From an uncultured Desulfobacterales bacterium (GTDB lineage Bacteria > Desulfobacterota > Dissulfuribacteria > Dissulfuribacterales > QOAL01): 64,000 nucleotides of DNA. The stretch is taken from the NCBI GenBank assembly GCA_964638145.1, contig CAZXAK010000007.1, positions 151,757 through 215,756 on the forward strand, in the 5' to 3' direction. Below, piece after piece: positions 1 to 64,000 of the stretch (its first letter is position 1; each line of letters begins with the position of its first letter). The notes beneath the pieces are model-generated. The model was not told the DNA's origin. It saw nothing but the letters and a program-made list of their open reading frames with translations, and did no database searches. A program made the position numbers and the translations under genes.

Positions 1-1025
1 TGGGGTACAGGTTGGCCCAGGCTGGAGAAGACATGGCCGAGGATCAGGAGAGGGCAGCTTCTCAGCAGGTATTTTTCAGGGTTGAGCAGGCCTACTTCAG
101 GGTGCTACTGGCCAGGGAGGCCATTGGGGTCATGGACTCGGCGGTCAAGACTGCTCGTGAGCACGAACGACTTGCGGAGAAGAGGTACGAGGCCGGGCTG
201 GTTTTGAAGTCAGACGTGCTCAGTGCATCGGTCCATCGTATTGACATGGAGAGGCAACGGCTTGATGTCAAGAATCAGTTCATGATGGCCATGGCTGCGC
301 TCAACAGGGCAATGGGGGTGTCCCAGGAGGTGGAATGGGAGCTTTCTCCAGTTAGCATGACAGAGAGGGTAGATCCTGAACAGTTGAGGTGGTGGATAGA
401 TACAGCTGTGGCCCATCGTCCTGAACTCAATATCAGCAGACGCAAGGTAGAGGTTGCTGACTACAAGAAACAGGGTGCGCAGCTCAACTTCCTGCCATCT
501 GTAAATTTTACAGGGATGTATGAGCAGAATACTGACAGTCTTGACAGATTCGGCGGAGATTCCTGGACCTTTATGGCTACGGCCTCCTTTAATATATTTA
601 ACGGGCTTGGTGACAGGGCTGGGTTGGCGGCTGCCTCTGCAGCTAAGACGGCTGCAGAAGAGGCGTTGCGGGATGTCAGGGCCAGTATTGAACTTGATGT
701 GCGAAAGGCATTCTACAGTTACCAGACTGCACTGAAGCAGCTTGAGGTTGCCCAGGCTGCATGTGCCCAGGCGAGAGAGAGTGTGCGCATCCTGAAAAAC
801 CGCTATGATAATGGAATGGCCCTGATGGTGGAGCTTCTAACTGCGGATACTGTCCTGAAGGACCAGATGCTGAACCAGGCCAGGGCCAGGTTCGACGCCC
901 AGTTGTCCATGGCAAGGCTTGAGTTGAGTGCAGGTGTCCTCGGTATGGATATAGATACTCAAGAAGGTTCGGACACGGGGCATATGGTTCATGAGCATGG
1001 TGAGGGGCATGACAAGGGTGAATGA
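1..1025 (+). CDS. TolC-family outer-membrane efflux protein, C-terminal part (5' end lies left of the window)
   Basis: The frame is open from base 3. The translated ORF 12..1025 has the alanine/leucine-rich coiled-coil repeats typical of outer-membrane factors (AYFRVLLAREAI, YQTALKQLEVAQAA, RYDNG). It is first in an OMF-MFP-RND triplet. Confidence 0.8.
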   Translation, partial: GYRLAQAGEDMAEDQERAASQQVFFRVEQAYFRVLLAREAIGVMDSAVKTAREHERLAEKRYEAGLVLKSDVLSASVHRIDMERQRLDVKNQFMMAMAALNRAMGVSQEVEWELSPVSMTERVDPEQLRWWIDTAVAHRPELNISRRKVEVADYKKQGAQLNFLPSVNFTGMYEQNTDSLDRFGGDSWTFMATASFNIFNGLGDRAGLAAASAAKTAAEEALRDVRASIELDVRKAFYSYQTALKQLEVAQAACAQARESVRILKNRYDNGMALMVELLTADTVLKDQMLNQARARFDAQLSMARLELSAGVLGMDIDTQEGSDTGHMVHEHGEGHDKGE

Positions 1026-1119
1026 TGCGTTTGGTGCGTTGGTCTATGTAGGTTCAAATGTGTGGGGGATGGAATTCTGTTTTTAGAAGGTATTGTATAG
1101 CACAAGTTGTTTCTGAGGG

Positions 1120-2334
1120 GTGAGAGGTTTGAACGGTACAAAATGGTCCTGCAGTCTACGCAGGCATATTCGTCTATATGGGCTGCTCTGCAGCGTTGTC
1201 CCTGTCCTGCTGTTTGTCCTCTGTGGATGCAGCAACGAACATGGTGGGGACGAAATAGGCCTTGAGCGGAGTGTAAAGGCAGATGTGGCCGTTGTGACAA
1301 GGCAGCGGGTGCCTGATCAACAGTTTTTCCCTGGCCGGGTAAAGTCCAAGGTATCAATTGTGCTGGGGGCACGTATGCCAGGCTATGTCAGGGATATCCC
1401 TCATGAGATAGGCGATTTTGTCAAAAAGGGCCAGTTGCTCGTTGGGCTTGATGATACAGATATACGCTCAGGTATTGCAGCGCTTGAACAGTCCTATAAG
1501 GCAGTTTCAAGACAGCAGTCAAGTTTGAGGGCAAGATTTCAGTATGTCTCTGCCACTTACAGACGTATCAAGATACTCCATGACAAGGGATCGGCCACAC
1601 AGGACGAATTTGATCGGGTAACTTCTGAGAAGTCTGCACTGGAGAGTCAGATTGCAGCCCTCGATGCCCAAGCGAGACAGGTAAAGGCCCAGTTGGACAA
1701 GGTCAGGAACCAGCTCCATTATGTGAGCATCAAGGCCCCGGCTGATGGCAGACTTGCCCGCAAGATGGTTGACAGAGGGGCCTTCGTCATGCCGGGTATG
1801 CCACTGGTCCAGTTTGATTGTTCCGGGGATGGTGCATGGTTTGCTGCGGATGTGGATGAGTCTCTGATCTCAAAGGTATCTCCGGGCATGAAGGTCTCAA
1901 TCTTTGTGCCCTCTGTAATGCGTACCGTAAAGGCTACCATTACCCAGACTGCTCCTGAATCCGATCCTGTTTCCCACACCTTTTCAATTCTCTGCGACAT
2001 ATCGTCAAGCGGTCTCAACAGTGGGCTGTATGGCAGGGTATGCATAACCACTAACTATGCGGAAAAGCTCCTTGTTCCGTGCTCAGCCCTGGTGGATCGT
2101 GGTGGTATTACGGGTGTCTATGTGGTTGATGCCAAAAGGAAGGTCCACTGGCGTGTGATCAAGCTGGGCCATGTGTGGGAGAAGACTCCATATGGCTACA
2201 CTCCGCTTTTGTTCAATCCGCTCCATGACCACATAGGCCATTGTTTTGCTGAGATCCTCACTGGGATGTCCACAGGGGAACAGGTGGTAGTCTCGGACCT
2301 GAACCGGGTACAGGAGGGGTGTCGTCTTGAGTAA
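1120..2334 (+). CDS. RND efflux periplasmic adaptor (HlyD/membrane-fusion family), probable lipoprotein
   Basis: 404-aa ORF between the OMF and RND genes. It has an N-terminal hydrophobic stretch ending in the lipobox-like LCGC and a coiled-coil middle (IAALDAQARQVKAQLDKVRNQL). The exact start is uncertain. Confidence 0.85.
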   Translation: MRGLNGTKWSCSLRRHIRLYGLLCSVVPVLLFVLCGCSNEHGGDEIGLERSVKADVAVVTRQRVPDQQFFPGRVKSKVSIVLGARMPGYVRDIPHEIGDFVKKGQLLVGLDDTDIRSGIAALEQSYKAVSRQQSSLRARFQYVSATYRRIKILHDKGSATQDEFDRVTSEKSALESQIAALDAQARQVKAQLDKVRNQLHYVSIKAPADGRLARKMVDRGAFVMPGMPLVQFDCSGDGAWFAADVDESLISKVSPGMKVSIFVPSVMRTVKATITQTAPESDPVSHTFSILCDISSSGLNSGLYGRVCITTNYAEKLLVPCSALVDRGGITGVYVVDAKRKVHWRVIKLGHVWEKTPYGYTPLLFNPLHDHIGHCFAEILTGMSTGEQVVVSDLNRVQEGCRLE

Positions 2335-2347
2335 GGAGTTGCCAGGA

Positions 2348-5300
2348 ATGGACAGAGCCCCTGTGCATAAGGGTACGTTTCTGCGGGCATTAACCAATAC
2401 GTTTGTAGATTCCAAATTAACTCCCCTGTTCATAATTTTCAGTCTGCTGCTTGGCCTGTTTGCAATTATCTTTACGCCAAGTGAGGAAGAGCCTCAGATT
2501 GTTGTTCCCATGGTGGATGTGCTGGTGAGTATGCCTGGGGCATCTCCTGCCGAGGTGGAGACCAGGGTGATCAATCCCATGGAGAAGCTGCTCTGGGAGA
2601 TACCCGGGGTGGAGTATGTTTATTCCACTGCAATGGATGGCAGGGCCTTGACCGTTGTGCGTTTTTATGTGGGCCAGGATACGGAGAAGAGTCTCGTAAA
2701 GGTCTATGATAAGCTCTATTCCCACTTTGACTGGATACCGCCAGGATGCAGCAAACCCCTTCTCAAACCCCATTCCATAGACGATGTTCCAATCATCTGT
2801 CTCACCATGTTTGGTGATGGCTATGACAGTGTGCAGCTTCGTCAGATCGCAGCCCGTTTAGATGATGAGATCAGGTCCATTCCCGGTATAAGTACCACTT
2901 CCTTAAAGGGTGGCCTCAGGCGTGAGGTCCGTGTTCAAATGCGGCCAGAGGCCCTGTCAGCTACGGGCATAGACGCTGCTGACGTGGTAAACGCCCTCTC
3001 TTCCCAGAATCAGGCATCATGGATTTCTGAGATTGCCCATGACAATGCTGCTTTTTCCCTTCGTCTGAACAATTTCTTCTCAAATGTTGATGATGTCAAA
3101 CAGACTGTGGTTGCAGTAAAAGATGGCGTGCCTGTGCGACTGGGCCAGGTTGCTGATGTTATGGAGTGTGGCGAGGAACCTGAATCCTATGTCTCTATAG
3201 GGGCAGGGCTTGGTGTGCGTTACTCTGGGCCTGACGCAGCCATAGCTCCAGGGGAACTGAAACCCGCTGTAACCCTTTCCGTGGCCAAGAGAAAGGGGTG
3301 GAACGCCACTGATCTGGCCAATCTGGTCAAGGCCAAGGTTGCTGCCATGCGTGGCTTCATCATTCCCAAAGGCGTGCACGTGGTGGTTACCAGGGACTAT
3401 GGCCTTACGGCAAAGGACAAGTCTGACGAGCTTCTCGAGCATCTTGCCATTGCAACCCTGTCTGTTGCTGTGTTGATGGCCCTGCTCCTTGGTGTGGAGT
3501 CCAGTCTGGTTGTCCTGGTGGCCATTCCAGTGACATTGGCCTTTACCCTGTTCATCTATTATCTGTATGGGTATACCCTCAACCGTGTCACCCTGTTTGC
3601 TCTGATCTTCTGTATCGGCATACTGGTTGATGACCCTATCGTTGGTGTTGAAAACATAGTCCGTCACCTGAGACTTCCGGAAAACCGTGGAAGAAATTTC
3701 AGGGATATTATAGTGGATGCAGTGGTAGAGGTGGGTAGTCCCCTTGTACTTGCTACCATAACGGTAATCGTTGCCATCCTTCCCCTGGCTTTTGTTCGTG
3801 GGCTAATGGGTCCGTATATGCGTCCCATGCCGGTTGGGGCCTCTGTGGCCATGTTCCTGTCCATGATAATATCTTTCATCATCACCCCCTGGACTGCATA
3901 TCATATCCTGGGGCGGGTAAAGGAGCATAAGGAGGAGAAGGAGAGCCGGCTTGATCATATATATCGCTGGGCAATGGGCCACCTCGTTAGAAACCGTCTG
4001 CACAGGTGGATGTTTCTCGGTTTCATGGGCCTGTTGTTCCTGTTTGCCTGCTCACTGATCTATTTCAAGGTGGTAAAGGTCAAGATGCTCCCGTTCGACA
4101 ACAAGAGCGAGTTCCAGGTCATAATAGACATGCCTGAGGGTACTGCTCTCGAGCAGACGGCAAGGGTGGCTGAGGAGCTGGGAGCCGTTCTTTCTGCACA
4201 GCCTGTGGTGAGCAACTATGAGATATATGTGGGTACTTCCTCTCCTTTTAATTTTAATGGGCTGGTGCGTCACTACTATATGCGCAAGGGTTCTAATGTC
4301 GCGGACATACAGGTGAATCTTACTCCCAAGAAATCCAGGCATGAACAGAGTCATGCCATTGCACGGCGTCTGAGGCCCCTGCTTGACAGGGTGGCTGACA
4401 AGTATGGTGCGAGGATCAAGGTGTCAGAGATCCCGCCGGGTCCACCAGTGCTTCAGACCATGGTGGCCGAGATATACGGGCCGGATTACCAGCAGCAGAT
4501 CAAGGTGGCCCGGGATATCATGGGGATATTTGAGCGTACTCCCAGTATAGTAGACGTGGACTGGTACATGACCGATCCACAAAAGGAGTATGAGGTGGTG
4601 GTGGACAGGGATTTGGCAGTAAGCCGGGGTATTTCTCCTGCCAGGGTGCTTCAGGTCCTGAGGGCCAGTGTGCATGGAATAGAGGCTGGATTGCTCCACG
4701 ATCCCGGGGCCAGAGAGGATATACCTGTCCAGGTGCGTCTGCCTCTTGTTGACCGGTCTTCTGTCAAGGATCTGAAAAGTATAAAGGTCAGGGGCAGGAA
4801 TGGCACCTTGGTCAGTCTGTCAGAGCTTGTACATATACGTGAGAAGACCATTGACCATCCCATATACCACAAGAATCTGAAGCCTGTAGTCTATGTTACC
4901 GGAGATATGGCAGGTGCAGACGAGAGCCCTGTATATGGAATCCTTGCCGTAAACAAGACATTGCAGCACTATACGGCCCCTGACGGCAGCAAGATAGAGA
5001 TATACTATACTCATCAGCCTTTTACACAGAAGAAGTGGTATATGAAGTGGGATGGCGAGTGGCAGGTGACCTATGAGGTGTTCCGTGATATGGGGGGAGC
5101 CTTTGCCGTGGTAATAGTGCTTATCTTCGTGCTGGTGGTGGGCTGGTTCCGTTCCTACTCTGTACCCCTTGTTATTCTGTCTCCCATTCCTCTCTCTCTC
5201 ATAGGTATTATACCTGCGCATGCATTGATGGGGGTTTTCTTTACTGCCACATCCATGATTGGCTTTATTGCCGGTGCAGGTATAGTTGTAAGAAATTCCA

Positions 5301-5578
5301 TTATCCTGGTGGATTTTATAGAGCTGCGTCTGTCTGAAGGAATGCCTGTGGAGGAGGCAGTTATAGACGCCGGTGCCATCAGGTTCAGGCCCATGCTGCT
5401 TACTTCCTCGGCTGTGGTGGTTGGGTCCTTTGTTATTCTTTTTGATCCAATCTTCCAGGGACTTGCCATTGCGTTGATGGCAGGTGAAATTGCGGCAACT
5501 CTATTTTCTCGGATGGTAGTACCTGTGCTCTTCTACCTTGATTTCAAGATGAAGGAGCTTGGAAGGCTCTATCTGTAA
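2348..5578 (+). CDS. RND family efflux transporter permease (AcrB/CzcA-like)
   Basis: About 1076 aa with two blocks of multiple hydrophobic helices and large periplasmic loops. I chose ATG 2348 because AAGGAG (2333-2338) lies 9 nt upstream. The ORF track starts at TTG 2327, overlapping the MFP stop. Confidence 0.92.
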   Translation: MDRAPVHKGTFLRALTNTFVDSKLTPLFIIFSLLLGLFAIIFTPSEEEPQIVVPMVDVLVSMPGASPAEVETRVINPMEKLLWEIPGVEYVYSTAMDGRALTVVRFYVGQDTEKSLVKVYDKLYSHFDWIPPGCSKPLLKPHSIDDVPIICLTMFGDGYDSVQLRQIAARLDDEIRSIPGISTTSLKGGLRREVRVQMRPEALSATGIDAADVVNALSSQNQASWISEIAHDNAAFSLRLNNFFSNVDDVKQTVVAVKDGVPVRLGQVADVMECGEEPESYVSIGAGLGVRYSGPDAAIAPGELKPAVTLSVAKRKGWNATDLANLVKAKVAAMRGFIIPKGVHVVVTRDYGLTAKDKSDELLEHLAIATLSVAVLMALLLGVESSLVVLVAIPVTLAFTLFIYYLYGYTLNRVTLFALIFCIGILVDDPIVGVENIVRHLRLPENRGRNFRDIIVDAVVEVGSPLVLATITVIVAILPLAFVRGLMGPYMRPMPVGASVAMFLSMIISFIITPWTAYHILGRVKEHKEEKESRLDHIYRWAMGHLVRNRLHRWMFLGFMGLLFLFACSLIYFKVVKVKMLPFDNKSEFQVIIDMPEGTALEQTARVAEELGAVLSAQPVVSNYEIYVGTSSPFNFNGLVRHYYMRKGSNVADIQVNLTPKKSRHEQSHAIARRLRPLLDRVADKYGARIKVSEIPPGPPVLQTMVAEIYGPDYQQQIKVARDIMGIFERTPSIVDVDWYMTDPQKEYEVVVDRDLAVSRGISPARVLQVLRASVHGIEAGLLHDPGAREDIPVQVRLPLVDRSSVKDLKSIKVRGRNGTLVSLSELVHIREKTIDHPIYHKNLKPVVYVTGDMAGADESPVYGILAVNKTLQHYTAPDGSKIEIYYTHQPFTQKKWYMKWDGEWQVTYEVFRDMGGAFAVVIVLIFVLVVGWFRSYSVPLVILSPIPLSLIGIIPAHALMGVFFTATSMIGFIAGAGIVVRNSIILVDFIELRLSEGMPVEEAVIDAGAIRFRPMLLTSSAVVVGSFVILFDPIFQGLAIALMAGEIAATLFSRMVVPVLFYLDFKMKELGRLYL

Positions 5579-5625
5579 ACCTGATTGCTACCGTCCTGTC
5601 CCTGTACCGCATCTTGTCCATATCT

Positions 5626-5641
5626 TGGCATATGTCTTGCC
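5626..5641 (+). promoter_or_regulatory. sigma-54 (RpoN) promoter, TGGCATATGTCTTGCC
   Basis: GG at 5627-28 and GC at 5639-40 have the canonical 12-nt register of TGGCAC-N5-TTGC. It lies in the intergenic gap about 55 nt upstream of ATG 5697. Confidence 0.6.
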
Positions 5642-5696
5642 CTTTTATCCTGACAAAATATTTCGTCAACCATCCTATATGTCAGGAGAAGACAAG

Positions 5697-7661
5697 ATGC
5701 TTAAAGATATTTCCTTTCAAAAACATTATGTTAGTGCTCCAGATGAAGATGTTGTCTCTGCGCTGGTCACTGGTAGGGTACTATCCCTTGATAAAAAAAG
5801 TTTAGCAAAATCTTTTTTTGCAATTTTTATCTTGTTTTTCGCCATGTTGTGTACCCAGAGGGTATATGCCGCAGCGGTGACAGTGTCCTGGGATATTGAT
5901 CCTGAGCCTGATATTGCGATGTACAGGGTATTTTATGGTACAAAGAGCAACGATTATACTGATTCACTTACGGTTCCCAATCCTCAGGACAATCCTGGTC
6001 ACCTTGAGGCGGAGATAGATGGACTTACAGAAGGTGTAAAATATTATTTTTCGGTAAAGGCCATAGATACCGCAGGGCAGGAGAGTGATGCGGCACCTGA
6101 GGCAAGTATTGTGGTGCCCGATGGTTTGGGTAGCTTAGCCCTGGCGTCCCAGTTGGGCAATGTGGAGTGGTTGGAAGCTGGCACCATACAGGTTGGGAGT
6201 GAGTGGACAACCGTAAAGCTTTCAAGGAGTTTTGAGCAGCCAGTTGTGATAGTGGGGCCGGTCTCAGGCAATGACAGTGATCCATGCACTGTACGTGTGG
6301 CAGATGTAACCGACAATAGTTTTTCCATACGGGTACAGGAATGGGATTATCTTGACGGTACGCACGCGCCAGAAACTCTCTTATATATAGTTGTCGAGGC
6401 AGGCACTCACGAGATGCCAGATGGAACTCTGTGGCAGGCAGGCACTTATGAACTCGCCGGTGTCAGGAAGTTTGTTCATGTGGATTTCCCGTCTGTTTTC
6501 AATACCGTGCCGGTTGTCTTCCAGACGGTGCAGACAGAAAATGGGGCTGATGCAGTTGCCATAAGGGAGAAGGATGTCAGTGTGGCAGGTTTCAGCAGTG
6601 CCATGGATGAGCAGGAGTCTTTAAGGGATGGACATGCCGAGGAGACGGTAGGATATCTCGCTGTGGAAAAAAATGCTGAAGGGCCCTATATGATCGGGCT
6701 TAGTGAGGCTACCCATGAAATGTTTATGGTGCCAGGGACCAAGGGCCTGTACCTGCAGCTACAGGAGGAACAGTCCAAGGATAAGGAGATGAGGCATATC
6801 ACCGAGAAGATAGGTTATATGCAGATTAATGATCTTGTCCTTGCCCAGATACAGACATTCAATGGCGGTGATACATGTGTGATGCGGTATGCCAAGGGGC
6901 AGTATCCATTGTCTGACAATGAGTGGTACAGACAGCAGGATTGGATAGAGGCGGGCAGTGTAAACGTTGGCAGTGAGTGGGCTACTGTTACTTTCCAGCA
7001 CAGTTTTGCCAATCCTGTGGTTATCGTGGGGCCGCCTACGTACCATGGACATGATCCAGGCGTGGTAAGGATTCGAAACGTAAACAGCAACTCTTTTGAG
7101 TTGCGCATCCAGGAGTGGAACTATAACAACGGATTCCATGTCACAGAGTCGGTTTCCTGGATGGTGGTGGAGGCCGGTGATCATACGCTTCCTGATGGTA
7201 CTGTCTGGGAGGCTGGGGTGTACGAGATGGATGGCACGAACCGGTGGAATGAAATTCCGCTTTCGCATAAGATGGGGATGCCCCCTGTAATCCTTCAGAC
7301 CGTCCAGTCTCTCAATGGAGCTGATGTGGTTACCACCAGGTTGACCTCAGTCAACGGTTATGAGTTCATGAGCGCATTCCAGGAAGAAGAGGCCAGAAAC
7401 GAAGGGCATACCGTTGAGACAGTGGGATACCTTGCCGTACCTATTGTCTCTCAATGTCCTGTTGGTATAGTCTCTATTGACCACAATTTTGGCAAGTTGG
7501 GTGAAGGGCTGCCAGAACTATTCCTTGAAGAGGAGCGGTCCAGGGATTCTGAGATGCGTCATGTGCATGAGGATGTGGGATATGTCGTACTGGGGCAATA
7601 CTTCTTTGGTCAGATACAGACGTTCCATGGTAGTGATACTGTAGTACTCCGTATGAGATAA
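5697..7661 (+). CDS. Secreted or membrane-anchored protein: N-terminal hydrophobic anchor/signal, one fibronectin type III-like domain, then two 258-aa tandem modules of lectin-like beta-sandwich repeats
   Basis: AGGAG (5684-5688) lies 8 nt before ATG 5697. The hydrophobic segment is FFAIFILFFAMLCTQRVYAAA. The FN3-like signature is VSWD...YRVFYG...YYFSVKAIDTAGQES. Four copies of the pattern F-x-F-xxPVV...R...V..xxF....QEW/EE....H..E.VGYLAV follow, which I read as H-type-lectin-like by pattern only. Confidence 0.75.
   Translation: MLKDISFQKHYVSAPDEDVVSALVTGRVLSLDKKSLAKSFFAIFILFFAMLCTQRVYAAAVTVSWDIDPEPDIAMYRVFYGTKSNDYTDSLTVPNPQDNPGHLEAEIDGLTEGVKYYFSVKAIDTAGQESDAAPEASIVVPDGLGSLALASQLGNVEWLEAGTIQVGSEWTTVKLSRSFEQPVVIVGPVSGNDSDPCTVRVADVTDNSFSIRVQEWDYLDGTHAPETLLYIVVEAGTHEMPDGTLWQAGTYELAGVRKFVHVDFPSVFNTVPVVFQTVQTENGADAVAIREKDVSVAGFSSAMDEQESLRDGHAEETVGYLAVEKNAEGPYMIGLSEATHEMFMVPGTKGLYLQLQEEQSKDKEMRHITEKIGYMQINDLVLAQIQTFNGGDTCVMRYAKGQYPLSDNEWYRQQDWIEAGSVNVGSEWATVTFQHSFANPVVIVGPPTYHGHDPGVVRIRNVNSNSFELRIQEWNYNNGFHVTESVSWMVVEAGDHTLPDGTVWEAGVYEMDGTNRWNEIPLSHKMGMPPVILQTVQSLNGADVVTTRLTSVNGYEFMSAFQEEEARNEGHTVETVGYLAVPIVSQCPVGIVSIDHNFGKLGEGLPELFLEEERSRDSEMRHVHEDVGYVVLGQYFFGQIQTFHGSDTVVLRMR
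6168..7658 (+). repeat. Intragenic tandem duplication, 2 units with a period of 774 nt (6168-6941 and 6942-7658)
   Basis: WLEAGTIQVGSEWTTVKLSRSFEQPVVIVGP... is repeated as WIEAGSVNVGSEWATVTFQHSFANPVVIVGP.... Both units end in QIQTF(N/H)G(G/S)DT.V.R. Confidence 0.85.
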
Positions 7662-7692
7662 AAATCCAATATCCATCCCTCCTCTTCTGTCA

Positions 7693-7724
7693 AGGCCCCT
7701 GTCTGTATGTGTCAGGGGCCTTTT
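7693..7724 (+). terminator. Rho-independent terminator
   Basis: AGGCCCCTG-loop-CAGGGGCCT hairpin followed by TTTT, 30 nt after the stop at 7661. Confidence 0.75.
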
Positions 7725-7882
7725 GCATGGTTGAACCATTTGGGCGAGAGGGTTATGTTTCATTTCCCCTTGTATTTTTGTACTGCAGTTGCTAAAAACA
7801 GACACGTAAAAAATATCCTTTAACTGGGTTAAAAAACGGAATGCTGTTTAGTGCAGCATTTGCGTATCAAGAGGCAAAAGAT

Positions 7883-8653
7883 ATGGCAAAGAGTGTTAGA
7901 GACCAGCGGAATAGTCAGGATACAGGTGACAGTGGTCGTAAGGTAGGGGAAGAGCATGTCTATTCAGAATCCGAGAAGAGTACTGCTCAGGAGATAGTTG
8001 ACGAGATACTGGAGGGACTTCCTCAATGGATAAGGGAGCCTCTGTCAAAGAATTTCCGCCAAATACTGGCAAGTATTGCCTGTGTATTGCTAATCACAGC
8101 TCTGTGGTCAGGGTACACCAACTTTGTTGAACGTGGTGAGAATGCGGCCTCGGCCGTACTTGGTAGGGCCATACATACGGCTGACACCAAGGATAGGATT
8201 GAGGTTCTCAAAGAGGTTGTGGAAAAACATGGCCATACTGACGCTGCCCGACATGCCCTGTTACTGCTTGGTGCCGCATACATGAATTCAGGAGATAGGG
8301 CCGGTGCCGCAAAATATTTCAGTGAGGCAGAGCAGATATTTCCAAAGGGAAGTATCCTGCATGATTCAGCTCTCATGGGTATGGGATACTGTGCTGAAGA
8401 GGCCAATAAGCTGTCAGATGCCGTTGGCAGTTTTGCCAGCGTAGCAGACAATGCGCTGGGTTATGAGAAGATAGCCCTTCTTGATCTGGCGAGGGTTAGT
8501 GCCGAGGCAGGCAAGGACAAGGATGCCCTGTCAGCATATGAGAAGTTTATGGCAGCGGCCCCAATGTCGCCACAGCTCGATTTCGTGCGTTTTGAGATCA
8601 TGAAGATATCTGAGAAGATGGGCCAGAAGACGGCAGGAAAAGGCGACAAATAG
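7883..8653 (+). CDS. Membrane-anchored tetratricopeptide-like repeat protein (YfgM-like architecture)
   Basis: One TM segment (ILASIACVLLITALWSGY) is followed by Ala-rich helical repeats (ARHALLLLGAAYMNSGDRAGAAKYFSEAEQIF...). The start is taken at ATG 7883; the ORF track begins at 7841. Confidence 0.6.
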   Translation: MAKSVRDQRNSQDTGDSGRKVGEEHVYSESEKSTAQEIVDEILEGLPQWIREPLSKNFRQILASIACVLLITALWSGYTNFVERGENAASAVLGRAIHTADTKDRIEVLKEVVEKHGHTDAARHALLLLGAAYMNSGDRAGAAKYFSEAEQIFPKGSILHDSALMGMGYCAEEANKLSDAVGSFASVADNALGYEKIALLDLARVSAEAGKDKDALSAYEKFMAAAPMSPQLDFVRFEIMKISEKMGQKTAGKGDK

Positions 8654-8727
8654 TTGCCATATTATTCATCTTTGCATCTTAAAGGTTGCCTAATTATGCC
8701 GGGTACAGCTTGGCAGGTATAGAGCGT

Positions 8728-9843
8728 TCATATCTTGTCACCTGGATCACTCATCTCGCCCATTGGATATGATCCAAGCCATTCAAGGAAGGTACATCCC
8801 TTTTTTATGGATTCTATGCCTTCCCGTACGTCTTCGTCCTCGATGTGCCCGGCTATATCCACATAGAACAGATAGCGCCACGGTTCATCCTTGACAGGGC
8901 GTGACTGAATTTTTGTCAGGTTTATCCCTTTTTTGGCAAGTGGTTCCAGCAGCCTGAAGAGTGAGCCAGGACGGTCTTCGAGGCTGAGCAGAAGGGATGT
9001 CTTGTCATTTCCTGACGGACGGGGACATTTGTGCCCAAGGATCAGGAAACGTGTAGTATTACCGGCAAAGTCTTCTATGCGTTTTTCTACTACCTGCAGA
9101 TTGTATGTGCGGGCAGCAAGAGGGCTTGCCACGGCAGCTACTGCTGGGTCCACTGAGGCCCAGCGTGCGGCCTGGGCTGTACTTACTACCTCCTCTGTGG
9201 GTACTCCGGGAAAGTTTTTCTGCAACCACACCCGGCACTGGGCCAGTGCATGGGGATGGGAGAGTATGCGCCGTATCTGGTCAGTCCTGCCGCTTTGGCT
9301 TATGAGATCGTGGGAGATGGGAAGATAGATTTCACCGCATACCTTGATCTTGTACTCGCAGAGGCCATCAAGTGTAAGTGCAACTGTGCCTTCTACCGAG
9401 TTTTCAATGGGTACCACCCCGTAGTCTATGCGTTTTCTCTCCACCTCTTCAAATACGTCAGTTATATTGCCTTTTGGTATGAATTCAGGGGCCTGGCCAA
9501 AGAAGTCTGTGGCCGCCATGTGTGTAAAGGTAGTTTCCGGTCCGAGGTAGCCTATGCGGGCAGGTCGCTGCGCGTTGCGGCATGCAGATATTATCTCACC
9601 GAATATTACCTTGAGGCCCTCTGGGGGAAATCTGTCTGCATTGTGGGCCAGGATATGGTCGATTACCTCTTTTTCCCTCACTACGTCCAAGGGCTGCTGG
9701 CTGGTTTGAGCCTTGATCTTGCCGATCTCCTCGGCTGCCCCAAGTCTTTCCTGCAGCAACCTGACCAGTTCCCTGTCAATCTTGTCAATTTTTTCCCTGA
9801 GAGGTTTAAGCTGGCGATACTGTTTTTCGTCCATGTTATGCAT
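8728..9843 (-). CDS. pheA: Bifunctional chorismate mutase / prephenate dehydratase (P-protein)
   Basis: 371 aa with an N-terminal chorismate mutase helix motif (LREKIDKIDRELVRLLQERL), a central prephenate dehydratase region (IGYLGPETTFTH...VPIENSVEGTV) and a C-terminal ACT-like region with TRFLIL. Confidence 0.92.
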   Translation of the reverse strand: MHNMDEKQYRQLKPLREKIDKIDRELVRLLQERLGAAEEIGKIKAQTSQQPLDVVREKEVIDHILAHNADRFPPEGLKVIFGEIISACRNAQRPARIGYLGPETTFTHMAATDFFGQAPEFIPKGNITDVFEEVERKRIDYGVVPIENSVEGTVALTLDGLCEYKIKVCGEIYLPISHDLISQSGRTDQIRRILSHPHALAQCRVWLQKNFPGVPTEEVVSTAQAARWASVDPAVAAVASPLAARTYNLQVVEKRIEDFAGNTTRFLILGHKCPRPSGNDKTSLLLSLEDRPGSLFRLLEPLAKKGINLTKIQSRPVKDEPWRYLFYVDIAGHIEDEDVREGIESIKKGCTFLEWLGSYPMGEMSDPGDKI

Positions 9844-9938
9844 GAGCGTATCCTGACATGACTATAAAGCGAAAGTATTATAAAGTATTATGGAGATGGA
9901 GCTATTATCACAGGAAAATGCCTTATATGGAGCATGCA

Positions 9939-10292
9939 TCAAAACCTGTCTAACAGTCTTTCAATTTCTGCAAGTTCGTCCCTGACCTGTCCTAGGATTT
10001 CTTTTTTCCTGCTGTTAGCAGGCCGATCCCGTGATGATACTGGCACTCTTCCCCGTTGTTCCCTTGCAAGCTGTTTTTTGGCCCCGTTTATGGTGAACCC
10101 CTCTTCATAGAGGAGTTTACGGATCCTTACAATCAGTTCAACGTCCTTTTTGCGAAAAAGACGTTGCCTTGCTACCCTTTTGGGCCTTATCTGTGGAAAT
10201 TCACTCTCCCAATAACGCAGGACATGCGGTTCAACCCCGGTAATACTGCTGACCTCACCTATCCTGTAATATTTTTTCCCCTGTCCGGGCAT
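9939..10292 (-). CDS. MerR-family transcriptional regulator
   Basis: An N-terminal HTH sits right at the start ([25 protein letters not shown]) and the gene is directly downstream of ihfA. Its start overlaps the 3' end of the ihfA ORF by 38 nt. Confidence 0.8.
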
Positions 10293-10572
10293 TGACGATT
10301 CCCTTGAGCGTTCTGCTGGGCCTGAAGACCACTTTTCGTCTTGGAGGAATGATTACCGGTTTGCCAGTGGCAAGATTAGTCCCCTGCCTGGCCCTTTTTT
10401 CAACAGAGGCAAAGGTACCAAATCTTACTATCTTTATGTCACGACCCTGCAGCAGGTTTTCCTCCATGCATGCAAAGAGCTGATCCACAATACATAGAAC
10501 ACTGCGAACTGAAAAGCCCAACTGGTCGCTGACATTCTCAGCTATTCTGCGTTTGGTAAGTGTATCAGACAT
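10255..10572 (-). CDS. ihfA: Integration host factor subunit alpha (HU/IHF fold)
   Basis: 105 aa with the HU/IHF pattern (RFGTF...[31 protein letters not shown]). It sits immediately downstream of pheT, as in the classical pheST-himA arrangement. Confidence 0.85.
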
Positions 10573-10579
10573 GGTACCA

Positions 10580-12985
10580 TTACGCCCTTAGCTCAGCGTC
10601 AAATTTTTTCAGTATATCATTCAATAGAGGCTGGTGAATGGCATTGACTTCATTGTCTGAAAGTGTGTGGTCATCAGCCCTATAGGTGAATCTTACAGCA
10701 ATACTCTTGTATCCTGAAGGTATGGGTTTGCCCGCATATACGTCAAATATTTCCGCCTTTTCAAGATAGGCAGGGGCACGGTTCTTGATGTACGACATGA
10801 TATCTGCTGCCCGTACCTTGTCCTCTAATACCAGGGCCATGTCCAGTTCTACTGCAGGATAACGTGCCAGAGGCCTGAACCTGGGTATTGGTTTGGCCGC
10901 CCTGTCCAATGCCTGCTGGGAGAAGTCAAAGAGGAATACAGGTGAGGCAATATCAAATGCCTTCAGGACAGAGGGTCTTATCTGGCCGGCCGTGCCAAGC
11001 GCAGTGCCATCCTCAGAGAATACCGTAATGGATGCGCCATTGAGGTAAAAGGGGTCTTCCGGAGTTTCAGGCCTGACATGGGCATTAATTCTCAGTGCAT
11101 CTAACATCTGTTCCATGACCCCCTTTAGGTCAAAGAAGTCGCACGGTGTATCGTCCCATGCCCAGCCTGTTGGCATCCTGCGGCCAGTGATGACGCATGC
11201 CACCATGGCCTCTTCAACAGGTTGTTTTTCCTTGCCCTGATCAATGAAAACCGTGCCTGTCTCAAACAGTTTAAGGTCCAGGTTGCGGCGTGAGTGGTTT
11301 CTGGCAACTGTACGCAGAAGTGACGGAACAAGTGATGTCCTCATGACAGATTGTTCTTCTGTAAGAGGATTCTGTATCTTTACCATGTTGAGCCGTCTGT
11401 CACCCTTGCTGAGTCCCAGTGCAGTTATATCCGCCGGCGAAGTGAAGCTGTAGGAGATGATTTCGTTCATGCCAGATGCAGTGAGGCTTTCCCGTATCTT
11501 GGTCTGAATAGCCCTGTTTGATTCAAGCTCTTTGGTGATGATGCTTGCAACCGGCCAGGTAGTAGGAATGACGTCAAAGCCATGCAGTCTTGCAATTTCC
11601 TCCACAAGGTCGATTTCCTCTGTAACATCAGGCCTGAACAGTGGTACCACTGTATCAATATTTTCATCCTTCAAGGATACTTGGAAGCCTATCCTTTTCA
11701 GATAGGAAACCATCTGTTCGGTGGAAATTTCAGCGCCGATCAGGGATGCCGCACGTTGTGGCCTCAAGTTTATTGAGACAGGTTCAAACCGGCCAGGGCA
11801 GACATCCCTCCATGCCTCGATGTCGCCACCTGCGGTCTGGAGTATTAGCTCCGCTGCCCTGAGCATCGCCCGGACTGTCCCATCTGGGTCAACCCCTCTT
11901 TCAAACCTGTAAGACGCCTCGGTGGAGAGCTTCAATCTCTTTGCTGTACGTCTTATCTGGGATGGCTGGAACCATGCACTTTCAAGCAATATATCCTGGG
12001 TGGAATCAATGACCTCAGAATTTGCTCCACCCATAATGCCAGCAACTGCTACAGGTTTTTCCGTATCGCATATGGCCAGCATGTCATCCTGCAGTTCACG
12101 TTCCTTGCCGTCGAGAGTAACCAGTTTTTCTCCCTTTCTGGCGCGTCTCACCACAATTGCTTGGCCTGACAGCCTGTGGAGGTCAAAGGCATGAAGGGGC
12201 TGGCCTGTTTCAAGCAGGACATAGTTGGTGATATCCACCACATTGTTGATAGGCCTTATACCACATGCGTTGAGGCGGGACCTGATCCACACCGGAGACA
12301 TGCCTATGTTTACACCTCTTATCACCGTACCTGCATAACGGGCGCACAGTTCAGGGTCTTCAATGGTGATGGAGATGGTTTCAGGATTTAACTGTTGGCC
12401 TGTATCAGAAGCGGGTAACGGTACGTTTATAGGAATGTCATACAGAGCCGATACCTCCCTGGCCACACCAAGTATGCTGAGGCAATCAGGGCGATTGGGG
12501 GTTATGCCTATCTCAAGGATATAGTCTTCAAGACCCAACGCCTCTGTTATAGGGGTCCCTGTTTTGACGTCACCATCTATGTACATGATACCGGAGGAGT
12601 CCTCTCCCAGACCCAGTTCCGCCTCTGAGCAGAGCATTCCGTGGGATTTTATCTCATGTACAACAGATTCTTTTATCAGGGTGCCATCAGGCAGTACAGT
12701 GCCAGGCAGACATAGGGCTGCCTTCCTGCCAGTTTCTAAGGCAGGTGCTCCACACACCACCGTTACAGTCCTATCTCCCGTGTCTACTGTGCAGATTTTC
12801 AGGTTCGACTCTGACTGGTGAGGCGCTACCTGTATTATCTTTGCAGTAATCACTGATTCGAGATTTTTATAGGCAGATTCAACGCCTTCCACCTCTAAAC
12901 CCGCCATGGTCAGATCATGGGCGAGCTTTTCGACTGAACATTCAAACGGAACAAATTCTTTTAACCAGGAGGTAAGGATAAGCAT
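10580..12985 (-). CDS. pheT: Phenylalanine--tRNA ligase beta subunit
   Basis: 801 aa. N-terminal MLILTSWLKEFV and the tRNA-binding domain, B3/4 and B5 regions, and a C-terminal anticodon-binding-like domain. It follows pheS. Confidence 0.97.
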   Translation of the reverse strand: MLILTSWLKEFVPFECSVEKLAHDLTMAGLEVEGVESAYKNLESVITAKIIQVAPHQSESNLKICTVDTGDRTVTVVCGAPALETGRKAALCLPGTVLPDGTLIKESVVHEIKSHGMLCSEAELGLGEDSSGIMYIDGDVKTGTPITEALGLEDYILEIGITPNRPDCLSILGVAREVSALYDIPINVPLPASDTGQQLNPETISITIEDPELCARYAGTVIRGVNIGMSPVWIRSRLNACGIRPINNVVDITNYVLLETGQPLHAFDLHRLSGQAIVVRRARKGEKLVTLDGKERELQDDMLAICDTEKPVAVAGIMGGANSEVIDSTQDILLESAWFQPSQIRRTAKRLKLSTEASYRFERGVDPDGTVRAMLRAAELILQTAGGDIEAWRDVCPGRFEPVSINLRPQRAASLIGAEISTEQMVSYLKRIGFQVSLKDENIDTVVPLFRPDVTEEIDLVEEIARLHGFDVIPTTWPVASIITKELESNRAIQTKIRESLTASGMNEIISYSFTSPADITALGLSKGDRRLNMVKIQNPLTEEQSVMRTSLVPSLLRTVARNHSRRNLDLKLFETGTVFIDQGKEKQPVEEAMVACVITGRRMPTGWAWDDTPCDFFDLKGVMEQMLDALRINAHVRPETPEDPFYLNGASITVFSEDGTALGTAGQIRPSVLKAFDIASPVFLFDFSQQALDRAAKPIPRFRPLARYPAVELDMALVLEDKVRAADIMSYIKNRAPAYLEKAEIFDVYAGKPIPSGYKSIAVRFTYRADDHTLSDNEVNAIHQPLLNDILKKFDAELRA

Positions 12986-12991
12986 AATTTT

Positions 12992-14008
12992 TTAAAATTG
13001 GGTCAGAAAACGGATGTCGTTATCAAAGAATAGCCGTAGGTCATCAATACCATACTTGAGCATGGTGATGCGTTCGATTCCAAGACCAAAGGCAAAACCG
13101 CTGTATTGTTCAGCATCATAACCTACATGACGGAATACTGCTGGGTGTACTAGGCCTGCTCCAAGCACTTCAAGCCAGCCTGTATGGGAACAGACCCGGC
13201 ATCCCTTGCCACCGCAAATTACACACTGGATGTCCACCTCGGCGCTGGGTTCTGTAAACGGGAAGAAGCTGGGACGGAAACGTACCCCTGTGCTGCCGCT
13301 GAATATTTCGTGGATAAAGTGGGTCAGTATACCCTTGAGGTCTGCGAAGGAGACCTGGGTATCAACCATGAGCCCCTCTACCTGGTGAAACATTGGAGTG
13401 TGGGTTACATCAGAGTCACACCTGTACACCTTGCCAGGGGCAATGATGCGAAGGGGTGGGGCGATTTTTTCCATGGTGCGGATCTGGATGGGGGAGGTAT
13501 GGGTACGCAATAGGACCTTGGCGTCTATATAAAAAGTGTCCTGCATATCCCTTGCAGGGTGATCGGGTGGTATATTTAGGGCCTCAAAGTTGTAAAAGTC
13601 GAGTTCAACTTCAGGTCCCTGCGCAACGGAAAATCCCATTCTGTTGAAGATGGCGCACACCTCTTCCATCACAGAGGTAACCGGATGAAGGCTGCCTGTT
13701 GGAAGACGCCTCCCCGGTAGGGTGGGATCAAGGCCTTTTATACATACAGTCTCTCCCCTTTCTTCAACTACCTTCAGGGCGGCCCTGATGGCAGACTCTA
13801 TCTCTTTCTTGTACTTGTTTGCGAGCTGTCCAACTTTTGGCCTCTGCTCAGGGGGAAGAGTTCCAATGGATTTGAGAATTTCAGTAAGTTCACCCTTGCG
13901 GCCTGTGATTTTTACCCGCAGGTCTTCAATGGCTTCTTTTCCCTTGTCCTTGGCTGCTTCAATAGCGACAAGGGCCTCTTTTCTAATGGTTTCCAGCCGG
14001 TCAAGCAT
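12992..14008 (-). CDS. pheS: Phenylalanine--tRNA ligase alpha subunit
   Basis: 338 aa with class II motifs ([55 protein letters not shown]). Confidence 0.97.
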
Positions 14009-14320
14009 ATTTTACTCTGTTCTGTAAAGGTTATCTGAACTGATTTTGCGCCACCTTGAACAAATGGACAACGCCCCTATGACAATTGGCGTTTGCCGTC
14101 CATATTTCCAAGGAAAAATAGAGAACAGACGGTTTAGGAAATAATCCTGATATAAGCAAGTCAGCGACCACGCCACATGGAGTGTCTTTGCCAATTGCTC
14201 CAGGCTTTCACTCAAAAAATATATTGCCACCTGCCAAATATGGTACGGAACAAACAGGAATCCCCTTGCAGTGAGTGGCTCATATCCCCTCTACCTGCAT
14301 TTACTCATGACTCATGACCA

Positions 14321-14356
14321 TAAAACAACAGCCGGGTACCTCAATGGTCCCCGGCC
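14321..14356 (-). terminator. Putative rho-independent terminator/attenuator after rplT
   Basis: On the minus strand, a GCCGGG-loop-CCCGGC hairpin is followed by UGUUGUUUUA, 76 nt after the rplT stop. Confidence 0.5.
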
Positions 14357-14431
14357 TTGTCTATCCTGCACGGTGGCATTAGGCCCCTGTAAGCATTATC
14401 ATTGACTGCTTAGCGGGTATGCAGTCAGGCC

Positions 14432-14785
14432 TCAGGCCGCTGCCATGGCATTCTTTACTATATTAGAGAATACGGTCGGGTCAGTAACAGCAAGATTCGC
14501 AAGAATCTTGCGGTCAATTCCTATCCCTGCCTTGGTAAGGCCATTTATGAATTTGCTGTAGGAGACGCCATTTTGGCGGCATGCAGCGTTGATCCTCGCT
14601 ATCCAGAGCCGTCTGTACAGGCGTTTTTTCTGTCTTCTGTCCCGATATGCGTAACAGAGACCTTTTTCGACAGTGTCTCTGGCCTGACGGTAACAGCGAC
14701 CGCGTGCACCTCTGTACCCCTTGGCCAGTTTCAATATCTTTTTGCGGCGTCGGCGGGCCTTGAAGCCCCTCTTCACTCGTGGCAT
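14432..14785 (-). CDS. rplT: 50S ribosomal protein L20
   Basis: [30 protein letters not shown] is the canonical L20 N-terminus. The start is moved to this Met; the ORF track begins 54 nt upstream. Confidence 0.96.
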
Positions 14786-14855
14786 TTGGTTATAACTCCT
14801 TAATACTTCGTGTAACTCATCATAAGATGAGTCATGCAAAAATCAAAAGCTTGTT

Positions 14856-15053
14856 TCAGACGTATGGCATCATGCGTTTGATGGATTTAACCATTGATTC
14901 ATCAATGACCCCGCGTTTGCGGAGATTTCTCTTACGCTTTCTGCTTTTTTTTGTAAGGATATGGCTCCTGCCTTCCTTGTTGAACATGAATTTTCCACTT
15001 CCGGTTTTGGTAAAACGTTTTGCTGCTGAACGTTTTGTCTTTAACTTTGGCAT
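14856..15053 (-). CDS. rpmI: 50S ribosomal protein L35
   Basis: 65 aa, beginning [21 protein letters not shown]. Confidence 0.96.
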
Positions 15054-15141
15054 CTCTGTCTCCTTGCAAAAGGCAACAATATTCCATACCCGTTACCGAC
15101 GGGTAGTAAACACAAATTATTAACCCCAACAGAGGTTCAGG

Positions 15142-15660
15142 TCAATCTTTTTTAGGGGCGAGGATCATGTGCATGATACGGCCTTCCATATTAGGCATAT
15201 GTTCCACTACTGCAATATCGGACATCTCCTCTGCCACCTTTTTCAGAAGATCGCGACCGAGATAGGAGTGTACCACCTCTCTGCCGCGGAACGTCACAGT
15301 CACCTTGACCTTATTGCCCTGGCCTATGAACTTCCTGATACGCCCCTTCTTTACATTCATGTCATGAACATCTGTTCGGGGCCTCATCTTTACTTCTTTG
15401 ACCTGAATGACGGTCTGCTTCTTCTTTGCTTCCTGGGCCTTTTTGCTCTGCTCGTAACGGAATTTGCCATAATCCATGATGCGGCAGACTGGAGGGCGGG
15501 CATTGGCTGCCACCTCTACCAGGTCCAGTCCCCTGTCCCGGGCCTTGTCCAAGGCCTCTTCTCTGGACACCACACCCAGTTGCTGACCATTTTCATCCAC
15601 GAGCCTGACCTCCCTGGCCCTGATCCTCTCATTAATGTTGACGGGGCGTTCTTTTGCGAT
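15142..15660 (-). CDS. infC: Translation initiation factor IF-3, predicted non-canonical AUC start
   Basis: The tracked ORF starts at an internal GTG (15600). The frame continues upstream as I-AKERPVNINERIRAREVRLVDENGQQLG, the conserved IF-3 N-terminus. ATC at 15660-15658 is preceded by GGAGG with a 6-nt spacer. Confidence 0.85.
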   Translation of the reverse strand: MAKERPVNINERIRAREVRLVDENGQQLGVVSREEALDKARDRGLDLVEVAANARPPVCRIMDYGKFRYEQSKKAQEAKKKQTVIQVKEVKMRPRTDVHDMNVKKGRIRKFIGQGNKVKVTVTFRGREVVHSYLGRDLLKKVAEEMSDIAVVEHMPNMEGRIMHMILAPKKD

Positions 15661-15759
15661 ACTGCACCTCCCTGTAATTTTTCTTTACGCCGCCAGTTCA
15701 TGCCCCCTTACCCTGTGAATGGGGCATGTATTCCCACGGTAGGTTGAATTATTATTTAG

Positions 15760-15779
15760 CCTGAATTGAGCGATTCAGG
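15760..15779. repeat. 20-bp hairpin CCTGAATTGAGCGATTCAGG, identical to the MITE terminal repeat sequence
   Basis: The first 17 nt equal the left end of the MITE at 44431. With flanking G/C it forms an 8-bp stem (GCCTGAAT/ATTCAGGC), 15 nt downstream of the thrS stop. Confidence 0.6.
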
Positions 15780-15793
15780 CCGGATGCAGGCTG

Positions 15794-17737
15794 TTAACCA
15801 GCCATCTGCTCCCTGCATTCTTCAAGTGCCATGTTGATGAAATTTTCAACAGGCATTGCGTCAAGCTGAACCCCCTTTCTGGTCCTGGGGTTTACAGTCC
15901 TGTTCTCCATCTCCTGGTCACCTATGACCAGCATGTAAGGAATTTTTTGCAGTTGGGCCTCCCGTATCTTCTTGCCCAGTTTTTCGTTGCGGAGATCTGT
16001 TTCCGTCCTGATGCCTGCGGCCTTGAGCCGTGCAGTTACTTCCTGTGCCCAATCGTTGTGCCTGTCAGCCACTGTGAGCACAATGGCCTGGACAGGAGCC
16101 AGCCATGTAGGAAACGCTCCTGCGTAGTGTTCTATAAGAACCCCGAAGAAACGCTCTAAGGAGCCAAGGAGAGCCCTGTGTACCATGATAGGTGCATGGG
16201 GCTGGCTGTCCTGGCCAGTGAATGTTACATTGAAACGCTCGGGCAGATTGAAATCCACCTGGATTGTAGAACACTGCCATGACCTGTCAAGGCTGTCACG
16301 AATTTTGATATCTATCTTTGGGCCGTAGAATACTCCCTCGCCTGGGTCTATCTCGTAGTCTAAACCCTGCTGCTCCAGGGCATTTCGCAGCGCTCCTGTG
16401 GCAAGTTCCCAGTGTTCATCACTTCCTACGGATTTTTCCGGTCTGGTGGATAGGTATATATCATAGCGGTCAAAGCCAAATACCCTCAGCACAAACAGCG
16501 TCATATCGAGGATTTCATTGATCTCTTCATCCAGTTGATCTGGACGGCAGAATATGTGTGCGTCGTCCTGGGTAAACCCCCTGACTCTCATGAGACCGTG
16601 CAAAGTACCTGTCATCTCATATCGATATACAGTGCCCAGTTCGCACCATCTGAGGGGAAGGTCCCGGTAACTGCGTTTCTTGGAATTGTAGATGGCAATA
16701 TGAAACGGGCAGTTCATGGGTTTGAGCTGGTACTGTACCTCGTCGATCTGCATTGGGGCGTACATGTTCTCTGCATAGAAGTCCAGGTGTCCACTTGTCT
16801 TCCAGAGATCAAGACGCGCTATATGTGGTGTAAAGAGTAGGTCATACCCCCTTCTGATGTGTTCATCCCGCCAGAAATCCTCTATAACCTTGCGGATCAT
16901 GGCCCCTTTGGGGTGCCAGAGTATGAGCCCCGGGCCTGTCTCTTCCTGGACAGAGAAGAGGTCCAGGTCTTTGCCAACTCGGCGGTGATCGCGTTTTTTG
17001 GCCTCTTCAAGCATGGCAAAGTATTTTTTCATGGCCTTTTTGTCATAAAAGGCCGTGCCGTATATGCGCTGCAGCATGGGTTGGTTTTCATCACCCTTCC
17101 AGTATGCGCCTGCGAGGTGGGTAAGCTTGAATGCCTTTAATTTTCCTGTATCCGGCAGGTGAGGCCCCCTGCACAGGTCCACGAAATCCCCTTGTTGATA
17201 AAGGGAAACCAGCTCTTCCCCCTGGGCCTGAAGGTCTGATATCAGTTCTGCCTTGTACACCTCTCCCTGCTGTTTGAAGAAGTCGAGGGCCTCTGCTATT
17301 GGCATCTCGCGCCGTGATATGGGCAGGGCCTGTTTTACGATCTCCTTCATGCGGGCTTCTATCTTTTCCAGGTCTTCTGGCGTAAAGCCCCGTTCGTAGT
17401 CGAAATCATAGTAGAAACCATTATCAATGGCGGGGCCAATGGCAATTTTTACCCCTGGGAAGAGTTCTTTTACTGCCTGAGCCATAACATGGGCAGTGGT
17501 ATGCCGGAGTATGTCCAGGTTTTCGTCTTCGGGGAATACAGCCTCAACCGTACAGTCTTTCTCAAGTGGTGTGCCAATATCCTTGAGTTCCCCGTCAATT
17601 TTGGCAAGTATTGCCTGTTTCTTTTTTTTGTTGCTGAGGACATTTGCCAGTACATCAATGGCACGGGTACCGGTCTGCACCTCCTGGGCCACTTCTACGC
17701 CTGGAATAGTTACTGTTATGTATGATTTTTCTGTCAT
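15794..17737 (-). CDS. thrS: Threonine--tRNA ligase
   Basis: 647 aa with an N-terminal TGS domain, the editing-domain [10 protein letters not shown] motif, class II core motifs ([23 protein letters not shown]) and a C-terminal anticodon-binding domain. Confidence 0.97.
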
Positions 17738-17923
17738 CTGAGGCTGCCTATCCCTCGCTGTCTAAAGTTTTTGGGGAAGCAGGTCTGGTAAAAAAGATCA
17801 GACCCGCATTCATAAGTAGTGCCGGACGGTAAGTGGGTAGCAAGGCGCTGCTGCAGGACAAAGTTCGTAGCAGGTCTCAAAAGTCTGCCGGAAGGATGAG
17901 ACTTATAAAACATTACAACTTGA

Positions 17924-17961
17924 AAAGGCATCTTGCCCCTTACGGAACCTAAGATGCCTTT
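17924..17961 (-). terminator. Hairpin terminator downstream of tRNA-Val
   Basis: On the minus strand, AAGGCATCTT-16 nt-AAGATGCCTT is followed by TTTC. Confidence 0.5.
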
Positions 17962-18312
17962 GAATAAAGTTCAATCGGATTCAATTGTCAGAAAGTTTTA
18001 TGCTGTACCCCTCTAACAGGCACAACTCTCCATTCCTTAAATTTAAAATAACCCTCTACGCTTCCTGTGTTGAGTGCGCATCATGTCGGGTAGCTGGTGT
18101 CCATCCCATAAATGGTACTTTTGTCCCAAGGCTGGGTTACTCGTTGGTGAAAGATGAGCATGTACGTTTGGGTACTTTCAGCTTTTTCACCTCCTGCACA
18201 CCTGCTACAGAACAAAATGTTTCCTTATTTATATGCAGCTACATGCACACTATTTCATACTGTAATCACACAGGAAACGGAAGGTTTACCAGTGGTTACA
18301 AAGTAGAGAAGG

Positions 18313-18387
18313 TGGTAGGCGCGGGCGGGATCGAACCGCCGACTTCTACCGCGTCAAGGTAGCGCTCTCCCCCTGAGCTACGCGCCT
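18313..18387 (-). tRNA. tRNA-Val (anticodon GAC), CCA encoded
   Basis: The reverse complement folds as a 75-nt cloverleaf. Acceptor AGGCGCG/CGCGCCT, D stem GCTC/GAGC, anticodon stem CTACC/GGTAG with loop TTGACGC, T arm GGCGG-TTCGATC-CCGCC, then ACCA. Confidence 0.95.
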
Positions 18388-18449
18388 ATTCAAGTTTATG
18401 TTTACTTTACACCATTTTCCCGGTTCAGTGAAGTTCCAGAACGATGCTG

Positions 18450-18478
18450 TTGATAACAGGAAAGCTGAAATGTGTCAA
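18450..18478 (-). promoter_or_regulatory. Putative sigma-70 promoter for tRNA-Val
   Basis: On the minus strand, TTGACA (18478-18473), a 17-nt spacer and TATCAA (18455-18450), about 60 nt upstream of the mature tRNA 5' end. Confidence 0.4.
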
Positions 18479-18507
18479 CTGGTAAAGGCATGAATTTCTC
18501 ATTTCAG

Positions 18508-19332
18508 TCATGCTTCAATAATTTCAAGCGGCTCTGCCTGGCCTATTTCTCCGTTCACATGAGCTATATGGCCAATTCTCCGCCAGTTTCTGTGTAACAG
18601 TCCGGCCCCGTAGGCATCTATGGCCACAGGGTCAAAGGATGCAGCAACTATTTTCACTGGCGGATCACAATGAGGGCCATGTAGATGGGCCTGTGCCATG
18701 CCGATCCTCGCGTCCAGCAAGGAGAAGTCAGGTGAACGGTATCTGTTGAGGTCTGCTATTGCCTCCTGGATCCTGGTGTGAAACGCAGATTTTTTCCATG
18801 CCCCACCCTGTTGGTAATACCTGGGAGGGACCATGCCCATCATGTTCTTCATGCTTATGGTCACCCCTGCAAGTGTATGCGCCTTTAGTACAGGGACAGA
18901 GATCAGGAAACTATCAAGGACTATTCGTGGCAGGAACATATCGGGCCAGCGTTTGCATTTTGGGTTGGAAAGCCTTATGCACTCTTCTGTGTTCAGGTCT
19001 ATCAGTCGTACGTTTTTTGTTCTTGCAAGCTCCTTGTACCCTAGTTTTTCAAAGGGGTACCACGTATCATATTCAAGAGAGCCTGTTCCTTCGCCAATGA
19101 CCACCTCTACATCCGAGACCTCTCTGATATAATCGATAAGCTGATTGATGATATCAGTGGGAGTAGTAATGGGAGGTGGCAGTGCCTCCACTACGTTGGG
19201 TTTGATAAGTACCCTTTTTGCATGGTGTAAGGCAGAGGCAAGGGCAGTGGCATCAAGTAGGCGCGGCAGATCAGGCTGCCTGCTGCTGGATCTTAGGAAA
19301 AATACCTTTCCCTTGTTCCATTTCCTGTCCAT
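18508..19332 (-). CDS. DUF362-domain protein (uncharacterised, often Fe-S associated)
   Basis: 274 aa. The motifs VLIKPNVVEA...VVIGEGTG...LKAHTLAGVTISMKNMMG match my recollection of the DUF362 family. Function is unknown. Confidence 0.6.
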   Translation of the reverse strand: MDRKWNKGKVFFLRSSSRQPDLPRLLDATALASALHHAKRVLIKPNVVEALPPPITTPTDIINQLIDYIREVSDVEVVIGEGTGSLEYDTWYPFEKLGYKELARTKNVRLIDLNTEECIRLSNPKCKRWPDMFLPRIVLDSFLISVPVLKAHTLAGVTISMKNMMGMVPPRYYQQGGAWKKSAFHTRIQEAIADLNRYRSPDFSLLDARIGMAQAHLHGPHCDPPVKIVAASFDPVAIDAYGAGLLHRNWRRIGHIAHVNGEIGQAEPLEIIEA

Positions 19333-19335
19333 GCG

Positions 19336-19773
19336 TCAGAGATGACTCCACAGGTCCAGCAAACCGGCATTTTTTATGATTTTGCCCTGTATATCCACAA
19401 TGGGTATCTCTTTTATGTCGCTCTCTATCATGGAGTCAACCACGCTGTCTATGGGGGTGTCGAGGGTGGCCTTCAATAGGTTGGTAGTCATGATATCTCT
19501 GGCCTTGCTGCAGGTAATGCAGCGTAGCAGGCGTCTTGTACCAAATGCCTTGTTGTATCGGCGGGCCGTTATGTTTCTGATGAGTTTCCCCAAGGAGATG
19601 GCCCCTTTGAGGTGACCTTTACGGTCTGTAACATATATACCCCTAACATCGGGTTTTTGTCGCAGTATGTGGGCAATCTCACGCAAGGTCGTCTCTTCAG
19701 GCACAGAGAGAAAGGGATGTCCCTCTATTTGATCAATAACGTCCTTTATGCGTGGCTTTTCCTGGTTGTCCAT
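19336..19773 (-). CDS. CBS-pair domain protein
   Basis: 145 aa. Two CBS-like halves (FLSVPEETTLREIAHIL...GIYVTD..GHLKG and ARDIMTTNLLKATLDTPIDSVVDSMIESDIKEIPIVD). Confidence 0.75.
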   Translation of the reverse strand: MDNQEKPRIKDVIDQIEGHPFLSVPEETTLREIAHILRQKPDVRGIYVTDRKGHLKGAISLGKLIRNITARRYNKAFGTRRLLRCITCSKARDIMTTNLLKATLDTPIDSVVDSMIESDIKEIPIVDIQGKIIKNAGLLDLWSHL

Positions 19774-19997
19774 GGGATGTAAGGAAATAGTTGACAGCTC
19801 TTGCCCACATGCTTGGGTCTATCCCGTTCTGAGAATATAGATCATTCCCGTAGGTTTTAATGTCCCTGTGGGTTGCAGCATTCAGCAGGGTAATGTTTTG
19901 GAGAAATGGTGTGGTGGGGGCATGTCTCCGTTTCCTTCCTGTGATAATAAGCTCGCATATGGTGCAAGTTGGGACTGCGGCATTGGCTATTGGGAAT

Positions 19998-20468
19998 TTA
20001 TACAAATATTTCCAGTACTTCGTAGTTTTTGACGCCGGAGGGAGAGTTGAAGACTACCTCGTCGCCTTCCTCCTTGCCGAGAAGTGCCTGGCCAATGGGG
20101 GAACTGATTGATATACGTCCCTTTTTGATATCAGATTCTTCAGGGCCCACGAGCTGGTATACGACTTCCTCCCCTGTGTCTATATTTTCCAATTTCACCT
20201 TGACCCCAAAGATTACCCTGTCACAACTCTGGTTTTCAACATCTATCACGTCAGCTGTAGCAAGCTTGCTGTTCAGGAACTGTATGCGCGCTTCTATCTG
20301 GCCCTGTCTCTCCTTGGCAGCATGGTATTCAGCGTTTTCCGAGAGGTCTCCATGCGCCCGTGCGGTCTCAATGGCCTTAATGACCTTGTAACGTTCCACT
20401 TTTTCTAACTGGTGAAGTTCATCTTTGAGTTTTTTGTATCCCTCTGGCGTAAAAGGGGTCCTTTCCAT
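19998..20468 (-). CDS. greA: Transcription elongation factor GreA
   Basis: 156 aa with the GreA signatures TPEGYKKLKDELHQLE...AIETARAHGDLSENAEYHAAKE and a C-terminal ISISSPIGQALLGK. Confidence 0.95.
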   Translation of the reverse strand: MERTPFTPEGYKKLKDELHQLEKVERYKVIKAIETARAHGDLSENAEYHAAKERQGQIEARIQFLNSKLATADVIDVENQSCDRVIFGVKVKLENIDTGEEVVYQLVGPEESDIKKGRISISSPIGQALLGKEEGDEVVFNSPSGVKNYEVLEIFV

Positions 20469-21095
20469 AGCGTTAGCACCTCATCTCAACTTAAGAATTT
20501 TTTTTACGTATATAACCATAATTGGTCTCATAGCAGAAGCTGCGATTGTTTAGCAGGATGGTCCCATCCCGGATTCAACCCATTGGGCACCCAGTGATCA
20601 ATTATTACATTGGCCATGTGGGAAATTATATACCAATGTGCACCTGCCCCCTTTGGTTTTGGCCATTCAGGGCTCTTTTTATATCAGGTTCTGACTTGAG
20701 TTGGACCACCAAGGTTGTTCAGGCTATTGTCCATCCAGCAAATGAGAAATTTTGCTCTATGGCAAGGCGCTACGAGGTGAAAATGCGGGTGTACAAAACA
20801 TACATGAGCATTTTCCACCGGCAGGCAGTGCAGCCATCTGGCAAAAGGGCCATTTATGGATGGACACAGGCTAACTGATTTGACATGCTCGAACTTGCTG
20901 TCTATCAGCTTCTGCCATGTTTATGGTTTTAAAGCTATAAAAACATAAAGGACACGGCTGCACGGTAATTCCGGCCTCCATGTCCTGGCTTAAAGTTATT
21001 TATATGTGAAGGGTTTCTATGTTTACATGTTGACCATTGAACCTGTCTACTACTGTACGGGTCATCAATACCCTCATTACAGGTGAAAAGTCAAG

Positions 21096-21344
21096 TCAGA
21101 TGGCATCTTCTATGTTGACTACGGTACACGTCATGGTGTGCTTGATAGCATCGATTTCCTGGAGTTTGTTCATGACTATATGGGACAGGGAATCGTGGGA
21201 TTCGGTTTGCACCTCGGCTATAATGTCGTAGGGCCCCATTATTATGTCCAGCCTTTTTACCTCAGGCATCTCCTTGAGCTGTCGGGCCACATCCGTAGTC
21301 TTGCCAATTTTGGTATTTATCAGGATGTAAGCGTTTAGTGCCAT
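21096..21344 (-). CDS. Small Lrp/AsnC-type ligand-binding (RAM) domain protein, no HTH
   Basis: 82 aa beginning MALNAYILINTKIGKTTDVARQLKEMPEVKRLDIIMGPYDIIAEV. AGGAGG lies 7 nt upstream of ATG 21344; the ORF track starts 27 nt further up. Confidence 0.7.
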   Translation of the reverse strand: MALNAYILINTKIGKTTDVARQLKEMPEVKRLDIIMGPYDIIAEVQTESHDSLSHIVMNKLQEIDAIKHTMTCTVVNIEDAI

Positions 21345-21644
21345 GTCTGTATTCCTCCTACAGGTTGTCATGGAAGCGCACTGTCTATCGGGTGATTTCC
21401 ATGTCTGTAACTGTGTTCCCGCTGATAAGCGGTAAATGTATCCGCCCTCTATCTGTTGTATCTGTTAACGGCATCAAAGTGGAGGCGGTTGTGTCACAAT
21501 AGCCTTATACACTTTCAGGCTAAATTATATCTCGAATATGTTATAGGGCAATAGGAAAATATCAAGGGGAGCAGTATCTGTTTGTTCTATACCTATTGCG
21601 TTTGCATTTCAGGGGCCCTGTATATGCCCAATAGGTTAGCTGGG

Positions 21645-23273
21645 TCAGATATGCTGGAATTTGTCAACGTCAAAGAGGCCCCTGTCTGTGAGTTTGAGGT
21701 GAGGTATGACCTCTAAGGCCATGAAACTGAGGGATGCGAATGGATCTGCCAGTTTACATCCCAGTCTGAGGGCCTGTTTTCTCATGGAACGAAGTCCTTG
21801 GGCAAGTTCTTTTGGTTTGATGTCCGATACTATGCCGCCAACAGTTAGGGGCAAGGTTGATGTTTCTACCCCGTCAAAGACACTGAGGCCACCGTGGTTG
21901 TCTATTATGGCGTTGACAGCTGCGGAAAGAGAGGTGTCGTCTGTGCCTACTGCGATGATGTTGTGGCAGTCATGGGCAACAGATGAGGCAATAGCACCGC
22001 GTTTTAGGCCAAAACCTTGAATGAGGCAGGCAGAGGTGTTGCCATGGCCATAACGTTCAATCACCACCAATTTCAGGATATCTCTTGTTGTATCACCATC
22101 TGGAGCTGCTGGATCAATATCGATTCGTCCTGTTATAAGGCTTCCGTTTTCCACGCCTATTGCTATGTTTGTATGCGCAGCGGGTATTTGGGGTATGGCA
22201 TCAGGTTTAATTGGTTTGACATTGATCGAATCCTGCAAGAAATTGGGGATTGATGAATCTGTGAAAGCGGGTTTTATGACTTTGCCATGTGATATGACAA
22301 GTGCGGGTTCAAAGTATGTGGTGTCTCTGAACATGACGATTGATGCCTTGTAGCCCGGTTTTATGTGGGTGTAATCATGGAGACCATAGTATTTCAGGCC
22401 AGTATGGGACCCTGCCATGATGGCTACCGGTACAGGTATCCCTGCTTCAACAGCCTTTCGGAGGTGGTAGTTTATGTGCCCCGAGTCTATGATGTCATTG
22501 ATAGATTTGTCATCAGTGCAAAAGCTCACCTTGTCCGGATATTCTAACAGTGTGCGATAGGCGTCTACATCTGTATGCTCTGCACTGCCTTCCCGGATGA
22601 AGACATGCAGGCCAGCATTAATCTTTTCCACAAGTTCACTGTATGTTTCACTTTCGTGGTCGTCGTCAATCCCGGCTTTGATATAGGCGTTCAGGGATTC
22701 TCCCTGAAGCCCTGGGGCATGGCCGTTTACCTTTTTCCCAAGGCCTTTGGCGTACTGAATCATTTTCATGAAATGCTGGTCGCGTGCCAGGATACCTGGT
22801 ACATTCATGAGTTCACCAAGGGCTACAACCCGCTCCTTTTTCAGGAAGTATTGGATATCTTCGAGATTGAGCTTGCCTCCAGAGGTGGCAAAGGGGGTAG
22901 CCGGTACACATGAAGGTACGGCGAACAGTATGTTGCACTGAGATGCCCTGCCGTTTTCAATGAAAAAATCAAGGCCTTCTCTGCCTGCTACATTGGAAAT
23001 TTCATGACAGTCTGCCACCACATGTAGTGTGCCGCAGGTGCTGATGCTGTTGCCAAAGTGAAGAGGGGTCAGAAAGGAACTTTCAATGTGGCAGTGGCAG
23101 TCGATCAGGCCCGGGCTGATGCACATTTCTTCCCCTTCAATGACCTGTTTGGCTCTGAGTGGGGCTGAAGATATTGTCTCTATGTATGCTCCTCTGATTC
23201 CAACAGAGCCTTTGTAAAGTTCAAGGGTCTCAAAATCGGGTATCAATACATTGTTTAAGGCAATATCCATCAT
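21645..23273 (-). CDS. ade: Adenine deaminase (amidohydrolase superfamily)
   Basis: 542 aa with the metal-binding motif GLIDCHCHIESSFLTP, plus HAPG and DDHE. Its ATG overlaps the tsaE stop (ATGA). Confidence 0.85.
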   Translation of the reverse strand: MMDIALNNVLIPDFETLELYKGSVGIRGAYIETISSAPLRAKQVIEGEEMCISPGLIDCHCHIESSFLTPLHFGNSISTCGTLHVVADCHEISNVAGREGLDFFIENGRASQCNILFAVPSCVPATPFATSGGKLNLEDIQYFLKKERVVALGELMNVPGILARDQHFMKMIQYAKGLGKKVNGHAPGLQGESLNAYIKAGIDDDHESETYSELVEKINAGLHVFIREGSAEHTDVDAYRTLLEYPDKVSFCTDDKSINDIIDSGHINYHLRKAVEAGIPVPVAIMAGSHTGLKYYGLHDYTHIKPGYKASIVMFRDTTYFEPALVISHGKVIKPAFTDSSIPNFLQDSINVKPIKPDAIPQIPAAHTNIAIGVENGSLITGRIDIDPAAPDGDTTRDILKLVVIERYGHGNTSACLIQGFGLKRGAIASSVAHDCHNIIAVGTDDTSLSAAVNAIIDNHGGLSVFDGVETSTLPLTVGGIVSDIKPKELAQGLRSMRKQALRLGCKLADPFASLSFMALEVIPHLKLTDRGLFDVDKFQHI

Positions 23274-23749
23274 GTGGAAGACCTCTCTATGGAATCAAGG
23301 CGGCGTCTCCATGCAATTCCTCCGGCTTCAAGCACTGCCTTGCGTTCTGTATCGGAGATGTGGAGGAGTTCTATCTTGAGCCATTCGGTGTCTGGTAACC
23401 CAGGTAGATATTCTGCCCATTCGATAGCGGTTACATAATTTCCAGATAGATACTCTTCAAGGCCAGTTTCTGAAATTTCCGCATCTGGCCCCAATCTGTA
23501 CAGGTCTGCATGGGCAAAGGGAATCCTGGCATCGGGATAATCATGGATGATGGTGAAGGTGGGACTGGTAACAGCGTTGGGATCAATCCCAAGGCCCTCT
23601 GCTATGGCCTTTATCAGGGTTGTCTTGCCTGCGCCCAAATCTCCTTTTAAGAGCAGGGTATCTCCTGGTCTCAACATGGATGACAGAGTATCTCCCAGGC
23701 TGTGAGTGGCTGACAGATCTTTCAAAAATAATATTTTTTGTCCTTTCAT
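23270..23749 (-). CDS. tsaE: tRNA t6A37 biosynthesis ATPase TsaE (YjeE)
   Basis: LLKGDLGAGKTTLIKAIAEGLGI...VTSPTFTIIHDY...HADLYRL. The start is set at ATG 23749, which forms an ATGA overlap with the upstream ABC-2 gene stop. Confidence 0.88.
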   Translation of the reverse strand: MKGQKILFLKDLSATHSLGDTLSSMLRPGDTLLLKGDLGAGKTTLIKAIAEGLGIDPNAVTSPTFTIIHDYPDARIPFAHADLYRLGPDAEISETGLEEYLSGNYVTAIEWAEYLPGLPDTEWLKIELLHISDTERKAVLEAGGIAWRRRLDSIERSST

Positions 23750-24489
23750 TGGACAAGTCTCCGTTTCAGGAGGACGATCCCAAGCCACATGGCCATTGCC
23801 GCCGATATCAGTGTTACCGATACTGCCGTTATCCACTGGGGTTCAATACGTCCGTAGCAGAGCATTCTCGCCAATATAACCGTGTGGGCAAGCGGAAAGA
23901 CTTTTATTGCTGTTCGAATGGCTGGATCCAATGTCTGTAATGAAAAAAAGACCCCGGAAAAAAGAAATAGGGGTGTAATGATCAGAGAGGTGAAATAGTT
24001 GAAGAATTCATAACTTGATGCCAGCGCAGTCATTATAAGGCCCACAGCAGCAAAAAATATCCCCTCTATAAATAGTATAGGCACCAGTAGTCCTGCCCAT
24101 GGTGTGGGCATTACTCCGAATAGAGGCAAGGCCCCCAGCATGATAAGGCCGGCGAGAAGGCCTTTGGTAGCCCCCCATACGATTTCTCCGGCAGCCAGGC
24201 CATAGGGATTAACCGGAGTCATGAGTATGCCCTCAAAGGTGCTCTGTGTAGTAAGCCGGGTATAGGATCCATATGTGGTTTCAAAGGCTGCACTGTACAT
24301 CACTGCTGTTGTTACAAGTCCTGGCGCGATGAATTGCAGATACGGCAGGCCTTCTATTTCAGGGACATGTCTTCCAAGCCCGTATCCCATGGCAAGTAGG
24401 AAAAGGAAGGGCTGTCCCAGGTTGCCGATGAGGCTTGCCCGTGCGTGTTTGAGCCATACTTTAAGATTTCTAAGCCATACTCTGTACAT
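23746..24489 (-). CDS. ABC-2 type transporter permease (NodJ/DrrB-like), no adjacent ATPase gene
   Basis: 247 aa with six predicted TM helices and an ABC-2 style N-terminus (MYRVWLRNLKVWLKHARASLIGNLGQPFLFLLAMGYGLG). It is translationally coupled to tsaE. Confidence 0.75.
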   Translation of the reverse strand: MYRVWLRNLKVWLKHARASLIGNLGQPFLFLLAMGYGLGRHVPEIEGLPYLQFIAPGLVTTAVMYSAAFETTYGSYTRLTTQSTFEGILMTPVNPYGLAAGEIVWGATKGLLAGLIMLGALPLFGVMPTPWAGLLVPILFIEGIFFAAVGLIMTALASSYEFFNYFTSLIITPLFLFSGVFFSLQTLDPAIRTAIKVFPLAHTVILARMLCYGRIEPQWITAVSVTLISAAMAMWLGIVLLKRRLVQ

Positions 24490-24868
24490 GGTTCCAAGTG
24501 TACCATTAAGCGCAAATCCTGCAATTCAAAATTTTCAGCGCTTCAAATCTGTTTTGCCGGTTAACATGCCGTTTTTAAATCAGGTTTTATGGGGGCGTTT
24601 GATATCCGGCCTGAATATATGCGCAAATGGCCTTTTGGGTCACCAGTCATAGCATATATAGTGGTTATATATAGTGGTTATACCTCCTCTTTCCATCTCT
24701 GGGAGTCTTGTTATGAGAGTAAGCTTTTCGGGTGTCCACATCTCCTAATTTGGGCAACAGGCTGATTTTCAGCGATATTTCCGGGCAAGGACAGCGGTCC
24801 TGCAAAGGACAAAGAATGGAATTCGGGGTCTTGAGCAAAAGTGTGTCAATTTTGTTCTTGCCACGCTT

Positions 24869-24891
24869 TTGTTGCAACATTGTTGTTGCAA
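24869..24891. promoter_or_regulatory. Upstream activator site for unit A: TGTTGCAACA palindrome plus adjacent TTGTTGCAA half-site
   Basis: TGTTGCAACA lies at 24870-24879, followed by TTGTTGCAA at 24884-24891 and GTTGCCACAA at 24899-24908. The site is about 155 bp upstream of the sigma-54 promoter. Confidence 0.6.
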
Positions 24892-25025
24892 GGTGAGGTT
24901 GCCACAAATATGTAGGAGTGCTACGCCCCATCTTTCATCTGTCATGTTTTTATAAGTGGCTGTAAAAACAATAAGTTAGGGCGATGCCATGGGGTGGCGC
25001 TGTTGTTGTTACATTTTAAGATGTT

Positions 25026-25041
25026 TGGCATGACTTATGCA
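25026..25041 (+). promoter_or_regulatory. sigma-54 promoter, unit A (TGGCATGACTTATGCA)
   Basis: GG 25027-28 and GC 25039-40 are in the exact 12-nt register, 78 nt upstream of ATG 25119. Confidence 0.75.
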
Positions 25042-25118
25042 TAAAAATATAGACGAATAAGGAAAGAAAAATAAAACAAAAAAATAAAACAACAACTTAG
25101 ATATGAAAGGAGATAGCC

Positions 25119-25328
25119 ATGAACACTACTACAAATATCAGAGATAGGGAACTCGTAAGGGGAAACGTCGATGTTGGAACCGAGGCCTCGAAGACAGCTC
25201 TCGGTGTGGGTCTTGGTCTTGCTGCTCTGGTTGGTCTTTGGGGTGTAGCCTGTTTGGTTGGCGGATTGGCCTCGGCAGGCGTTATCGATACAGTAGCCGG
25301 TTACCTGAGAGCCGTTACCGGTGTGTAA
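25119..25328 (+). CDS. 69-aa small membrane protein, paralogue A (unrecognised family; polar N-terminus plus glycine-zipper TM)
   Basis: MNTTTNIRDRELVRGNVDVGTEASKTALGVGLGLAALVGLWGVACLVGGLASAGVIDTVAGYLRAVTGV. The RBS is GAAAGGAGATAGCC-ATG. It has its own promoter and terminator, and five paralogues of identical length exist. Confidence 0.85.
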   Translation: MNTTTNIRDRELVRGNVDVGTEASKTALGVGLGLAALVGLWGVACLVGGLASAGVIDTVAGYLRAVTGV

Positions 25329-25406
25329 ATAGCCCAGCACATAGGAAGGTGAAGCGACGGTTACAATAAATACCCTCACCCCACAACATTCTCTCCATGC
25401 AGTACA

Positions 25407-25439
25407 AAGGCCGGTTGAAAGACCGGCCTTTTCTTTTTG
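25407..25439 (+). terminator. Rho-independent terminator, unit A
   Basis: AAGGCCGGT-TGAAAG-ACCGGCCTT followed by TTCTTTTT. Confidence 0.8.
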
Positions 25440-25515
25440 TTGCCCAAATATAGTGCCGGGCGCTTGTGAGGAGTGACAGGCAGTTCAAAACTACACATTT
25501 GATGCAAAATTATAG

Positions 25516-25549
25516 AAGCAACATTGGTGTTGCAACATATTTGTTGCGA
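25516..25549. promoter_or_regulatory. Upstream activator site for unit B
   Basis: AAGCAACA, GTGTTGCAACA (25527-25537) and TTGTTGCGA are phased about 11 bp apart, about 145 bp upstream of the promoter. Confidence 0.6.
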
Positions 25550-25669
25550 TATGCTGTCAAGGTTGGGGGACCGGGTGCAAAAGGAAGGGGTCTTTCCCTA
25601 AGTGGTGTAAAAAACAATAAAATCAAGTAGTTGTTTAAGGTAAAATGTTGTCTTTACAGCGTGCCATGT

Positions 25670-25685
25670 TGGCACGACATATGCA
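25670..25685 (+). promoter_or_regulatory. sigma-54 promoter, unit B (TGGCACGACATATGCA)
   Basis: GG 25671-72 and GC 25683-84 are in the 12-nt register. A perfect IHF-consensus-like AATCAAGTAGTTG lies between the activator site and the promoter (about 25620-25632). Confidence 0.8.
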
Positions 25686-25754
25686 TTTATATAAAAGCGA
25701 AATGGCAAACAACATATGATAATTTAATAGAAATATAAGAGAAAGGAGATAGCC

Positions 25755-25964
25755 ATGAACACCAATACAAATATAAAAGAAAGAGAATTGGTAAGGGAAA
25801 ATGTAAACATAGGAACCGAAACCTCCAAGACCGCGCTGGGAATCGGTCTTGCCCTTGCAGCCCTTACAGGTCTGTGGGGCGTTGCCTGCCTCATGGGTGG
25901 CCTTGCAACATCCGGGGTAGCTGGGGTGGTCACCGGTTACGTAAGGGCAGTGGCCGGGGTGTAA
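25755..25964 (+). CDS. 69-aa small membrane protein, paralogue B
   Basis: MNTNTNIKERELVRENVNIGTETSKTALGIGLALAALTGLWGVACLMGGLATSGVAGVVTGYVRAVAGV, with the same RBS block as units A and C. Confidence 0.85.
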   Translation: MNTNTNIKERELVRENVNIGTETSKTALGIGLALAALTGLWGVACLMGGLATSGVAGVVTGYVRAVAGV

Positions 25965-26038
25965 CTTAGAATCTCGCACAGGTAAAATTCCGTTACATAC
26001 TGAGACTGAGACAGCTAACTGTAGGGGCTGCCTCAAGA

Positions 26039-26070
26039 GGGCCGGATCAATTGATATCCGGCCTTTTTTT
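26039..26070 (+). terminator. Rho-independent terminator, unit B
   Basis: GGGCCGGAT-CAATTGAT-ATCCGGCC followed by TTTTTTT. Confidence 0.85.
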
Positions 26071-26255
26071 GTGGTGTAGGATACGATCTGGAAGACCCCG
26101 TGTCTCCCCGTGTCAAGTGATATCTATCCGCGGTTATCCAGTCATGCGCTAAACAGGGAATGGTTCCCGTATCTTGTCTGTTTCATTGCATTTTTTGTTA
26201 CCTGTAAAATATTGCCCTACGTTTTTGTTGCATTTTTGGGGGATGGCTACACTTA

Positions 26256-26265
26256 TGTTGCAACA
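26256..26265. promoter_or_regulatory. Upstream activator site for unit C (TGTTGCAACA)
   Basis: A perfect 10-bp palindrome about 138 bp upstream of the promoter. Extra half-sites are TTGTTGCAT (26225-26233) and TGTTGCGA (about 26356). Confidence 0.55.
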
Positions 26266-26392
26266 TGATCGTTGTTATGGAACCCGAATAGATACAAAGG
26301 CTGTCAACAGTATGGTTTTGAGGGTTTGTGGCGATAAAGTTTAATGAAAACAGTATGTTGCGATAGAGGTTTTTTTGATAAATAAATTTGTT

Positions 26393-26408
26393 TGGCACAT
26401 CATATGCA
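26393..26408 (+). promoter_or_regulatory. sigma-54 promoter, unit C (TGGCACATCATATGCA)
   Basis: GG 26394-95 and GC 26406-07 are in the 12-nt register. Confidence 0.8.
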
Positions 26409-26481
26409 ATATCAATAGGCAAGAAGGGAACGAAAGTGACATAACCACTAATTGACTGATGATAGTCGAAAGGAGATAGCC

Positions 26482-26691
26482 ATGAACACCACTACAAATA
26501 TCAAAGACAGAGAACTGGTTAGGGACAATGTTAATGTTGGTACTGAGGCGACAAAGACTGCTCTTGGAGTAGGAATTGGGATGGCCACCCTGGTAGGTCT
26601 GTGGGCCGTTGCCTGTCTCATTGGCGGAATTGCCTCTGCCGGCCTTATCGGGGCTGTGGCCGGTTACGTAAGAGCAGTGACGGGGATGTAG
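26482..26691 (+). CDS. 69-aa small membrane protein, paralogue C
   Basis: MNTTTNIKDRELVRDNVNVGTEATKTALGVGIGMATLVGLWAVACLIGGIASAGLIGAVAGYVRAVTGM. The start is set at ATG 26482, behind the conserved GAAAGGAGATAGCC block; the ORF track starts 30 nt upstream. Confidence 0.85.
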   Translation: MNTTTNIKDRELVRDNVNVGTEATKTALGVGIGMATLVGLWAVACLIGGIASAGLIGAVAGYVRAVTGM

Positions 26692-26750
26692 GTGTGTTAG
26701 GTAAAAAGGTGGGGAATGATATAGGTCATGCCTCACAATATTCCGGTAAG

Positions 26751-26783
26751 GGCCGATATAACAAAGTTATATCGGCCTTTTTG
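26751..26783 (+). terminator. Rho-independent terminator, unit C
   Basis: GGCCGATATAAC-AAA-GTTATATCGGCC followed by TTTTTG. Confidence 0.85.
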
Positions 26784-26959
26784 TTTAAGGAGTGCGTTGA
26801 GGTTGAGGGCGCGGCAAGGGACATAAGGGTATCATATAGAAGAGAATTTTGCCGGGGCAGGCTGCGAGTGATTAAAAACGGGGTGGTGGAGCAGGCTTGC
26901 ATGACCATTTCCCCTGATGGGCAGTGTGGGCTGGGGGGGGCAATGTGATGCCGGGTATC

Positions 26960-26983
26960 TGTTGCTACACTTTTGTTGCAACA
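26960..26983. promoter_or_regulatory. Upstream activator site for unit D
   Basis: TGTTGCTACA (26960-26969) and a perfect TGTTGCAACA (26974-26983), about 210 bp upstream of the promoter. Confidence 0.55.
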
Positions 26984-27182
26984 CAACTGTAGAAAAGGCA
27001 CGTATAGTGTGGTGGATTGCACTGGTAAGCGCTTAATGAGCAGAACGTGCGTCCGGAAAATATGTTTAAATTCTAACAGGCTGCGTTTCGTTGCTAAGGT
27101 GTGAAATTATTCCCATTTTTCTTTTGTATTTATCAGTGTGATTTCATGGTGTTGTATAGCCTGTCTGTTGTGCGGCGGATTT

Positions 27183-27198
27183 CGGCACAATCGTTGCA
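27183..27198 (+). promoter_or_regulatory. sigma-54 promoter, unit D (CGGCACAATCGTTGCA)
   Basis: GG 27184-85 and GC 27196-97 are in the 12-nt register, with TTGCA at -12. Confidence 0.7.
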
Positions 27199-27253
27199 GT
27201 TACTATATGCAAAACTACGAAGCAAAGGACAATAAATGAAAGGAGAAATAGCT

Positions 27254-27463
27254 ATGAGCGTTAATGTTGATATAAAAAATAGGGATAAGGTCAAAGAGAG
27301 TGTGGATGTTGGTGTTGAGGCATCTAAAACGGCGCTGGGGGTTGGTATAGCTCTTTCGGCACTGGTGGGGCTGTGGGCGGTTGCATGTCTCATCGGTGGA
27401 CTATCCTCATCGGGTGTTTTGGATACCATAAGAGGTTACATTAGTGCCGTAACCGGAATGTGA
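27254..27463 (+). CDS. 69-aa small membrane protein, paralogue D
   Basis: MSVNVDIKNRDKVKESVDVGVEASKTALGVGIALSALVGLWAVACLIGGLSSSGVLDTIRGYISAVTGM. The RBS is GAAAGGAGAAATAGCT-ATG; the ORF track starts 18 nt upstream. Confidence 0.85.
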   Translation: MSVNVDIKNRDKVKESVDVGVEASKTALGVGIALSALVGLWAVACLIGGLSSSGVLDTIRGYISAVTGM

Positions 27464-27513
27464 GCTGTATATTGATCTTTGCAGATTATTAGTGGACCTG
27501 AAGGAGGTAGAAA

Positions 27514-27807
27514 ATGGATAAGGGAACTGGCAAGATGGCAGGGAATATTGCCCTGGGGTTTGGCGCGCTCGTTGGGTTATGGGCTGTTTCTGCATTTGTA
27601 GGTGCAATTTATTCTGCAGGCGGTCAGGTGTCAGAAGTGATACGGGGATATATGGTTGCTACCGGTCTGATCACTCCGCTTCATAATCTGGTCGATTATT
27701 ATACGCACATCAAAGGAGTAGAATATCTCATCTGTGTAGCCTTCTTTGTGGTATTTCCTGTATTCTACAAATCGCTTTCAAGAGAGAAAAAAGCGGCGCG
27801 GGCTTGA
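27514..27807 (+). CDS. 97-aa divergent paralogue E with an extra C-terminal TM segment, co-transcribed with D
   Basis: Its core GNIALGFGALVGLWAVSAFVGAIYSAGGQVSEVIRGYMVATG aligns with the family core (GLW.V....G......G...V.GY..A.G). It continues with YLICVAFFVVFPVFY plus a basic tail. RBS GAAGGAGG. It starts 50 nt after the D stop with no promoter or terminator in between. Confidence 0.75.
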   Translation: MDKGTGKMAGNIALGFGALVGLWAVSAFVGAIYSAGGQVSEVIRGYMVATGLITPLHNLVDYYTHIKGVEYLICVAFFVVFPVFYKSLSREKKAARA

Positions 27808-27845
27808 TTCATAGGTAGCCTTATCACACTTCCCATCTTACCGCC

Positions 27846-27882
27846 AAGGCCGGGGCATCGCCACTCCGGCCTTTCCATTTTT
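27846..27882 (+). terminator. Rho-independent terminator, unit D-E
   Basis: AAGGCCGG-12 nt-CCGGCCTT followed by TCCATTTTT. Confidence 0.7.
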
Positions 27883-27898
27883 CAGAAACCGGTAGAGG

Positions 27899-28055
27899 GT
27901 ATCTGCTTACAGGGTATCACATCTACTATCTCGAAGTCTTACTTGCCTGTTGGGTACTTTTAAGTACAGGGAGTGTGTCTGCGTATCCCCCGCTTTGTAT
28001 CAGTCGCACGCTGTAAGTAGATACATCTCAGACAATTGTCCAATAATACCCGCAA
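27899..28055 (+). repeat. 157-bp interspersed structured repeat, copy A (second copy at 52053-52209)
   Basis: It aligns by eye along its whole length with 52053-52209, sharing blocks TTTGCCTG, TTTTAAGTACAGG, CTTGTATC, CAGATACAT.TCAGACA.TTGT and ATAATACCCG.AAA. An internal long-range inverted repeat pairs GTATCTGCTTACAG (27899-27912) with CTGTAAGTAGATAC (28011-28024). Confidence 0.7.
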
Positions 28056-28524
28056 AAAATCTTCTGAGGAGTTACGGTAGAGGGCATCTGGCAGATTATA
28101 AAAGAAGCGAGGCCCTTTGAGCTAGCTCTTGCCCCATAGTGTCACAATGGTCGTTCAGCCACGCCTTTGCTGCTGCCGCAACCGTAGAGTCAGTACAATA
28201 TCATTTGTGTCATATGGTTATGATTTCAATTTATCAATGAGGCGTCATTCCCGTTTGCCCATTCATTTGGTGTGCTGACGGGAATTGTTTGGTGGCCGAT
28301 GGCAAGCGCTGGTCCCTGCAAGACAGTAGAAGATATGGGCTTTTGACGGTTATGTGTTTGTCTGTTTCCTTGGAACCCCCAAAGTTGGTTTGATGTCCTG
28401 AGTGTGCTTTTCAGTTTAGAAAAGATGATTTTTGCGTGGATATTATTGTGTTTTTGCGGCCAGTTTTTTAAAAAAGCAAATAAAATCAGCAGGTGTATAT
28501 TTTATTTATTCTCATCAACAGTTG

Positions 28525-28534
28525 TGTTGCAACA
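28525..28534. promoter_or_regulatory. Upstream activator site for unit F (TGTTGCAACA)
   Basis: A perfect palindrome flanked by CAACAGTTG and GAATTGTTGAA, about 128 bp upstream of the promoter. Confidence 0.55.
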
Positions 28535-28651
28535 GAATTGTTGAAATTATATCATCATCAATCGCTATTCAGGTACATGTCATTTTAAATTTCTAAATAA
28601 AAAAACCTTATTACAGTAAGTTACTAAATTAGGGCACTCTGTTGGCAGATA

Positions 28652-28667
28652 TGGCACGAGTTATGCT
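28652..28667 (+). promoter_or_regulatory. sigma-54 promoter, unit F (TGGCACGAGTTATGCT)
   Basis: GG 28653-54 and GC 28665-66 are in the 12-nt register. Confidence 0.75.
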
Positions 28668-28785
28668 CTATAAATTATGACGGATTATAAAAGTAGATGT
28701 TAATGCTAATTCACAGAGCGTAATTAGTACATATGCTCAAATTAGTATGTAAGGCCATGACAATCTTTAATGAAAGGAGATGACC

Positions 28786-28995
28786 ATGAACGCGAATGTT
28801 AATGCAAAGGGCGATGAGCTTGTTAGGGACAGCGCTGATGTAGGCAGTGAAGCTTCAAAGGCGGCTCTCGGTACAGGAATCAGTCTGGCAGCGTTGATCG
28901 GTCTTTGGGCTGTAGCATGTCTTATTGGAGGATTGGCGGCCGCAGGTCTGATTGGTGTGGTAACTGGATACATCAAGGCTGTAATTGGCATGTAG
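28786..28995 (+). CDS. 69-aa small membrane protein, paralogue F
   Basis: MNANVNAKGDELVRDSADVGSEASKAALGTGISLAALIGLWAVACLIGGLAAAGLIGVVTGYIKAVIGM. The second ATG (28786) gives the family-standard 69 aa and RBS spacing (GAAAGGAGATGACC-ATG). Confidence 0.8.
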   Translation: MNANVNAKGDELVRDSADVGSEASKAALGTGISLAALIGLWAVACLIGGLAAAGLIGVVTGYIKAVIGM

Positions 28996-29590
28996 AATTT
29001 TTATAAGGGGGTATTCCTTATATTGATTCTGAATAGCATGAGATAAGGTTAGGGTGAGGAAATATGATGAGGCATTTAAAGTTGCCATATTCAAAGGGCC
29101 TGTAGTTACCTGAGAGGGGGATATCACGAAAGTTGTTGCGTATATGCCGTGGCTGTAGGTGTTATAGATAGAGGCAGAAAAGGGGTTAATGCGGCATATA
29201 AAGCAGGAGGATTAACCTGGTTGCAGAGAGGGAAGGCATACCGTCGCTCAGGATAATTTGTGCCTTGTTGTGTTGTCATGTATAACGCACCATTTGAAAC
29301 TGCAGGATTAACCAATTTTCCATTTTTTAACTCGTAGCAAAGTCAAAAAAGACTGATCAACTCCATTGGCGTGCTTAAAGTGGACGTTTGAGCCAAAAAA
29401 AATGGAGTAAAAGAAGAGATAGGGTAAGCTGAATGTATGTGTGTATCAGTCTTTCACCCCTGAATTAATCTTTCAAACTGTCCACCACATGGGTTGTGGA
29501 TATTTGAAAATTATCCATACCTTCAAGTTACTTCACTGGACGATCTACACCTAAAGGATACAAAAAATTCAATAAATTATACTGTGCTAA

Positions 29591-30763
29591 CTAACGGGTT
29601 TTGGTGCGGAGCACTTCTGAATTTTCAGTGACAGAACCGTTTATCACTGCCTTAACCCTGATATAATATGTAGTCCTTGGTTTAAGTCCTTTTATGCGAT
29701 ATCGCAGGACATCACCAACGGACTTGTCCTTAATGCCGTTATGGTATACGGAAAAGTCCGGTGTCGTGGACAGGTCTATATGATATTCTACATCGCCTGT
29801 ACAAAGTTTGTCCCAGCAGACAATGATATCGGTTTTATGTCTCCTGTATGTCTTTAGGCCTGAAACCCGCATCATGTCAGTGATATCTGCAACATGGATT
29901 ATTCCGTTGCCAAGCCACGCGATACGATTACGGCTAATCACAGGACTGTGATCTTCTGCTTCATTGTCAGTAATCTGTGAAAAGCCATTAGCCCTGCTGT
30001 ATACGAATATTTCACCGTCATGGCCATCCCTGCGCACCATGACTGCCTGTGTCCCGTCTGATGAGTTGCTTCTGTTGAACTTAAGGTGTCTTGGTGCAGG
30101 TCTGGGGCCTGGATGCCGTTTCCCAATATAGTAAATCCACTGGGACAGTTTGTGATTGGAGGTTTCCTGCAGCCAAATAATCCTGGATGAATCTATGCGG
30201 GGATCGCTGCAGTCAGAGCGAGTATGTGATATGGTCCGCGGGCCTTTACCATGAGTGGCATCATAAAACATGACCTTGCCTGCCTCATATGACCTATCCA
30301 CTTTTTGAGACGTCCACACAACATGTCCGTTGGCAATCCGGGGGGTATAGTTGTCACAAAAATCTAAGGGAGATATGCGTTTTGCTCCGGTTTGTCCCTG
30401 TAAATCAAAGAGGTATATCTGGTTTTCCCCGCCATTGGTATGTTTCTGCCATACCACGAAATTGCCATCGGTCTGGGGGAGAAGATCGTTGTCATCATCG
30501 TCGGTTATCTGAATGACATTGAATGTGTTGAGGTCGCAGTAGAATATTTCAGTGTCATTACCCCCTGACGTGGAGCCGGGAAGGCCACCTTTGGCTTCCC
30601 AGACCAAGGCTGTGCCATGTATCATGGGAGATTCGTAATCTGAAATGGTGGTCAGTCCGCCGCTATTCCATATCTCTCTGCTGGCGTCTGCCCAGAGGTT
30701 TGGTGAGGCAAAAGATAGGGTCAAAATTAATGTAACTGTAATATAAAGGATTCCTGATTTCAT
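29591..30763 (-). CDS. Secreted beta-propeller-like repeat protein with C-terminal fibronectin type III domain
   Basis: Signal peptide MKSGILYITVTLILTLSFASPNLWA. There are repeated blades ending in hydrophobic-VW motifs (GTALVWE, GNFVVWQ, GHVVWTS, SRIIWLQ, NRIAWLG). The C-terminal FN3-like sequence is RYRIKGLKPRTTYYIRVKAVINGS. Confidence 0.65.
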   Translation of the reverse strand: MKSGILYITVTLILTLSFASPNLWADASREIWNSGGLTTISDYESPMIHGTALVWEAKGGLPGSTSGGNDTEIFYCDLNTFNVIQITDDDDNDLLPQTDGNFVVWQKHTNGGENQIYLFDLQGQTGAKRISPLDFCDNYTPRIANGHVVWTSQKVDRSYEAGKVMFYDATHGKGPRTISHTRSDCSDPRIDSSRIIWLQETSNHKLSQWIYYIGKRHPGPRPAPRHLKFNRSNSSDGTQAVMVRRDGHDGEIFVYSRANGFSQITDNEAEDHSPVISRNRIAWLGNGIIHVADITDMMRVSGLKTYRRHKTDIIVCWDKLCTGDVEYHIDLSTTPDFSVYHNGIKDKSVGDVLRYRIKGLKPRTTYYIRVKAVINGSVTENSEVLRTKTR

Positions 30764-30879
30764 GGTTTCAGCTTCCTTTTTTTATTTTGCATTGAGCATA
30801 AAGATGCCATGATATTGATGACCGATCTTCAATTTCCAGGGGGCCGCCTTGTCTGTTGGATGAATTGCCATGTCAGGCA

Positions 30880-32841
30880 TTACCATGTGATGGGGTCACT
30901 GCCACCATATGCACCAAGGTCATTTCCATCATCTCCGCTTGCAATGGCAGGGGAGCCGGGCTGGAGGTGGTAATCTCCATTGGACCTGTCCACAAACAGT
31001 GGATCTGCAAATATTTCATTGGGATTTCCTGCAAAGTTTGGAGGAGAACCGGTATAGCAAGCGCCAGTCTGAGCGGGAACAAAGGTGTCCCGGCTATTGT
31101 TGCCATAGTATAGGTTATAATCTCTCAGAGTGCTGCAGACAGCATCATGGACTCCGGCCTTCATGTTCCATGCAGTGATATTGTTCTTTATGACATGGGG
31201 GTTCTGGGACGAATTCCACTGGGGCCGGTCATAGAAGTTTCGTGTAAGGCCTGTAGTGGGATCAGTTGTTATGGAGATGTCGTCATAGACTATTCCTCCA
31301 CCTCTATCTTCATCGAATTCGGTTACATGAGAACCATTGCTTACCACTGTGTTGTTACTGATTTCTGTTATTCCCCATTCCGCACTGAATGGCGTATAAG
31401 GGCTTATACTGTTCCCTGAAAAGCGTATGCCGCCCCTGGTGTTGCTGTAGACAAGATTGTTGGTTATGACCCCTGATGCGTGGTCAAGGCGCATGCCCGC
31501 CCGGTTTTCATAAATTTTGTTCCGCCTTATGGTGAGCTGTACCGGTCCGTTGGCCGTATTGAAACCCACACTGGTAGGCAGACTGTCAGGGTCAGGCGGA
31601 AAGGTGCCGGACCAGTCTCCTGTAAAGATTCCGGCAGCACCTGTGTGATTGTGTATGTCGTTGTCTGTGATAGTGGCTGAGCATGCATTGAAAAAGGCTA
31701 TGCCCGAACGTGTATTTTCGTAAATCTGATTTCCAGTTATGGTGATTGTGCCGGTAACATGATCAAGTACAGATATACCCGCCCGTGTATTTTCATGGAT
31801 ATAGTTGCCTGTTATAGTAACAGGTTGAGAGCTTGCGTAGCCCGCCACTTTTGAGTTTCGGAATACGAAGAAGGTGATTCCTGCAATGCTGTTGCTATAT
31901 ATATCATTGTTGGGACCAATGGTGACGGTTGATGTCCCTCCGATATTAATTCCCGCCTGGCCATTGTCGTGTATGGAGTTTCCTGATATGTGCGGGCTTA
32001 CACTGGACGTGTCGATTAACAGGATGCCCGCTCGCCTGTTGCCCTGGATGGTGTTGTTTTCAATGCTTACCTGATCAATGGAATAGAGGCGTATGCCGCT
32101 TCCTTTTACTGAACTGCCTACACCGTTGTTGCGGATAAGGTTTCCATCGCTGACAGTGCTGCCCCCGATGATTACCCGGTTGGATGATCCGCTATCGCCT
32201 GCCAGGTATATTCCGGCAGTCCCACAGTCCTCAATGGTGTTACCCTGTATGGTAAGGGTGCTGTTGCTGATGGTCCCGCCCCATTTGGTGGTTATCCCTG
32301 AATAGGCTATGTCATATATGGTGTTTCCTGTAAAGGTAGCCACAACCTGGCCATTCAGTCTGATACCACCCCGCAGATAGGACCCCCCATTTATGACACA
32401 GTTTTTGACAGATACGTTGGTACACGAGTCCTTAATGATGATCCCTGCTTTGAGTCTGGTGCTAGAAGAGCCGTCAAGAACAAAACCGTCCAACGTACAG
32501 TCGTCTGCGAGAGAAAATTTGACGATTGTCTTGAAAGATGAGGTGACTACAGGTTTTTCTGCTTCTGCAGCCAGTACATCCACCCCGGTCTTCATGTATA
32601 TCCTTTCTGCATAGGTTCCAGGATGGACAAGTACATCATCACCGCTTGCTGCTGCTGTGATGGCATCATATATACGACAGTAAGGATTTGCCTCTGTTCC
32701 TGAACCTGTGGAAGGACAGGTGTCGTCATCAACATGTATCTCTGCGGACCATGAAGAAGAGGAGAGGCAGAGCACGAGGGCGGCACATAAAAGACCTATG
32801 TAAAGGATGGTCAAGTCCATGCATTCTTCTTTTGATATCAT
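30880..32841 (-). CDS. Secreted right-handed parallel beta-helix repeat protein (pectate-lyase/NosD-like fold)
   Basis: The signal peptide is LTILYIGLLCAALVLCLSSSSWSA. More than 10 PbH1-type repeats are present (GNTIYD..YSGI, GNTIEDCGTAGIYL, NNTIQGNRRAGILL, GNSIHDNGQAGINI, GNYIHENTRAGISV, GNQIYENTRSGIAF, RNKIYENRAGMRL, NNLVYSNTRGGIRF). The start is either 32841 or ATG 32820. Confidence 0.8.
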   Translation of the reverse strand: MISKEECMDLTILYIGLLCAALVLCLSSSSWSAEIHVDDDTCPSTGSGTEANPYCRIYDAITAAASGDDVLVHPGTYAERIYMKTGVDVLAAEAEKPVVTSSFKTIVKFSLADDCTLDGFVLDGSSSTRLKAGIIIKDSCTNVSVKNCVINGGSYLRGGIRLNGQVVATFTGNTIYDIAYSGITTKWGGTISNSTLTIQGNTIEDCGTAGIYLAGDSGSSNRVIIGGSTVSDGNLIRNNGVGSSVKGSGIRLYSIDQVSIENNTIQGNRRAGILLIDTSSVSPHISGNSIHDNGQAGINIGGTSTVTIGPNNDIYSNSIAGITFFVFRNSKVAGYASSQPVTITGNYIHENTRAGISVLDHVTGTITITGNQIYENTRSGIAFFNACSATITDNDIHNHTGAAGIFTGDWSGTFPPDPDSLPTSVGFNTANGPVQLTIRRNKIYENRAGMRLDHASGVITNNLVYSNTRGGIRFSGNSISPYTPFSAEWGITEISNNTVVSNGSHVTEFDEDRGGGIVYDDISITTDPTTGLTRNFYDRPQWNSSQNPHVIKNNITAWNMKAGVHDAVCSTLRDYNLYYGNNSRDTFVPAQTGACYTGSPPNFAGNPNEIFADPLFVDRSNGDYHLQPGSPAIASGDDGNDLGAYGGSDPITW

Positions 32842-32922
32842 AATCAGGACTCCTTTGGACGAAATACCATAAATATCTGGGGCATTGTATTGTGCTTGAG
32901 AATTCTTTCCGGGATTAATTTA

Positions 32923-32938
32923 TGCAAGTTTCCTGCCG
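32923..32938 (-). promoter_or_regulatory. sigma-54 promoter on the minus strand (CGGCAGGAAACTTGCA) upstream of the beta-helix gene
   Basis: The reverse complement of 32923-32938 has GG and GC in the exact 12-nt register and TTGCA at -12. It lies 80-100 nt upstream of the start codon. Confidence 0.55.
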
Positions 32939-33333
32939 TTTGAAAATGAGTGACATGGATGGCATCTGCTGGTCTGAAAGATGCCCAAATTGTAGGGTTT
33001 GCAGATAGAAATATTGAAAAAAGTCTTTTTGAGTAACTGTTAGACACAGTATTTAGACAGATTAGACTACCTGGGTTGCGGTGTCAATAAACGAAAAATG
33101 TCACTCAAATGCCAAAAATTGGTTCAGTTTATGGTCAGTGATGCTGGATGAGTGATACTGCCAGGGGAGGTGACACTGGTAGGGGGCGGAGCGAGATTTT
33201 TTCGTATCACAGTCGGAGGCCTTTCCCCTGGTCAAGATCATCAGGAAACGCACCATCTGCACCTCTCAGGTGTTTATGTATCTCAGGTATTTTATATGGC
33301 ACTGCCTGCCGCCGGAGGCACAATGCATGATAA

Positions 33334-33499
33334 CCTGAATTGAGTGATTCCCAAGTTTGCATGAAATGCAAGGCGGAGGAGACGCAGATGTACTGTTGTA
33401 CTTCAAGTATCCGACAGGTAAGCGAAGACTTCGAGGCAGGAGATCATACGAAATTGGGAATCCCCAAGCTTTCACATGATTTGAAACGCTCAATTCAGG
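33334..33499. mobile_element. MITE copy 1 (166 bp; module A only), bounded by 13-17-bp terminal inverted repeats
   Basis: It runs from CCTGAATTGAGTGATTC to GAAACGCTCAATTCAGG. Its interior matches the left half of the 276-bp copy at 44431-44706. It has no ORF. Confidence 0.8.
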
Positions 33500-33692
33500 A
33501 ATAATTTGGATGGGTGCATACTTGTGTTACTTGTATGATGGTAGCGCCGTTTAGATATAAATTAGTGCACTGTTAGCCCATATCTGTCAAGAATCGTCCC
33601 GTGGACTGATTTGCAGGTATGTTCAGCACGCTGCGTCAGGCCGCTCCTTCCTTCCGTGGGGATATTGAACATCCGGGCATTTGGCTGCCTGT

Positions 33693-34094
33693 TTATTTTT
33701 CTTCTGGTGCCGCCATAATGCGTGCAATAGGTTCAAAGGCCTCACAGTCCATGCACATCTCTATTTTTTCTCTCGGCGAGTTGGGTAGGCATTTTTCACA
33801 GAAGGTGCCGTTTATGAACCAGCACAGTTTCCCTACGTTGAATTCCCAGGCCGGGCATCTGTACTTTACCTCCTCAGAGCATTTCTTTACATCCCAGCAT
33901 GGCTTCAGGTGTCCATTTATCCCCTTCATACGGGATATGAAAAAGTATATCTGCCTTTCAACATAGACAGGTACGGTCCGCCATCCCTGTTCGTAGCTGG
34001 AGATGGTCTTCTGAGAGGTCCCCAACAGCTCTGCCATTTGTTTCTGTGTCCTGCCGAGGATTTTTCTGGCATGTGCAAATTCTTTATTGGTCAT
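33693..34094 (-). CDS. XRE-family HTH regulator fused to a Cys-rich C-terminal domain with two CW motifs
   Basis: The N-terminal HTH is FAHARKILGRTQKQMAELLGTSQKTISSYEQG. The C-terminal domain is CWDVKKCSEEVKYRCPAWEFNVGKLCWFINGTFCEKC...CMDCEAF, with 9 Cys residues. It is divergent from the cytochrome operon. Confidence 0.75.
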   Translation of the reverse strand: MTNKEFAHARKILGRTQKQMAELLGTSQKTISSYEQGWRTVPVYVERQIYFFISRMKGINGHLKPCWDVKKCSEEVKYRCPAWEFNVGKLCWFINGTFCEKCLPNSPREKIEMCMDCEAFEPIARIMAAPEEK

Positions 34095-34179
34095 AAGTTT
34101 AATTAAAATTAAAAAGTTATTGGTATAACCAATAGTTATTAGAATTTAATTGTAAGTTAAAGGTTGATTAAAAAATCAG

Positions 34180-34207
34180 TTGACAATGCTCAGGTAATAA
34201 GATAATT
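34180..34207 (+). promoter_or_regulatory. Putative sigma-70 promoter of the cytochrome operon
   Basis: TTGACA (34180-85), a 16-nt spacer and ATAATT (34202-07). Confidence 0.4.
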
Positions 34208-34215
34208 GATAGAGG

Positions 34216-34230
34216 TACCACATTGTGGTA
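34216..34230. promoter_or_regulatory. Perfect 7-1-7 palindrome TACCACA-T-TGTGGTA, candidate operator
   Basis: It lies just downstream of the putative -10 and about 50 nt before ATG 34283. A second inverted repeat, TATTGG-TATAA-CCAATA, lies at about 34114-34130. Confidence 0.4.
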
Positions 34231-34282
34231 TTAAATGCAACTTGTGATTTACGGACTCAGGAAGATTTAGGAGGAATCGAGG

Positions 34283-35629
34283 ATGAAAAAAGCAATTTTC
34301 AAGGGACTTTCGGTAATTTTTTTCTGTCTAACTGTTCCCATGTTTCTGGTTTCAGTGGCGGCCTCAGAGGATCTGTCTGATAGCAGTGAGTGTATTTCCT
34401 GCCATACAGACCTTGAGGAGATGGATGATTACGGGGCTGAGGCAGCAAGTGCCGCGGCCGCGGTGGCCGGGTGAGGCGTTTCTGCGCCCCAGGTCAGGGG
34501 GCGTGATACCTTTGGCGTAGCCAAGGACTTTCTTGATACACCGCATGGAGAACTTGGGTGCCGGTATTGCCATAAGGGCAAGAACGTTGACGATGAGGAG
34601 GAGGCCCATGAAGGGCTCATAAGGGATCCTTCCGATGCCAACGGCGGTGGAGTATGTGCTGAGTGCCATGAGGAGATCACGGAGACTTTCAAAACCTCTA
34701 TGCATTATACTCTAAATGGTATCATGGACATAGTAAAGACCATATCTTCTCCTCACAAGATGCAGGATACCCTCTTGCCTGAGGCATGGGCACTGGATTG
34801 TGCCGAGTGTCACGCAAGTTGTGGTAGCTGTCATGTGGCATGGCCTCACGTATCCAAGGGTGGACTTATTGACCGGCACAGGTTTCAGAAAAAACCTCCG
34901 ATGGAGAAGACCTGTTTTGGCTGTCATGGTTCCCGTTTTGCCGGTGAATATGTCGGTTTTCTTGGTGAGAATGCAGACGTACATTACTCAAAAGGCCAGA
35001 TGGAGTGCTACGACTGCCACAAGGGCTCCCAGTTCCATGAAACCAAGCCAAAGGGGGCCAAGCGCTACTATGCCACAGAGACTCCACGCTGTGAAAACTG
35101 CCATCCAGATGCAGTGGCAGGCCGTTCGAGCATCCCAATGCATAATGCACACGGCAAGGATGTGCTGGCATGTCAGGTATGTCATGCAACCACCTACTTC
35201 AACTGTCAGAATTGCCATGTTTCGCTTGATGTGAAGAAAAAGGGCGAGATAAAGGTCATTTTCCCGTCAGATCCACTTTATACTTTCAAGATCGGCAAGA
35301 ATATTGATGTAAGCCCCAACAATCCATACAAGTACAATCTTGTCCGACATTCACCCATGAAGAAGGACTCTCTTGCCTCTTTGCGTTATTTCCAGAAGGT
35401 GCTCAAGGGAAAACCAGGTCCTGAGGATCTGATTTCCAACTGGGATGCACTTCCCACATGGAATTCTGCAGCGGTCCATAGCATACAGAGAAAGACTCCA
35501 CAGAATCAGTCCTGTAATTCATGCCATGGCGTGAAAAAGCTCTTTCTTACCAAGGATGACATTAAACCAGATGATCCAAAGGCCAACTATAAGGTAGCTG
35601 TGGACGTTCCACCTGCGATTAAAAAGTAG
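34283..35629 (+). CDS. Secreted 11-haem c-type cytochrome with a predicted selenocysteine (UGA at 34472-34474, residue 64)
   Basis: ORFs 34283..34474 and 34700..35629 are in the same frame. The 75 codons between them have no stop and encode CRYCH and CAECH. The N-terminal part has a signal peptide and CISCH, while the downstream ORF alone has none. There are 11 CXXCH in total, and a SECIS-like hairpin follows the TGA. Confidence 0.7.
34485..34503 (+). other. Bacterial SECIS-like hairpin (CGCCCC-AGGUCAG-GGGGCG)
   Basis: A 6-bp GC stem begins 11 nt after the UGA. The apical loop carries GGUC at +21 to +24 from the U of UGA, compared with +22 to +25 in the E. coli fdhF SECIS as I recall it. Confidence 0.6.
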
Positions 35630-35656
35630 GGAGATGTAGAGGAAAGGAGTGGTCTC

Positions 35657-36622
35657 ATGAATAAGTACGCGTATTTGTTGATGTTGCTGGTTGTGGGAGT
35701 GGTTCTCGCCGCTGTTATAGCTCCTGGGATATCCAGGGCAAGGACTGCTGACCCCCTTGTGTCCACAGACTGGCTGAACAAGCATATGGGGGACAAGTTA
35801 GTGGTTGTTGTGGATATCAGGACCGGGGCAAATTATGCCTTTGCGCATATACCTCATGCGGTTTCTGTGCCATACACAAATATCGAACCAAAGAATGAAA
35901 AGGGTCTGTTCATGCTTCCATCCACCAAGAAGATGACAGAGCTGTTCCGCAAGGCCGGAGTGAACAGAAAATCCCATGTCATTGTATATGGCCATGGAAA
36001 TACGGTCAGTGACGCATCCAAGGCCGCTGCCACTTTCTGGGCACTTAAGGCCATGGGGCACAGGAATGTCTCAATGCTGGATGGGGGTTTTACCAAGTGG
36101 ACTTTCGAGGGGCGTGTAGTAACCAAAGAAGTCCCTAAGGTCAAGAAGGGTAACTTCAAGGCGGTGGTGGACGCCTCCCTTATTGCAGACATGGATGAAG
36201 TGGCAAAGGCAGTAAAGAGCAGGCGGGCTGTTCTGGTTGATGCAAGGAACTCCATTCAGTATTTTGGACATGAAAAGCGGGCAGATGTGACCTGTTTCGG
36301 TCATATTCCCGGTGCAATAAATCTGCCTGCAGATTTCCTGTCCAATGCTGGCATAAACCGTGCTCCTGCCACTGTCAAGTCCAAGGATGATCTGCGCAAG
36401 ATGGTACGTGGAGTCGGTATTCCCGACAAGAAGTCAGTGCCAATCATTGTCTACTGTAATACTGCTCAGCTTGCAGGGCTCAACTATCTCGTTTTAAAGG
36501 ACCTGCTGGGCTACACCAATGTAAAGGTATTTGATGGTTCCATGCTGGAGTATTGTAACCTCAATGGGAAGTTGCCTGTTGAGCGGTTTTCCTGGAGCCT
36601 GAATGCACCACACGGCAAGTAG
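35657..36622 (+). CDS. Periplasmic tandem-rhodanese sulfurtransferase (SseA/thiosulfate sulfurtransferase-like), active-site Cys present
   Basis: Signal peptide MNKYAYLLMLLVVGVVLAAVIAPGISRA. There are two rhodanese domains; the C-terminal catalytic loop is IVYCNTAQLAG. Confidence 0.85.
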   Translation: MNKYAYLLMLLVVGVVLAAVIAPGISRARTADPLVSTDWLNKHMGDKLVVVVDIRTGANYAFAHIPHAVSVPYTNIEPKNEKGLFMLPSTKKMTELFRKAGVNRKSHVIVYGHGNTVSDASKAAATFWALKAMGHRNVSMLDGGFTKWTFEGRVVTKEVPKVKKGNFKAVVDASLIADMDEVAKAVKSRRAVLVDARNSIQYFGHEKRADVTCFGHIPGAINLPADFLSNAGINRAPATVKSKDDLRKMVRGVGIPDKKSVPIIVYCNTAQLAGLNYLVLKDLLGYTNVKVFDGSMLEYCNLNGKLPVERFSWSLNAPHGK

Positions 36623-36641
36623 CCTGGAAGGAGGAAGAGTT

Positions 36642-37598
36642 ATGTATATGAAAAAGAGTATGATTATTGCTGCCATAGTAGCGGTATCCATGCTGTTCAC
36701 CGCCTACTGCGTCGGTGCAGCCCCAAAGGTTTCGTCGGACGGGTTGGTTACCGTGGAGTGGCTTTCAAAACATATGGATGACAGGGGCGTGGTTATCCTG
36801 GATGTCCGGACATTTCCTAAATATATGAAAAATCATATACCGGGTGCCATAAGGGCCTTTGGTCCCTGGCGTCTTACCAATGAAAAATTCGTTGGATTCA
36901 TGGCCCCTCCGGTTGGAGAGCTTGAGGAAATGTTGAGGGAGTTTGGTGTATCAAATGATTCCCTGGTCATTATCTACGATCAGGGCATGACATCAAGTGA
37001 TACGGCAAAGAGTGCCAGGGCACTCTGGACATTACATATGCTTGGCCATACCAATGTTGCGATTCTCGATGGAGGGTTCAATGCATGGGAGCAGAAGGAA
37101 TTGCCCTTGACGGCAACGCCGGCCATACCGGTCAGAGGCAATTTTACAGCAAAACCGGTTGCCAAAAAGGCCATAAGCCTTGAAGAGGTACAGAAGAAGC
37201 TGGGTTCCAAGGGTACCATTTTCCTGGATTGCAGGATACCTGCCGAACATTTCGGGCACGAGAAAAAGAGCAATATAGCCCGCTTCGGTCATCTGCCAGG
37301 TTCACTGTTGATGCCAGCCTCATTCCTGACAATTGGTGGACAGAACTTCTCTCCGGCCTATCTCCGAAAAAAGGATGAGCTGCGGCAGATGGCTTCAGGT
37401 GTGGGGCTGCCAAACAATTCCGGAGCCGAAATAGTTGTTTACAGCAATACTGGAGAAGAGGCCGCATTGTGTTATTTCGTGCTAAATAATATGCTGGGTT
37501 ATAATAATGTAAGGTTGTTTGACGGTTCTGTACTGGAGGCTGCCAAGGCAAAGGATATTGCCATGGTTAGATACTCCTGGGGCTGGAATGACAGATGA
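36642..37598 (+). CDS. Periplasmic tandem-rhodanese paralogue with Ser replacing the catalytic Cys
   Basis: The signal peptide is MYMKKSMIIAAIVAVSMLFTAYCVGA. It is collinear with the upstream rhodanese, but the catalytic loop reads VVYSNTGEEAA. GGAGG lies 7 nt before ATG 36642. Confidence 0.8.
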   Translation: MYMKKSMIIAAIVAVSMLFTAYCVGAAPKVSSDGLVTVEWLSKHMDDRGVVILDVRTFPKYMKNHIPGAIRAFGPWRLTNEKFVGFMAPPVGELEEMLREFGVSNDSLVIIYDQGMTSSDTAKSARALWTLHMLGHTNVAILDGGFNAWEQKELPLTATPAIPVRGNFTAKPVAKKAISLEEVQKKLGSKGTIFLDCRIPAEHFGHEKKSNIARFGHLPGSLLMPASFLTIGGQNFSPAYLRKKDELRQMASGVGLPNNSGAEIVVYSNTGEEAALCYFVLNNMLGYNNVRLFDGSVLEAAKAKDIAMVRYSWGWNDR

Positions 37599-37666
37599 TT
37601 TTGGATAAGGGTATTCGAATACAGTAACTAAAAAAAACAGGGGGCACAACAGGGAGGTAGTTTTAA

Positions 37667-38539
37667 ATGTGGAAGAATAGTTATGTTATATTTGCTGCTG
37701 TTGTGGCATTTGTGCTGGTAGCAGTATCTGCTGCGCAGGCAGGACCACCACTTACAAATGCCGAGGGTGTGGGAGGTATAGCGCTGAATCCTGTTGCCTA
37801 TGTGGCAAATCCCCTCAAGGAGGGGGACAAGGGACTGTTCGGTGCTGGAATCGTATCCAAACCCCAGTTGGGTGCGTGGTATATTGGACTGAACGAGAGT
37901 CACGTCAACTGGTTCACCACTGGAGGTAATATCTCATTCTTCAACCGGGTTGAGATCGGTTATTCTCATGAGTTCGTGGATGTGGAAGGGCTGCAGAACA
38001 TCAACAAGGATAACTTCAGTATCAAACTCAACCTGATCAAGGAAAATGACTTCGGCATGAGCTTTTTGCCTGCGTTCTCCTTTGGTACCATCTACAAGAA
38101 TACGGATGCCGATGACAGTCTCGACCTGAAGGATTCAGACGACTGGGATTTCTACTTTGTTGCCACAAAGATGATAACAGCTCTGCCAGTGCCTGTGATG
38201 CTCAATGCAGGGACACTCGGTACCAAGGGATTTGTCCGCGGTGTGCTGGGGTTTGGCGATGACAGGCAGTGGACGTTTTTTGGCAATATCGACGTGGTGC
38301 TCCTGAAGAAGTTCATTCTGGGGTATGAGTATCAGCAGGATGTTGATGTTGGAAACGTATTCAAGGGAGAGAGTGGGGCAGACCATTCCACCCATTCCAT
38401 GTGGGAAATCCATCTTGCCTACATGCACAACGAGCATCTGATGCTGGTTGCCTCCTATGCGTATACAGGCGACAAGGATGCGGTCAGTCAGGCATCGTTC
38501 GGTAACGCACTGGTACTTTCGGCACAGTACGCGTTTTGA
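37667..38539 (+). CDS. Outer-membrane beta-barrel protein (porin-like, unknown family)
   Basis: The signal peptide is MWKNSYVIFAAVVAFVLVAVSAAQA. Alternating amphipathic beta-strand patterns run throughout, and the C-terminus ends in the OMP signature LVLSAQYAF. Confidence 0.7.
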   Translation: MWKNSYVIFAAVVAFVLVAVSAAQAGPPLTNAEGVGGIALNPVAYVANPLKEGDKGLFGAGIVSKPQLGAWYIGLNESHVNWFTTGGNISFFNRVEIGYSHEFVDVEGLQNINKDNFSIKLNLIKENDFGMSFLPAFSFGTIYKNTDADDSLDLKDSDDWDFYFVATKMITALPVPVMLNAGTLGTKGFVRGVLGFGDDRQWTFFGNIDVVLLKKFILGYEYQQDVDVGNVFKGESGADHSTHSMWEIHLAYMHNEHLMLVASYAYTGDKDAVSQASFGNALVLSAQYAF

Positions 38540-38685
38540 TGGCCTTCCTCTGACATCTGTTTATGGTGAAGGATGGGAGAGGCGTGCTACATGGTGGTTT
38601 TCGTGCGATGCTATCCATCCTTCGTGGGTCCTGGTTAAATCAGGGGAAGTGAATCAGTAATCTGTTGTTTGCTAAGTAAAAAAAA

Positions 38686-38721
38686 ACAGGTACAGGAGTG
38701 CCCCCGCCTGTACCTGTTTTT
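38686..38721. terminator. Bidirectional rho-independent terminator
   Basis: ACAGGTACAGG-10 nt-CCTGTACCTGT is flanked by an A-run on the left and a T-run on the right, between convergent genes. Confidence 0.8.
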
Positions 38722-38741
38722 GGTTGTGGGGCATGCAGTTT

Positions 38742-39770
38742 TCAAGAGAATCTTTTGATGTACCACTGGGCAGCCTTGTCCAGTCCTTTCCTTACAGAGT
38801 ATTCCGGCTCATATCCCAGCAGGTCCCTGGCCTTTGAAATGTCCGCAAGTGAATGCCGTACATCACCAGGGCGGAAATCCCGGTAGACAGGTTTTACCGA
38901 GGCTGCCATGGGAAACTTGTCGATAACCCTGTCCTTTATCATTTGAAACAGTTCATTCAGGGTGGTCCTCTCCCCGAATGCCACATTGTACACCTGGTCA
39001 GTTGCCTCATCTCTTGTGCATGTTGCAGCCATGATGTTGGCCTGAACGCAATTTTCGATAAAACAGAAATCCCTGCTGGTCTCACCGTCTCCATTTATAT
39101 ATACAGGTTCGTTTTTCATGATCGAGGCAAACCACTTGGGGATCACTGCTGCGTACGCTCCATCAGGGTCCTGACGCTGGCCAAAGATGTTGAAGTAGCG
39201 CAGCCCAATGGTCTTGAAGTCGTAGGTCCTTGCAAATACAGATGCATACAGCTCGTTTACCAGCTTGGTAACAGCATAGGGCGAGAGGGGATTGCCGATT
39301 TTGGCCTCAATCTTTGGCAGGTCGGGGTGGTCTCCATACGTTGAGCTGGATGCCGCATATACAAAACGTCTTACTCCTGTGTCTCGCGCAGCAACCAGCA
39401 TGTTAAGGAATCCGGAGATGTTGTTCTCGTTGGTGTTTATGGGATCTTCTATGGAGCGCGGCACAGAGCCCAGTGCCGCCTGGTGCAGTACATAGTCCAC
39501 ATTGCTGCACGCCTGCACACACGTGGGCAGGTCACGGATGTCGCCCTTTATGAATTTGAACCTTTCCCACTGGTCAGGCCTGACCCTGCTTTGCACCTCC
39601 TCCAGATTTTTTCTGAAGCCAGTGGAAAAGTTGTCAATGCCTGTAACCATCTGGTCCATATTTAGCAGTGTTTCCAACAGATTGGAACCGATGAAGCCTG
39701 CAACGCCTGTGACAAGCCACGAGCAGGGGCGAGATTGAAGCTCTGAGCATCTCTGTTTGTAGAGTGACAT
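38742..39770 (-). CDS. NAD-dependent nucleotide-sugar epimerase/dehydratase (UDP-GlcNAc 4-epimerase WbpP/TviC-like)
   Basis: Rossmann motif [12 protein letters not shown], catalytic SSSTYG and YAVTK (YxxxK), 342 aa. Confidence 0.85.
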
Positions 39771-39965
39771 AGTAAATTCCGGTGGTTAGGGTTAGGATAC
39801 AAAAGGATGTCTGTAAATAATCATCGGATTAGAAGCAACATCCCTTAACTGGGCCTGAATCCGGCGCTCCACCCGCCATTTTGGCAACGGATGGTATATG
39901 TGGGCCCACGGATATTATTCTTTATGTTGCCTGTTCCTGTATGAATGTTTATATATAACATTCTT

Positions 39966-42053
39966 ATGGCACGAACCAGGTCTGTCAGGAAAAAAACATC
40001 AAAGAGCAGGGCAAAGGGCCCGCGGAAGTGGGGCGTTGGTCCCCTTCTGTTCATCATATGGTCATGCACCTTCCTGGTGACCCTTGGGGTAGGGGCACTG
40101 GTTGCAGGTTACATGATGCTGGGGCTTCCAGAGATTTCAAGTCTTCACTCATACCGTCCCAACATGGTTACAGAGGTGCTGGACTCCAGTTACAAACCCC
40201 TTGCATACTGGTACAAGGAGAAGCGTTGGCCCCTGCCCATGTCCCAGATACCTGAACAGTTGGCCCATGCCTTCCTGGCCGCCGAGGATGCGCGTTTTTA
40301 TGAGCATGGCGGTATTGATTTCATGGGCGTCATAAGGGCGGTGATCAAGAATGTTGAGGCAGGCGGTATAGTCCAGGGGGCAAGTACTATCACACAGCAG
40401 GTTACGCGTTCACTCCTGCTAACCCCAGAGAGAAGCTGGCTTCGCAAGCTCAAGGAGGCAGTGCTTGCCTGGCAGATTGACGCATCTCTTTCAAAGGACG
40501 AGATACTCTGTATTTACCTTAACCAGATCTATCTTGGCCAGGGGGCATATGGGGTGGAGGCGGCGGCCCGGACCTATTTTGCAAAACATGTCTATCAGTT
40601 GAACCTTGCCGAGTGTGCCATGCTGGCAGGGCTGCCTCAGGCCCCCAGTCGCTATAACCCCGCCAGGCACTTTGAGCGTGCGAGGAAGCGGCAGCTCTAT
40701 GTGCTCAGGCGTATGGTGGAGGAGGGATATATCCGTCCTGAGGAGGCAGAGGCTGCGCGCAATACCCATATCGTCATCAAGTCCGAAAAGCTGGAACTGC
40801 CTCCTGGTGTCGGATATTTCCTGGCAGAGGTCAGAAAGGAGATGAAGGCCCGTTATGGCGAGCACAGACTGCTAACTGACGGCCTTACCATTGTGACCAC
40901 CCTTGACAGGGAGTGGCAGAAGCAGGCTGCCTCTTCTGTAAAACAGGGCATTGACAGTCTGCTGAAACGTCACAAGAGGGATAGCGCCCTGAAGGAGAAT
41001 GTGGAGTGCGCCATGGTCTCCATGGAGGCAGATACAGGTGCAGTCAGGGCACTTTGGGGTGGGAGTGACTTCCGAAAGAGCCAGTTCGATCTTGCCATCC
41101 AGGGCAGGATGCAGCCTGGTTCCTGTTTCAAGCCCATTGTGTACGCCACGGCCCTTAAAGAGCATGTTGTGGCCCCCAATTCCATTATTGTTGACGAACC
41201 CCTGTCACTTCCAGGTTCAGATCCCTCAAAGCCCTGGCAACCTGAGAACTTTGACAAGAAGTACATGGGGCCCATTACCATACGTACGGCCCTGACATAT
41301 TCCAGAAATGTGATTTCAGTTAAGCTGGCCCGTCTCGTAGGCACCAAGGCAATAGTGGAGCAGGCAAGGCGCATGGGGATAAGTGTGCCAATATCCCAGG
41401 ATCTCTCAATCGCGTTGGGTTCCTCTGCAGTGCCCCCCATTCAGCTCGTTCAGGCATACAGTACCTTTCCGAATCTTGGAAAGACAGTACGACCACAGTT
41501 CATAGATGCCGTGATGGACCGGAATGATCATCTGCTCGAGGAGCTGGAGCCGGAGTACACCGAATCCCTTGATCCGGTAACGGCCTTTCAGATGGTACTT
41601 CTGCTGGAAGGAGTGGTACAGGACGGAACTGGCCGCTATGCCAAAAGGCTTAAGTGGCCAGTTGGAGGTAAGACAGGCACCACTGACAATTACAAGGATG
41701 CATGGTTCATGGGCTTTACCCCGGACGTGGTTACAGGCGTTTGGGTGGGCAGGAAGGACAAGAAGTCTCTTGGCCGGTTAGAGACAGGTGGCCGGGTTGC
41801 ATGTCCTATCTGGACTTCCTTTATGAAGATCACCATTGAAAATCCCAAGAAGAAGGATTTCCCGGTGCCTGATGGTGTGGCCCTGGTGCCGGTGAATAAA
41901 CGCACAGGCGAGATAGTGACTGTTGAACCTGACAAGGACAAGAATGTGGTATGGGAGGCCTTTCCTGTGGATGACCTGCCTACTTTGGAGCCAAGCACGG
42001 GAATCTTCAACCTGCCATCCATTCTTGAAAAGATAGGTGGCCTGTTCAGATAG
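39966..42053 (+). CDS. mrcA: Penicillin-binding protein 1A (bifunctional transglycosylase/transpeptidase)
   Basis: Transglycosylase motifs EDARFYEHGGID, GASTITQQ and RKLKEA. Transpeptidase motifs SCFK (SxxK), SRN and KTGTT. There is an N-terminal basic tail plus a TM helix. The start is taken at ATG 39966. Confidence 0.93.
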   Translation: MARTRSVRKKTSKSRAKGPRKWGVGPLLFIIWSCTFLVTLGVGALVAGYMMLGLPEISSLHSYRPNMVTEVLDSSYKPLAYWYKEKRWPLPMSQIPEQLAHAFLAAEDARFYEHGGIDFMGVIRAVIKNVEAGGIVQGASTITQQVTRSLLLTPERSWLRKLKEAVLAWQIDASLSKDEILCIYLNQIYLGQGAYGVEAAARTYFAKHVYQLNLAECAMLAGLPQAPSRYNPARHFERARKRQLYVLRRMVEEGYIRPEEAEAARNTHIVIKSEKLELPPGVGYFLAEVRKEMKARYGEHRLLTDGLTIVTTLDREWQKQAASSVKQGIDSLLKRHKRDSALKENVECAMVSMEADTGAVRALWGGSDFRKSQFDLAIQGRMQPGSCFKPIVYATALKEHVVAPNSIIVDEPLSLPGSDPSKPWQPENFDKKYMGPITIRTALTYSRNVISVKLARLVGTKAIVEQARRMGISVPISQDLSIALGSSAVPPIQLVQAYSTFPNLGKTVRPQFIDAVMDRNDHLLEELEPEYTESLDPVTAFQMVLLLEGVVQDGTGRYAKRLKWPVGGKTGTTDNYKDAWFMGFTPDVVTGVWVGRKDKKSLGRLETGGRVACPIWTSFMKITIENPKKKDFPVPDGVALVPVNKRTGEIVTVEPDKDKNVVWEAFPVDDLPTLEPSTGIFNLPSILEKIGGLFR

Positions 42054-42206
42054 AGACCATGCTACATGACGCCTGTATGGCCTTCGGCCTTTGCCAATTG
42101 CCTCTGCATTTCAGGTGTGGTGTAGTATGAGATCAGATTTATAACATATAAAATTTCAATATGTGGCGGTCTCTTGAGACGCCCTTGATAATAGGTTGAA
42201 AGCAAA

Positions 42207-43577
42207 ATGGATTCAAACAGTGAAGCAATAGAACTTACTCGTAAGCTTGAGGCACTGGTTCCACAGAAACTGGGTGGCCTGTTCCAGGAGTATGGTGTTG
42301 ATATTAATGATGTGCTGGCCTCCCTCAAGTGGAAACCGCTGGTGCTGATAATAGGCAATTACTCATCGGGTAAATCCACCTTCATCAATGAGGTCCTGGG
42401 AAGAGATGTGCAGCGGACAGGCCAGGCCCCTACTGATGACAGCTTTACCGTACTTGCCGGCGCCTCCCCTCAGGAATCAGGCAAGGAGATACCGGGAAGC
42501 ACGGTGATCCGGGATGCCAGTCTGCCGTTTCAGCCCCTTCGCCATTTTGGTGAGAGTCTCATGTCACACTTCAGCATGAAACTGGTCTATTCCCCAGTGC
42601 TTGAAGACGTGGCAATAATAGATACCCCTGGCATGCTGGATTCCGTGACAGAGAAGGACAGGGGCTATGACTATCTTGGGGTGATAGGCGAATTGGCCAA
42701 GATTTCAGACCTGATCGTCCTGATGTTTGACCCCCACAAGGCTGGGACCATCAAGGAGACCTATCAGGTCATAAGGAGCACGCTTCCAGGTGCTGCAGGT
42801 GAGGACCGGGTGCGTTATGTGCTCAACAGGATTGACGAGTGTGACAACATAGCCGATTTGCTTAGGGCCTACGGGACCTTGTGCTGGAACCTGTCACAGA
42901 TGACAGGGAGGAAGGATCTGCCGCGTATATATCTGACATATGCCCCATGTGACGAATCAAGTTTGCCCCAGGGTTTTGAGGTCTGGCGGAATGAGCGTGA
43001 TGAGCTCAAGCGTTCACTCAGATCAGCCCCGAGGCTCCGTCTGGATCATATACTCCAGCAGGTTGACGGCGCAGTGCGGGAGTTGAGAATGGAGGTGGAG
43101 GCCTTGGACAGTTTCAAACAGGGCTTCCTGAAGCGGCTCAGGGCATCTCTTCGTACATGGGGGCTTGTGATGCTTCTGGCCTTTCTGTTTGGAGATACGC
43201 TTACGCACTTGGCTTTCGGGTATCCAGAGGTATCTTTCCTTGGCGAGTTGCTTTCAGGCCATCTGGATATCAGTGATCTTATGTGGCCTTCCCTGTGGGC
43301 ACTTGCCGTGGGCCTGGCTGGCATAGTCTGGATTCAGAAGATAAAATTTCCAGCCTATACCCGCAAGGTACTCTCATCTCTTGATTCCCTGATCAAGCTT
43401 GATACCTCGTACAAGACAGACATATGGCAGAGGGTCAAGTCAAGGGTGCGGGACCTCATCACGTCGAATCCTGGCCATCAGCTCAGGGTATCCCATGCCA
43501 GGAACCTGTTGCGAATAGAGAAATTTCTTAGACATGACCTTAAGAAATTCTACAGGGAACTGGAGCAGGGGCGATGA
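42207..43577 (+). CDS. Dynamin-like GTPase with C-terminal membrane segments
   Basis: G1 is GNYSSGKST, G3 is DTPG and G4-like is NRID. Two hydrophobic segments (WGLVMLLAFLFG..., LWALAVGLAGIVWI) lie near the C-terminus. Confidence 0.65.
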   Translation: MDSNSEAIELTRKLEALVPQKLGGLFQEYGVDINDVLASLKWKPLVLIIGNYSSGKSTFINEVLGRDVQRTGQAPTDDSFTVLAGASPQESGKEIPGSTVIRDASLPFQPLRHFGESLMSHFSMKLVYSPVLEDVAIIDTPGMLDSVTEKDRGYDYLGVIGELAKISDLIVLMFDPHKAGTIKETYQVIRSTLPGAAGEDRVRYVLNRIDECDNIADLLRAYGTLCWNLSQMTGRKDLPRIYLTYAPCDESSLPQGFEVWRNERDELKRSLRSAPRLRLDHILQQVDGAVRELRMEVEALDSFKQGFLKRLRASLRTWGLVMLLAFLFGDTLTHLAFGYPEVSFLGELLSGHLDISDLMWPSLWALAVGLAGIVWIQKIKFPAYTRKVLSSLDSLIKLDTSYKTDIWQRVKSRVRDLITSNPGHQLRVSHARNLLRIEKFLRHDLKKFYRELEQGR

Positions 43578-43635
43578 GCCGGAGATGGGCTGTATGATCT
43601 GAGATATAAGAAACAAAAAGAAATGCGGAGGAACT

Positions 43636-44385
43636 ATGTCCGGACATTCCAAGTGGAGCACAATAAAACATAAAAAGGCTGCTACCGATGCCAAACGTGG
43701 TAAAATTTTTACCAAACTTATCAAGGAAATAACTGTTGCTGCAAGGTTGGGAGGAGGAGATCCATCTGCCAATCCCAGACTCAGGGCAGCCATTGATGCG
43801 GCCAAGAGCCAGAACATGCCCAAGAGTAATATTGAGAGGGCCATTAAAAAGGGTACCGGAGAGCTTGAGGGTGTAAACTATGAAGAGATCACCTATGAGG
43901 GATATGGGCCTGGCGGTGTGGCAGTACTGGTTGAGACAATTACTGACAACCGCCAGCGTACAGTGGCTGAGGTGAGACATCTGCTCTCAAAACGTGGTGG
44001 AAATATGGGGGAGCCAGGAAGTGTGGCCTGGGTCTTTGAGAAAAAGGGTTTGATAGTTATTGAAAAGGACAAGGTTGACGAGGAGACCCTGATGGATGTG
44101 GCCCTTGAGGCCGGTGCAGACGATATCAGGGATGAGGGTAGTGAGTGGGAGGTAGAGACCTCTCCGGATGTCTTGCCTGCTGTGCGGGACGCTGTCAAGG
44201 CCGCTGGTATTGAGATAATCTCTGCAGAGGTTTCCATGGTGCCAAGCACCACTGTAAAACTCGAAGACGAGAAGCAGGCAAAGCAGATGCTACTTCTCAT
44301 GGAGGCCTTGGAAGAAAATGATGATGTGCAGAATGTGTATGCCAATTTTGATATTCCGGAGGATATCCTTGAAAAGGTAGCCTGA
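43636..44385 (+). CDS. yebC: YebC/PmpR-family transcriptional regulator
   Basis: [32 protein letters not shown] is the canonical family N-terminus. It lies upstream of ruvCAB, as in many bacteria. Confidence 0.95.
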
Positions 44386-44430
44386 TACAGATATATCATT
44401 GACAAATCATGGCAACTGCTGAGTTTTAGA

Positions 44431-44706
44431 CCTGAATTGAGCGATTCCCTGGTTTGCATGAGATGCAAGGCGGATGATACACAGACGTACTGTGGTACTT
44501 CAGGTATGGTATCCCACAGGTAAGCGAAGACCCTGAGGCAGCCGATTATGCCAAATTGGGAATCCCGCCCCTCGGTTTCAAATTGTGTAGAAAGCAAAAA
44601 GTTACGCCAAACCCGTTGTGTTACGGATAATTTTACAAAAACAGCATTAATTTACTGTGGTTAAAGGCAAGACAAGATTTTACATGATTTGAACGCTCAA
44701 TTCAGG
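44431..44706. mobile_element. MITE copy 2 (276 bp; full modular copy A+B)
   Basis: It runs from CCTGAATTGAGCGATTC to GAACGCTCAATTCAGG. The left half matches 33334-33499 and the right half matches 61781-61939, joined at the shared GGGAATCCC block. Confidence 0.85.
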
Positions 44707-44811
44707 TTAAAGGCATGAGAAAATCACCAGCACCTTAAACCATTGTTTCTGTATTTGAGGTGTCCTGTGGTGTGGCCTGGCTATTTTGATGATTCGTACT
44801 GAGAGATACCT

Positions 44812-45327
44812 TTGTTGAAGTCCCAAACCATCATTGGCATAGATCCTGGTTCCAGGGCAACCGGTTTCGGAGTGGTAGAGAGCAGTGGCAGCAGTCTGCA
44901 CTGTCTTGGCGCCGGGGTGATTCGTGTTTCCGGAGAGACCGTGTTCGCAAATCGCCTCGATCGTCTCTATTCCGGTGTGGCAAAGGCCATTGAGCAGTAT
45001 GCCCCCACTGTCTTTGCCATAGAGGATCTGTTCTTTGCAAGGAATGCTAAGAGCGCCTTGAAGCTCGGCCATGCCCGGGCCGCTGCCATTCTTGCTGCCG
45101 TGCATCATGGACTGCCAGTTTATGAGTATACTCCTCTTGCAATCAAAAAGGCTGTGGTGGGATATGGAAAGGCAGAAAAGGGCCAGGTACAGCAGATGGT
45201 AAGGATACTCCTGAACTTGTGTTCACTGCCTGCGCAGGATGCTGCCGATGCCCTGGCTGTGGCCATATGTCATGCCAATACGTCCCGAATGGCACTGAAG
45301 GCCTCTGTTGCCATAAATGTCCTTTGA
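44812..45327 (+). CDS. ruvC: Holliday junction resolvase RuvC
   Basis: IIGIDPGSRATGFGVV...FAIEDLFFARNAKSALKLGHARA...DAADALAVAICHA. TTG start, exact codon uncertain. Confidence 0.93.
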   Translation: MLKSQTIIGIDPGSRATGFGVVESSGSSLHCLGAGVIRVSGETVFANRLDRLYSGVAKAIEQYAPTVFAIEDLFFARNAKSALKLGHARAAAILAAVHHGLPVYEYTPLAIKKAVVGYGKAEKGQVQQMVRILLNLCSLPAQDAADALAVAICHANTSRMALKASVAINVL

Positions 45328-45471
45328 CCATTTTATCAATCCTTGTGTGCTGCTTTAAACTGGTGCCCCTGTTACAGGGGCGTGTTCCAGGCATTTGGAT
45401 GGCGGAGCGTGTTTCCCCATGCGTTTAAAGCTTATCAGTTGCAACAGTCTGTTTAGGAGGAGTAAATTGTA

Positions 45472-46116
45472 ATGATAGGCTTTCTTAAAGGCACTGTGCA
45501 TAGTAAGCAGGATGGGAAACTCCTGATAGAGGTCAGAGGAGTGGGATACGAACTTTTCATGCCCGAGCGGGACCTTGGACAGCTTCCTGGCCCGGGTGGT
45601 GAGGCCTTTGTTCATGTGCATACGGCATTTCGTGATGATGCCATCTCTTTGTTCGGTTTCACCAGTCGTGAGCGCAGACAGCTCTTCCGTCTGCTTCTGG
45701 ACGTCTCAGGTGTTGGCCCCAAGCTCGCCATGAATGTGCTTTCCGATATTTCTGCCAAGGATCTGCTTGGGGTCCTTGCCAGGGGAGAGTGTGCTGTGCT
45801 TGAGACAATTCATGGTGTTGGCAAGAAGACTGCTGCCAGGCTCTGTGTGGACCTGAAGGACAGGGCCGCAAAGGTCCTGATGGAAAACGGGATGGAAGTT
45901 CATGCCGCTGCTCCTGTATCCCAACACCCCTCTGAGGGTGGAGATTCTGTGGTGTCCGATGCCATTTCGGCCCTTGTAAATCTCGGATGGCGTATGTCTG
46001 AAGTCGAACGGGCTGTTGCAGCAGTGCTTGAGGCATCTCCGGATGCCGCAGACCTTGAACAGGTCATCACAGGGGCTTTGGCAAGGCTGTCCACACTTCA
46101 GCGCAGTCTAAGATAG
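45472..46116 (+). CDS. ruvA: Holliday junction DNA helicase RuvA
   Basis: MIGFLKG...GVGYELFMP...LLDVSGVGPKLAMNVLS...IHGVGKKTAARL. Confidence 0.95.
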   Translation: MIGFLKGTVHSKQDGKLLIEVRGVGYELFMPERDLGQLPGPGGEAFVHVHTAFRDDAISLFGFTSRERRQLFRLLLDVSGVGPKLAMNVLSDISAKDLLGVLARGECAVLETIHGVGKKTAARLCVDLKDRAAKVLMENGMEVHAAAPVSQHPSEGGDSVVSDAISALVNLGWRMSEVERAVAAVLEASPDAADLEQVITGALARLSTLQRSLR

Positions 46117-46138
46117 GGTTTGTCTATCCGTTGATTAA

Positions 46139-47161
46139 ATGAGTGATCAATCAGATTCCATCCAGTTTCCCCCATCTGATCTTATTCCCGAACAGGTTGC
46201 AGATGACCGGCCTGTGGAGCCTGGGCTTCGCCCCCTCTCCCTTGACCAGTATGTGGGACAGACCGAGGTAAGGGAGCACCTGAGACTCTTCATCACTGCC
46301 GCACGGAACCGTGGTTCTGTCCTTGATCATGTGCTGCTACACGGCCATCCTGGTCTTGGTAAGACCACACTTGCCCATATTATTTCCGCTGAACTTGGTA
46401 CAGGGATACGCTGCACCTCAGGACCGGTAATAGAGCGTCCAGGGGACCTGGCTGCCATCCTTACCAATCTGCAGCACGGTGAGGTGCTCTTTATAGATGA
46501 GATACACAGGCTCAGTCCGGTTGTAGAGGAGATTCTCTACCCTGCCATGGAGGATTTCAAGCTTGATCTGATAATCGGTCAGGGGCCAAGTGCACGGACC
46601 ATAAAGATAGATATCCCCCCATTTACCATGGTGGGGGCAACCACACGGGCCGGTTTGCTCTCTCCACCGCTCAGGGACAGGTTCGGGGTGGTGCTCCGTG
46701 TGGAGTTCTATGAAGACCGGCATCTTCAGAAGATAGTTGAGAGGTCAGCAAGTATCATGGGTATTGCAATAGACAGTGGCGGAGCCATGGAGATTGCCAG
46801 GCGTTCTCGAGGTACCCCGAGGATTGCAAACCGTCTGTTGCGCCGGGTAAGGGATTTTGCAGAGGTCAGGGCAGACGGGCGTATAGACAGGGAGGTTGCC
46901 GATGCGGCTCTCAACCTGCTGCATGTTGACCGCGAGGGCCTGGACCGTATGGATCGTGAGATACTGTCCATGATTATAGACCGGTTTGGTGGCGGGCCTG
47001 TAGGGCTTGACACCCTTGCCACATCTATAGGGGAGGACAGGGGGACTATTGAAGATGTCTATGAGCCTTTTCTCGTGCTGAAGGGATATATCCACCGTAC
47101 CCCAAGGGGCAGGATGGCCACTGATCTGGCTTATGCCCATCTTGGAAGGAAGAGAAAGTAG
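46139..47161 (+). CDS. ruvB: Holliday junction DNA helicase RuvB
   Basis: [12 protein letters not shown]..., Walker [20 protein letters not shown] and [18 protein letters not shown]. Confidence 0.97.
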
Positions 47162-47189
47162 GGCCTTTGAGCTTATTGTTCATCATCCA

Positions 47190-48482
47190 TCAGATTTGGC
47201 ACTGTGCCATGCCCGGGAAGATGAACATGAGCAGGATGGTTATGGCAAACGCCACGAGGAACCAGCTTACCCCCCTGAAGACCGTGGTAAGGGGGATGTC
47301 TCCTGCAACGCCAGCGACTATGTAGGTGTTTATGCCTACAGGTGGCGTTATGGCACCCATGGTGGTGATGATAGTGATCAGGACAGCGAACCACAGCGGG
47401 TCATAGCCAAGACGCTGGGCAACAGGGAAGAATATGGGGATGGTAATCATTAGAAGGCCCAGCGCGTCCATTATTGCCCCTCCTATCACATATATTGCAA
47501 GCATAACGGTCAGTATGGCCCATGGAGGTACTGGCAGGGCGGCTGCCCAGTCTGCAGCCTGAAAAGGAAGGCGGGTGACTGTGAGAAATTTCCCGAATAT
47601 CACTGCCCCGGCAACTATCATGAGTATCATGGAGGAAGTCTTGACACTGTCCATAAGGGCTGCTACCAGCCTCTTCCAAGTGAGGTTCCTTCCTGCGATG
47701 GCAATGATCAGTGAGAAAAATGCACCTGCCGCGCCGGCCTCTGTGGGGGTGAACCAGCCTGCATATAGCCCTGACATTACCAGGATGAACAGCACTGCCA
47801 TCTCAATGGAACCGGGAAGGCTTGCAAATTTTTCCTGCAGGCTGGTCCTCTGGCTTGGTGGTCCTGCCTGTGGGTCAATACGGCATATCATGCCAATTAC
47901 GCAGAGAAATGATGCTGTAAGCACTATGCCAGGTATCATGGATGCAAAGAAGAGTTTTGCAATGGAGAGTCCGGTGGACAGGCCAATGATTATCAGTACC
48001 ACACTTGGGGGGATAACCACTCCAAGGGTGGCACCTGCTGCCACTGAACCTGTACTGAGCGCATCCTGGTAACCCAGCTTTTTCATCTCTGGCAGTGCTA
48101 CTGAACTCATGGTAGCTGCAGTGGCGGCATTTGAGCCGCATATGGCAGCAAAGCCGGCACAGGCCAGTACCGTTGCCATGGCTACTCCCCCTCGGATGTG
48201 GCCGGTCCATGTCCAGGCAGTGTGATAGAGTTTCCTGCTCACCCCGGTGTGGAAACAGATATTGCCCATCAATATGAACAGCGGTATTACTGCAAGCCCA
48301 TAGCTTGAAAAGGTATGCCACAGGGATGATGCCATGGTGCCAAGCGCTGCTGTTGGATTTACCACATGAGCAAATCCTATGAAGCCGGTAAGGGCCATGG
48401 CAAATCCCACTGGGATACGCAGGAAAAATATGATAAATATCAGCAGAAAGATGCCGGCAATGCCGGTAGTTACAGGGTCCAT
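47190..48482 (-). CDS. TRAP transporter large permease (DctM family)
   Basis: 430 aa, polytopic. It is in gene order with the DctQ and DctP homologues. Confidence 0.9.
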   Translation of the reverse strand: MDPVTTGIAGIFLLIFIIFFLRIPVGFAMALTGFIGFAHVVNPTAALGTMASSLWHTFSSYGLAVIPLFILMGNICFHTGVSRKLYHTAWTWTGHIRGGVAMATVLACAGFAAICGSNAATAATMSSVALPEMKKLGYQDALSTGSVAAGATLGVVIPPSVVLIIIGLSTGLSIAKLFFASMIPGIVLTASFLCVIGMICRIDPQAGPPSQRTSLQEKFASLPGSIEMAVLFILVMSGLYAGWFTPTEAGAAGAFFSLIIAIAGRNLTWKRLVAALMDSVKTSSMILMIVAGAVIFGKFLTVTRLPFQAADWAAALPVPPWAILTVMLAIYVIGGAIMDALGLLMITIPIFFPVAQRLGYDPLWFAVLITIITTMGAITPPVGINTYIVAGVAGDIPLTTVFRGVSWFLVAFAITILLMFIFPGMAQCQI

Positions 48483-48529
48483 TTGGTGAGTGGTTTTCTA
48501 TCGGGATAGTGTGCGGACAATGTATGCCT

Positions 48530-49045
48530 TTAAGGTTCAGGGCTGTCTGCGATCCAACCGGCAACGGTCTTTGTTGCCTCCACCACAAGTCTCATGGCAA
48601 GAGAGGCAAATCCTGTGGCAACTACCCATATCACCGGATAGAACGGTATTCTCAGGGTCTCCGATACCTCTCCGGTCTTGAGCTGGGTGAGACCGGTCTG
48701 GAACAGCCTCCATGCAGCAGCAGAGAAGAGCAGCGCGCACATGATGCTGCCCGTTGTGCTGAGAAATTTTCTGAGGCCCTGTGGAAAACATCGGAACAGG
48801 ATGTTAACAGCAATGTGGCTCTTCTCTGCCTGTGCCATTGAAAGCCCAAGGGCTGCGGTGATGGCGCAGCCCATTCCCATGAGTTCAAAGGAACCAGTGA
48901 TGGGAAACCCGACGGGGCGCAGGGCCATGTTTGCAACGGCTATAAGCATGGTGGCAAACAGGACAGCGCAGCCTGCACGTATGAACCACAGGTCGAGCCA
49001 TGTTGAGAATGTCTCCAAGTGATCAGCTAATTCATTGACCTTCAT
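48530..49045 (-). CDS. TRAP transporter small permease (DctQ family)
   Basis: 171 aa with four hydrophobic helices, between the DctP and DctM homologues. Confidence 0.8.
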   Translation of the reverse strand: MKVNELADHLETFSTWLDLWFIRAGCAVLFATMLIAVANMALRPVGFPITGSFELMGMGCAITAALGLSMAQAEKSHIAVNILFRCFPQGLRKFLSTTGSIMCALLFSAAAWRLFQTGLTQLKTGEVSETLRIPFYPVIWVVATGFASLAMRLVVEATKTVAGWIADSPEP

Positions 49046-49115
49046 TGCAGTGTTTGTCCTGTGAAAAGTCTCTGTCCGGTGTGATCAACATCTCTGAGCA
49101 TGACGCCGCGTGGTT

Positions 49116-50234
49116 TTAATATCCGTATTCCTTCTCGTATTTTGCCTTCAGCGTCATGAGATCCCTTAGAAATGCCTCTGCAGGCAGCCCCCTGCCATTT
49201 GCCTTTTTCTCCCACTCTCCTGTGAGAGGACTCACCTTTTGGTGCCACAGCGCATACTCCTTTTCAGGGAGGTTTATGACTTTTATGTCATATTTTTTCT
49301 TTGACCATGCAACCGACTCCTTTACATGGTTGTCTATGTATTTCCCTGTCCATATGGACTGTTCCCGCGAAAGGCCATCCAATACCTGTTTTACGTCTGC
49401 AGGTAGACTGTTCCATGTGTCCATGTTCATTATTACTCCAAAGGAGGTGGTCTGCATGTGACATATGGTTGCATAACGGCAGGTCTCTGCAAAGTTGAAG
49501 TCCTTTAATATGTCGAGTGAAGAGAATACACCGTTGACAATACCCTTCTGCAGGGCCTCAGGGGTCTCAGACTGGGGCATGGCCACCGGGGTGGCACCAA
49601 GGAGTTTGAGGGGCTTTACGCCTGCGCCTGTGCATCGCAGTTCATAACCTTTAAGGTCTGATAGCTTTCTTATGGGTTTTTTGGACATGATGTCTGCAGG
49701 AGGGGCAGTAAACAGGGCCAGTACCTTTACCTTGTGAAGGGACTCGGGTTTGTACTTCATGTACAGGTCAAACAGTACTGCATTTGCCACTGTGGCGTTT
49801 GAAAATCCCACAGGCAGGTCAACGGCCTCAAGCAGGGGAAAGCGGCCTGGCTGATATGCGAATACCATGCAGCCTATGTCTGCAATGCCGTCAATGACTC
49901 CATCCATCATATTTTTTGCCCCAAGGAGGGTAGAGCCTGGGAATGTCTTAACCTTTACCTTGCCCCCTGTACGTTTTTCCACCTCCTGTTTCCAGTGTTC
50001 CATCTGTACACATGGAAAGGTGGAGGCAGGGGGAAAGTTTGCATAGTTGAGCGTAATGGTGCCTGCCGGGCTGTCTTCAGGCATGATCAGTAATATAAGG
50101 GATAGGATCATGGCGAATGTCATTAGATGAACACAGATATGGACAGGTTTGCCACTGTCGTTCATGTGGCTGCAAGTATCGGGTTTTGATCCTCGGCAAC
50201 AGAAAAGTGTAGTGGGATGTTTGAAAAGATTCAT
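49116..50234 (-). CDS. TRAP transporter substrate-binding protein (DctP family)
   Basis: The periplasmic binding-protein pattern continues to the C-terminus, in the order P-Q-M. The start is chosen at ATG 50234, behind GGAGGAG. The N-terminal region before the hydrophobic signal segment is unusually long. Confidence 0.8.
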   Translation of the reverse strand: MNLFKHPTTLFCCRGSKPDTCSHMNDSGKPVHICVHLMTFAMILSLILLIMPEDSPAGTITLNYANFPPASTFPCVQMEHWKQEVEKRTGGKVKVKTFPGSTLLGAKNMMDGVIDGIADIGCMVFAYQPGRFPLLEAVDLPVGFSNATVANAVLFDLYMKYKPESLHKVKVLALFTAPPADIMSKKPIRKLSDLKGYELRCTGAGVKPLKLLGATPVAMPQSETPEALQKGIVNGVFSSLDILKDFNFAETCRYATICHMQTTSFGVIMNMDTWNSLPADVKQVLDGLSREQSIWTGKYIDNHVKESVAWSKKKYDIKVINLPEKEYALWHQKVSPLTGEWEKKANGRGLPAEAFLRDLMTLKAKYEKEYGY

Positions 50235-50312
50235 GTTTTCTCCTCCGGTTTCTCGCCTGTACATGATCCCTGATCCATGTCCTGAAGACAGGACAGGGCC
50301 GCGGATACGGGC

Positions 50313-51662
50313 CTAACGTTTGTCGTATATCCTTCTTGATTTTCTCTCTGATCTTGGGAGCATGCCGTAATCGGTTATGGTGACATCAGGTGAGACTATG
50401 AGCCTGCTCCTGATCGTGTTTCGTATCAGGGTTTCTATCTCCTGATCCTGTGCAGGGTCACAGTCAGGTTCACGCTCTATCCTGATCAGCATGGTGTCCC
50501 GGCCTTCAGTATGTCTGAGTGTGATGTCAAATTCACTGGAAATCGGGTAATTCTGTGCAATTTCAGACAGGATTTCGTCGATCTGGCCCGGGTAGATGTT
50601 GACCCCCTTGAAGATTATCATGTCGTCACTTCTTCCCAGGATACGGTCGTGACGCGGGTAGGGTGAGCCGCATTTGCACGGGCCGTTTATGAATCTTGTG
50701 AGGTCTCTCGTGCGGTACCTGATAAGGGGAGATGCCTCCTTGCGCAAGGTGGTGACTACTATTTCACCTATTTCCCCCTCTCTGACCGGCTCAAGTGTAT
50801 CAGGATCTAGGAATTCGAAGATGAAGTAGTCACTCCAGTAGTGTATGCCCTGATGGAGGTGACAGTCTATGCCTGTGCCAGGTCCATAGAGTTCAGTCAT
50901 GCCGGTGATGTCGTAGAGTTGCCGGGCCCCGGAGTTTTCCAGAATGGCCCTGCGCATGGCATCACTGCATCTTTCCGAACCCTGTATGATGGTCTTTAGA
51001 TTGATCTTGTCGCGGATGCCTCGTTTTTTGATCTCTTCGGACATCAGGAGCGCCATGCTCGCTGTGCAGCAGAGCACGTCTACCTGCAGGTCGATCAGAA
51101 ACTGGCACTGCATGTCGATGTTGCCCGGTCCAATAGGCACAGCCATGGCGCCTGCAGTCTCGCAGGCAGTTTGAAAACCCGCACCTGCTGTCCACATACC
51201 ATATCCCACTGCTATCTGAACCCGGTTTCCAGGCCCTACCCCTGCCATTTCATAGCAACGTGCAAAGAATTGGGTCCAGTCGTCTATATCCTTTGCCGTA
51301 TATGCAAGTATCTTTCGCTTGCCTGTGGTGCCTGATGAAGAGTGTATGCGTACGACCTTGTGGTGCGGTACGCTCAGAAGTGGGAAGGGATAACCTGTCC
51401 TGAGATCGTCTGCCGTCGTAAACGGGAGGCGGTCTATATCCCTGAGGGTTTTGATGTCTGATGGTTTTACTCCGTGAGCGTCAAATTTTTCCCTGTAGAA
51501 CTGGTTGTTGTTATAGGCGTGATTGACTGTCCACTTGAGTCCTTCGGTTTGGAGCCTTTTTAATTGGGTATTGTCCATGCTGGGGCTGTCTGTCTGAATC
51601 TCTTCCATGTCTTCCTGCGCGTGGGTTTCATGGGAAACCGGTCCGTCCTTTTCCTTGTTCAT
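50313..51662 (-). CDS. Phenylacetate--CoA ligase family adenylate-forming enzyme (PaaK/F390 synthetase-like)
   Basis: AMP-binding motif SSGTTGKRK. The PaaK-like N-terminus is YNNNQFYREKFDAHGVKPSDIKTLRDIDRLPFTTADDLR. The start is taken at ATG 51662, behind GGAGA. Confidence 0.85.
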   Translation of the reverse strand: MNKEKDGPVSHETHAQEDMEEIQTDSPSMDNTQLKRLQTEGLKWTVNHAYNNNQFYREKFDAHGVKPSDIKTLRDIDRLPFTTADDLRTGYPFPLLSVPHHKVVRIHSSSGTTGKRKILAYTAKDIDDWTQFFARCYEMAGVGPGNRVQIAVGYGMWTAGAGFQTACETAGAMAVPIGPGNIDMQCQFLIDLQVDVLCCTASMALLMSEEIKKRGIRDKINLKTIIQGSERCSDAMRRAILENSGARQLYDITGMTELYGPGTGIDCHLHQGIHYWSDYFIFEFLDPDTLEPVREGEIGEIVVTTLRKEASPLIRYRTRDLTRFINGPCKCGSPYPRHDRILGRSDDMIIFKGVNIYPGQIDEILSEIAQNYPISSEFDITLRHTEGRDTMLIRIEREPDCDPAQDQEIETLIRNTIRSRLIVSPDVTITDYGMLPRSERKSRRIYDKR

Positions 51663-52052
51663 GGTGTCTCCGGTAAACCAGGCAGCTTCAGGATTCGGTT
51701 TACACACTCAGGGGAGCGGATTCCGCCTTGCCTTGAGGCATGCTGCAGGACATCTATATGGCACATGATGCTAATTGTTTTCAAGGCGTATCAGTTGCAA
51801 ATACTCAGTGAGAAAAAGCACCGCTCGCCTCTATCAAATGCTTATGTATTTCAGGTGCCCTGTAGTATGGTTTTGCACATGAGCAAAAAAGCTTTTTGTG
51901 TAAATTGAAACGCTGAACCTGTGAATATATTAGTAATGTGGCAATATGGTGGTTTATACGGTAGATTGCCTTGTGGGTCAAGGTGGCTGGTCTATATGGC
52001 TTTGATGCATAAATGTACGGGCTTCCACCTTAGATAAGATAGAGATAATTTT

Positions 52053-52209
52053 GTATCTGTTCACAGGGCTACCACAGCTACTGCCCGGAGTTTTCGTTTG
52101 CCTGGAGGCATTTTAAGTACAGGAGTACACCTTTGTACCCTCCGCCTTGTATCTGTAGCACCCTGTAATGCAGATACATTTCAGACAGTTGTACGATAAT
52201 ACCCGTAAA
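52053..52209 (+). repeat. 157-bp interspersed structured repeat, copy B
   Basis: See copy A at 27899-28055. It has the same orientation and lies 85 nt upstream of ATG 52295. Confidence 0.7.
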
Positions 52210-52294
52210 CCTTGCGAGGAATTGCGACTACTATACATGTTGCAGGAGAAATGTCGTGGCAGCAAGTGGATAACGCCGCTGATGACTATTTTGC

Positions 52295-53845
52295 ATGATG
52301 ACTTCCAAGAAGACACATAACAGGCTTGTTCTCACCCGCATCGCCATTGATACCTACAGGGAAAATGTGGCTTATCTCAACTGCAAGTGTGAGATCTACC
52401 GGGCTGAGGGCTTTCAGTCCATGTCCAAGATCGAGATAAGCACCAATGGCCGCAGTATCCTTGCCGTGCTTGTAATAGTACGGGACAGCAGGATACTTGC
52501 CCCTGGTGAGCTTGGTCTTTCCGAGCAGGCGTTTCGTCAGCTTGGCGCAGAGGAGGGGGCCCTTGTACGGATCAGGCATGCACCTCCGCCTGTCTCCATT
52601 GAGGCAGTGCGCAGAAAGATACTTGGCGAGCGGTTGAGCGCAGAAGATTTCCATGCCATCACTGACGATATAGTCAGGAACCGCTACTCCAAGATGGAGA
52701 TGGCTGCCTTTCTGGTGGCATCGAGTGTCACTGGCCTGGATCGTGATGAGGTGCTCTGCTATACCAGGGCAATGGCTGATACAGGGGACAGGCTCAACTG
52801 GAAGGAACCCCTTGTGGCTGACAAACACTGTATCGGTGGCATACCAGGAAATCGTACCACCATGTTGGTTGTGCCCATAGTGGCGGCCCATGGCATGCTT
52901 ATCCCAAAGACTTCCAGCAGGGCCATCACCTCACCTGCAGGAACGGCTGATACCATGGAGGTGCTGGCAGAGGTTTCGCTCTCTCCGAGGAGGCTTCACT
53001 CCATAGTGCAGAAGCACAGGGGCTGTCTCGCCTGGGGCGGTACTGCCCGACTGGCGCCTGTTGATGACATACTTATCACCGTGGAGAGGCCACTTGGCAT
53101 AGATGTCATGGGGCAGATGGTTGCCTCCATCCTGTCCAAGAAACTGGCCGCAGGCTCTACCCACCTCCTGGTTGATATCCCTGTAGGTCCAACAGCCAAG
53201 GTGAGGCAGATGAACAAGGCAACACAGCTCAGAAAGCTGTTTGAGTTTGTTGGCGACCGGCTTGGGATACATATCGAGGTAATCATTACAGACGGCAGGC
53301 AGCCTGTGGGACGGGGAGTGGGGCCTGTCCTTGAGGCAAGGGACGTGATGCAGGTGCTTGAAAACGACCCGGATGCCCCGTCAGATCTCAGGCAGAAGGC
53401 CCTTCGTCTGGCTGGCCGTGTCCTTGAGTTTGATCCTGATATCAGGGGCGGACATGGGTTTGCCATTGCTCGGGATATACTTGATTCCGGCAGGGCACTT
53501 GCCAGCATGAAGGCCATTATAGAGGCGCAGGGGCGCAAGAAAAAGATTCCAAGACCTGGAAGACTGACATATGATGTCCTGGCCCCCAAATCAGGTACTG
53601 TGGTGGAGATAAACAACCTGCAGATCAACCGTATAGCCCGTCTGGCTGGTGCCCCGCTTGACAAGGGGGCAGGTATTGACCTGTTCCGGAAGCTGGGTGA
53701 CAGGGTGGAAAAGGGTGAGGTACTGTACCGGATTCATGCGGATTTCGTGTCAGATTTCGAGTTTGCCAGGGAACTCGCCGACCGTGACTCAGGTTACAGG
53801 GTTGGAAGTGCGTCAGAGATGCCCATGAGTCTTCTGGAGTTCTGA
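52295..53845 (+). CDS. Thymidine phosphorylase-family protein with N-terminal extension (AMP-phosphorylase-like subgroup)
   Basis: 516 aa with an extra roughly 80-aa N-domain. Motifs include [15 protein letters not shown] and [15 protein letters not shown]. Confidence 0.8.
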
Positions 53846-53861
53846 GACCTTCTCGTTACAA

Positions 53862-54755
53862 ATGGAAATAACCACACTCATATACTTTCCCGATTTTGAA
53901 GAGCCTGCCGTCAGGCTTGCAGAGGCACTTGGATGCGTGGCTGTAAGGATGGGCCTTCACCATTTTCCGGATGGTGAGAGCCTTGTGCGTCTTCCTGCCA
54001 GGCTCAATGGTGATGTGATTATCTATGTGAGCCTTGATCACCCTGACTCCAAGCTGGTGCCCCTCGGGTTTGCTGCTGCCACGGCAAGAGACCTTGGTGC
54101 CAGCACTGTGAATCTCGTGGCACCTTATCTCTGCTACATGCGTCAGGACATGGCGTTTAATCCAGGTGAGGCAGTGAGCCAGCGTATAGTAGGCCATTGG
54201 CTTGATCAGTGGTTTGACACGGTTTTTACTGTGGATGCCCATCTGCACAGGGTCCATTCCATAAGGGATGTAGTGCCATGCGGGGTGAATATATCGGCTG
54301 CCCCGCTCATGGCAGAGTTTTTGAGGCAGCGGGGCGGACAGCCCATACTGCTGGGGCCGGATGAGGAGTCGCTTCAGTGGGTGCAGGAGATAGGAACGCT
54401 GGCAGGGCTTGATTTTGGTGTGGCCACAAAGAAGCGTTACGGAGACCGTGATGTGGAGATTGCGCTTCCAGACATGGACTTTCGTGACAGGGAGGTCATT
54501 ATTGTTGATGATGTTCTCAGTAGCGGATTTACTGTTGCCGGAACGGCAACGCAGGTGGTTGACAGCGGGGCTTCACGGGTTCAGTGCATGGTGACCCATG
54601 CGCTATTTGCACCAGGGGCTGAGAAGCTGCTTGAAGATTCAGGGGTAGAGCGGGTCATAAGTACTGATACTATTATTCATCATTCTAATTCAATTTATAT
54701 GGCATCCGGGCTTGCGTTAGCTTTAAGAGAGCATGTCCCTGCATCCGGACAGTAA
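53862..54755 (+). CDS. Ribose-phosphate pyrophosphokinase-family / phosphoribosyltransferase protein
   Basis: 297 aa. The PRPP-binding loop is VIIVDDVLSSGFTVAGTA, and Prs-like APYLCYMRQD is also present. Confidence 0.75.
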   Translation: MEITTLIYFPDFEEPAVRLAEALGCVAVRMGLHHFPDGESLVRLPARLNGDVIIYVSLDHPDSKLVPLGFAAATARDLGASTVNLVAPYLCYMRQDMAFNPGEAVSQRIVGHWLDQWFDTVFTVDAHLHRVHSIRDVVPCGVNISAAPLMAEFLRQRGGQPILLGPDEESLQWVQEIGTLAGLDFGVATKKRYGDRDVEIALPDMDFRDREVIIVDDVLSSGFTVAGTATQVVDSGASRVQCMVTHALFAPGAEKLLEDSGVERVISTDTIIHHSNSIYMASGLALALREHVPASGQ

Positions 54756-54761
54756 TGTGCT

Positions 54762-55928
54762 ATGGGAATGAATATTGCTGTAATAAGACGTGAGTGTGGA
54801 TACAACTCAGGGGGGGCAGAACGGTACTGTGCAGGGGTGGTGCAGGGGCTTGTACGCAGGGGACACCGTGTTTCAGTTATAGCTGATACCATGGAGGGCG
54901 CTGTGCGTCAGTCGGCCGGTTCCAGGGTGAAGTTTTTAAGGGCTGCCATGTCTGGCAGGGGAAGTCTCATGAAGAATATGAGCTTTTTCATGTCGGTTCA
55001 GCAGGTGCTGGCTGAGCATCAATTTGATCTGATATACGGCCTTTCAAGGGTAATGTCCGTAGATGTACTACGTATTTCAGATCCTCTTCATGCGGCCTGG
55101 ATTGAACTCGGATACCGCAAGGGGCTGTTTTCCGTGTTAAGGCGGTTTTTACCAAGGCACAGTTCACTCCTATCCATTGAGAGAAAATCTATTTCCACTG
55201 CCCGCAGGGTACTTACCAACTCTCAAATGGTGGCAGAGCAGGTCAGGCACTACTATGGTCTCATGCCGGAGAGGATTGTGACGATTTATAACGGCTTTGA
55301 TCCGGACCGGTTTTTTCCAGTGGATAACAGAAGGAAACGCGAGATCAGGGCAGAGTTGGGATTGTCTGAAGATACTGATGTTATACTCTGGGCCGGTATG
55401 GATCCGAAGAGAAAGGGGCTGAGGCCGTTGATTCAGGCCCTCTGTACAGTTTCCAAGGCGCATAATTTTTGTCTGGTGATTGCAGGGATAGACTCTCTCG
55501 GCTCCCTGAGTGCTGATGCTGAAAAAGCAGGTATAACAGACCGGATATGCCTTCTGGGCTACACAATTGATATGGCCCCCCTCTATCAGGCATCTGACCT
55601 CTTTGTCCTGCCTACACGTTATGATCCTTTTGCGAATACATGTCTTGAGGCTGCTGCCTGCGGTGTACCTGTAGTAACCACCAAGTTTAACGGGGCCTCG
55701 GAAATTGTTTCAGGGCCTGCTCCATGGCTGGTGGTGGACAGGGCTGACGCCGCTTCGGTTGCCCGTGCACTTGAGCGTTTTTTTTCAATGACATACCGTG
55801 AACGTACCGAACTTGCCCTGGGTATGGCTGATGCTGCGCTCCCCCATACCTGGGAACATCATGTTGATATGCTGACAGAATTTTTTGCTTCTTTAACAGT
55901 CCTGGATGAAGAGGTGACGGATGCCTGA
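54762..55928 (+). CDS. GT-B glycosyltransferase (family 4, RfaG-like)
   Basis: GGAERYC sits at the N-terminus. The C-terminal motif is LFVLPTRYDPFANTCLEAAACGVPVVTT. Confidence 0.85.
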   Translation: MGMNIAVIRRECGYNSGGAERYCAGVVQGLVRRGHRVSVIADTMEGAVRQSAGSRVKFLRAAMSGRGSLMKNMSFFMSVQQVLAEHQFDLIYGLSRVMSVDVLRISDPLHAAWIELGYRKGLFSVLRRFLPRHSSLLSIERKSISTARRVLTNSQMVAEQVRHYYGLMPERIVTIYNGFDPDRFFPVDNRRKREIRAELGLSEDTDVILWAGMDPKRKGLRPLIQALCTVSKAHNFCLVIAGIDSLGSLSADAEKAGITDRICLLGYTIDMAPLYQASDLFVLPTRYDPFANTCLEAAACGVPVVTTKFNGASEIVSGPAPWLVVDRADAASVARALERFFSMTYRERTELALGMADAALPHTWEHHVDMLTEFFASLTVLDEEVTDA

Positions 55929-57645
55929 AATGTCTTCGTCGGAAAAGGGCTTAAGGCTCTATGAAAGGTTATTCTGTGCCCCTTGGCCTTTGCTGTTCTG
56001 GTGCACGGCAGCATTCCTGCTCTTCTTTTATCTGGGGTATCGTTCCCTATGGGGGTCTGAGGGTAGATGGGCAGAGATCGCAAGGGAAATGATGATTTCC
56101 GGCGACTACTTTCACCCTACAATCAACTGGGAACCATATTTTGACAAGCCTCTGTTTACATACTGGGTTATTGTTGTTGCATCCTGGATAACAGGAGGCC
56201 TAAATGAGTTTACTGCAAGGTTTCCCGGAGCGCTTGCCGGTCTTGTTACTCTCTGGGCAACCATATCGCTGGGTACCAGGTTATTTTCAAAACGTACCGG
56301 CTATTTTGCCGCATGGATACTCCTTACCTCCTATGGGTTCATCTTCTGGTCCCGCACTGCCTGTGCTGATATTGAAAACGTGGCCTTCATACTACTCGCT
56401 GTTCTGTGGTACTGGAATCGCAGGGAAATGCCCGGTTTTGTATCTTATGCAGTTTTTTACCTTATATGTGCTGTGGGTGCTCACTTCAAGGGGCTTCCGG
56501 CAGCAGTGCTGCCAGGTTTGATATGTCTTCCGGATGTGCTGCGTGCTGGAAGGTGGCGACGTTACCTCTCTCTGTCTCACGCTGCCGCGATCTGTCTTGG
56601 AACGGCCCTGTACCTTGCCCCCTTTATTTACGCCGCTTACACTGCGGGTAATTACGGTGAAAATGGTCTGTACATGGTGTTCAGAGAGAATATCCTGCGC
56701 TTTTTCAGTGCGTTCGACCACCAGGAGCCTTTTTACGTTTATATGTATTATGTACCAATGCTGTTTCTGCCTTGGACTCCGCTCCTTGTTACAGCCCTTT
56801 TTGATGCAGCCATGCGTTACCGTCAGGCAGACATTTTGCACAAATGGTTGGTGGAGGCCACGGTAATAGTCTTTTTAATCTATACCCTGTCCGAATCCAG
56901 GCGCAGTTACTACATCCTTCCCATAATGCCGTTTTGTGCAATTGCCGCAGGTAATTTCCTTGCAGGGGCAGGACGCAGGACATGGGTTAGGAAGGCCTTG
57001 GCAGCGCAGTTGTTCTTCATGATATTTCTTGTTGCAACAGAGATCCTGGCCCCGGTTATCTCTCCTGTTATCACGAAGTTCACAGGCATTGTGCCGCCAG
57101 AAGGCCTTGTATCATCCCTGTTCCTGACAGGAACTGCGGCAATGATGCTTCTCATCCTGTTATGGAAGAAAGACATTCCCGGTTGCCAGTACAGCGGCTT
57201 GGAAGGCGCCGTTTATCAGCGATCGGTTGCCGCAGCCCTGGCAGCTACTGTAATACTTTCTTCAGGTTTCTACTGCTGTCAGCAGAATATACTTGAAAAA
57301 TACCGGCGGCACAGGACATTTCTTAAACAGGTTCGGCAGGTTATGGGAGATGTGTCGCCTTCCAGCGTGGCGCTGAACAAGAATATTGCCTGGGTCGTGT
57401 TTTACCTGGGGTTTGATGGGCCGGTATCCGTGCTTGAAACCTCTAAGGATGTGGCAGATTTCATGTCAGCCAGTGGGAAACGGTTTCTTATTGTCCAGAG
57501 AAGGGCACTGAAAAAAGCCTTTTCCATTATGCCTGAGGAGATGAAACATAATCCGTTTATGGCCTCAAAATTGTATCCAGGCCAGCGCAGAACAAAGATG
57601 CAGCTTTTGATGTGGAGGCTTGATGGCCCCGTTGCAGTTCCTTAA
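55921..57645 (+). CDS. Family 39 glycosyltransferase (ArnT/PMT-like, undecaprenyl-phosphate-sugar dependent)
   Basis: 574 aa and polytopic. The N-terminal signature is EGRWAEIAREMMISGDYFHPTINWEPYFDKPLFTYW. It overlaps the GT4 stop by 8 nt. Confidence 0.8.
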   Translation: MPEMSSSEKGLRLYERLFCAPWPLLFWCTAAFLLFFYLGYRSLWGSEGRWAEIAREMMISGDYFHPTINWEPYFDKPLFTYWVIVVASWITGGLNEFTARFPGALAGLVTLWATISLGTRLFSKRTGYFAAWILLTSYGFIFWSRTACADIENVAFILLAVLWYWNRREMPGFVSYAVFYLICAVGAHFKGLPAAVLPGLICLPDVLRAGRWRRYLSLSHAAAICLGTALYLAPFIYAAYTAGNYGENGLYMVFRENILRFFSAFDHQEPFYVYMYYVPMLFLPWTPLLVTALFDAAMRYRQADILHKWLVEATVIVFLIYTLSESRRSYYILPIMPFCAIAAGNFLAGAGRRTWVRKALAAQLFFMIFLVATEILAPVISPVITKFTGIVPPEGLVSSLFLTGTAAMMLLILLWKKDIPGCQYSGLEGAVYQRSVAAALAATVILSSGFYCCQQNILEKYRRHRTFLKQVRQVMGDVSPSSVALNKNIAWVVFYLGFDGPVSVLETSKDVADFMSASGKRFLIVQRRALKKAFSIMPEEMKHNPFMASKLYPGQRRTKMQLLMWRLDGPVAVP

Positions 57646-57668
57646 CGGTTAATTTGGTATCTGATGAT

Positions 57669-59024
57669 TCAATTTATTGATTTTTCAATATTTTTTATGT
57701 CAGGGTGTTCGGCCATGGCATAGCCTGTAGGAATGGCGGTAAATAGCCAGTATGCAGTTGATGCCCCATGGCGGAATCCGTATGTGGTCATCTGTACTAA
57801 CCAGAACATGAACATATATACAAGGGCAGTGGCCATTATAATTTTTATGTCTTCTGATCTGGTAGTTTTGAAACATTTCCAGAACATCATGGCCTGAGCT
57901 CCTATTACCAGTATTAGTGCTATTGAGCCCTGAATACCCGTTTCACAGGCAAAATTTAGTAGAATGTTGTGGGGATGGGCAAGGTTCAGTTTTTTGTGTA
58001 GCTCAGGATATGCCTCCTTAATATTTCTTTTCCCAAATCCTACCCCCAAAAAAGGATGTTTCATTATTTTTTCGCCATAGAGTTTTATGCACATGAGCCT
58101 TAACGGGATAGCACCGGTTTTTTGCGATGAAATATCTCCACGCATTATTTTTTTCCAGTCTTCATGCAGAAAATAGTGAGCTTTATTTGAAGAGATTATG
58201 GCGGTTGCCACTATAATTACTGTCAGTAGAGCAAGGACAGAGGCTATCATAGTTTTTTTGGCTGATTTGCGGTTAAGTAGGCCGGTCATGCCCATGCCGA
58301 GTATTGAGGCAAGTATTGCCCCACGCCTTATAGTTGAAATAAGGGTGAGCATATTTGTACAGGTCATTAATATGTTTAAAATTCTGTCTCTGTTCCAGAT
58401 CAATGGGACAAAAGCAGCGCTGAGCCCTAACAAGAGGAATAAACATGTATGTTTTGTATCATGCACCAGCAAGTTTGCGTTACCGTATCTGAAGATAATG
58501 TCGGATATGTGTCCAGCGATGCTGGATATATACCCTCTGTACTTCGGATCTATAAGCCAAGGATGTTGGGGATGTAGTATCCATTGCATCAAAGTACCTA
58601 TGTAAAGCAGGAGAAATATGGCATTAGTAAAAAGTATCAGCTTCAACCAGTCTGTTTTCCTGTGTCTGGTGGCGCAGTATGTTGCTAATGAGAAGTAGAC
58701 CAGAAGGTTTAAAACGATTTCCACCAAAAATTGCCTGAATGAATATGTCGGATTGATGCTTGTAATAATGGATATTCCAACTGCCAATGCAAAAAGCCCA
58801 ATCATCCACGTTACCGGAGAGGCAAGGAGTATGATTCTGAATGAATTGTTTTGGGAACGTGATCTTCTGATATGCAAAATACACACTACCACCAACAGTA
58901 GTGAAAGAATATATTTCCCGGTTGGACCCAACCCTAATGGTAGATAAAGCATGTGCAGAGTAAAGAGCAGAGGAACCGCCAATTCAGGCCATGTATAATT
59001 AATGTTTTTCATTTGTATGTTCAA
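57669..59024 (-). CDS. O-antigen ligase / Wzy_C-family polymerase-ligase
   Basis: 451 aa with more than 10 TM helices. The periplasmic loop motif is HPHNILLNFACETGIQGS. Confidence 0.75.
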   Translation of the reverse strand: MNIQMKNINYTWPELAVPLLFTLHMLYLPLGLGPTGKYILSLLLVVVCILHIRRSRSQNNSFRIILLASPVTWMIGLFALAVGISIITSINPTYSFRQFLVEIVLNLLVYFSLATYCATRHRKTDWLKLILFTNAIFLLLYIGTLMQWILHPQHPWLIDPKYRGYISSIAGHISDIIFRYGNANLLVHDTKHTCLFLLLGLSAAFVPLIWNRDRILNILMTCTNMLTLISTIRRGAILASILGMGMTGLLNRKSAKKTMIASVLALLTVIIVATAIISSNKAHYFLHEDWKKIMRGDISSQKTGAIPLRLMCIKLYGEKIMKHPFLGVGFGKRNIKEAYPELHKKLNLAHPHNILLNFACETGIQGSIALILVIGAQAMMFWKCFKTTRSEDIKIIMATALVYMFMFWLVQMTTYGFRHGASTAYWLFTAIPTGYAMAEHPDIKNIEKSIN

Positions 59025-59246
59025 TATTCAAGTTTGGTTGTTGTTTGTCATATTGATAACAAATATCTTTTAATAAGAAGTAGCAAACAGGACAGATACT
59101 ATGTTCACATTTGGTTGTGACTAATATATATTTTAACCTATACAGATATCGAGATGTAATGTTGACACTGAACTACAATTCTTCTCTACGTTATAGGTAG
59201 TTAATTCGATTTATGAACTTTGGTCTGAAATAGTAAGGTAAGAGGG

Positions 59247-60560
59247 TTATCTCAGTATTTTACAGGCAATATTATAGAGCCCCATAGAGTTAAGGTTTTT
59301 TTTGTCAGCATTCACTTCGTATACGGTTTTGAGATATGTTATGAGCTTTTCAAGTTTGATTGGGTCAGGTGGCCTGTTGAGGGCATTATTCATTGTTGAT
59401 GGGAGTTCTTCCAGATTTTCAGGCTTGTGAACAAGGTTTGACAGGCAGTAGAAAAGCGGTCCTAAGGTGACAACGGGTTTGTTTTTTTGCAACGCCTCAA
59501 AACCTGCAAGCGAATTGAAGGTGAGTAGCAGTGAAGTAGTATTCAGAAGTTGATCCATATTGAATTTTCTGAGAAAGATTACGTTGGGGTAACGCGATGT
59601 GAAAGCATCAGATATTATAAATGGCCTCAGAGGGTGTTCCTTTATGACTAAGGCATAATTATGACCATAATATGCGTTCATTCTGTCAACTGCCTTGATG
59701 GCGATTTCGGAAAGATGCTCCATGTCTCTGATTTCAAATGGATTTGGTACTTCCTTTAGTATTTCGTTGCCTTGTAGGGGTAGCAATATGAATTTTCCAG
59801 GAATCTTTGCTGAATCAGGTTGCATACTTCTTATTCGTTTTTTTCTGAGACGGTTTCTGATTGCTGAAGTAATATTTTTCCTCGGTCTGAGAACTGCAGA
59901 AATTTGATGTTCGTTTCGGGTTGCTGCTTGGAAAAGCTTTGTGATGTACATCTTCCATGCAGGTATTTTTTTTAACTTGATATTTTCAGCCTCATGAAAT
60001 TCAAGATTGCATGGTTCTCTCTTATACTTATCTGCTGCATTAATATCGAAATTTTTTAGCCGTTTCTCCCATGCTTCACAATCATTGAAAAGTATTCTTT
60101 CAGGCGCAACGCTTATGGTTTTCCCTCTGAAAAACCCTGAAGAAAAGTAATAGATTCTGATTCCGCACTGCTTTGCAGCATGCTGGGCCGCTGCGGTGTC
60201 GAGAAAATTACGTTCATGTACCACGCAGATATCGGTACCACAGTTTCGGTAATGGTGTTGAAAGAGTCGCGAACATGCAAGGAAAATCCGTGCTATCCTT
60301 TCCCTTTCTTCTGGGGATGACGCGGTGACATATCCTCCTATGCCTGAAAGAAAGTTGTGGTATTCCTCCTGATCAACAGGATCAGATGGTATGAATTCAT
60401 GGATTTTTTTGTGAATTTCAAGCGGAGATTCCCTGTTTTGGCGAAAGAACATGCTGTCTGCAGGAGATGCAGTAGCAAATTTTACATCAGCATAGTGCCT
60501 TAGATATTGGCCTGTGAAGAGGTCAAAGCGTTTTTTTGAACTTATGAACAGTATTTTCAT
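59247..60560 (-). CDS. Capsule polysaccharide biosynthesis (KpsS/KpsC-like, Capsule_synth) family protein
   Basis: 437 aa. The pattern FILLPLQGNE...VIKEHPL...VIFLRKFNMDQLL...TFNSLAGFEALQKNKPVVTLG resembles the Capsule_synth fold. This is pattern recognition only. Confidence 0.55.
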   Translation of the reverse strand: MKILFISSKKRFDLFTGQYLRHYADVKFATASPADSMFFRQNRESPLEIHKKIHEFIPSDPVDQEEYHNFLSGIGGYVTASSPEERERIARIFLACSRLFQHHYRNCGTDICVVHERNFLDTAAAQHAAKQCGIRIYYFSSGFFRGKTISVAPERILFNDCEAWEKRLKNFDINAADKYKREPCNLEFHEAENIKLKKIPAWKMYITKLFQAATRNEHQISAVLRPRKNITSAIRNRLRKKRIRSMQPDSAKIPGKFILLPLQGNEILKEVPNPFEIRDMEHLSEIAIKAVDRMNAYYGHNYALVIKEHPLRPFIISDAFTSRYPNVIFLRKFNMDQLLNTTSLLLTFNSLAGFEALQKNKPVVTLGPLFYCLSNLVHKPENLEELPSTMNNALNRPPDPIKLEKLITYLKTVYEVNADKKNLNSMGLYNIACKILR

Positions 60561-61696
60561 GGATTGCTATTTTCCTCTTTGAACCTTGCGATGACTTTAC
60601 TGTAGATATGAACAGTTTTTACAGCAGACTGTTCCCACGAAAACATCGAAAGTCTTGCTTTACCTTCCTGTATCTTTTCATTTACAATTTTCTTGTTTTC
60701 AAGAATTACTTTGATTGCTTCCTTGATTGAGTTAATATTTTTAGGATCGACCAGCAGCGCTGCATCACCTGCGATCTCTGGCATGGATGATATTGATGAG
60801 GTTATTACAGGTACTCCTGCAGCAAAACCTTCAAGTATCGGCAGACCAAATCCTTCATAAAGACTTGTAAAGACAAGTCCAGAGCTGCAGGCAAGCCACG
60901 TCATAATATCATCCACCTCACCAGGATTGAATATGTTTCCGGTTTTAGGAAGGGTCATATTTTCAGGAAGCCTTCCAAGTATAATGAGTGCTGTGTCATT
61001 TATGCGAGATTCATTCACTGCGTTGATAAACGCCTCTGCTATGCGAGGTATATTTTTCCTGGAGTCCTTGGACGAAATGGCTACAAGGAACCGTTTGTGG
61101 TCAGTGCCAAGTCCCTTCATTAAGGATGCGCGGATAGTGTCCCTGTCCATAGAGTCAATCTGTTCCGGGGAGATATTACAAGCCAAGTGGACTACATCAA
61201 TTTTTTCTTCAGGAATGCGGAAGAATTTTATAAGGTCCTGCTTAGTGGATTCTGAAACGGCAATGAAGTGGTCGGCCCTTTGTACCGCCTTTTCAAACTT
61301 TTTGGTTTTGGATGCTGGGTATAGTTCCGGAAGCACGTACCTGCGCAGGTCATGGACTGTAAGGATGGCAGGCCTATTTCGTGAAGGCGGCATGAAGTGG
61401 TGAAAGCTGTGAAACAGGTGGTAGTTACCTGTAAAAAGGTTGATGTCCGGAAATGGTATAAAATTCCATATATTCTGCAGCCATCTGAATTTGAATCTTA
61501 CAGGACATGTAATGGCCCACGGACCGAGCTTTGATTCCAATTCATGGGCCTGGAAGCTTAATTTTTTTTGATACAGTAGAATCATCCGAGGCGGATTTTT
61601 AATACTGTCCATGCCCTTTAGAAGGCCGCTACCAAATGTGTAGAATCCTGAATAGCGGTTTCTTATAACCGCATCAAGGTCAAAGACTACTTTCAA
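60557..61696 (-). CDS. GT-B glycosyltransferase (group 1/family 4)
   Basis: VFTSLYEGFGLPILEGFAAGVPVITS is the EX7E region. It overlaps the downstream gene by 4 nt. Confidence 0.85.
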   Translation of the reverse strand: MKVVFDLDAVIRNRYSGFYTFGSGLLKGMDSIKNPPRMILLYQKKLSFQAHELESKLGPWAITCPVRFKFRWLQNIWNFIPFPDINLFTGNYHLFHSFHHFMPPSRNRPAILTVHDLRRYVLPELYPASKTKKFEKAVQRADHFIAVSESTKQDLIKFFRIPEEKIDVVHLACNISPEQIDSMDRDTIRASLMKGLGTDHKRFLVAISSKDSRKNIPRIAEAFINAVNESRINDTALIILGRLPENMTLPKTGNIFNPGEVDDIMTWLACSSGLVFTSLYEGFGLPILEGFAAGVPVITSSISSMPEIAGDAALLVDPKNINSIKEAIKVILENKKIVNEKIQEGKARLSMFSWEQSAVKTVHIYSKVIARFKEENSNP

Positions 61697-61780
61697 TTAG
61701 AATTCCCCAATTCCTGTATTGGACAGGTTTTGTTTGTGAAAATTTGTGAAATACGTTTATATGCTCTTCGTTTACAATTT

Positions 61781-61939
61781 CCTGAACTGGGAATCCCGCA
61801 GCGGTTTCAAATTATGTAGAAAGCAAAACAGTTACAGCAAACCCGTTGGGTGACGGGTAATTTTACAAAAAAACAGCATTAATTTGCTGTAATTAAAGAC
61901 AAAACAAGATTTCACATGATTTGAAACGCTCAATTCAGG
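61781..61939. mobile_element. MITE copy 3 (159 bp; module B only)
   Basis: It begins CCTGAACTGGGAATCCCGC and ends GAAACGCTCAATTCAGG. Its interior matches the right half of 44431-44706. Confidence 0.8.
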
Positions 61940-61947
61940 AATTTATT

Positions 61948-62769
61948 TCATGTCAGGTTCATGTATCTCCGTCTGTGGTGCCTCTCTATACGGAGTGCCT
62001 TTTGCTCAATGACATCAAGCATCCCCTTCTCTCTCAAATCTTTGCCATATGCCCGGTTGTAGGCGGTGATGAACCTGGCAATATCAAGCTTGCCCACGTG
62101 GCTGTAAGCAGAAAACAGGAGTTGAGCCAGGTCCTTTATTCTCCATCTGTCCGGGAGTCTCTTTTCCATTATGAGTCTCTGCAAATCAATTATAAAAATG
62201 CGGTCGTCCTGTTCTTCCTGTATGAATACGTGTACAAGGTAGAAGTCCTGGTGAGCAAAGCCATATCTGTGCATCCTGCCGGCAATGGTGCCGATTTGAC
62301 TGACAAGTTTGTGCCTGCGGCTAATACTCAGATCATCCTGTCTTACAAGTTCTGATGCCCTGGTGTAGTCTGTGATGCCAAGAGTCAGGTTGCAGGTATG
62401 TCTCCCGTGTCTCGCTGCTGCAATAGGTGTCATTGTTGGCAGTCCTCTTTCATGAAATGCGAGGATTGCCTGCCATTCGTGCAGCCCGTCAAAGACTCTG
62501 GGTTTTTTGAAGGACAAAAGTGCTTTCAAGGTATTTCTGAATGTCCAGGGCTGGTAGCGTTTTATGTATGTTTCTACCAGGCCCTCTCCTTCCATGGGTT
62601 CAAGAAGCACCTTGCCAGTACCCCTGTCAGGTACAGTCTCTTTTACCCCCTGGCTCTTCACAGTCCACAGTGCCTGGGCGGTTGTTATGTCGTTGTGGCG
62701 CAGGAGCCTTGCAAATGCGCTGTTTACAGTCAGCCTGCCGTTATCCCATATTTCCGTTTGTATTTTCAC
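61948..62769 (-). CDS. Lipopolysaccharide kinase (Kdo/WaaP/InaA) family protein
   Basis: 273 aa with the catalytic region GRMHRYGFAHQDFYLVHVFI...IFIIDLQR. Confidence 0.8.
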   Translation of the reverse strand: MKIQTEIWDNGRLTVNSAFARLLRHNDITTAQALWTVKSQGVKETVPDRGTGKVLLEPMEGEGLVETYIKRYQPWTFRNTLKALLSFKKPRVFDGLHEWQAILAFHERGLPTMTPIAAARHGRHTCNLTLGITDYTRASELVRQDDLSISRRHKLVSQIGTIAGRMHRYGFAHQDFYLVHVFIQEEQDDRIFIIDLQRLIMEKRLPDRWRIKDLAQLLFSAYSHVGKLDIARFITAYNRAYGKDLREKGMLDVIEQKALRIERHHRRRYMNLT

Positions 62770-64000
62770 TTAGGTCCTGTTAGGTGTGGGTTCCGGTTGC
62801 AGCTTTGGATAAATTTTCGTTTAAACATGCGGTTAAGCTTGTCCTCAACAAACTCTTTTCTCTTCCCCCATGGTACATGAATACGTATGTATTCGGACAG
62901 AAGCACCTCTGTGACATTGTCTGCAATATGTCTTTCAGTCAACGATTTGCTGAGAGATACTGCCATGCATACAATGTCTTTCATGCGTTGCCTGTCTGTT
63001 ACTCTTTTCATAAGACATGTACTGTCAATATCAAAGAATCTGGTTATCCTGCCGCGGGGATCAGTGATAAAATTTGTGATTTTACAGTCACCATGAAATA
63101 CTCCACGTTGATGCACATTCCATATCTCCATGGCAAGACGCCTGATCAATGTGCCTGAGGCCTGCTGATGCCCCAGACAGTTACAGATAACATCTTTCCA
63201 GGACTGTACAGCCGCATCGTTATCCCATTCATAGATCAGGGCACCATAGAACCTGTTCCATGGATTCCAGTGCTGGATTACGGCAACTGGCATCATGACC
63301 GGGAGGTGGCGAAGTTTCAGCAGCCATGAGAGCCGCCAGATGCGGAGGGCCTTGCGCGGTCTCAGAAGGTATGAAGCAGACTTGAGATGGCCTGAACTCC
63401 TGTAGGCCTTGATAAAATATCTGCCATGTCCATCTATTATGTCAAGGCAAAGGGTGTGTTTCGAGTCCTTTACTATTCTGCATGATGCGATAAATGCCTC
63501 TGGATTGTGCATGAAGGAGGCAAGCAATTTTGTCGCTTCCGGTGGACAGGAGTAGCTGGAAATTGTGGAGAGCAGTCCATGTTTTTCCTTTTTCCAGGTC
63601 CCAGATACCTTTCTTAAACCTCTCCTGTTCCAATGGTGCCGCATGGAGCTGAATGCCTGCTTAACGATTATGTGACGTGTGTCCCTATATCTAAGTTCTT
63701 TATATGTCTTGGAAAGGAATGATGTGCATCTCATTATATCATTCAGGGGAACAGTCTCAATAAATGGGGGCAGCACAAAAGAGAGCTGTTTTAACCTTTT
63801 TGCGGCATCAAGGGGAATTCCCTTTTGGGTGACAGATGCCCTGTGAAGGTCAATAATGGTGAATTTGTGACTTTGTAGGTGAAAAAGGATGTTGTCCAGG
63901 TGAAAATCTGGCTGGTAGAGTCCTGCGAGGGATAGCTGCGTAAGGAAAAAGGCAAAATTTCTGCATGTTTCGGTTTTTGTGCTGAGAGACAACCCGGACC
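62766..64000 (-). CDS. Two-domain LPS-kinase-family protein (5' end probably beyond the right edge)
   Basis: Two kinase catalytic-loop-like segments are present, YQPDFHLDNILFHL...IIDLHR and GVFHGDCKITNFI...FFDIDS. The ORF is open to within 8 nt of the window end. Confidence 0.7.
   Translation of the reverse strand, partial: SGLSLSTKTETCRNFAFFLTQLSLAGLYQPDFHLDNILFHLQSHKFTIIDLHRASVTQKGIPLDAAKRLKQLSFVLPPFIETVPLNDIMRCTSFLSKTYKELRYRDTRHIIVKQAFSSMRHHWNRRGLRKVSGTWKKEKHGLLSTISSYSCPPEATKLLASFMHNPEAFIASCRIVKDSKHTLCLDIIDGHGRYFIKAYRSSGHLKSASYLLRPRKALRIWRLSWLLKLRHLPVMMPVAVIQHWNPWNRFYGALIYEWDNDAAVQSWKDVICNCLGHQQASGTLIRRLAMEIWNVHQRGVFHGDCKITNFITDPRGRITRFFDIDSTCLMKRVTDRQRMKDIVCMAVSLSKSLTERHIADNVTEVLLSEYIRIHVPWGKRKEFVEDKLNRMFKRKFIQSCNRNPHLTGPK

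Follow-up and report, generated by a model that had tools for sequence, protein, structure and literature searches.

A candidate periplasmic sulfane-sulfur oxidoreductase module built on a previously unrecognized multihaem selenoprotein

Closest described systems

In Wolinella succinogenes, the periplasmic rhodanese Sud delivers polysulfide sulfur to the reductase Psr, a membrane-bound molybdopterin enzyme. The locus described here resembles Sud/Psr in that a periplasmic rhodanese could carry sulfane sulfur to a respiratory reductase of polysulfide. However, the presumed reductase is a soluble, selenocysteine-containing multihaem cytochrome, and its rhodanese partners, both with tandem domains, form a pair of one active and one inactive member.

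A closer parallel is MccSep (ExtKL, GSU2937-2936) of Geobacter sulfurreducens, a periplasmic selenocysteine-containing multihaem polysulfide reductase encoded beside the rhodanese ExtH and the porin-like protein ExtI (PMC13510729; PMC5877670). Polysulfide is its preferred and physiological substrate, and it also reduces selenite, less well than polysulfide (PMC13510729). MccSep and the cytochrome of the present locus are both periplasmic multihaem c-type proteins with one UGA-encoded selenocysteine and a SECIS hairpin downstream of it, and gene callers split or truncate both. Each combines a helical haem domain with a beta domain, has neighboring genes for an exported rhodanese and an outer-membrane beta-barrel, and occurs mostly in sulfur-cycling Desulfobacterota and Nitrospirota.

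Despite these likenesses, homology between the two cytochromes is undetectable (cytochrome profile against PDB 9wt8/9wt9: E 0.33, 13 bits). The present protein has 11 CXXCH motifs versus five in MccSep, and its selenocysteine lies near the N-terminus at residue 64 in a G-U-G context, whereas that of MccSep lies in a C-terminal Ig-like domain in the context D-G-U-P. MccSep also has a conserved Cys that ligates haem 2. We found no invariant non-motif Cys in the present family, and hence neither a conserved haem-ligating Cys nor, unlike MccSep, a conserved non-haem Cys to partner the selenocysteine. Because this partner is missing, the chemistry of MccSep is not simply transferable. Moreover, the rhodaneses here are of the tandem TST/MST type and score under the ExtH cut-off, and the barrel is a DUF3034 protein of about 12 strands, not ExtI. 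The Geobacter ExtH/ExtI/MccSep set appears to be a close functional analogue that is not homologous.

Organization of the locus

The window is a stretch of 64,000 nucleotides from an uncultured Desulfobacterales bacterium. The relevant features are as follows.

33693-34094, minus strand: divergent regulator with an XRE-type HTH and a C-terminal 8-Cys two-CW domain (PF01381, NF045718)
34180-34206, plus strand: putative promoter (-35 TTGACA at 34180-34185, -10-like GATAAT at 34201-34206, spacer 15 nt)
34216-34230, no strand assigned: operator-like palindrome TACCACATTGTGGTA, between the promoter and the cytochrome ribosome-binding site
34283-35629, plus strand: predicted exported 11-haem c-type cytochrome selenoprotein, 448 amino acids (single frame, 11 CXXCH)
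34472-34474, plus strand: predicted UGA selenocysteine codon in a G-U-G motif (TGA conservation, aligned Cys, adjacent selA-selB)
34484-34504, plus strand: SECIS-like hairpin (7-bp stem GCGCCCC/GGGGCGU, loop AGGUCAG, 9 nt after the UGA)
35657-36622, plus strand: exported tandem rhodanese 1 (PF00581 twice, catalytic Cys267, loop CNTAQLAG)
36642-37598, plus strand: exported tandem rhodanese 2 (PF00581 twice, Ser replacing the catalytic Cys)
37667-38539, plus strand: DUF3034 outer-membrane beta-barrel, about 12 strands (PF11231, AF2, Foldseek)
38678-38722, no strand assigned: bidirectional intrinsic terminator (A-run, 11-bp stem, 10-nt loop, T-run)

The original prediction described four co-directional genes with gaps of 27, 19 and 68 nt, and this layout holds provided that the ATG at 36642 is taken as the start of rhodanese 2. 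The cytochrome, both rhodaneses and the barrel lie on the plus strand and the regulator lies divergently on the minus strand, all at the expected coordinates. Judged by eye alone, all four operon products have the claimed signal peptides, in which the N-terminus is basic, the core is hydrophobic and the site is of the AxA type. The strong bidirectional terminator can likewise be read directly from the sequence: positions 38686-38696 pair with 38707-38717, flanked by the A-run and the T-run. A scan called it only in part, on the minus strand. The evidence for the promoter is mixed. A consensus scan called none on the plus strand, but TTGACA is kept in four of five aligned intergenic regions of related loci, and we retain TTGACA/GATAAT as a putative promoter.

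These observations confirm that the four-gene operon and its divergent regulator are a real module that joins a predicted exported selenocysteine cytochrome with sulfurtransferases and is predicted to be co-transcribed. As first noted, it fits none of the Sox, Phs/Psr, Otr or Mcc gene sets. The earlier reading is supported only in part. It overlooked both the family defined by the selenocysteine and the analogy with ExtH/ExtI/MccSep.

A cytochrome family with a conserved in-frame UGA

The cytochrome carries the predicted 11 haem motifs in a single frame that is interrupted by only one TGA, in the context …AAVAG-U-GVSAPQ…. The protein is arranged as a signal peptide, the haem-1 motif CISCHT, an Ala/Gly-rich linker, Sec64, and a core that contains 10 haems together with a beta domain (AF2 pLDDT 89.5 for residues 65-448). 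This N-terminal architecture is kept in nearly all of 77 reconstructed sequences. More than 547 relatives are present in genomes, and the loci span five phyla: Desulfobacterota, Nitrospirota, Spirochaetota, Bacillota and Chloroflexota. The family is widespread, and its database entries are truncated and labelled 'hypothetical'.

Every public gene call of the cytochrome is split or truncated. This would be expected if the TGA were a true stop that separates a 63-residue secreted one-haem peptide from an independent 10-haem cytochrome gene. However, tblastn alignments of relatives run over query residues 1-448, through the UGA codon, and amino-acid conservation in related loci is unbroken across it. 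The only signal peptide lies before the UGA, and a c-type cytochrome needs export to mature, which argues against a separate downstream protein. In the window, the first downstream ATG is also 75 codons in, past two haem motifs. In 67 of the 77 loci the TGA itself is exactly aligned, and nine more have it one or two codons away at most; the sole exception (L076) has TTT in its place.

Covariation supports the SECIS-like hairpin. Equivalent structures occur in 75 distinct sequences, with stems of 6-8 bp that begin 9-11 nt past the UGA and loops containing G/U. In 68 of these 75 sequences, the region is more stable than 95% of windows from the same gene. Paired cells make up 82% of the alignment versus 57% in shuffles, and there are 75 double changes versus 30±4; none of 500 shuffles reaches either observed value. 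Control positions slid along the sequence reach at most 52% pairing. Rfam holds no SECIS family that matches the hairpin, which could be taken to favor a stop codon.

A Cys is aligned at the selenocysteine column in 15 of the best 150 cluster representatives, all distant relatives (for example P0288 and P0297, …GEG-C-GG…). Some other distant relatives have neither residue at this column. In Sphaerochaeta loci, selA (452 bits) and selB (286 bits) are located directly upstream of the cytochrome homologue, and the gene order in Sphaerochaetaceae is rhodanese-selA-selB-cytochrome-resB-ccsB. The 64-kb window itself contains none of selA, selB, selD or tRNA-Sec, and its only tRNA is tRNA-Val.

Because the TGA is conserved, the hairpin covaries, selenocysteine and Cys exchange at one column and selA-selB adjoin some loci, we predict that the UGA is read through as selenocysteine, and we give a true stop hardly any credence. 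The selenocysteine site would then mark out a large unannotated selenoprotein family. We found no publication that recognizes these cytochromes as selenoproteins.

Relation to characterized cytochromes

Comparisons of sequence and predicted structure indicate that the cytochrome fits no curated family. The NCBIfam models for ExtKL (NF040886, at E<=0.01) and Otr (TIGR04315) do not match it, and Foldseek returned no structural match to its model. Among solved structures, the best profile matches are Otr (1sp3, E 4e-8), the Fe(III) reductase OcwA (6i5b, E 8e-7) and NrfA (2vr0, about 1e-3). These matches are partial, are restricted to blocks of haem motifs, and weaken with a smaller full-length profile. 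The present cytochrome has 11 haems, not eight (as in Otr) or nine, and neither a CXXCK motif nor a Lys-ligation signature was seen in it. A database match that would place it in a characterized non-sulfur family, a check that had been proposed, was sought and none was found.

Remote profile similarity to 6i5b and multihaem wires (for example 3ov0) raises the question of whether the cytochrome has only a generic role in electron transfer, in the periplasm or outside the cell. Such a protein might serve Fe(III) reduction, and its rhodanese neighbors would be incidental or regulatory. Both Dethiobacter and Anaerolinea are iron reducers. However, linkage to rhodaneses extends across five phyla and includes gene fusions, and the invariant selenocysteine points to catalysis beyond electron transfer alone. 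In addition, the Dethiobacter alkaliphilus homologue is more abundant on thiosulfate than on ferrihydrite (PMC10376724). We therefore consider a generic role very improbable. The same homologue has been placed as deep-branching beside Otr/SirA (PMC10376724), and selenoproteins have been listed among some Otr-family members (PMC13188914).

Linked tandem rhodaneses

The two rhodaneses are paralogues (38% identity) that differ at the catalytic position as the original prediction stated, with the active-site stretch IVYCNTAQLAG in rhodanese 1 versus VVYSNTGEEAA in rhodanese 2. Cys267, in the loop of the C-terminal domain of rhodanese 1, is kept in 32 of 32 orthologues, and Ser occupies the corresponding position in 30 of 32 orthologues of rhodanese 2, which by sequence is a rhodanese fold devoid of its catalytic residue. 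The nearest solved structure to rhodanese 1 is 1uar (E 3e-33). The loop CN(T/S)xQxAG lacks the basic residues typical of thiosulfate sulfurtransferases, a point against the reductase model proposed below.

All loci with at least 63% identity share the gene order cytochrome, rhodanese 1, rhodanese 2. A rhodanese lies on the same strand within 6 kb of the cytochrome in 65 of 80 loci, and is missing from only two of the 67 loci with adequate flanks. The two proteins are fused in P0047, P0088 and L039. The synteny first proposed for all four families therefore holds for part of the set: the core conserved family-wide consists of the cytochrome and its rhodanese(s) only, and the barrel accompanies them in a small subclade.

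The second-best NCBIfam match of both rhodaneses is ExtH (NF040901), named 'selenite/tellurite reduction operon rhodanese'. Thus, the module might instead reduce selenite or tellurite, for detoxification or respiration, with rhodaneses that handle selenium, not sulfur. ExtI was first linked to selenite and tellurite reduction (PMC5877670), and the secondary activity of MccSep on selenite would suit this function. However, the ExtH scores (56.9 and 56.4 bits) are far under the 200-bit cut-off, MccSep prefers polysulfide, its physiological substrate (PMC13510729), and the host range consists mainly of organisms that disproportionate or reduce sulfur and of relatives of sulfate reducers. The Dethiobacter homologue, moreover, responds to thiosulfate (PMC10376724). 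Reduction of chalcogen oxyanions is therefore unlikely to be the main function.

Outer-membrane barrel and divergent regulator

The product of the last gene was anticipated to be an outer-membrane barrel ending in YAF, and this assignment is well supported. It matches Pfam DUF3034 (PF11231) with 62.3 bits versus a cut-off of 25, ends in …SAQYAF and has a conserved N-terminal segment. Its AF2 model (pLDDT 89.7) is roughly 12-stranded, and the best Foldseek matches are FapF (2e-8), NanC/KdgM and OmpG. In L001, L002, L004 and L083 the place of the barrel in the operon is unchanged, and family members are also found alone, far from any cytochrome.

The regulator has the expected XRE-type HTH (HTH_3, PF01381, E 4.6e-7) and two CW motifs, PCW and LCW (NF045718 two_CW_domain, 44.7 bits versus a cut-off of 35), but eight Cys, not the nine first counted. 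Its orthologues are divergent beside the cytochrome in the same four loci that retain the barrel position, and a rearranged orthologue in L011 lies 3' of the rhodaneses. Barrel and two-CW regulator are joined to the cytochrome only in this small subclade, which comprises the window, L001, L002, L004, L011 and Dissulfurirhabdus thermomarina (L083).

The palindrome TACCACATTGTGGTA occurs as a single copy in the window, where the chance expectation is 0. The form TACCACAnnGTGGTA is found at the same site upstream of the cytochrome in L001, L002, L003, L004 and L083/L084; the other 83 loci lack it. The TACCACAnnGTGGTA palindrome is probably the binding site of the XRE/two-CW protein, whose eight Cys would mediate its response, and we propose that this protein is a redox- or sulfur-sensing repressor.

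Proposed function

On balance, we favor, with some confidence, a model in which the operon, under its divergent repressor, encodes a periplasmic sulfane-sulfur oxidoreductase of the polysulfide/thiosulfate reductase type, built on a previously unrecognized selenoprotein. By analogy with MccSep, the cytochrome is probably a periplasmic selenocysteine-dependent reductase of polysulfide or thiosulfate-type sulfane sulfur that is fed by rhodaneses. If so, it would probably be a second type of selenium-dependent enzyme for sulfur respiration, independent of MccSep. We infer the substrate (sulfur or selenium species) and the direction, oxidation or reduction, from the neighboring genes, the host taxa and one proteomic comparison.

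That comparison, the sole experimental hint on function, concerns D. alkaliphilus, which has no psr, dsr or sat but still reduces both S0 and thiosulfate (PMC10376724; PMC5609068). Its homologue, DealDRAFT_1917, adjoins a rhodanese (1918); the annotation, 10 haems without a signal peptide, corresponds to the truncated form. DealDRAFT_1917 was the only SirA-like cytochrome up-regulated on thiosulfate (PMC10376724).

In the proposed mechanism, soluble polysulfide or thiosulfate would cross the outer membrane via the DUF3034 barrel, and Cys267 of rhodanese 1 would accept sulfane sulfur and carry it as a persulfide, with the Ser-containing rhodanese 2 perhaps serving as a non-catalytic partner or adaptor. 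The Sec64 selenolate, on a Gly/Ala-rich tether that links the one-haem N-terminal module and the 10-haem core, might then attack the S-S bond. Electrons would arrive from the periplasmic cytochrome/quinol pool via the haem chain, and sulfide would be released. The same machine could run oxidatively in sulfide oxidizers and disproportionators.

A mainly oxidative module is rather unlikely. As with TsdA or SoxAX, it would withdraw electrons from sulfide, polysulfide or thiosulfate and pass them to the pool of periplasmic cytochromes, either while sulfide is oxidized or in the oxidative branch of disproportionation. Desulfobulbaceae or Desulfurivibrionaceae and disproportionators account for many of the hosts, the periplasmic rhodaneses of Desulfurivibrio are highly expressed in sulfide oxidation and disproportionation (PMC13047784), and the MccSep authors draw a link with the TsdA/SoxAX reactions run in reverse (PMC13510729). 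However, the present family has no conserved Cys for a His/Cys-haem and also occurs in fermenters and S0/thiosulfate reducers without known sulfur-oxidation pathways (Dethiobacter, Anoxynatronum, Sphaerochaeta, Anaerolineae). The single expression datum also stems from thiosulfate reduction (PMC10376724).

One point against the favored reductase model is that the operon includes no quinol dehydrogenase gene, and a cytochrome b together with a multihaem cytochrome is found nearby in only one locus, from Bacillota. In favor of the model, the complete five-gene module is present in D. thermomarina, a cultured S0/sulfite disproportionator. Against it, many hosts of the wider family, including Sphaerochaeta and Anaerolineae, are fermenters.

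A five-gene module in the window

The module consists of a divergently transcribed regulator and four co-directional genes that end at a terminator.

Features of the module in the window
33693-34094, minus strand: divergent regulator (ORF listing and translation), carrying HTH_3 and the NCBIfam two_CW_domain
34283-35629, plus strand: cytochrome, a single frame with one TGA at 34472-34474 and 11 CXXCH motifs
35657-36622, plus strand: rhodanese 1, two rhodanese domains (family scan)
36642-37598, plus strand: rhodanese 2, two rhodanese domains (family scan)
37667-38539, plus strand: barrel, DUF3034 (family scan)
38686-38696 / 38707-38717: bidirectional terminator, 11-bp stem flanked by an A-run and a T-run

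All five genes of the original prediction were confirmed by ORF listing and translation, and the intergenic gaps of 27, 19 and 68 nt were reproduced. The strong bidirectional terminator expected after the barrel was found as a clean stem between its A-run and T-run. The Cys-rich domain of the regulator, previously credited with nine Cys residues, has eight. The observation of the module stands, and its interpretation as a system for sulfur or selenium redox chemistry at the envelope was right in kind but in need of sharpening. In family scans, the cytochrome gives only generic cytochrome-c3/c7/c554 motif matches, and its only NCBIfam match is a marginal one to ExtM (18 bits).

On either side lie housekeeping or unrelated genes (a secreted beta-helix protein, a sugar epimerase, PBP1A and tRNA synthetases), and so the module is self-contained. 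The secreted 653-aa protein directly upstream of the regulator (30880-32841, minus strand) is right-handed beta-helix/NosD-like, and is probably unrelated to the module because it is not among the neighbours conserved in related loci. Farther away, the 5-kb stretch at 24500-29600 holds only short ORFs (at most 133 aa), with no Rfam matches and no significant tandem repeats, and GC falls to 0.41 at 28-30 kb.

The in-frame TGA as a selenocysteine codon

A protein search returned 307 relatives of the cytochrome, nearly all of which align only beyond the TGA (some 84% of the query), which is the signature of gene callers halting at a recoded UGA. A genome scan using one genome per species yielded at least 547 loci, and 80 were fetched for analysis. 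The tblastn alignments of the fetched loci continue through the TGA codon. Among the 77 loci that span the site, TGA is exactly aligned in 67 and is off by one or two codons in another 9, and a sense codon (TTT) is present in one locus alone (L076). The motif across loci is G-U-G/A. Reconstructed N-termini are uniform, with a signal peptide or lipobox, CxxCHT (haem 1), a linker of 20-30 residues and then Sec, and with 11 CXXCH motifs in total. The part after the TGA has no signal peptide and, in the window, no ATG for 75 codons. Therefore, it cannot mature alone as a c-type cytochrome.

In almost every sequence a hairpin begins 9-11 nt after the UGA; the copy in the window spans 34484-34504 and has the loop AGGUCAG. 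The stems are clade-specific with complementarity kept (GCCCCUC/GAGGGGC, GCGCCGG/UCGGCGC, GGCUCC/GGAGCC and GCCCGC/GCGGGC). In 68 of 75 sequences, the 30 nt that begin 9 nt past the UGA are more stably folded than 95% of same-gene windows. RNAalifold gave no consensus structure for the gapless alignment of 75 sequences because the register of the hairpin shifts by 1-3 nt between clades. Covariation was therefore scored on one named structure in 44 distant-clade sequences, where 82% of cells are paired versus 57% in shuffles, and slid controls reach at most 52%. Double-sided changes in these sequences number 75 versus 30±4 in shuffles, and none of 500 shuffles reaches the observed value. An Rfam scan of the whole window identified one tRNA only and no SECIS family.

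An exhaustive profile search yielded 205 clusters (50% identity) at E<=1e-30. When the best 150 of these 205 cluster representatives are considered, 77 end before the Sec site and 15 carry an exactly aligned Cys (…GEG-C-GG…). These relatives provide the Cys half of a classical Sec/Cys pair. Loci of Sphaerochaetaceae carry rhodanese, selA, selB, cytochrome, resB and ccsB in this order, with neighbours scoring 452 bits to TIGR00474, 286 bits to TIGR00475 and 254 bits to TIGR03144. The alternative, that the TGA is a true stop codon, was rejected on the lack of a downstream signal peptide, the covarying hairpin, the Cys relatives and the adjacent selA-selB genes. That the cytochrome is a selenoprotein is established as far as sequence analysis can go.

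The Sphaerochaetaceae genes form a compact island (L087:4352-12117, and also L035:203-6910) in which the genes for selenocysteine machinery and for cytochrome-c maturation lie together with what seems to be the one client of both. This arrangement suggests that the trait as a whole can travel as a transferable, self-sufficient cassette. At the Sec position, some full-length relatives carry Tyr, Phe or Trp, or have no alignable residue (P0088, from the protein search; L076:3446; and some cluster representatives). These may represent functionally diverged, non-catalytic branches.

Partnership with rhodaneses

In the close clade (at least 63% identity; L001-L032), orthologues of rhodanese 1 and rhodanese 2 come, in that order, after every cytochrome. 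The two are paralogues with 38% identity. All 32 loci retain the catalytic Cys in rhodanese 1, and 30 of the 32 have Ser at that position in rhodanese 2. Searching by tblastn with the window's own rhodaneses recovered partners in 39-40 of the 80 loci and missed the divergent rhodaneses of other phyla. A rhodanese-domain HMM raised the count to 61 and then to 65 of 80 loci with a same-strand rhodanese ORF at most 6 kb from the cytochrome. The number of rhodanese domains varies, with one in the Bacillota locus L088, two in Dethiobacter (L072) and four in Thermanaerothrix (L062), and cytochrome-rhodanese fusions occur in P0047, P0088 and L039. Of the 67 loci flanked by 5 kb or more on each side, only 2 lack a rhodanese. 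The principal result is a large, unannotated selenocytochrome family with an obligate rhodanese partner.

In L088:11183-15161 (CP045798), an ArsR-type regulator, ccsA/resB, a second multihaem cytochrome and a cytochrome b (Ni_hydr_CYTB) adjoin the cytochrome and its single-domain rhodanese. The second multihaem cytochrome and cytochrome b could serve as a quinol-linked electron donor, which is not encoded in the window's operon.

Comparison with known systems

The nearest known system was described very recently. In Geobacter sulfurreducens, MccSep (ExtKL), a pentahaem selenoprotein of the periplasm, was shown to be the polysulfide reductase required for S0 respiration, and its Sec325 adjoins a His/Cys-ligated haem (PMC13510729). 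The genes for the rhodanese ExtH and the porin-like protein ExtI accompany it (PMC5877670). The parts list is the same as that of the window module, but the parts are not orthologous. The window cytochrome does not match the ExtKL model NF040886, and the MccSep chains 9wt8/9wt9, although present in the PDB sequence set, reach only E 0.33 against the family profile. The window cytochrome also differs in haem number, in Sec position and in its lack of a conserved extra Cys. Likewise, the window rhodaneses score 57 bits against ExtH, for which the cut-off is 200.

The best profile matches to solved structures are all partial: 1sp3 (E 4e-8), which is the Shewanella octahaem tetrathionate reductase (Otr), 6i5b (E 8e-7), which is OcwA, and NrfA (about 1e-3). 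These matches weaken with a smaller full-length profile (21 sequences). With this profile the Otr match is lost, and so we treat the relation to Otr as remote. The AF2 model of the cytochrome (residues 65-448; pLDDT 89.5, pTM 0.86) gave no Foldseek match at E<=1e-3 against PDB entries to April 2026. Multihaem folds are poor in secondary structure, which bears on this null result.

Membership of MccSep, Otr and ExtH was rejected, since the models were not matched or scores fell below the cut-off. The earlier statement that the module matches no Otr or Mcc gene set holds, and the family is a counterpart, but not a homologue, of the recently described MccSep system. Only three Sec cytochromes, namely ExtKL, the GSU2204 family and the Otr type, appear in a catalogue of prokaryotic selenoproteins from May 2026 (PMC13188914), and our literature search found no description of the present family as a selenoprotein. 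The public entries seen are all truncated and are named 'hypothetical', 'cytochrome c3 family' or 'thiosulfate sulfurtransferase'. The name 'thiosulfate/3-mercaptopyruvate sulfurtransferase' on family entries arises through KO transfer.

Possible function and host physiology

The operon combines export signals on its products, an active/inactive rhodanese pair, a recoded Sec and eleven haem motifs. Only ten non-motif His residues are invariant (H88, 109, 141, 199, 234, 252, 287, 290, 356 and 399), so that one of the eleven haems has a distal ligand other than His, a vacant site or, conceivably, Sec. Met207 is invariant, as are Arg218 and Arg355, which are candidate anion binders. No spare Cys is conserved in the family.

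In the proposed mechanism, the barrel would let in soluble sulfur species, and rhodanese 1 would take a persulfide on its catalytic Cys267, with rhodanese 2 as a partner without catalysis. Sec64, borne on a Gly/Ala-rich tether, would attack the S-S bond, and the haem chain would reduce the Se-S adduct to release sulfide. We offer only as a tentative and rather doubtful proposal that the 11-haem G-U-G selenocytochrome, acting directly on rhodanese-bound persulfide and with Sec as a relay or haem ligand, is the enzyme, periplasmic or extracytoplasmic, that is missing for the reduction of S0/polysulfide or thiosulfate. If so, it may serve sulfidogens that lack psr and dsr, such as Dethiobacter, and might carry out the first step of sulfur disproportionation in Dissulfurirhabdus and Desulfobulbales. 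Since the protein offers 10 conserved distal His for 11 haems, and no spare Cys, Sec might act as a swinging-arm nucleophile that sets up an Se-S relay between the cytochrome and the Cys of the rhodanese. A further conceivable role is that of axial selenolate ligand to one haem. To our knowledge, neither role has been described for a natural c-type cytochrome. Rival readings are that the module runs in the oxidative direction or that it acts on selenite.

The sole organism-level mention of the family that we found is DealDRAFT_1917 of Dethiobacter alkaliphilus, which is annotated with the same Pfam matches and 10 haems, lacks a signal peptide and adjoins the rhodanese 1918. Called SirA/Otr-like, it was the only such cytochrome up on thiosulfate versus ferrihydrite (PMC10376724). 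The protein as listed is a truncated form. D. alkaliphilus reduces S0 and thiosulfate without psr, dsr or sat (PMC5609068), and the family offers a concrete candidate for this reduction without psr or dsr. In Desulfurivibrio alkaliphilus, two periplasmic rhodaneses are reported to be very highly expressed in sulfide oxidation and disproportionation (PMC13047784), and these may be the rhodanese 1 and 2 orthologues of the cassette. Cultured hosts (Dissulfurirhabdus thermomarina SH388, Dethiobacter alkaliphilus AHT1, Anoxynatronum buryatiense and Thermanaerothrix solaris) permit functional tests.

If the proposed reductase role is true, selenium-dependent multihaem sulfur reductases arose at least twice, recruiting a rhodanese and an outer-membrane channel each time. 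The second family is large, covering five phyla, at least 547 species-level genomes and 205 clusters (50% identity, E<=1e-30), and it is invisible in current annotation. It is relevant to selenoproteome catalogues and sulfur-cycle marker-gene surveys.

The barrel, the two-CW regulator and a putative operator

Synteny of the four families in the original prediction is borne out for the cytochrome and rhodaneses. The barrel and two-CW regulator accompany the cassette in a small subclade only, comprising the window, L001, L002, L004, L011 and D. thermomarina SH388. This cultured disproportionator reproduces the entire five-gene layout, TGA included. Outside the barrel-bearing subclade, DUF3034 stands alone. 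The predicted structure and Foldseek indicate an outer-membrane barrel of about 12 strands, with FapF/NanC/OmpG-like topology and a conserved N-terminal segment. Clustering by BLAST single linkage had placed the regulator in 22 loci. This count was rejected after jackhmmer attributed it to generic HTH chaining, with true two-CW regulators in 5 loci only.

In the subclade, the 15-nt palindrome TACCACAnnGTGGTA sits between a conserved TTGACA and the ribosome-binding site of the cytochrome. It occurs once in the window (34216-34230), where 0 are expected by chance, and not in the other 83 loci. We read TACCACATTGTGGTA as a putative operator of the divergent two-CW regulator. L004 has, as well as its XRE/two-CW regulator, a histidine kinase whose C-terminal domain is of the Cys-rich two-CW type, located 3.3 kb downstream of the module (L004:8939-10513), and thus the two-CW domain looks like a reusable sensor module.

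Follow-up and report, generated by a model that had tools for sequence, protein, structure and literature searches.

A multihaem cytochrome that uses selenocysteine (Sec) has been described in Geobacter sulfurreducens: MccSep (ExtKL, GSU2937-2936; published in 2025/26) is a five-haem polysulfide-reductase selenoprotein whose Sec, positioned next to a haem, is able to reduce polysulfide (PMC13510729). Polysulfide is the preferred substrate of this enzyme and selenite is reduced as well (PMC13510729). The respective locus also holds the rhodanese ExtH and the porin ExtI (PMC13510729, PMC5877670), and an analogy to TsdA, SoxAX and DsrJ with their His/Cys-ligated haem was invoked for MccSep (PMC13510729). 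In addition, Sec-containing members of the tetrathionate-reductase (Otr) octahaem family TIGR04315 are listed as 'GenBank annotated' (PMC13188914). The original prediction for the gene analysed here had held that no characterised multihaem cytochrome uses Sec; in view of MccSep, this statement is out of date.

Here, we analysed a gene predicted to encode a Sec-containing 11-haem c-type cytochrome within a 64-kb stretch of DNA (the window) and compared it to these systems. As in the case of MccSep, the predicted protein is a multihaem cytochrome c of the periplasm, an in-frame UGA followed by a SECIS-like hairpin interrupts its gene, Sec is located in a Gly-flanked mobile loop, the family shows a Sec/Cys pattern, and the locus encodes a rhodanese-like protein (ExtH for MccSep) and a putative outer-membrane channel (ExtI for MccSep). 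Both families occur in Desulfobacterota and Nitrospirota. However, MccSep has 5 haems compared to 11 in the window cytochrome, its Sec325 resides in a C-terminal Ig-like domain (DGUP) whereas Sec64 of the window protein follows haem 1 (G-G-U-G), and its conserved haem-ligating Cys239 has no counterpart in the window family, where an alignment of 37 proteins revealed no conserved Cys outside the CXXCH motifs. The window family is also found in Bacillota, Spirochaetota and Chloroflexota, unlike MccSep. NF040886, the model for MccSep/ExtKL, gave no match for the window protein at E ≤ 1, and it is not among the 25 families that the 37 members matched most often, which leaves at most one member that could match it. 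As judged from its sequence, the window cytochrome is a member of a family different from MccSep.

With regard to the Otr family, the likeness is that of a multihaem c-type cytochrome selenoprotein tied to sulfur-oxyanion chemistry, but haem number and Sec position differ; the window protein gave no match to TIGR04315, and four of the 37 members matched it only weakly (best E = 2.5e-7, far below the cutoff). The likeness to TsdA, SoxAX and DsrJ, an analogy that came with the original prediction and is still a hypothesis, would be a chalcogen at a c-type haem performing S-S chemistry on substrates of the thiosulfate/polysulfide type, whereas no sequence relationship was detected and those enzymes have 1-3 haems.

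Results

Inspection of the translation revealed a single in-frame TGA at codon 64 followed by an open frame up to a TAG stop (Table 1), as predicted. The 75 codons between this TGA and ATG 34700 do contain the two haem-binding motifs CRYCH and CAECH that had been noted in this supposed spacer, and the read-through product comprises 448 aa with 11 CXXCH motifs. The chance of about 3% initially given for such an open spacer, (61/64)^75, is arithmetically correct, and it is now superseded by the direct evidence for purifying selection described below. The only signal peptide is located at the N-terminus, upstream of the UGA, as originally proposed, and signal or lipoprotein signal peptides are present at the matching place in relatives. 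No Shine-Dalgarno site comparable to the AGGAGGA of ATG 34283 was found in front of ATG 34700. Pfam matches of the cytochrome were Cytochrome_C7 and c3_2. Sec64 is found in the context AAVAG-U-GVSAPQ, the corresponding family motif being G-[GA]-U-[GA]-x-x-x-P, on a Gly-rich tether of variable length between haem 1 and haem 2. In the alignment of 37 reconstructed family proteins, C37xxC40H41, U64 and all haem motifs are invariant, and the 11 haems compare with only 10 conserved non-motif His. Apart from this codon, TGA serves as a genuine stop in the window, ending 19 of 39 long ORFs and hence more than either of the other stop codons, so the genome is not recoded. The only other promising same-frame TGA pair in the window (18508-19818, minus strand) was considered as a second selenoprotein that would have demonstrated Sec use and was rejected, as it represents two adjacent genes, coding for a CBS-domain-like protein and a downstream unidentified protein (judged from the translation, without domain search).

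Table 1 Features of the cytochrome locus, with coordinates given relative to the first nucleotide of the window.
Feature	Coordinates	Strand	Details
XRE-family helix-turn-helix regulator, 133 aa	33693..34094	-	Divergent; Pfam HTH_3, HTH_19
Shine-Dalgarno AGGAGGA	34269..34275	+	7 nt 5' of ATG 34283; read off the sequence
Predicted selenoprotein gene, full	34283..35629	+	448 codons, UGA (Sec) at codon 64, 11 CXXCH, stop TAG 35627-35629; from translation
Sec-type signal peptide, residues 1-27	34283..34363	+	MKKAIFK plus hydrophobic core; predicted cleavage between VAA and SE; by inspection, no predictor
Haem-1 motif CISCH (C37-H41)	34391..34405	+	5' of UGA; C..CH invariant in all N-terminal reconstructions
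UGA codon 64, predicted to be read as Sec	34472..34474	+	TGA in 79/79 loci; Cys (TGT/TGC) in 12 distant clusters
SECIS-like hairpin	34478..34509	+	Upper stem 34484-34490 / 34498-34504 (7 bp), loop AGGUCAG 34491-34497; RNAfold
Exported tandem-rhodanese protein 1, 321 aa	35657..36622	+	Pfam Rhodanese, two domains
Exported tandem-rhodanese protein 2	36603..37598	+	Pfam Rhodanese, two domains; active-site Cys replaced by Ser (YSNTGEEA)
DUF3034 protein with signal peptide	37667..38539	+	Pfam DUF3034; C-terminal ...AQYAF

In order to assess the conservation of the UGA, related loci were picked by their C-terminal haem motifs. The homologous codon is TGA, and never TAA or TAG, in all 79 loci covering the site, which are distributed over at least six phyla (Desulfobacterota, Nitrospirota, Bacillota, Spirochaetota, Chloroflexota and Actinomycetota); upstream of it, the family loci encode a signal peptide and the haem-1 motif. 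The isolate genomes among the loci are those of Anoxynatronum buryatiense Su22 and Thermanaerothrix solaris, and the Desulfurivibrio, Desulfocapsa and Thermodesulfatator lineages were represented by MAGs only. Almost all of 307 homologues were cut off by gene callers exactly at the UGA point, and no signal peptide was found among the calls truncated in this way. Homologues thus neither end at the UGA by chance nor start downstream with a signal peptide of their own, either of which would have spoken against the original prediction. Between the window and its relative L001, 15 synonymous and 5 non-synonymous changes were counted upstream of the UGA, and 37 and 9, respectively, downstream of it. 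Synonymous changes dominate, and both flanks of the UGA are under purifying selection. The alignment at the UGA column that had been suggested as a check showed that the core family has Sec, whereas Cys occupies the column in 12 clusters (50% identity) of more distant homologues, in the same G-x-G-C-G-G context; both TGT and TGC were confirmed as Cys codons, and these Cys homologues are single full-length proteins. Since Trp, Tyr, Met or His occur at the Sec column in some relatives, residue 64 is dispensable or differently used in some lineages. Cys, His, Met and Tyr are classical haem ligands whereas Trp is not, and the notion that only haem-ligand residues replace Sec was dropped as a clean rule because the Trp variants have true TGG codons and are not code-4 translations of TGA.

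SECIS elements of the E. coli fdhF type consist of a hairpin located approximately 11-13 nt after the UGA, with a G and a U around +21 to +24 in the apical loop. The hairpin proposed for the window, composed of CGCCCC (34485-34490), the loop AGGUCAG and GGGGCG (34498-34503), was recovered at every coordinate. RNAfold even lengthened its stem to 7 bp and added a lower one (-23.9 kcal/mol), but relative to shuffled sequences its stability is not significant on its own (z = -1.55). Within the gene, the 27-nt segment at +9 to +35 is the second most stable of 417 (-13.9 compared to a mean of -3.6); the homologous segment ranks in the top 5% of stability in 69 of 80 UGA-containing genes and is ordinary in all seven non-UGA homologues, which lack the hairpin and have TGT, TGC, TAC or TGG (Cys, Tyr or Trp) instead. 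In its gene context, the hairpin is far beyond chance. Across the family, it is positioned 12-13 nt 3' of the UGA, with 37 distinct sequences at the equivalent place and stem sequences that vary by clade. In 73 of 80 genes, +19 or +20 is the first position of the loop, G(N)U is present in the loop of 73 of 80, and the G/U is kept at +21 to +23 (G21/U23 conserved), the corresponding residues of the window being G22/U23 as counted from the U of the UGA. These positions fall within the approximately 16-37 nt expected for the conserved G/U of a bacterial SECIS. RNAalifold did not find a consensus structure in an ungapped 45-nt alignment, where the hairpins of different clades are offset by 1-3 nt from one another. 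The analysis was based instead on folding each sequence separately, on ranking sliding windows by stability and on negative controls. A search of Rfam gave no match to a SECIS family, even at E ≤ 10. Compared to the E. coli fdhF type, the hairpin of the window is alike in its distance from the UGA and in the placement of the loop G/U, but unrelated in sequence and without an obvious bulged U.

Genes for the Sec machinery (selA, selB, selC and selD) were not found within the 64-kb window, where NCBIfam scans of 20 large ORFs and tblastn searches using the SelA and SelB proteins gave no match, and no cytochrome maturation genes were seen in this stretch either. In 7-8 spirochaete relatives, tRNA-Sec, SelA and SelB are encoded directly upstream of the cytochrome gene, which in spirochaetes is part of a selC-selA-selB-gene-resB-ccsA cassette. 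ResB/CcsA adjoin the gene in 21-22 relatives.

The cytochrome gene of the window is followed on the same strand by two genes for exported tandem-rhodanese proteins (Table 1), which are conserved as first and second downstream gene, respectively, in L001-L032 and L034. The first protein has a Cys in its C-terminal active-site loop (YCNTAQLAG) and shows weak similarity to ExtH. The true start of the second is probably the internal MKKSMII near 36648. The absence of the catalytic Cys from this second rhodanese counts against a sulfur-transfer model. Among the 79 related loci, 65 have an exported rhodanese ORF on the same strand within -4 to +5.5 kb, usually adjacent to the cytochrome gene; cytochrome-rhodanese fusions exist among the relatives (P0047, P0088 and L040), and one Cys-type relative likewise has a rhodanese as next downstream gene. 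The DUF3034 protein, which on the basis of its sequence is a probable outer-membrane beta-barrel or channel, is limited to the window's closest relatives L001, L002, L004 and L011. In the same four relatives, the divergent helix-turn-helix gene adjoins the cytochrome gene, with 50-71% identity; it is annotated in the public record L083, and its product is a candidate regulator of the operon. An NrfC/NrfD quinol module precedes the cytochrome gene in L071, and one follows it in L092.

At E ≤ 1e-30 the family amounts to 207 clusters, and its members are spread over at least 546 species-level genomes. Scanning NCBIfam gave only generic multihaem matches far below the cutoffs, with weak HMM similarity to the electron-transfer cytochromes DmsE, GSU2203-type decahaem and NrfB, and NF041027 (GSU2204-family CXXCH selenoprotein) was not matched. 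Likewise, the table of selenoprotein families in a 2026 review does not contain such a family. The cytochrome belongs to a widespread, unannotated selenoprotein family. No sequence match for the window protein was found in the PDB. A model of the 384 aa following the UGA (pLDDT 89.6) had no PDB match in Foldseek at E ≤ 0.001, which does not prove a new fold, since Foldseek is weak on haem-packed, loop-rich folds. An AF2 model of the full-length variant P0088, a cytochrome-rhodanese fusion with Tyr at the Sec column, had pLDDT values below 50 across the loop, the haems not being modelled, and a fold search with this model returned rhodanese matches only.

Discussion

The proposal of one Sec-containing, exported 11-haem cytochrome produced via SECIS-directed recoding passed every one of the refutation tests put forward with it that could be run. 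We are highly confident that 34283-35629 is one genuine Sec-decoded gene, in the absence of selenium-incorporation data for any member of the family. The reading of the UGA as Sec within an exported 448-aa 11-haem cytochrome c is strongly supported by evidence that is comparative rather than biochemical.

Because the gene is nearly always found beside rhodanese sulfur-carrier proteins, a new kind of sulfur-compound reductase is probable. As the best explanation overall, we favour, with some confidence, a Sec-decoded 11-haem cytochrome that acts as a molybdenum-free sulfane-sulfur reductase together with rhodaneses. That the protein is a redox enzyme of sulfur compounds (polysulfide, thiosulfate or persulfide) and cooperates with rhodanese appears only slightly better than an even guess, as far as the substrate can be inferred from context alone, and the reductive direction specifically, which is likewise inferred from context only, is tentative. 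Our best guess, which is an inference, is a periplasmic enzyme that reduces sulfane sulfur (polysulfide or thiosulfate-derived persulfide) and would use Sec as nucleophile at a haem.

According to this proposal, the hairpin 12 nt past UGA-64 would recruit SelB-GTP-Sec-tRNA(Sec), leading to insertion of Sec instead of termination, a step suggested by comparative evidence and without demonstrated SelB binding. The pre-protein would be exported by means of its N-terminal signal peptide and the eleven haems would be attached in the periplasm. The cytochrome, the co-transcribed exported rhodaneses and, in the case of the window, the putative outer-membrane channel are inferred to constitute the molybdenum-free sulfane-sulfur reductase. 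In the inferred reaction, a rhodanese would take sulfane sulfur from polysulfide or thiosulfate to form a Cys-persulfide, the Sec64 selenolate would attack the S-S bond of this persulfide, or free polysulfide, to give a Se-S adduct, and the haem chain would reduce the adduct to sulfide, for which NrfCD-type modules may supply electrons from the quinol pool in some relatives. In Wolinella succinogenes, Sud, a periplasmic rhodanese-like polysulfide-sulfur transferase, feeds the polysulfide reductase Psr. The system proposed here is alike in that a periplasmic rhodanese would carry sulfur to a polysulfide reductase acting as terminal enzyme, and the NrfD/PsrC-type subunits near some relatives are of the same quinol-oxidising family; Psr, however, is a molybdopterin enzyme, whereas the catalytic subunit would here be a haem/Sec protein. 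A more specific version, in which Sec64 coordinates one c-type haem as distal axial ligand and the Se-Fe site of this natural His/selenolate haem reduces the sulfane sulfur delivered by rhodanese, is speculative and rather unlikely, the Sec-haem geometry being unobserved. Hints towards it are the excess of 11 haems over 10 conserved non-motif His and the classical haem ligands among the residues replacing Sec, although Trp is found among these as well. To our knowledge, a His/selenolate-ligated haem has so far been made only by protein engineering.

A hint from proteomics may come from Dethiobacter alkaliphilus, in which the multihaem cytochrome DealDRAFT_1917, encoded beside rhodanese genes, was reliably upregulated on thiosulfate relative to ferrihydrite and was grouped with SirA/Otr-like cytochromes (PMC10376724). 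This protein is a probable member of the family, based on its description and not on its sequence. A sequence link between P0050 and DealDRAFT_1917 was not achieved, as the contigs found are metagenomic.

Alternatively, Sec64 of a genuine selenoprotein could serve mainly as a potential-tuning axial haem ligand in an electron-transfer conduit or metal reductase (Fe(III), extracellular electron transfer) rather than in a sulfur enzyme. Such a role would be in line with the shortage of conserved non-motif His relative to the haems, with the haem ligands Cys, His, Met and Tyr among the Sec replacements, with the only weak and generic similarity to electron-transfer cytochromes and with the discussion of Dethiobacter relatives of such cytochromes as electron-transfer proteins (PMC10376724). 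We regard it as improbable, since the near-universal same-strand pairing with rhodaneses and the fusions point to sulfur or selenium chemistry, since Sec is also replaced by Trp, which is no haem ligand, and since the probable Dethiobacter member responds to thiosulfate relative to ferrihydrite. In addition, the costly use of Sec is typical of catalytic residues.

The selenoprotein could also work oxidatively, as a dehydrogenase of thiosulfate, sulfide or persulfide that resembles TsdA/SoxAX and passes electrons into the haem chain, e.g. in sulfur disproportionation. Among the hosts, many disproportionate sulfur or oxidise sulfide (Desulfobulbaceae, Desulfocapsa, Desulfurivibrionaceae, Ca. Sulfobium), His/Cys-haem enzymes oxidise thiosulfate, and rhodaneses work both ways; however, no sequence feature fixes the direction, the family is also present in fermentative or respiratory Bacillota and in spirochaetes, which are not known sulfur oxidisers, and the sole proteomic hint stems from thiosulfate-reducing cells, which leaves us with little belief in an oxidative enzyme. 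Selenium or tellurium oxyanions as substrates, be it for detoxification or selenium acquisition with the rhodaneses as selenium carriers, are very unlikely in our estimation. Selenite is among the substrates reduced by MccSep, whose locus goes by the name of a selenite/tellurite reduction operon, but the enzyme prefers polysulfide; rhodanese is able to carry selenium according to cited literature and the spirochaete gene is linked to selCAB, but the broad spread in sulfur-cycling anaerobes and the 11 haems suggest respiratory flux over trace-element handling, direct evidence being absent in either direction. Finally, the public annotation, in which the UGA ends a 63-aa mini-cytochrome followed by a separate protein of about 365 aa and the hairpin is incidental or attenuator-like, can hardly be upheld: although two genes are called in GenBank JBMYFN010000124.1 (63 aa and 365 aa), split calls of this kind number in the hundreds in databases and TGA is a normal stop in the genome, the downstream part has 10 haem motifs and lacks a signal peptide in every truncated Sec-type call, the codon is TGA throughout six phyla, coding constraint is continuous through it, the Cys homologues are undivided, the hairpin tracks the UGA and not the peptide, and sel genes are adjacent in spirochaetes.

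If confirmed, the Sec-decoded 11-haem cytochrome would represent a second, evolutionarily independent pairing of selenocysteine with a multihaem cytochrome, in a family far more widespread across phyla than MccSep. This family is mis-annotated everywhere as two ORFs and therefore invisible to metabolic reconstructions, with consequences for selenoprotein-aware annotation (NCBIfam 'exception' model) and for selenium-dependence in cultivation media. The arrangement in spirochaetes points to a self-contained cassette whose whole Sec and haem-maturation machinery may be retained for a single protein. Owing to its fixed rhodanese partnership, the family offers a concrete candidate, open to testing, for a step that has long been missing, namely the reduction or interconversion of zero-valent sulfur and thiosulfate without molybdenum in sulfur disproportionators (Desulfobulbaceae, Ca. 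Sulfobium), alkaliphilic sulfur/thiosulfate reducers (Dethiobacter) and Gram-positive and spirochaete anaerobes.

Gene structure and annotation

The original prediction matches the sequence exactly in its ORF coordinates, single TGA, reading frame, eleven CXXCH motifs and N-terminal signal, and the hairpin that it proposed as a SECIS element is likewise present. Translation through the UGA gives a product of 448 codons with 11 CXXCH motifs, of which CISCH is the only one 5' of the UGA, while CRYCH and CAECH fall in the stretch skipped by ORF callers; a signal-peptide-like sequence is found only at the N-terminus of this read-through product. In the public record, the same locus (L083; GCA_053991135.1, JBMYFN010000124.1, positions 1249-2595) is split into a 63-aa ORF, annotated separately, and a 365-aa ORF, and database entries with the same two-ORF split number in the hundreds. 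A profile of the N-terminal region, searched against a 90%-identity database, found only small N-terminal ORF fragments, including the window's exact 63-aa ORF, and NCBIfam contains no selenoprotein model for this family of Sec-containing 11-haem cytochromes.

Coordinates of the cytochrome gene, its signals and associated features (window positions unless a locus is named)
Feature	Position	Strand	Remarks
Cytochrome gene	34283-35629	+	corresponds to L083 1249-2595
Shine-Dalgarno AGGAGGA	34269-34275	+	strong; precedes ATG 34283
UGA, codon 64	34472-34474	+	TGA in frame
Hairpin CGCCCC / AGGUCAG / GGGGCG	34485-34503	+	extended by RNAfold to 34478-34509, -23.9 kcal/mol
Stop codon TAG	35627-35629	+	closes same frame as ATG 34283
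Second tandem-rhodanese protein	36603-37598	+	Ser for catalytic Cys in C-terminal active-site loop (YSNTGEEA)
Tandem units	25105, 25741, 26468, 27240, 28772	+	small proteins
selC-selA-selB-Sec-cytochrome-resB-ccsA cassette	ca. -3.6 kb to +3.3 kb of UGA		compact; spirochaete loci L036, L045, L047, L051, L052, L069, L070
NrfC-like 4Fe-4S and NrfD (PsrC-family) membrane subunits	L071 -3212 to -399; L092 2629-3455		Chloroflexota-type relatives

Conservation of the UGA codon

The protein search returned 307 relatives, nearly all of which are 340-390 aa long, cover ca. 82-85% of the query and start within a few residues past the UGA position without a signal peptide. The DNA of relatives was taken from species-representative genomes using the C-terminal haem motifs as bait; at least 546 relatives were confirmed and 80 retained for analysis, with 79 loci covering the UGA site. 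The homologous codon is TGA in all 79 loci and TAA or TAG in none, and in each of them the in-frame upstream translation contains a signal or lipoprotein signal peptide and a C-[IV]-x-C-H-T haem motif, which bears out the original prediction of one exported protein. This haem-1 motif is followed in all loci by a variable low-complexity linker and G-[GA]-TGA-[GA]-x-x-x-P. The hosts belong to Desulfobacterota, Nitrospirota, Bacillota, Spirochaetota, Chloroflexota and Actinomycetota. TGA has no such monopoly among the true stops of the window, where it makes up about half (19/39). Comparison with the related locus L001 revealed 15 synonymous and 5 non-synonymous changes 5' of the UGA, and 37 and 9, respectively, 3' of it; by this measure, both flanks evolve as coding sequence.

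One locus, L013, has an extra in-frame TAA 63 codons past the UGA, where relatives have CAA (Gln) in the haem motif C-R-Q-C-H; this probably reflects either an error in the MAG sequence or a pseudogene. A second selenoprotein candidate on the minus strand of the window (18508-19818, TGA at 19336-19338) was rejected, as the downstream gene starts right past the stop; here, the gene for a CBS-domain-like protein and a 274-aa ORF are same-frame neighbours with a single TGA between them, which mimics read-through.

The SECIS-like hairpin

Since the fold of the isolated window hairpin is unremarkable (z = -1.55), the hairpin was judged by comparison with relatives. In every UGA-containing gene folded, it starts 12-13 nt past the U of the UGA, a geometry in agreement with the E. 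coli fdhF element and the bSECISearch model. Among 37 distinct hairpins, stems vary from clade to clade (GCCCCUC/GAGGGGC, GCGCCGGA/UUCGGCGC, GGCCCGC/GCGGGC, UGGCUCC/GGAGCCA), and each stem position shows several Watson-Crick pair types across relatives. At least six contiguous pairs are formed in 67/80 and the apical loop retains G(N)U in 73/80; in an ungapped alignment, G21 and U23, counted from the U of the UGA, are at least 90% conserved. A sliding 27-nt scan placed the +9 to +35 segment within the top 5% of its own gene for stability in 69 of 80 cases, and at rank 2 of 417 in the window gene. As the decisive control, the same segment is ordinary in seven non-UGA homologues with TGT/TGC (n=3), TAC (n=1) or TGG (n=3), with ranks of 274/441, 339/401, 392/428, 312/687, 70/356, 179/426 and 74/413. 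The hairpin therefore follows the UGA rather than the peptide sequence, which is how a SECIS should behave. RNAalifold gave no result on the ungapped alignment because of register shifts, and the hairpin matches no curated Rfam family. In L091, a partly decayed remnant (GCUCC-GUU-GGAGG) is still visible past a TGG codon and points to a recent change from TGA to TGG.

Residues replacing selenocysteine

Searching a full profile against 1.84 billion representatives yielded 1940, 737 and 207 relatives at E <= 1e-3, 1e-10 and 1e-30, respectively; counted by eye, ca. 38 of the best 150 start exactly at the post-U boundary, and these are of the Sec type. Mapping of the N-terminal HMM onto full-length relatives identified Cys at this column in 12 clusters with the same glycine-rich context (GGGCGG, GEGCGG, GECCGG and others), Tyr in five, Trp in five (three of the five were checked, all real TGG codons), Met in two and His in one or two, besides assorted residues in distant members. 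The alignment of homologues, suggested as a check on the original prediction, thus supports it with Sec in the core of the family and Cys in the 12 clusters, a classical Sec/Cys pattern in which some lineages have lost the chalcogen.

Tyr (TAC) or Trp (TGG) replaces Sec in the natural variants L081/L082 (P0088) and L091-L093 (P0178, P0152, P0154). In the 142-aa fragment P0140, a short linker joins haem 1 to haem 2 without a Sec/Cys loop; it is possible that only the Sec/Cys subfamily acquired this loop, as an insertion.

Selenocysteine machinery

The sole tRNA in the window is tRNA-Val, and no sel genes were found within these 64 kb. In seven spirochaete loci, ARAGORN located tRNA-Sec ca. 1.9-3.6 kb upstream of the gene's UGA; the ORFs in between encode SelA and SelB (Pfam for L036, tblastn in 8 loci), and the two genes downstream encode ResB and CcsA of system II cytochrome c maturation, which also lie downstream of the gene in 21-22 loci overall. 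Such a cassette would make little sense if the UGA were not decoded as Sec. In some spirochaete loci, a rhodanese gene is located upstream of selC. We are highly confident that the window contains a single Sec-decoded gene.

Family identity and role of Sec64

NCBIfam models gave only generic multihaem similarity far below cutoffs (ExtM, GSU2203 and DmsE decahaems, NrfB; TIGR04315 in 4/37 members) and no match to ExtKL (NF040886) or NF041027, and phmmer found nothing among all PDB sequences (best E = 0.23). A confident AF2 model of the 384 residues past the UGA (pLDDT 89.6, pTM 0.86) combines a helical haem domain with a small beta domain C-terminal to it, and Foldseek returned no PDB match for it at E <= 0.001.

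A May 2026 review of prokaryotic selenoprotein families includes only three cytochrome/CXXCH selenoproteins, namely ExtKL, the GSU2204 family and Sec-type Otr octahaems (PMC13188914). Among these, MccSep (ExtKL) alone has been characterised; it contains five haems, reduces polysulfide and bears Sec325 in a C-terminal Ig-like domain adjoining a His/Cys239-ligated haem (PMC13510729). The Sec 11-haem cytochrome of the original prediction stands, but its claim to novelty is outdated by such multihaem selenoproteins. Because no model matches above its cutoff, haem number (11 versus five) and Sec position differ and, unlike in MccSep, there is no conserved Cys outside the CXXCH motifs, we treat the proteins as a second, apparently independent multihaem selenoprotein family, as far as an open-access literature search allows. 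The family is distinct, widespread and unannotated, has an architecture of its own and keeps rhodanese as a conserved partner.

Eleven haems compare with only ten conserved non-motif His (H88, H109, H141, H199, H234, H252, H287, H290, H356, H399), so one haem has another ligand (Sec64, Met207 or Met240) or an open site. An axial-ligand role fits the occurrence of Cys, His, Met or Tyr at the Sec column of relatives, but not that of Trp. The AF2 model spanning the loop around this column is unreliable in that stretch. We consider haem ligation by Sec64 rather doubtful.

A tandem array of small proteins

Between 25105 and 28994, the window contains five tandem paralogous units of ca. 223 nt with 64-76% identity; a plus-strand protein of 71-79 aa is encoded by at least three of them and probably by all five. 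The proteins have a common hydrophobic C-terminus (...LVGLWAVACLIGG...AV[TI]GM) and no Pfam match, and a sixth ORF (27514-27807, 97 aa) contains a related motif. Spacers are long, with no ORF of at least 150 aa from 24.5 to 29.5 kb.

Rhodanese neighbourhood and proposed function

Downstream of the cytochrome gene, the same strand of the window encodes two exported tandem-rhodanese proteins. The first retains its active-site Cys; the second, with Ser there, might be a paralogue without catalytic activity that binds sulfur or serves as an adaptor. The next gene encodes a DUF3034 protein that has a signal peptide, ends in an aromatic residue and resembles an outer-membrane barrel. A divergent XRE regulator is found upstream of the cytochrome gene. 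A same-strand rhodanese ORF is present within -4 to +5.5 kb in 65/79 loci, usually adjacent, and the 14 loci without one include several short or end-truncated contigs. A Cys-type relative also has a rhodanese downstream, and some members of the family, P0047, P0088 and L040, carry fused rhodanese domains. In L071 and L092, the gene has a neighbouring quinol-oxidising module of the NrfC/NrfD type, a possible quinol-linked electron input; the L071 locus also has a further multihaem cytochrome.

In Wolinella, the periplasmic rhodanese Sud feeds polysulfide reductase. A cytochrome of Dethiobacter alkaliphilus, earlier mis-called thiosulfate sulfurtransferase, adjoins rhodanese genes and was the multihaem protein with reliable upregulation on thiosulfate (PMC10376724); it matches the description of the family, although membership lacks sequence confirmation. 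The MccSep locus also holds a rhodanese (ExtH) and a porin (ExtI) (PMC5877670), similar to the rhodanese and putative outer-membrane barrel near the window cytochrome. From this context, the fusions and the NrfC/NrfD modules, we infer a periplasmic, molybdenum-free sulfane-sulfur reductase, whose substrate and direction (reduction or oxidation) are not established; that it is a sulfur-redox enzyme working with rhodanese is slightly more likely than not. In the proposed mechanism, polysulfide or thiosulfate would give rise to a persulfide presented by the rhodanese. Its S-S bond would be attacked by the selenolate of Sec64, which sits on a flexible Gly-rich tether, and the haem chain would then reduce the resulting Se-S adduct. 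The spirochaete cassette suggests that the whole machinery for Sec and haem maturation may be kept, or transferred, with the Sec-cytochrome gene.
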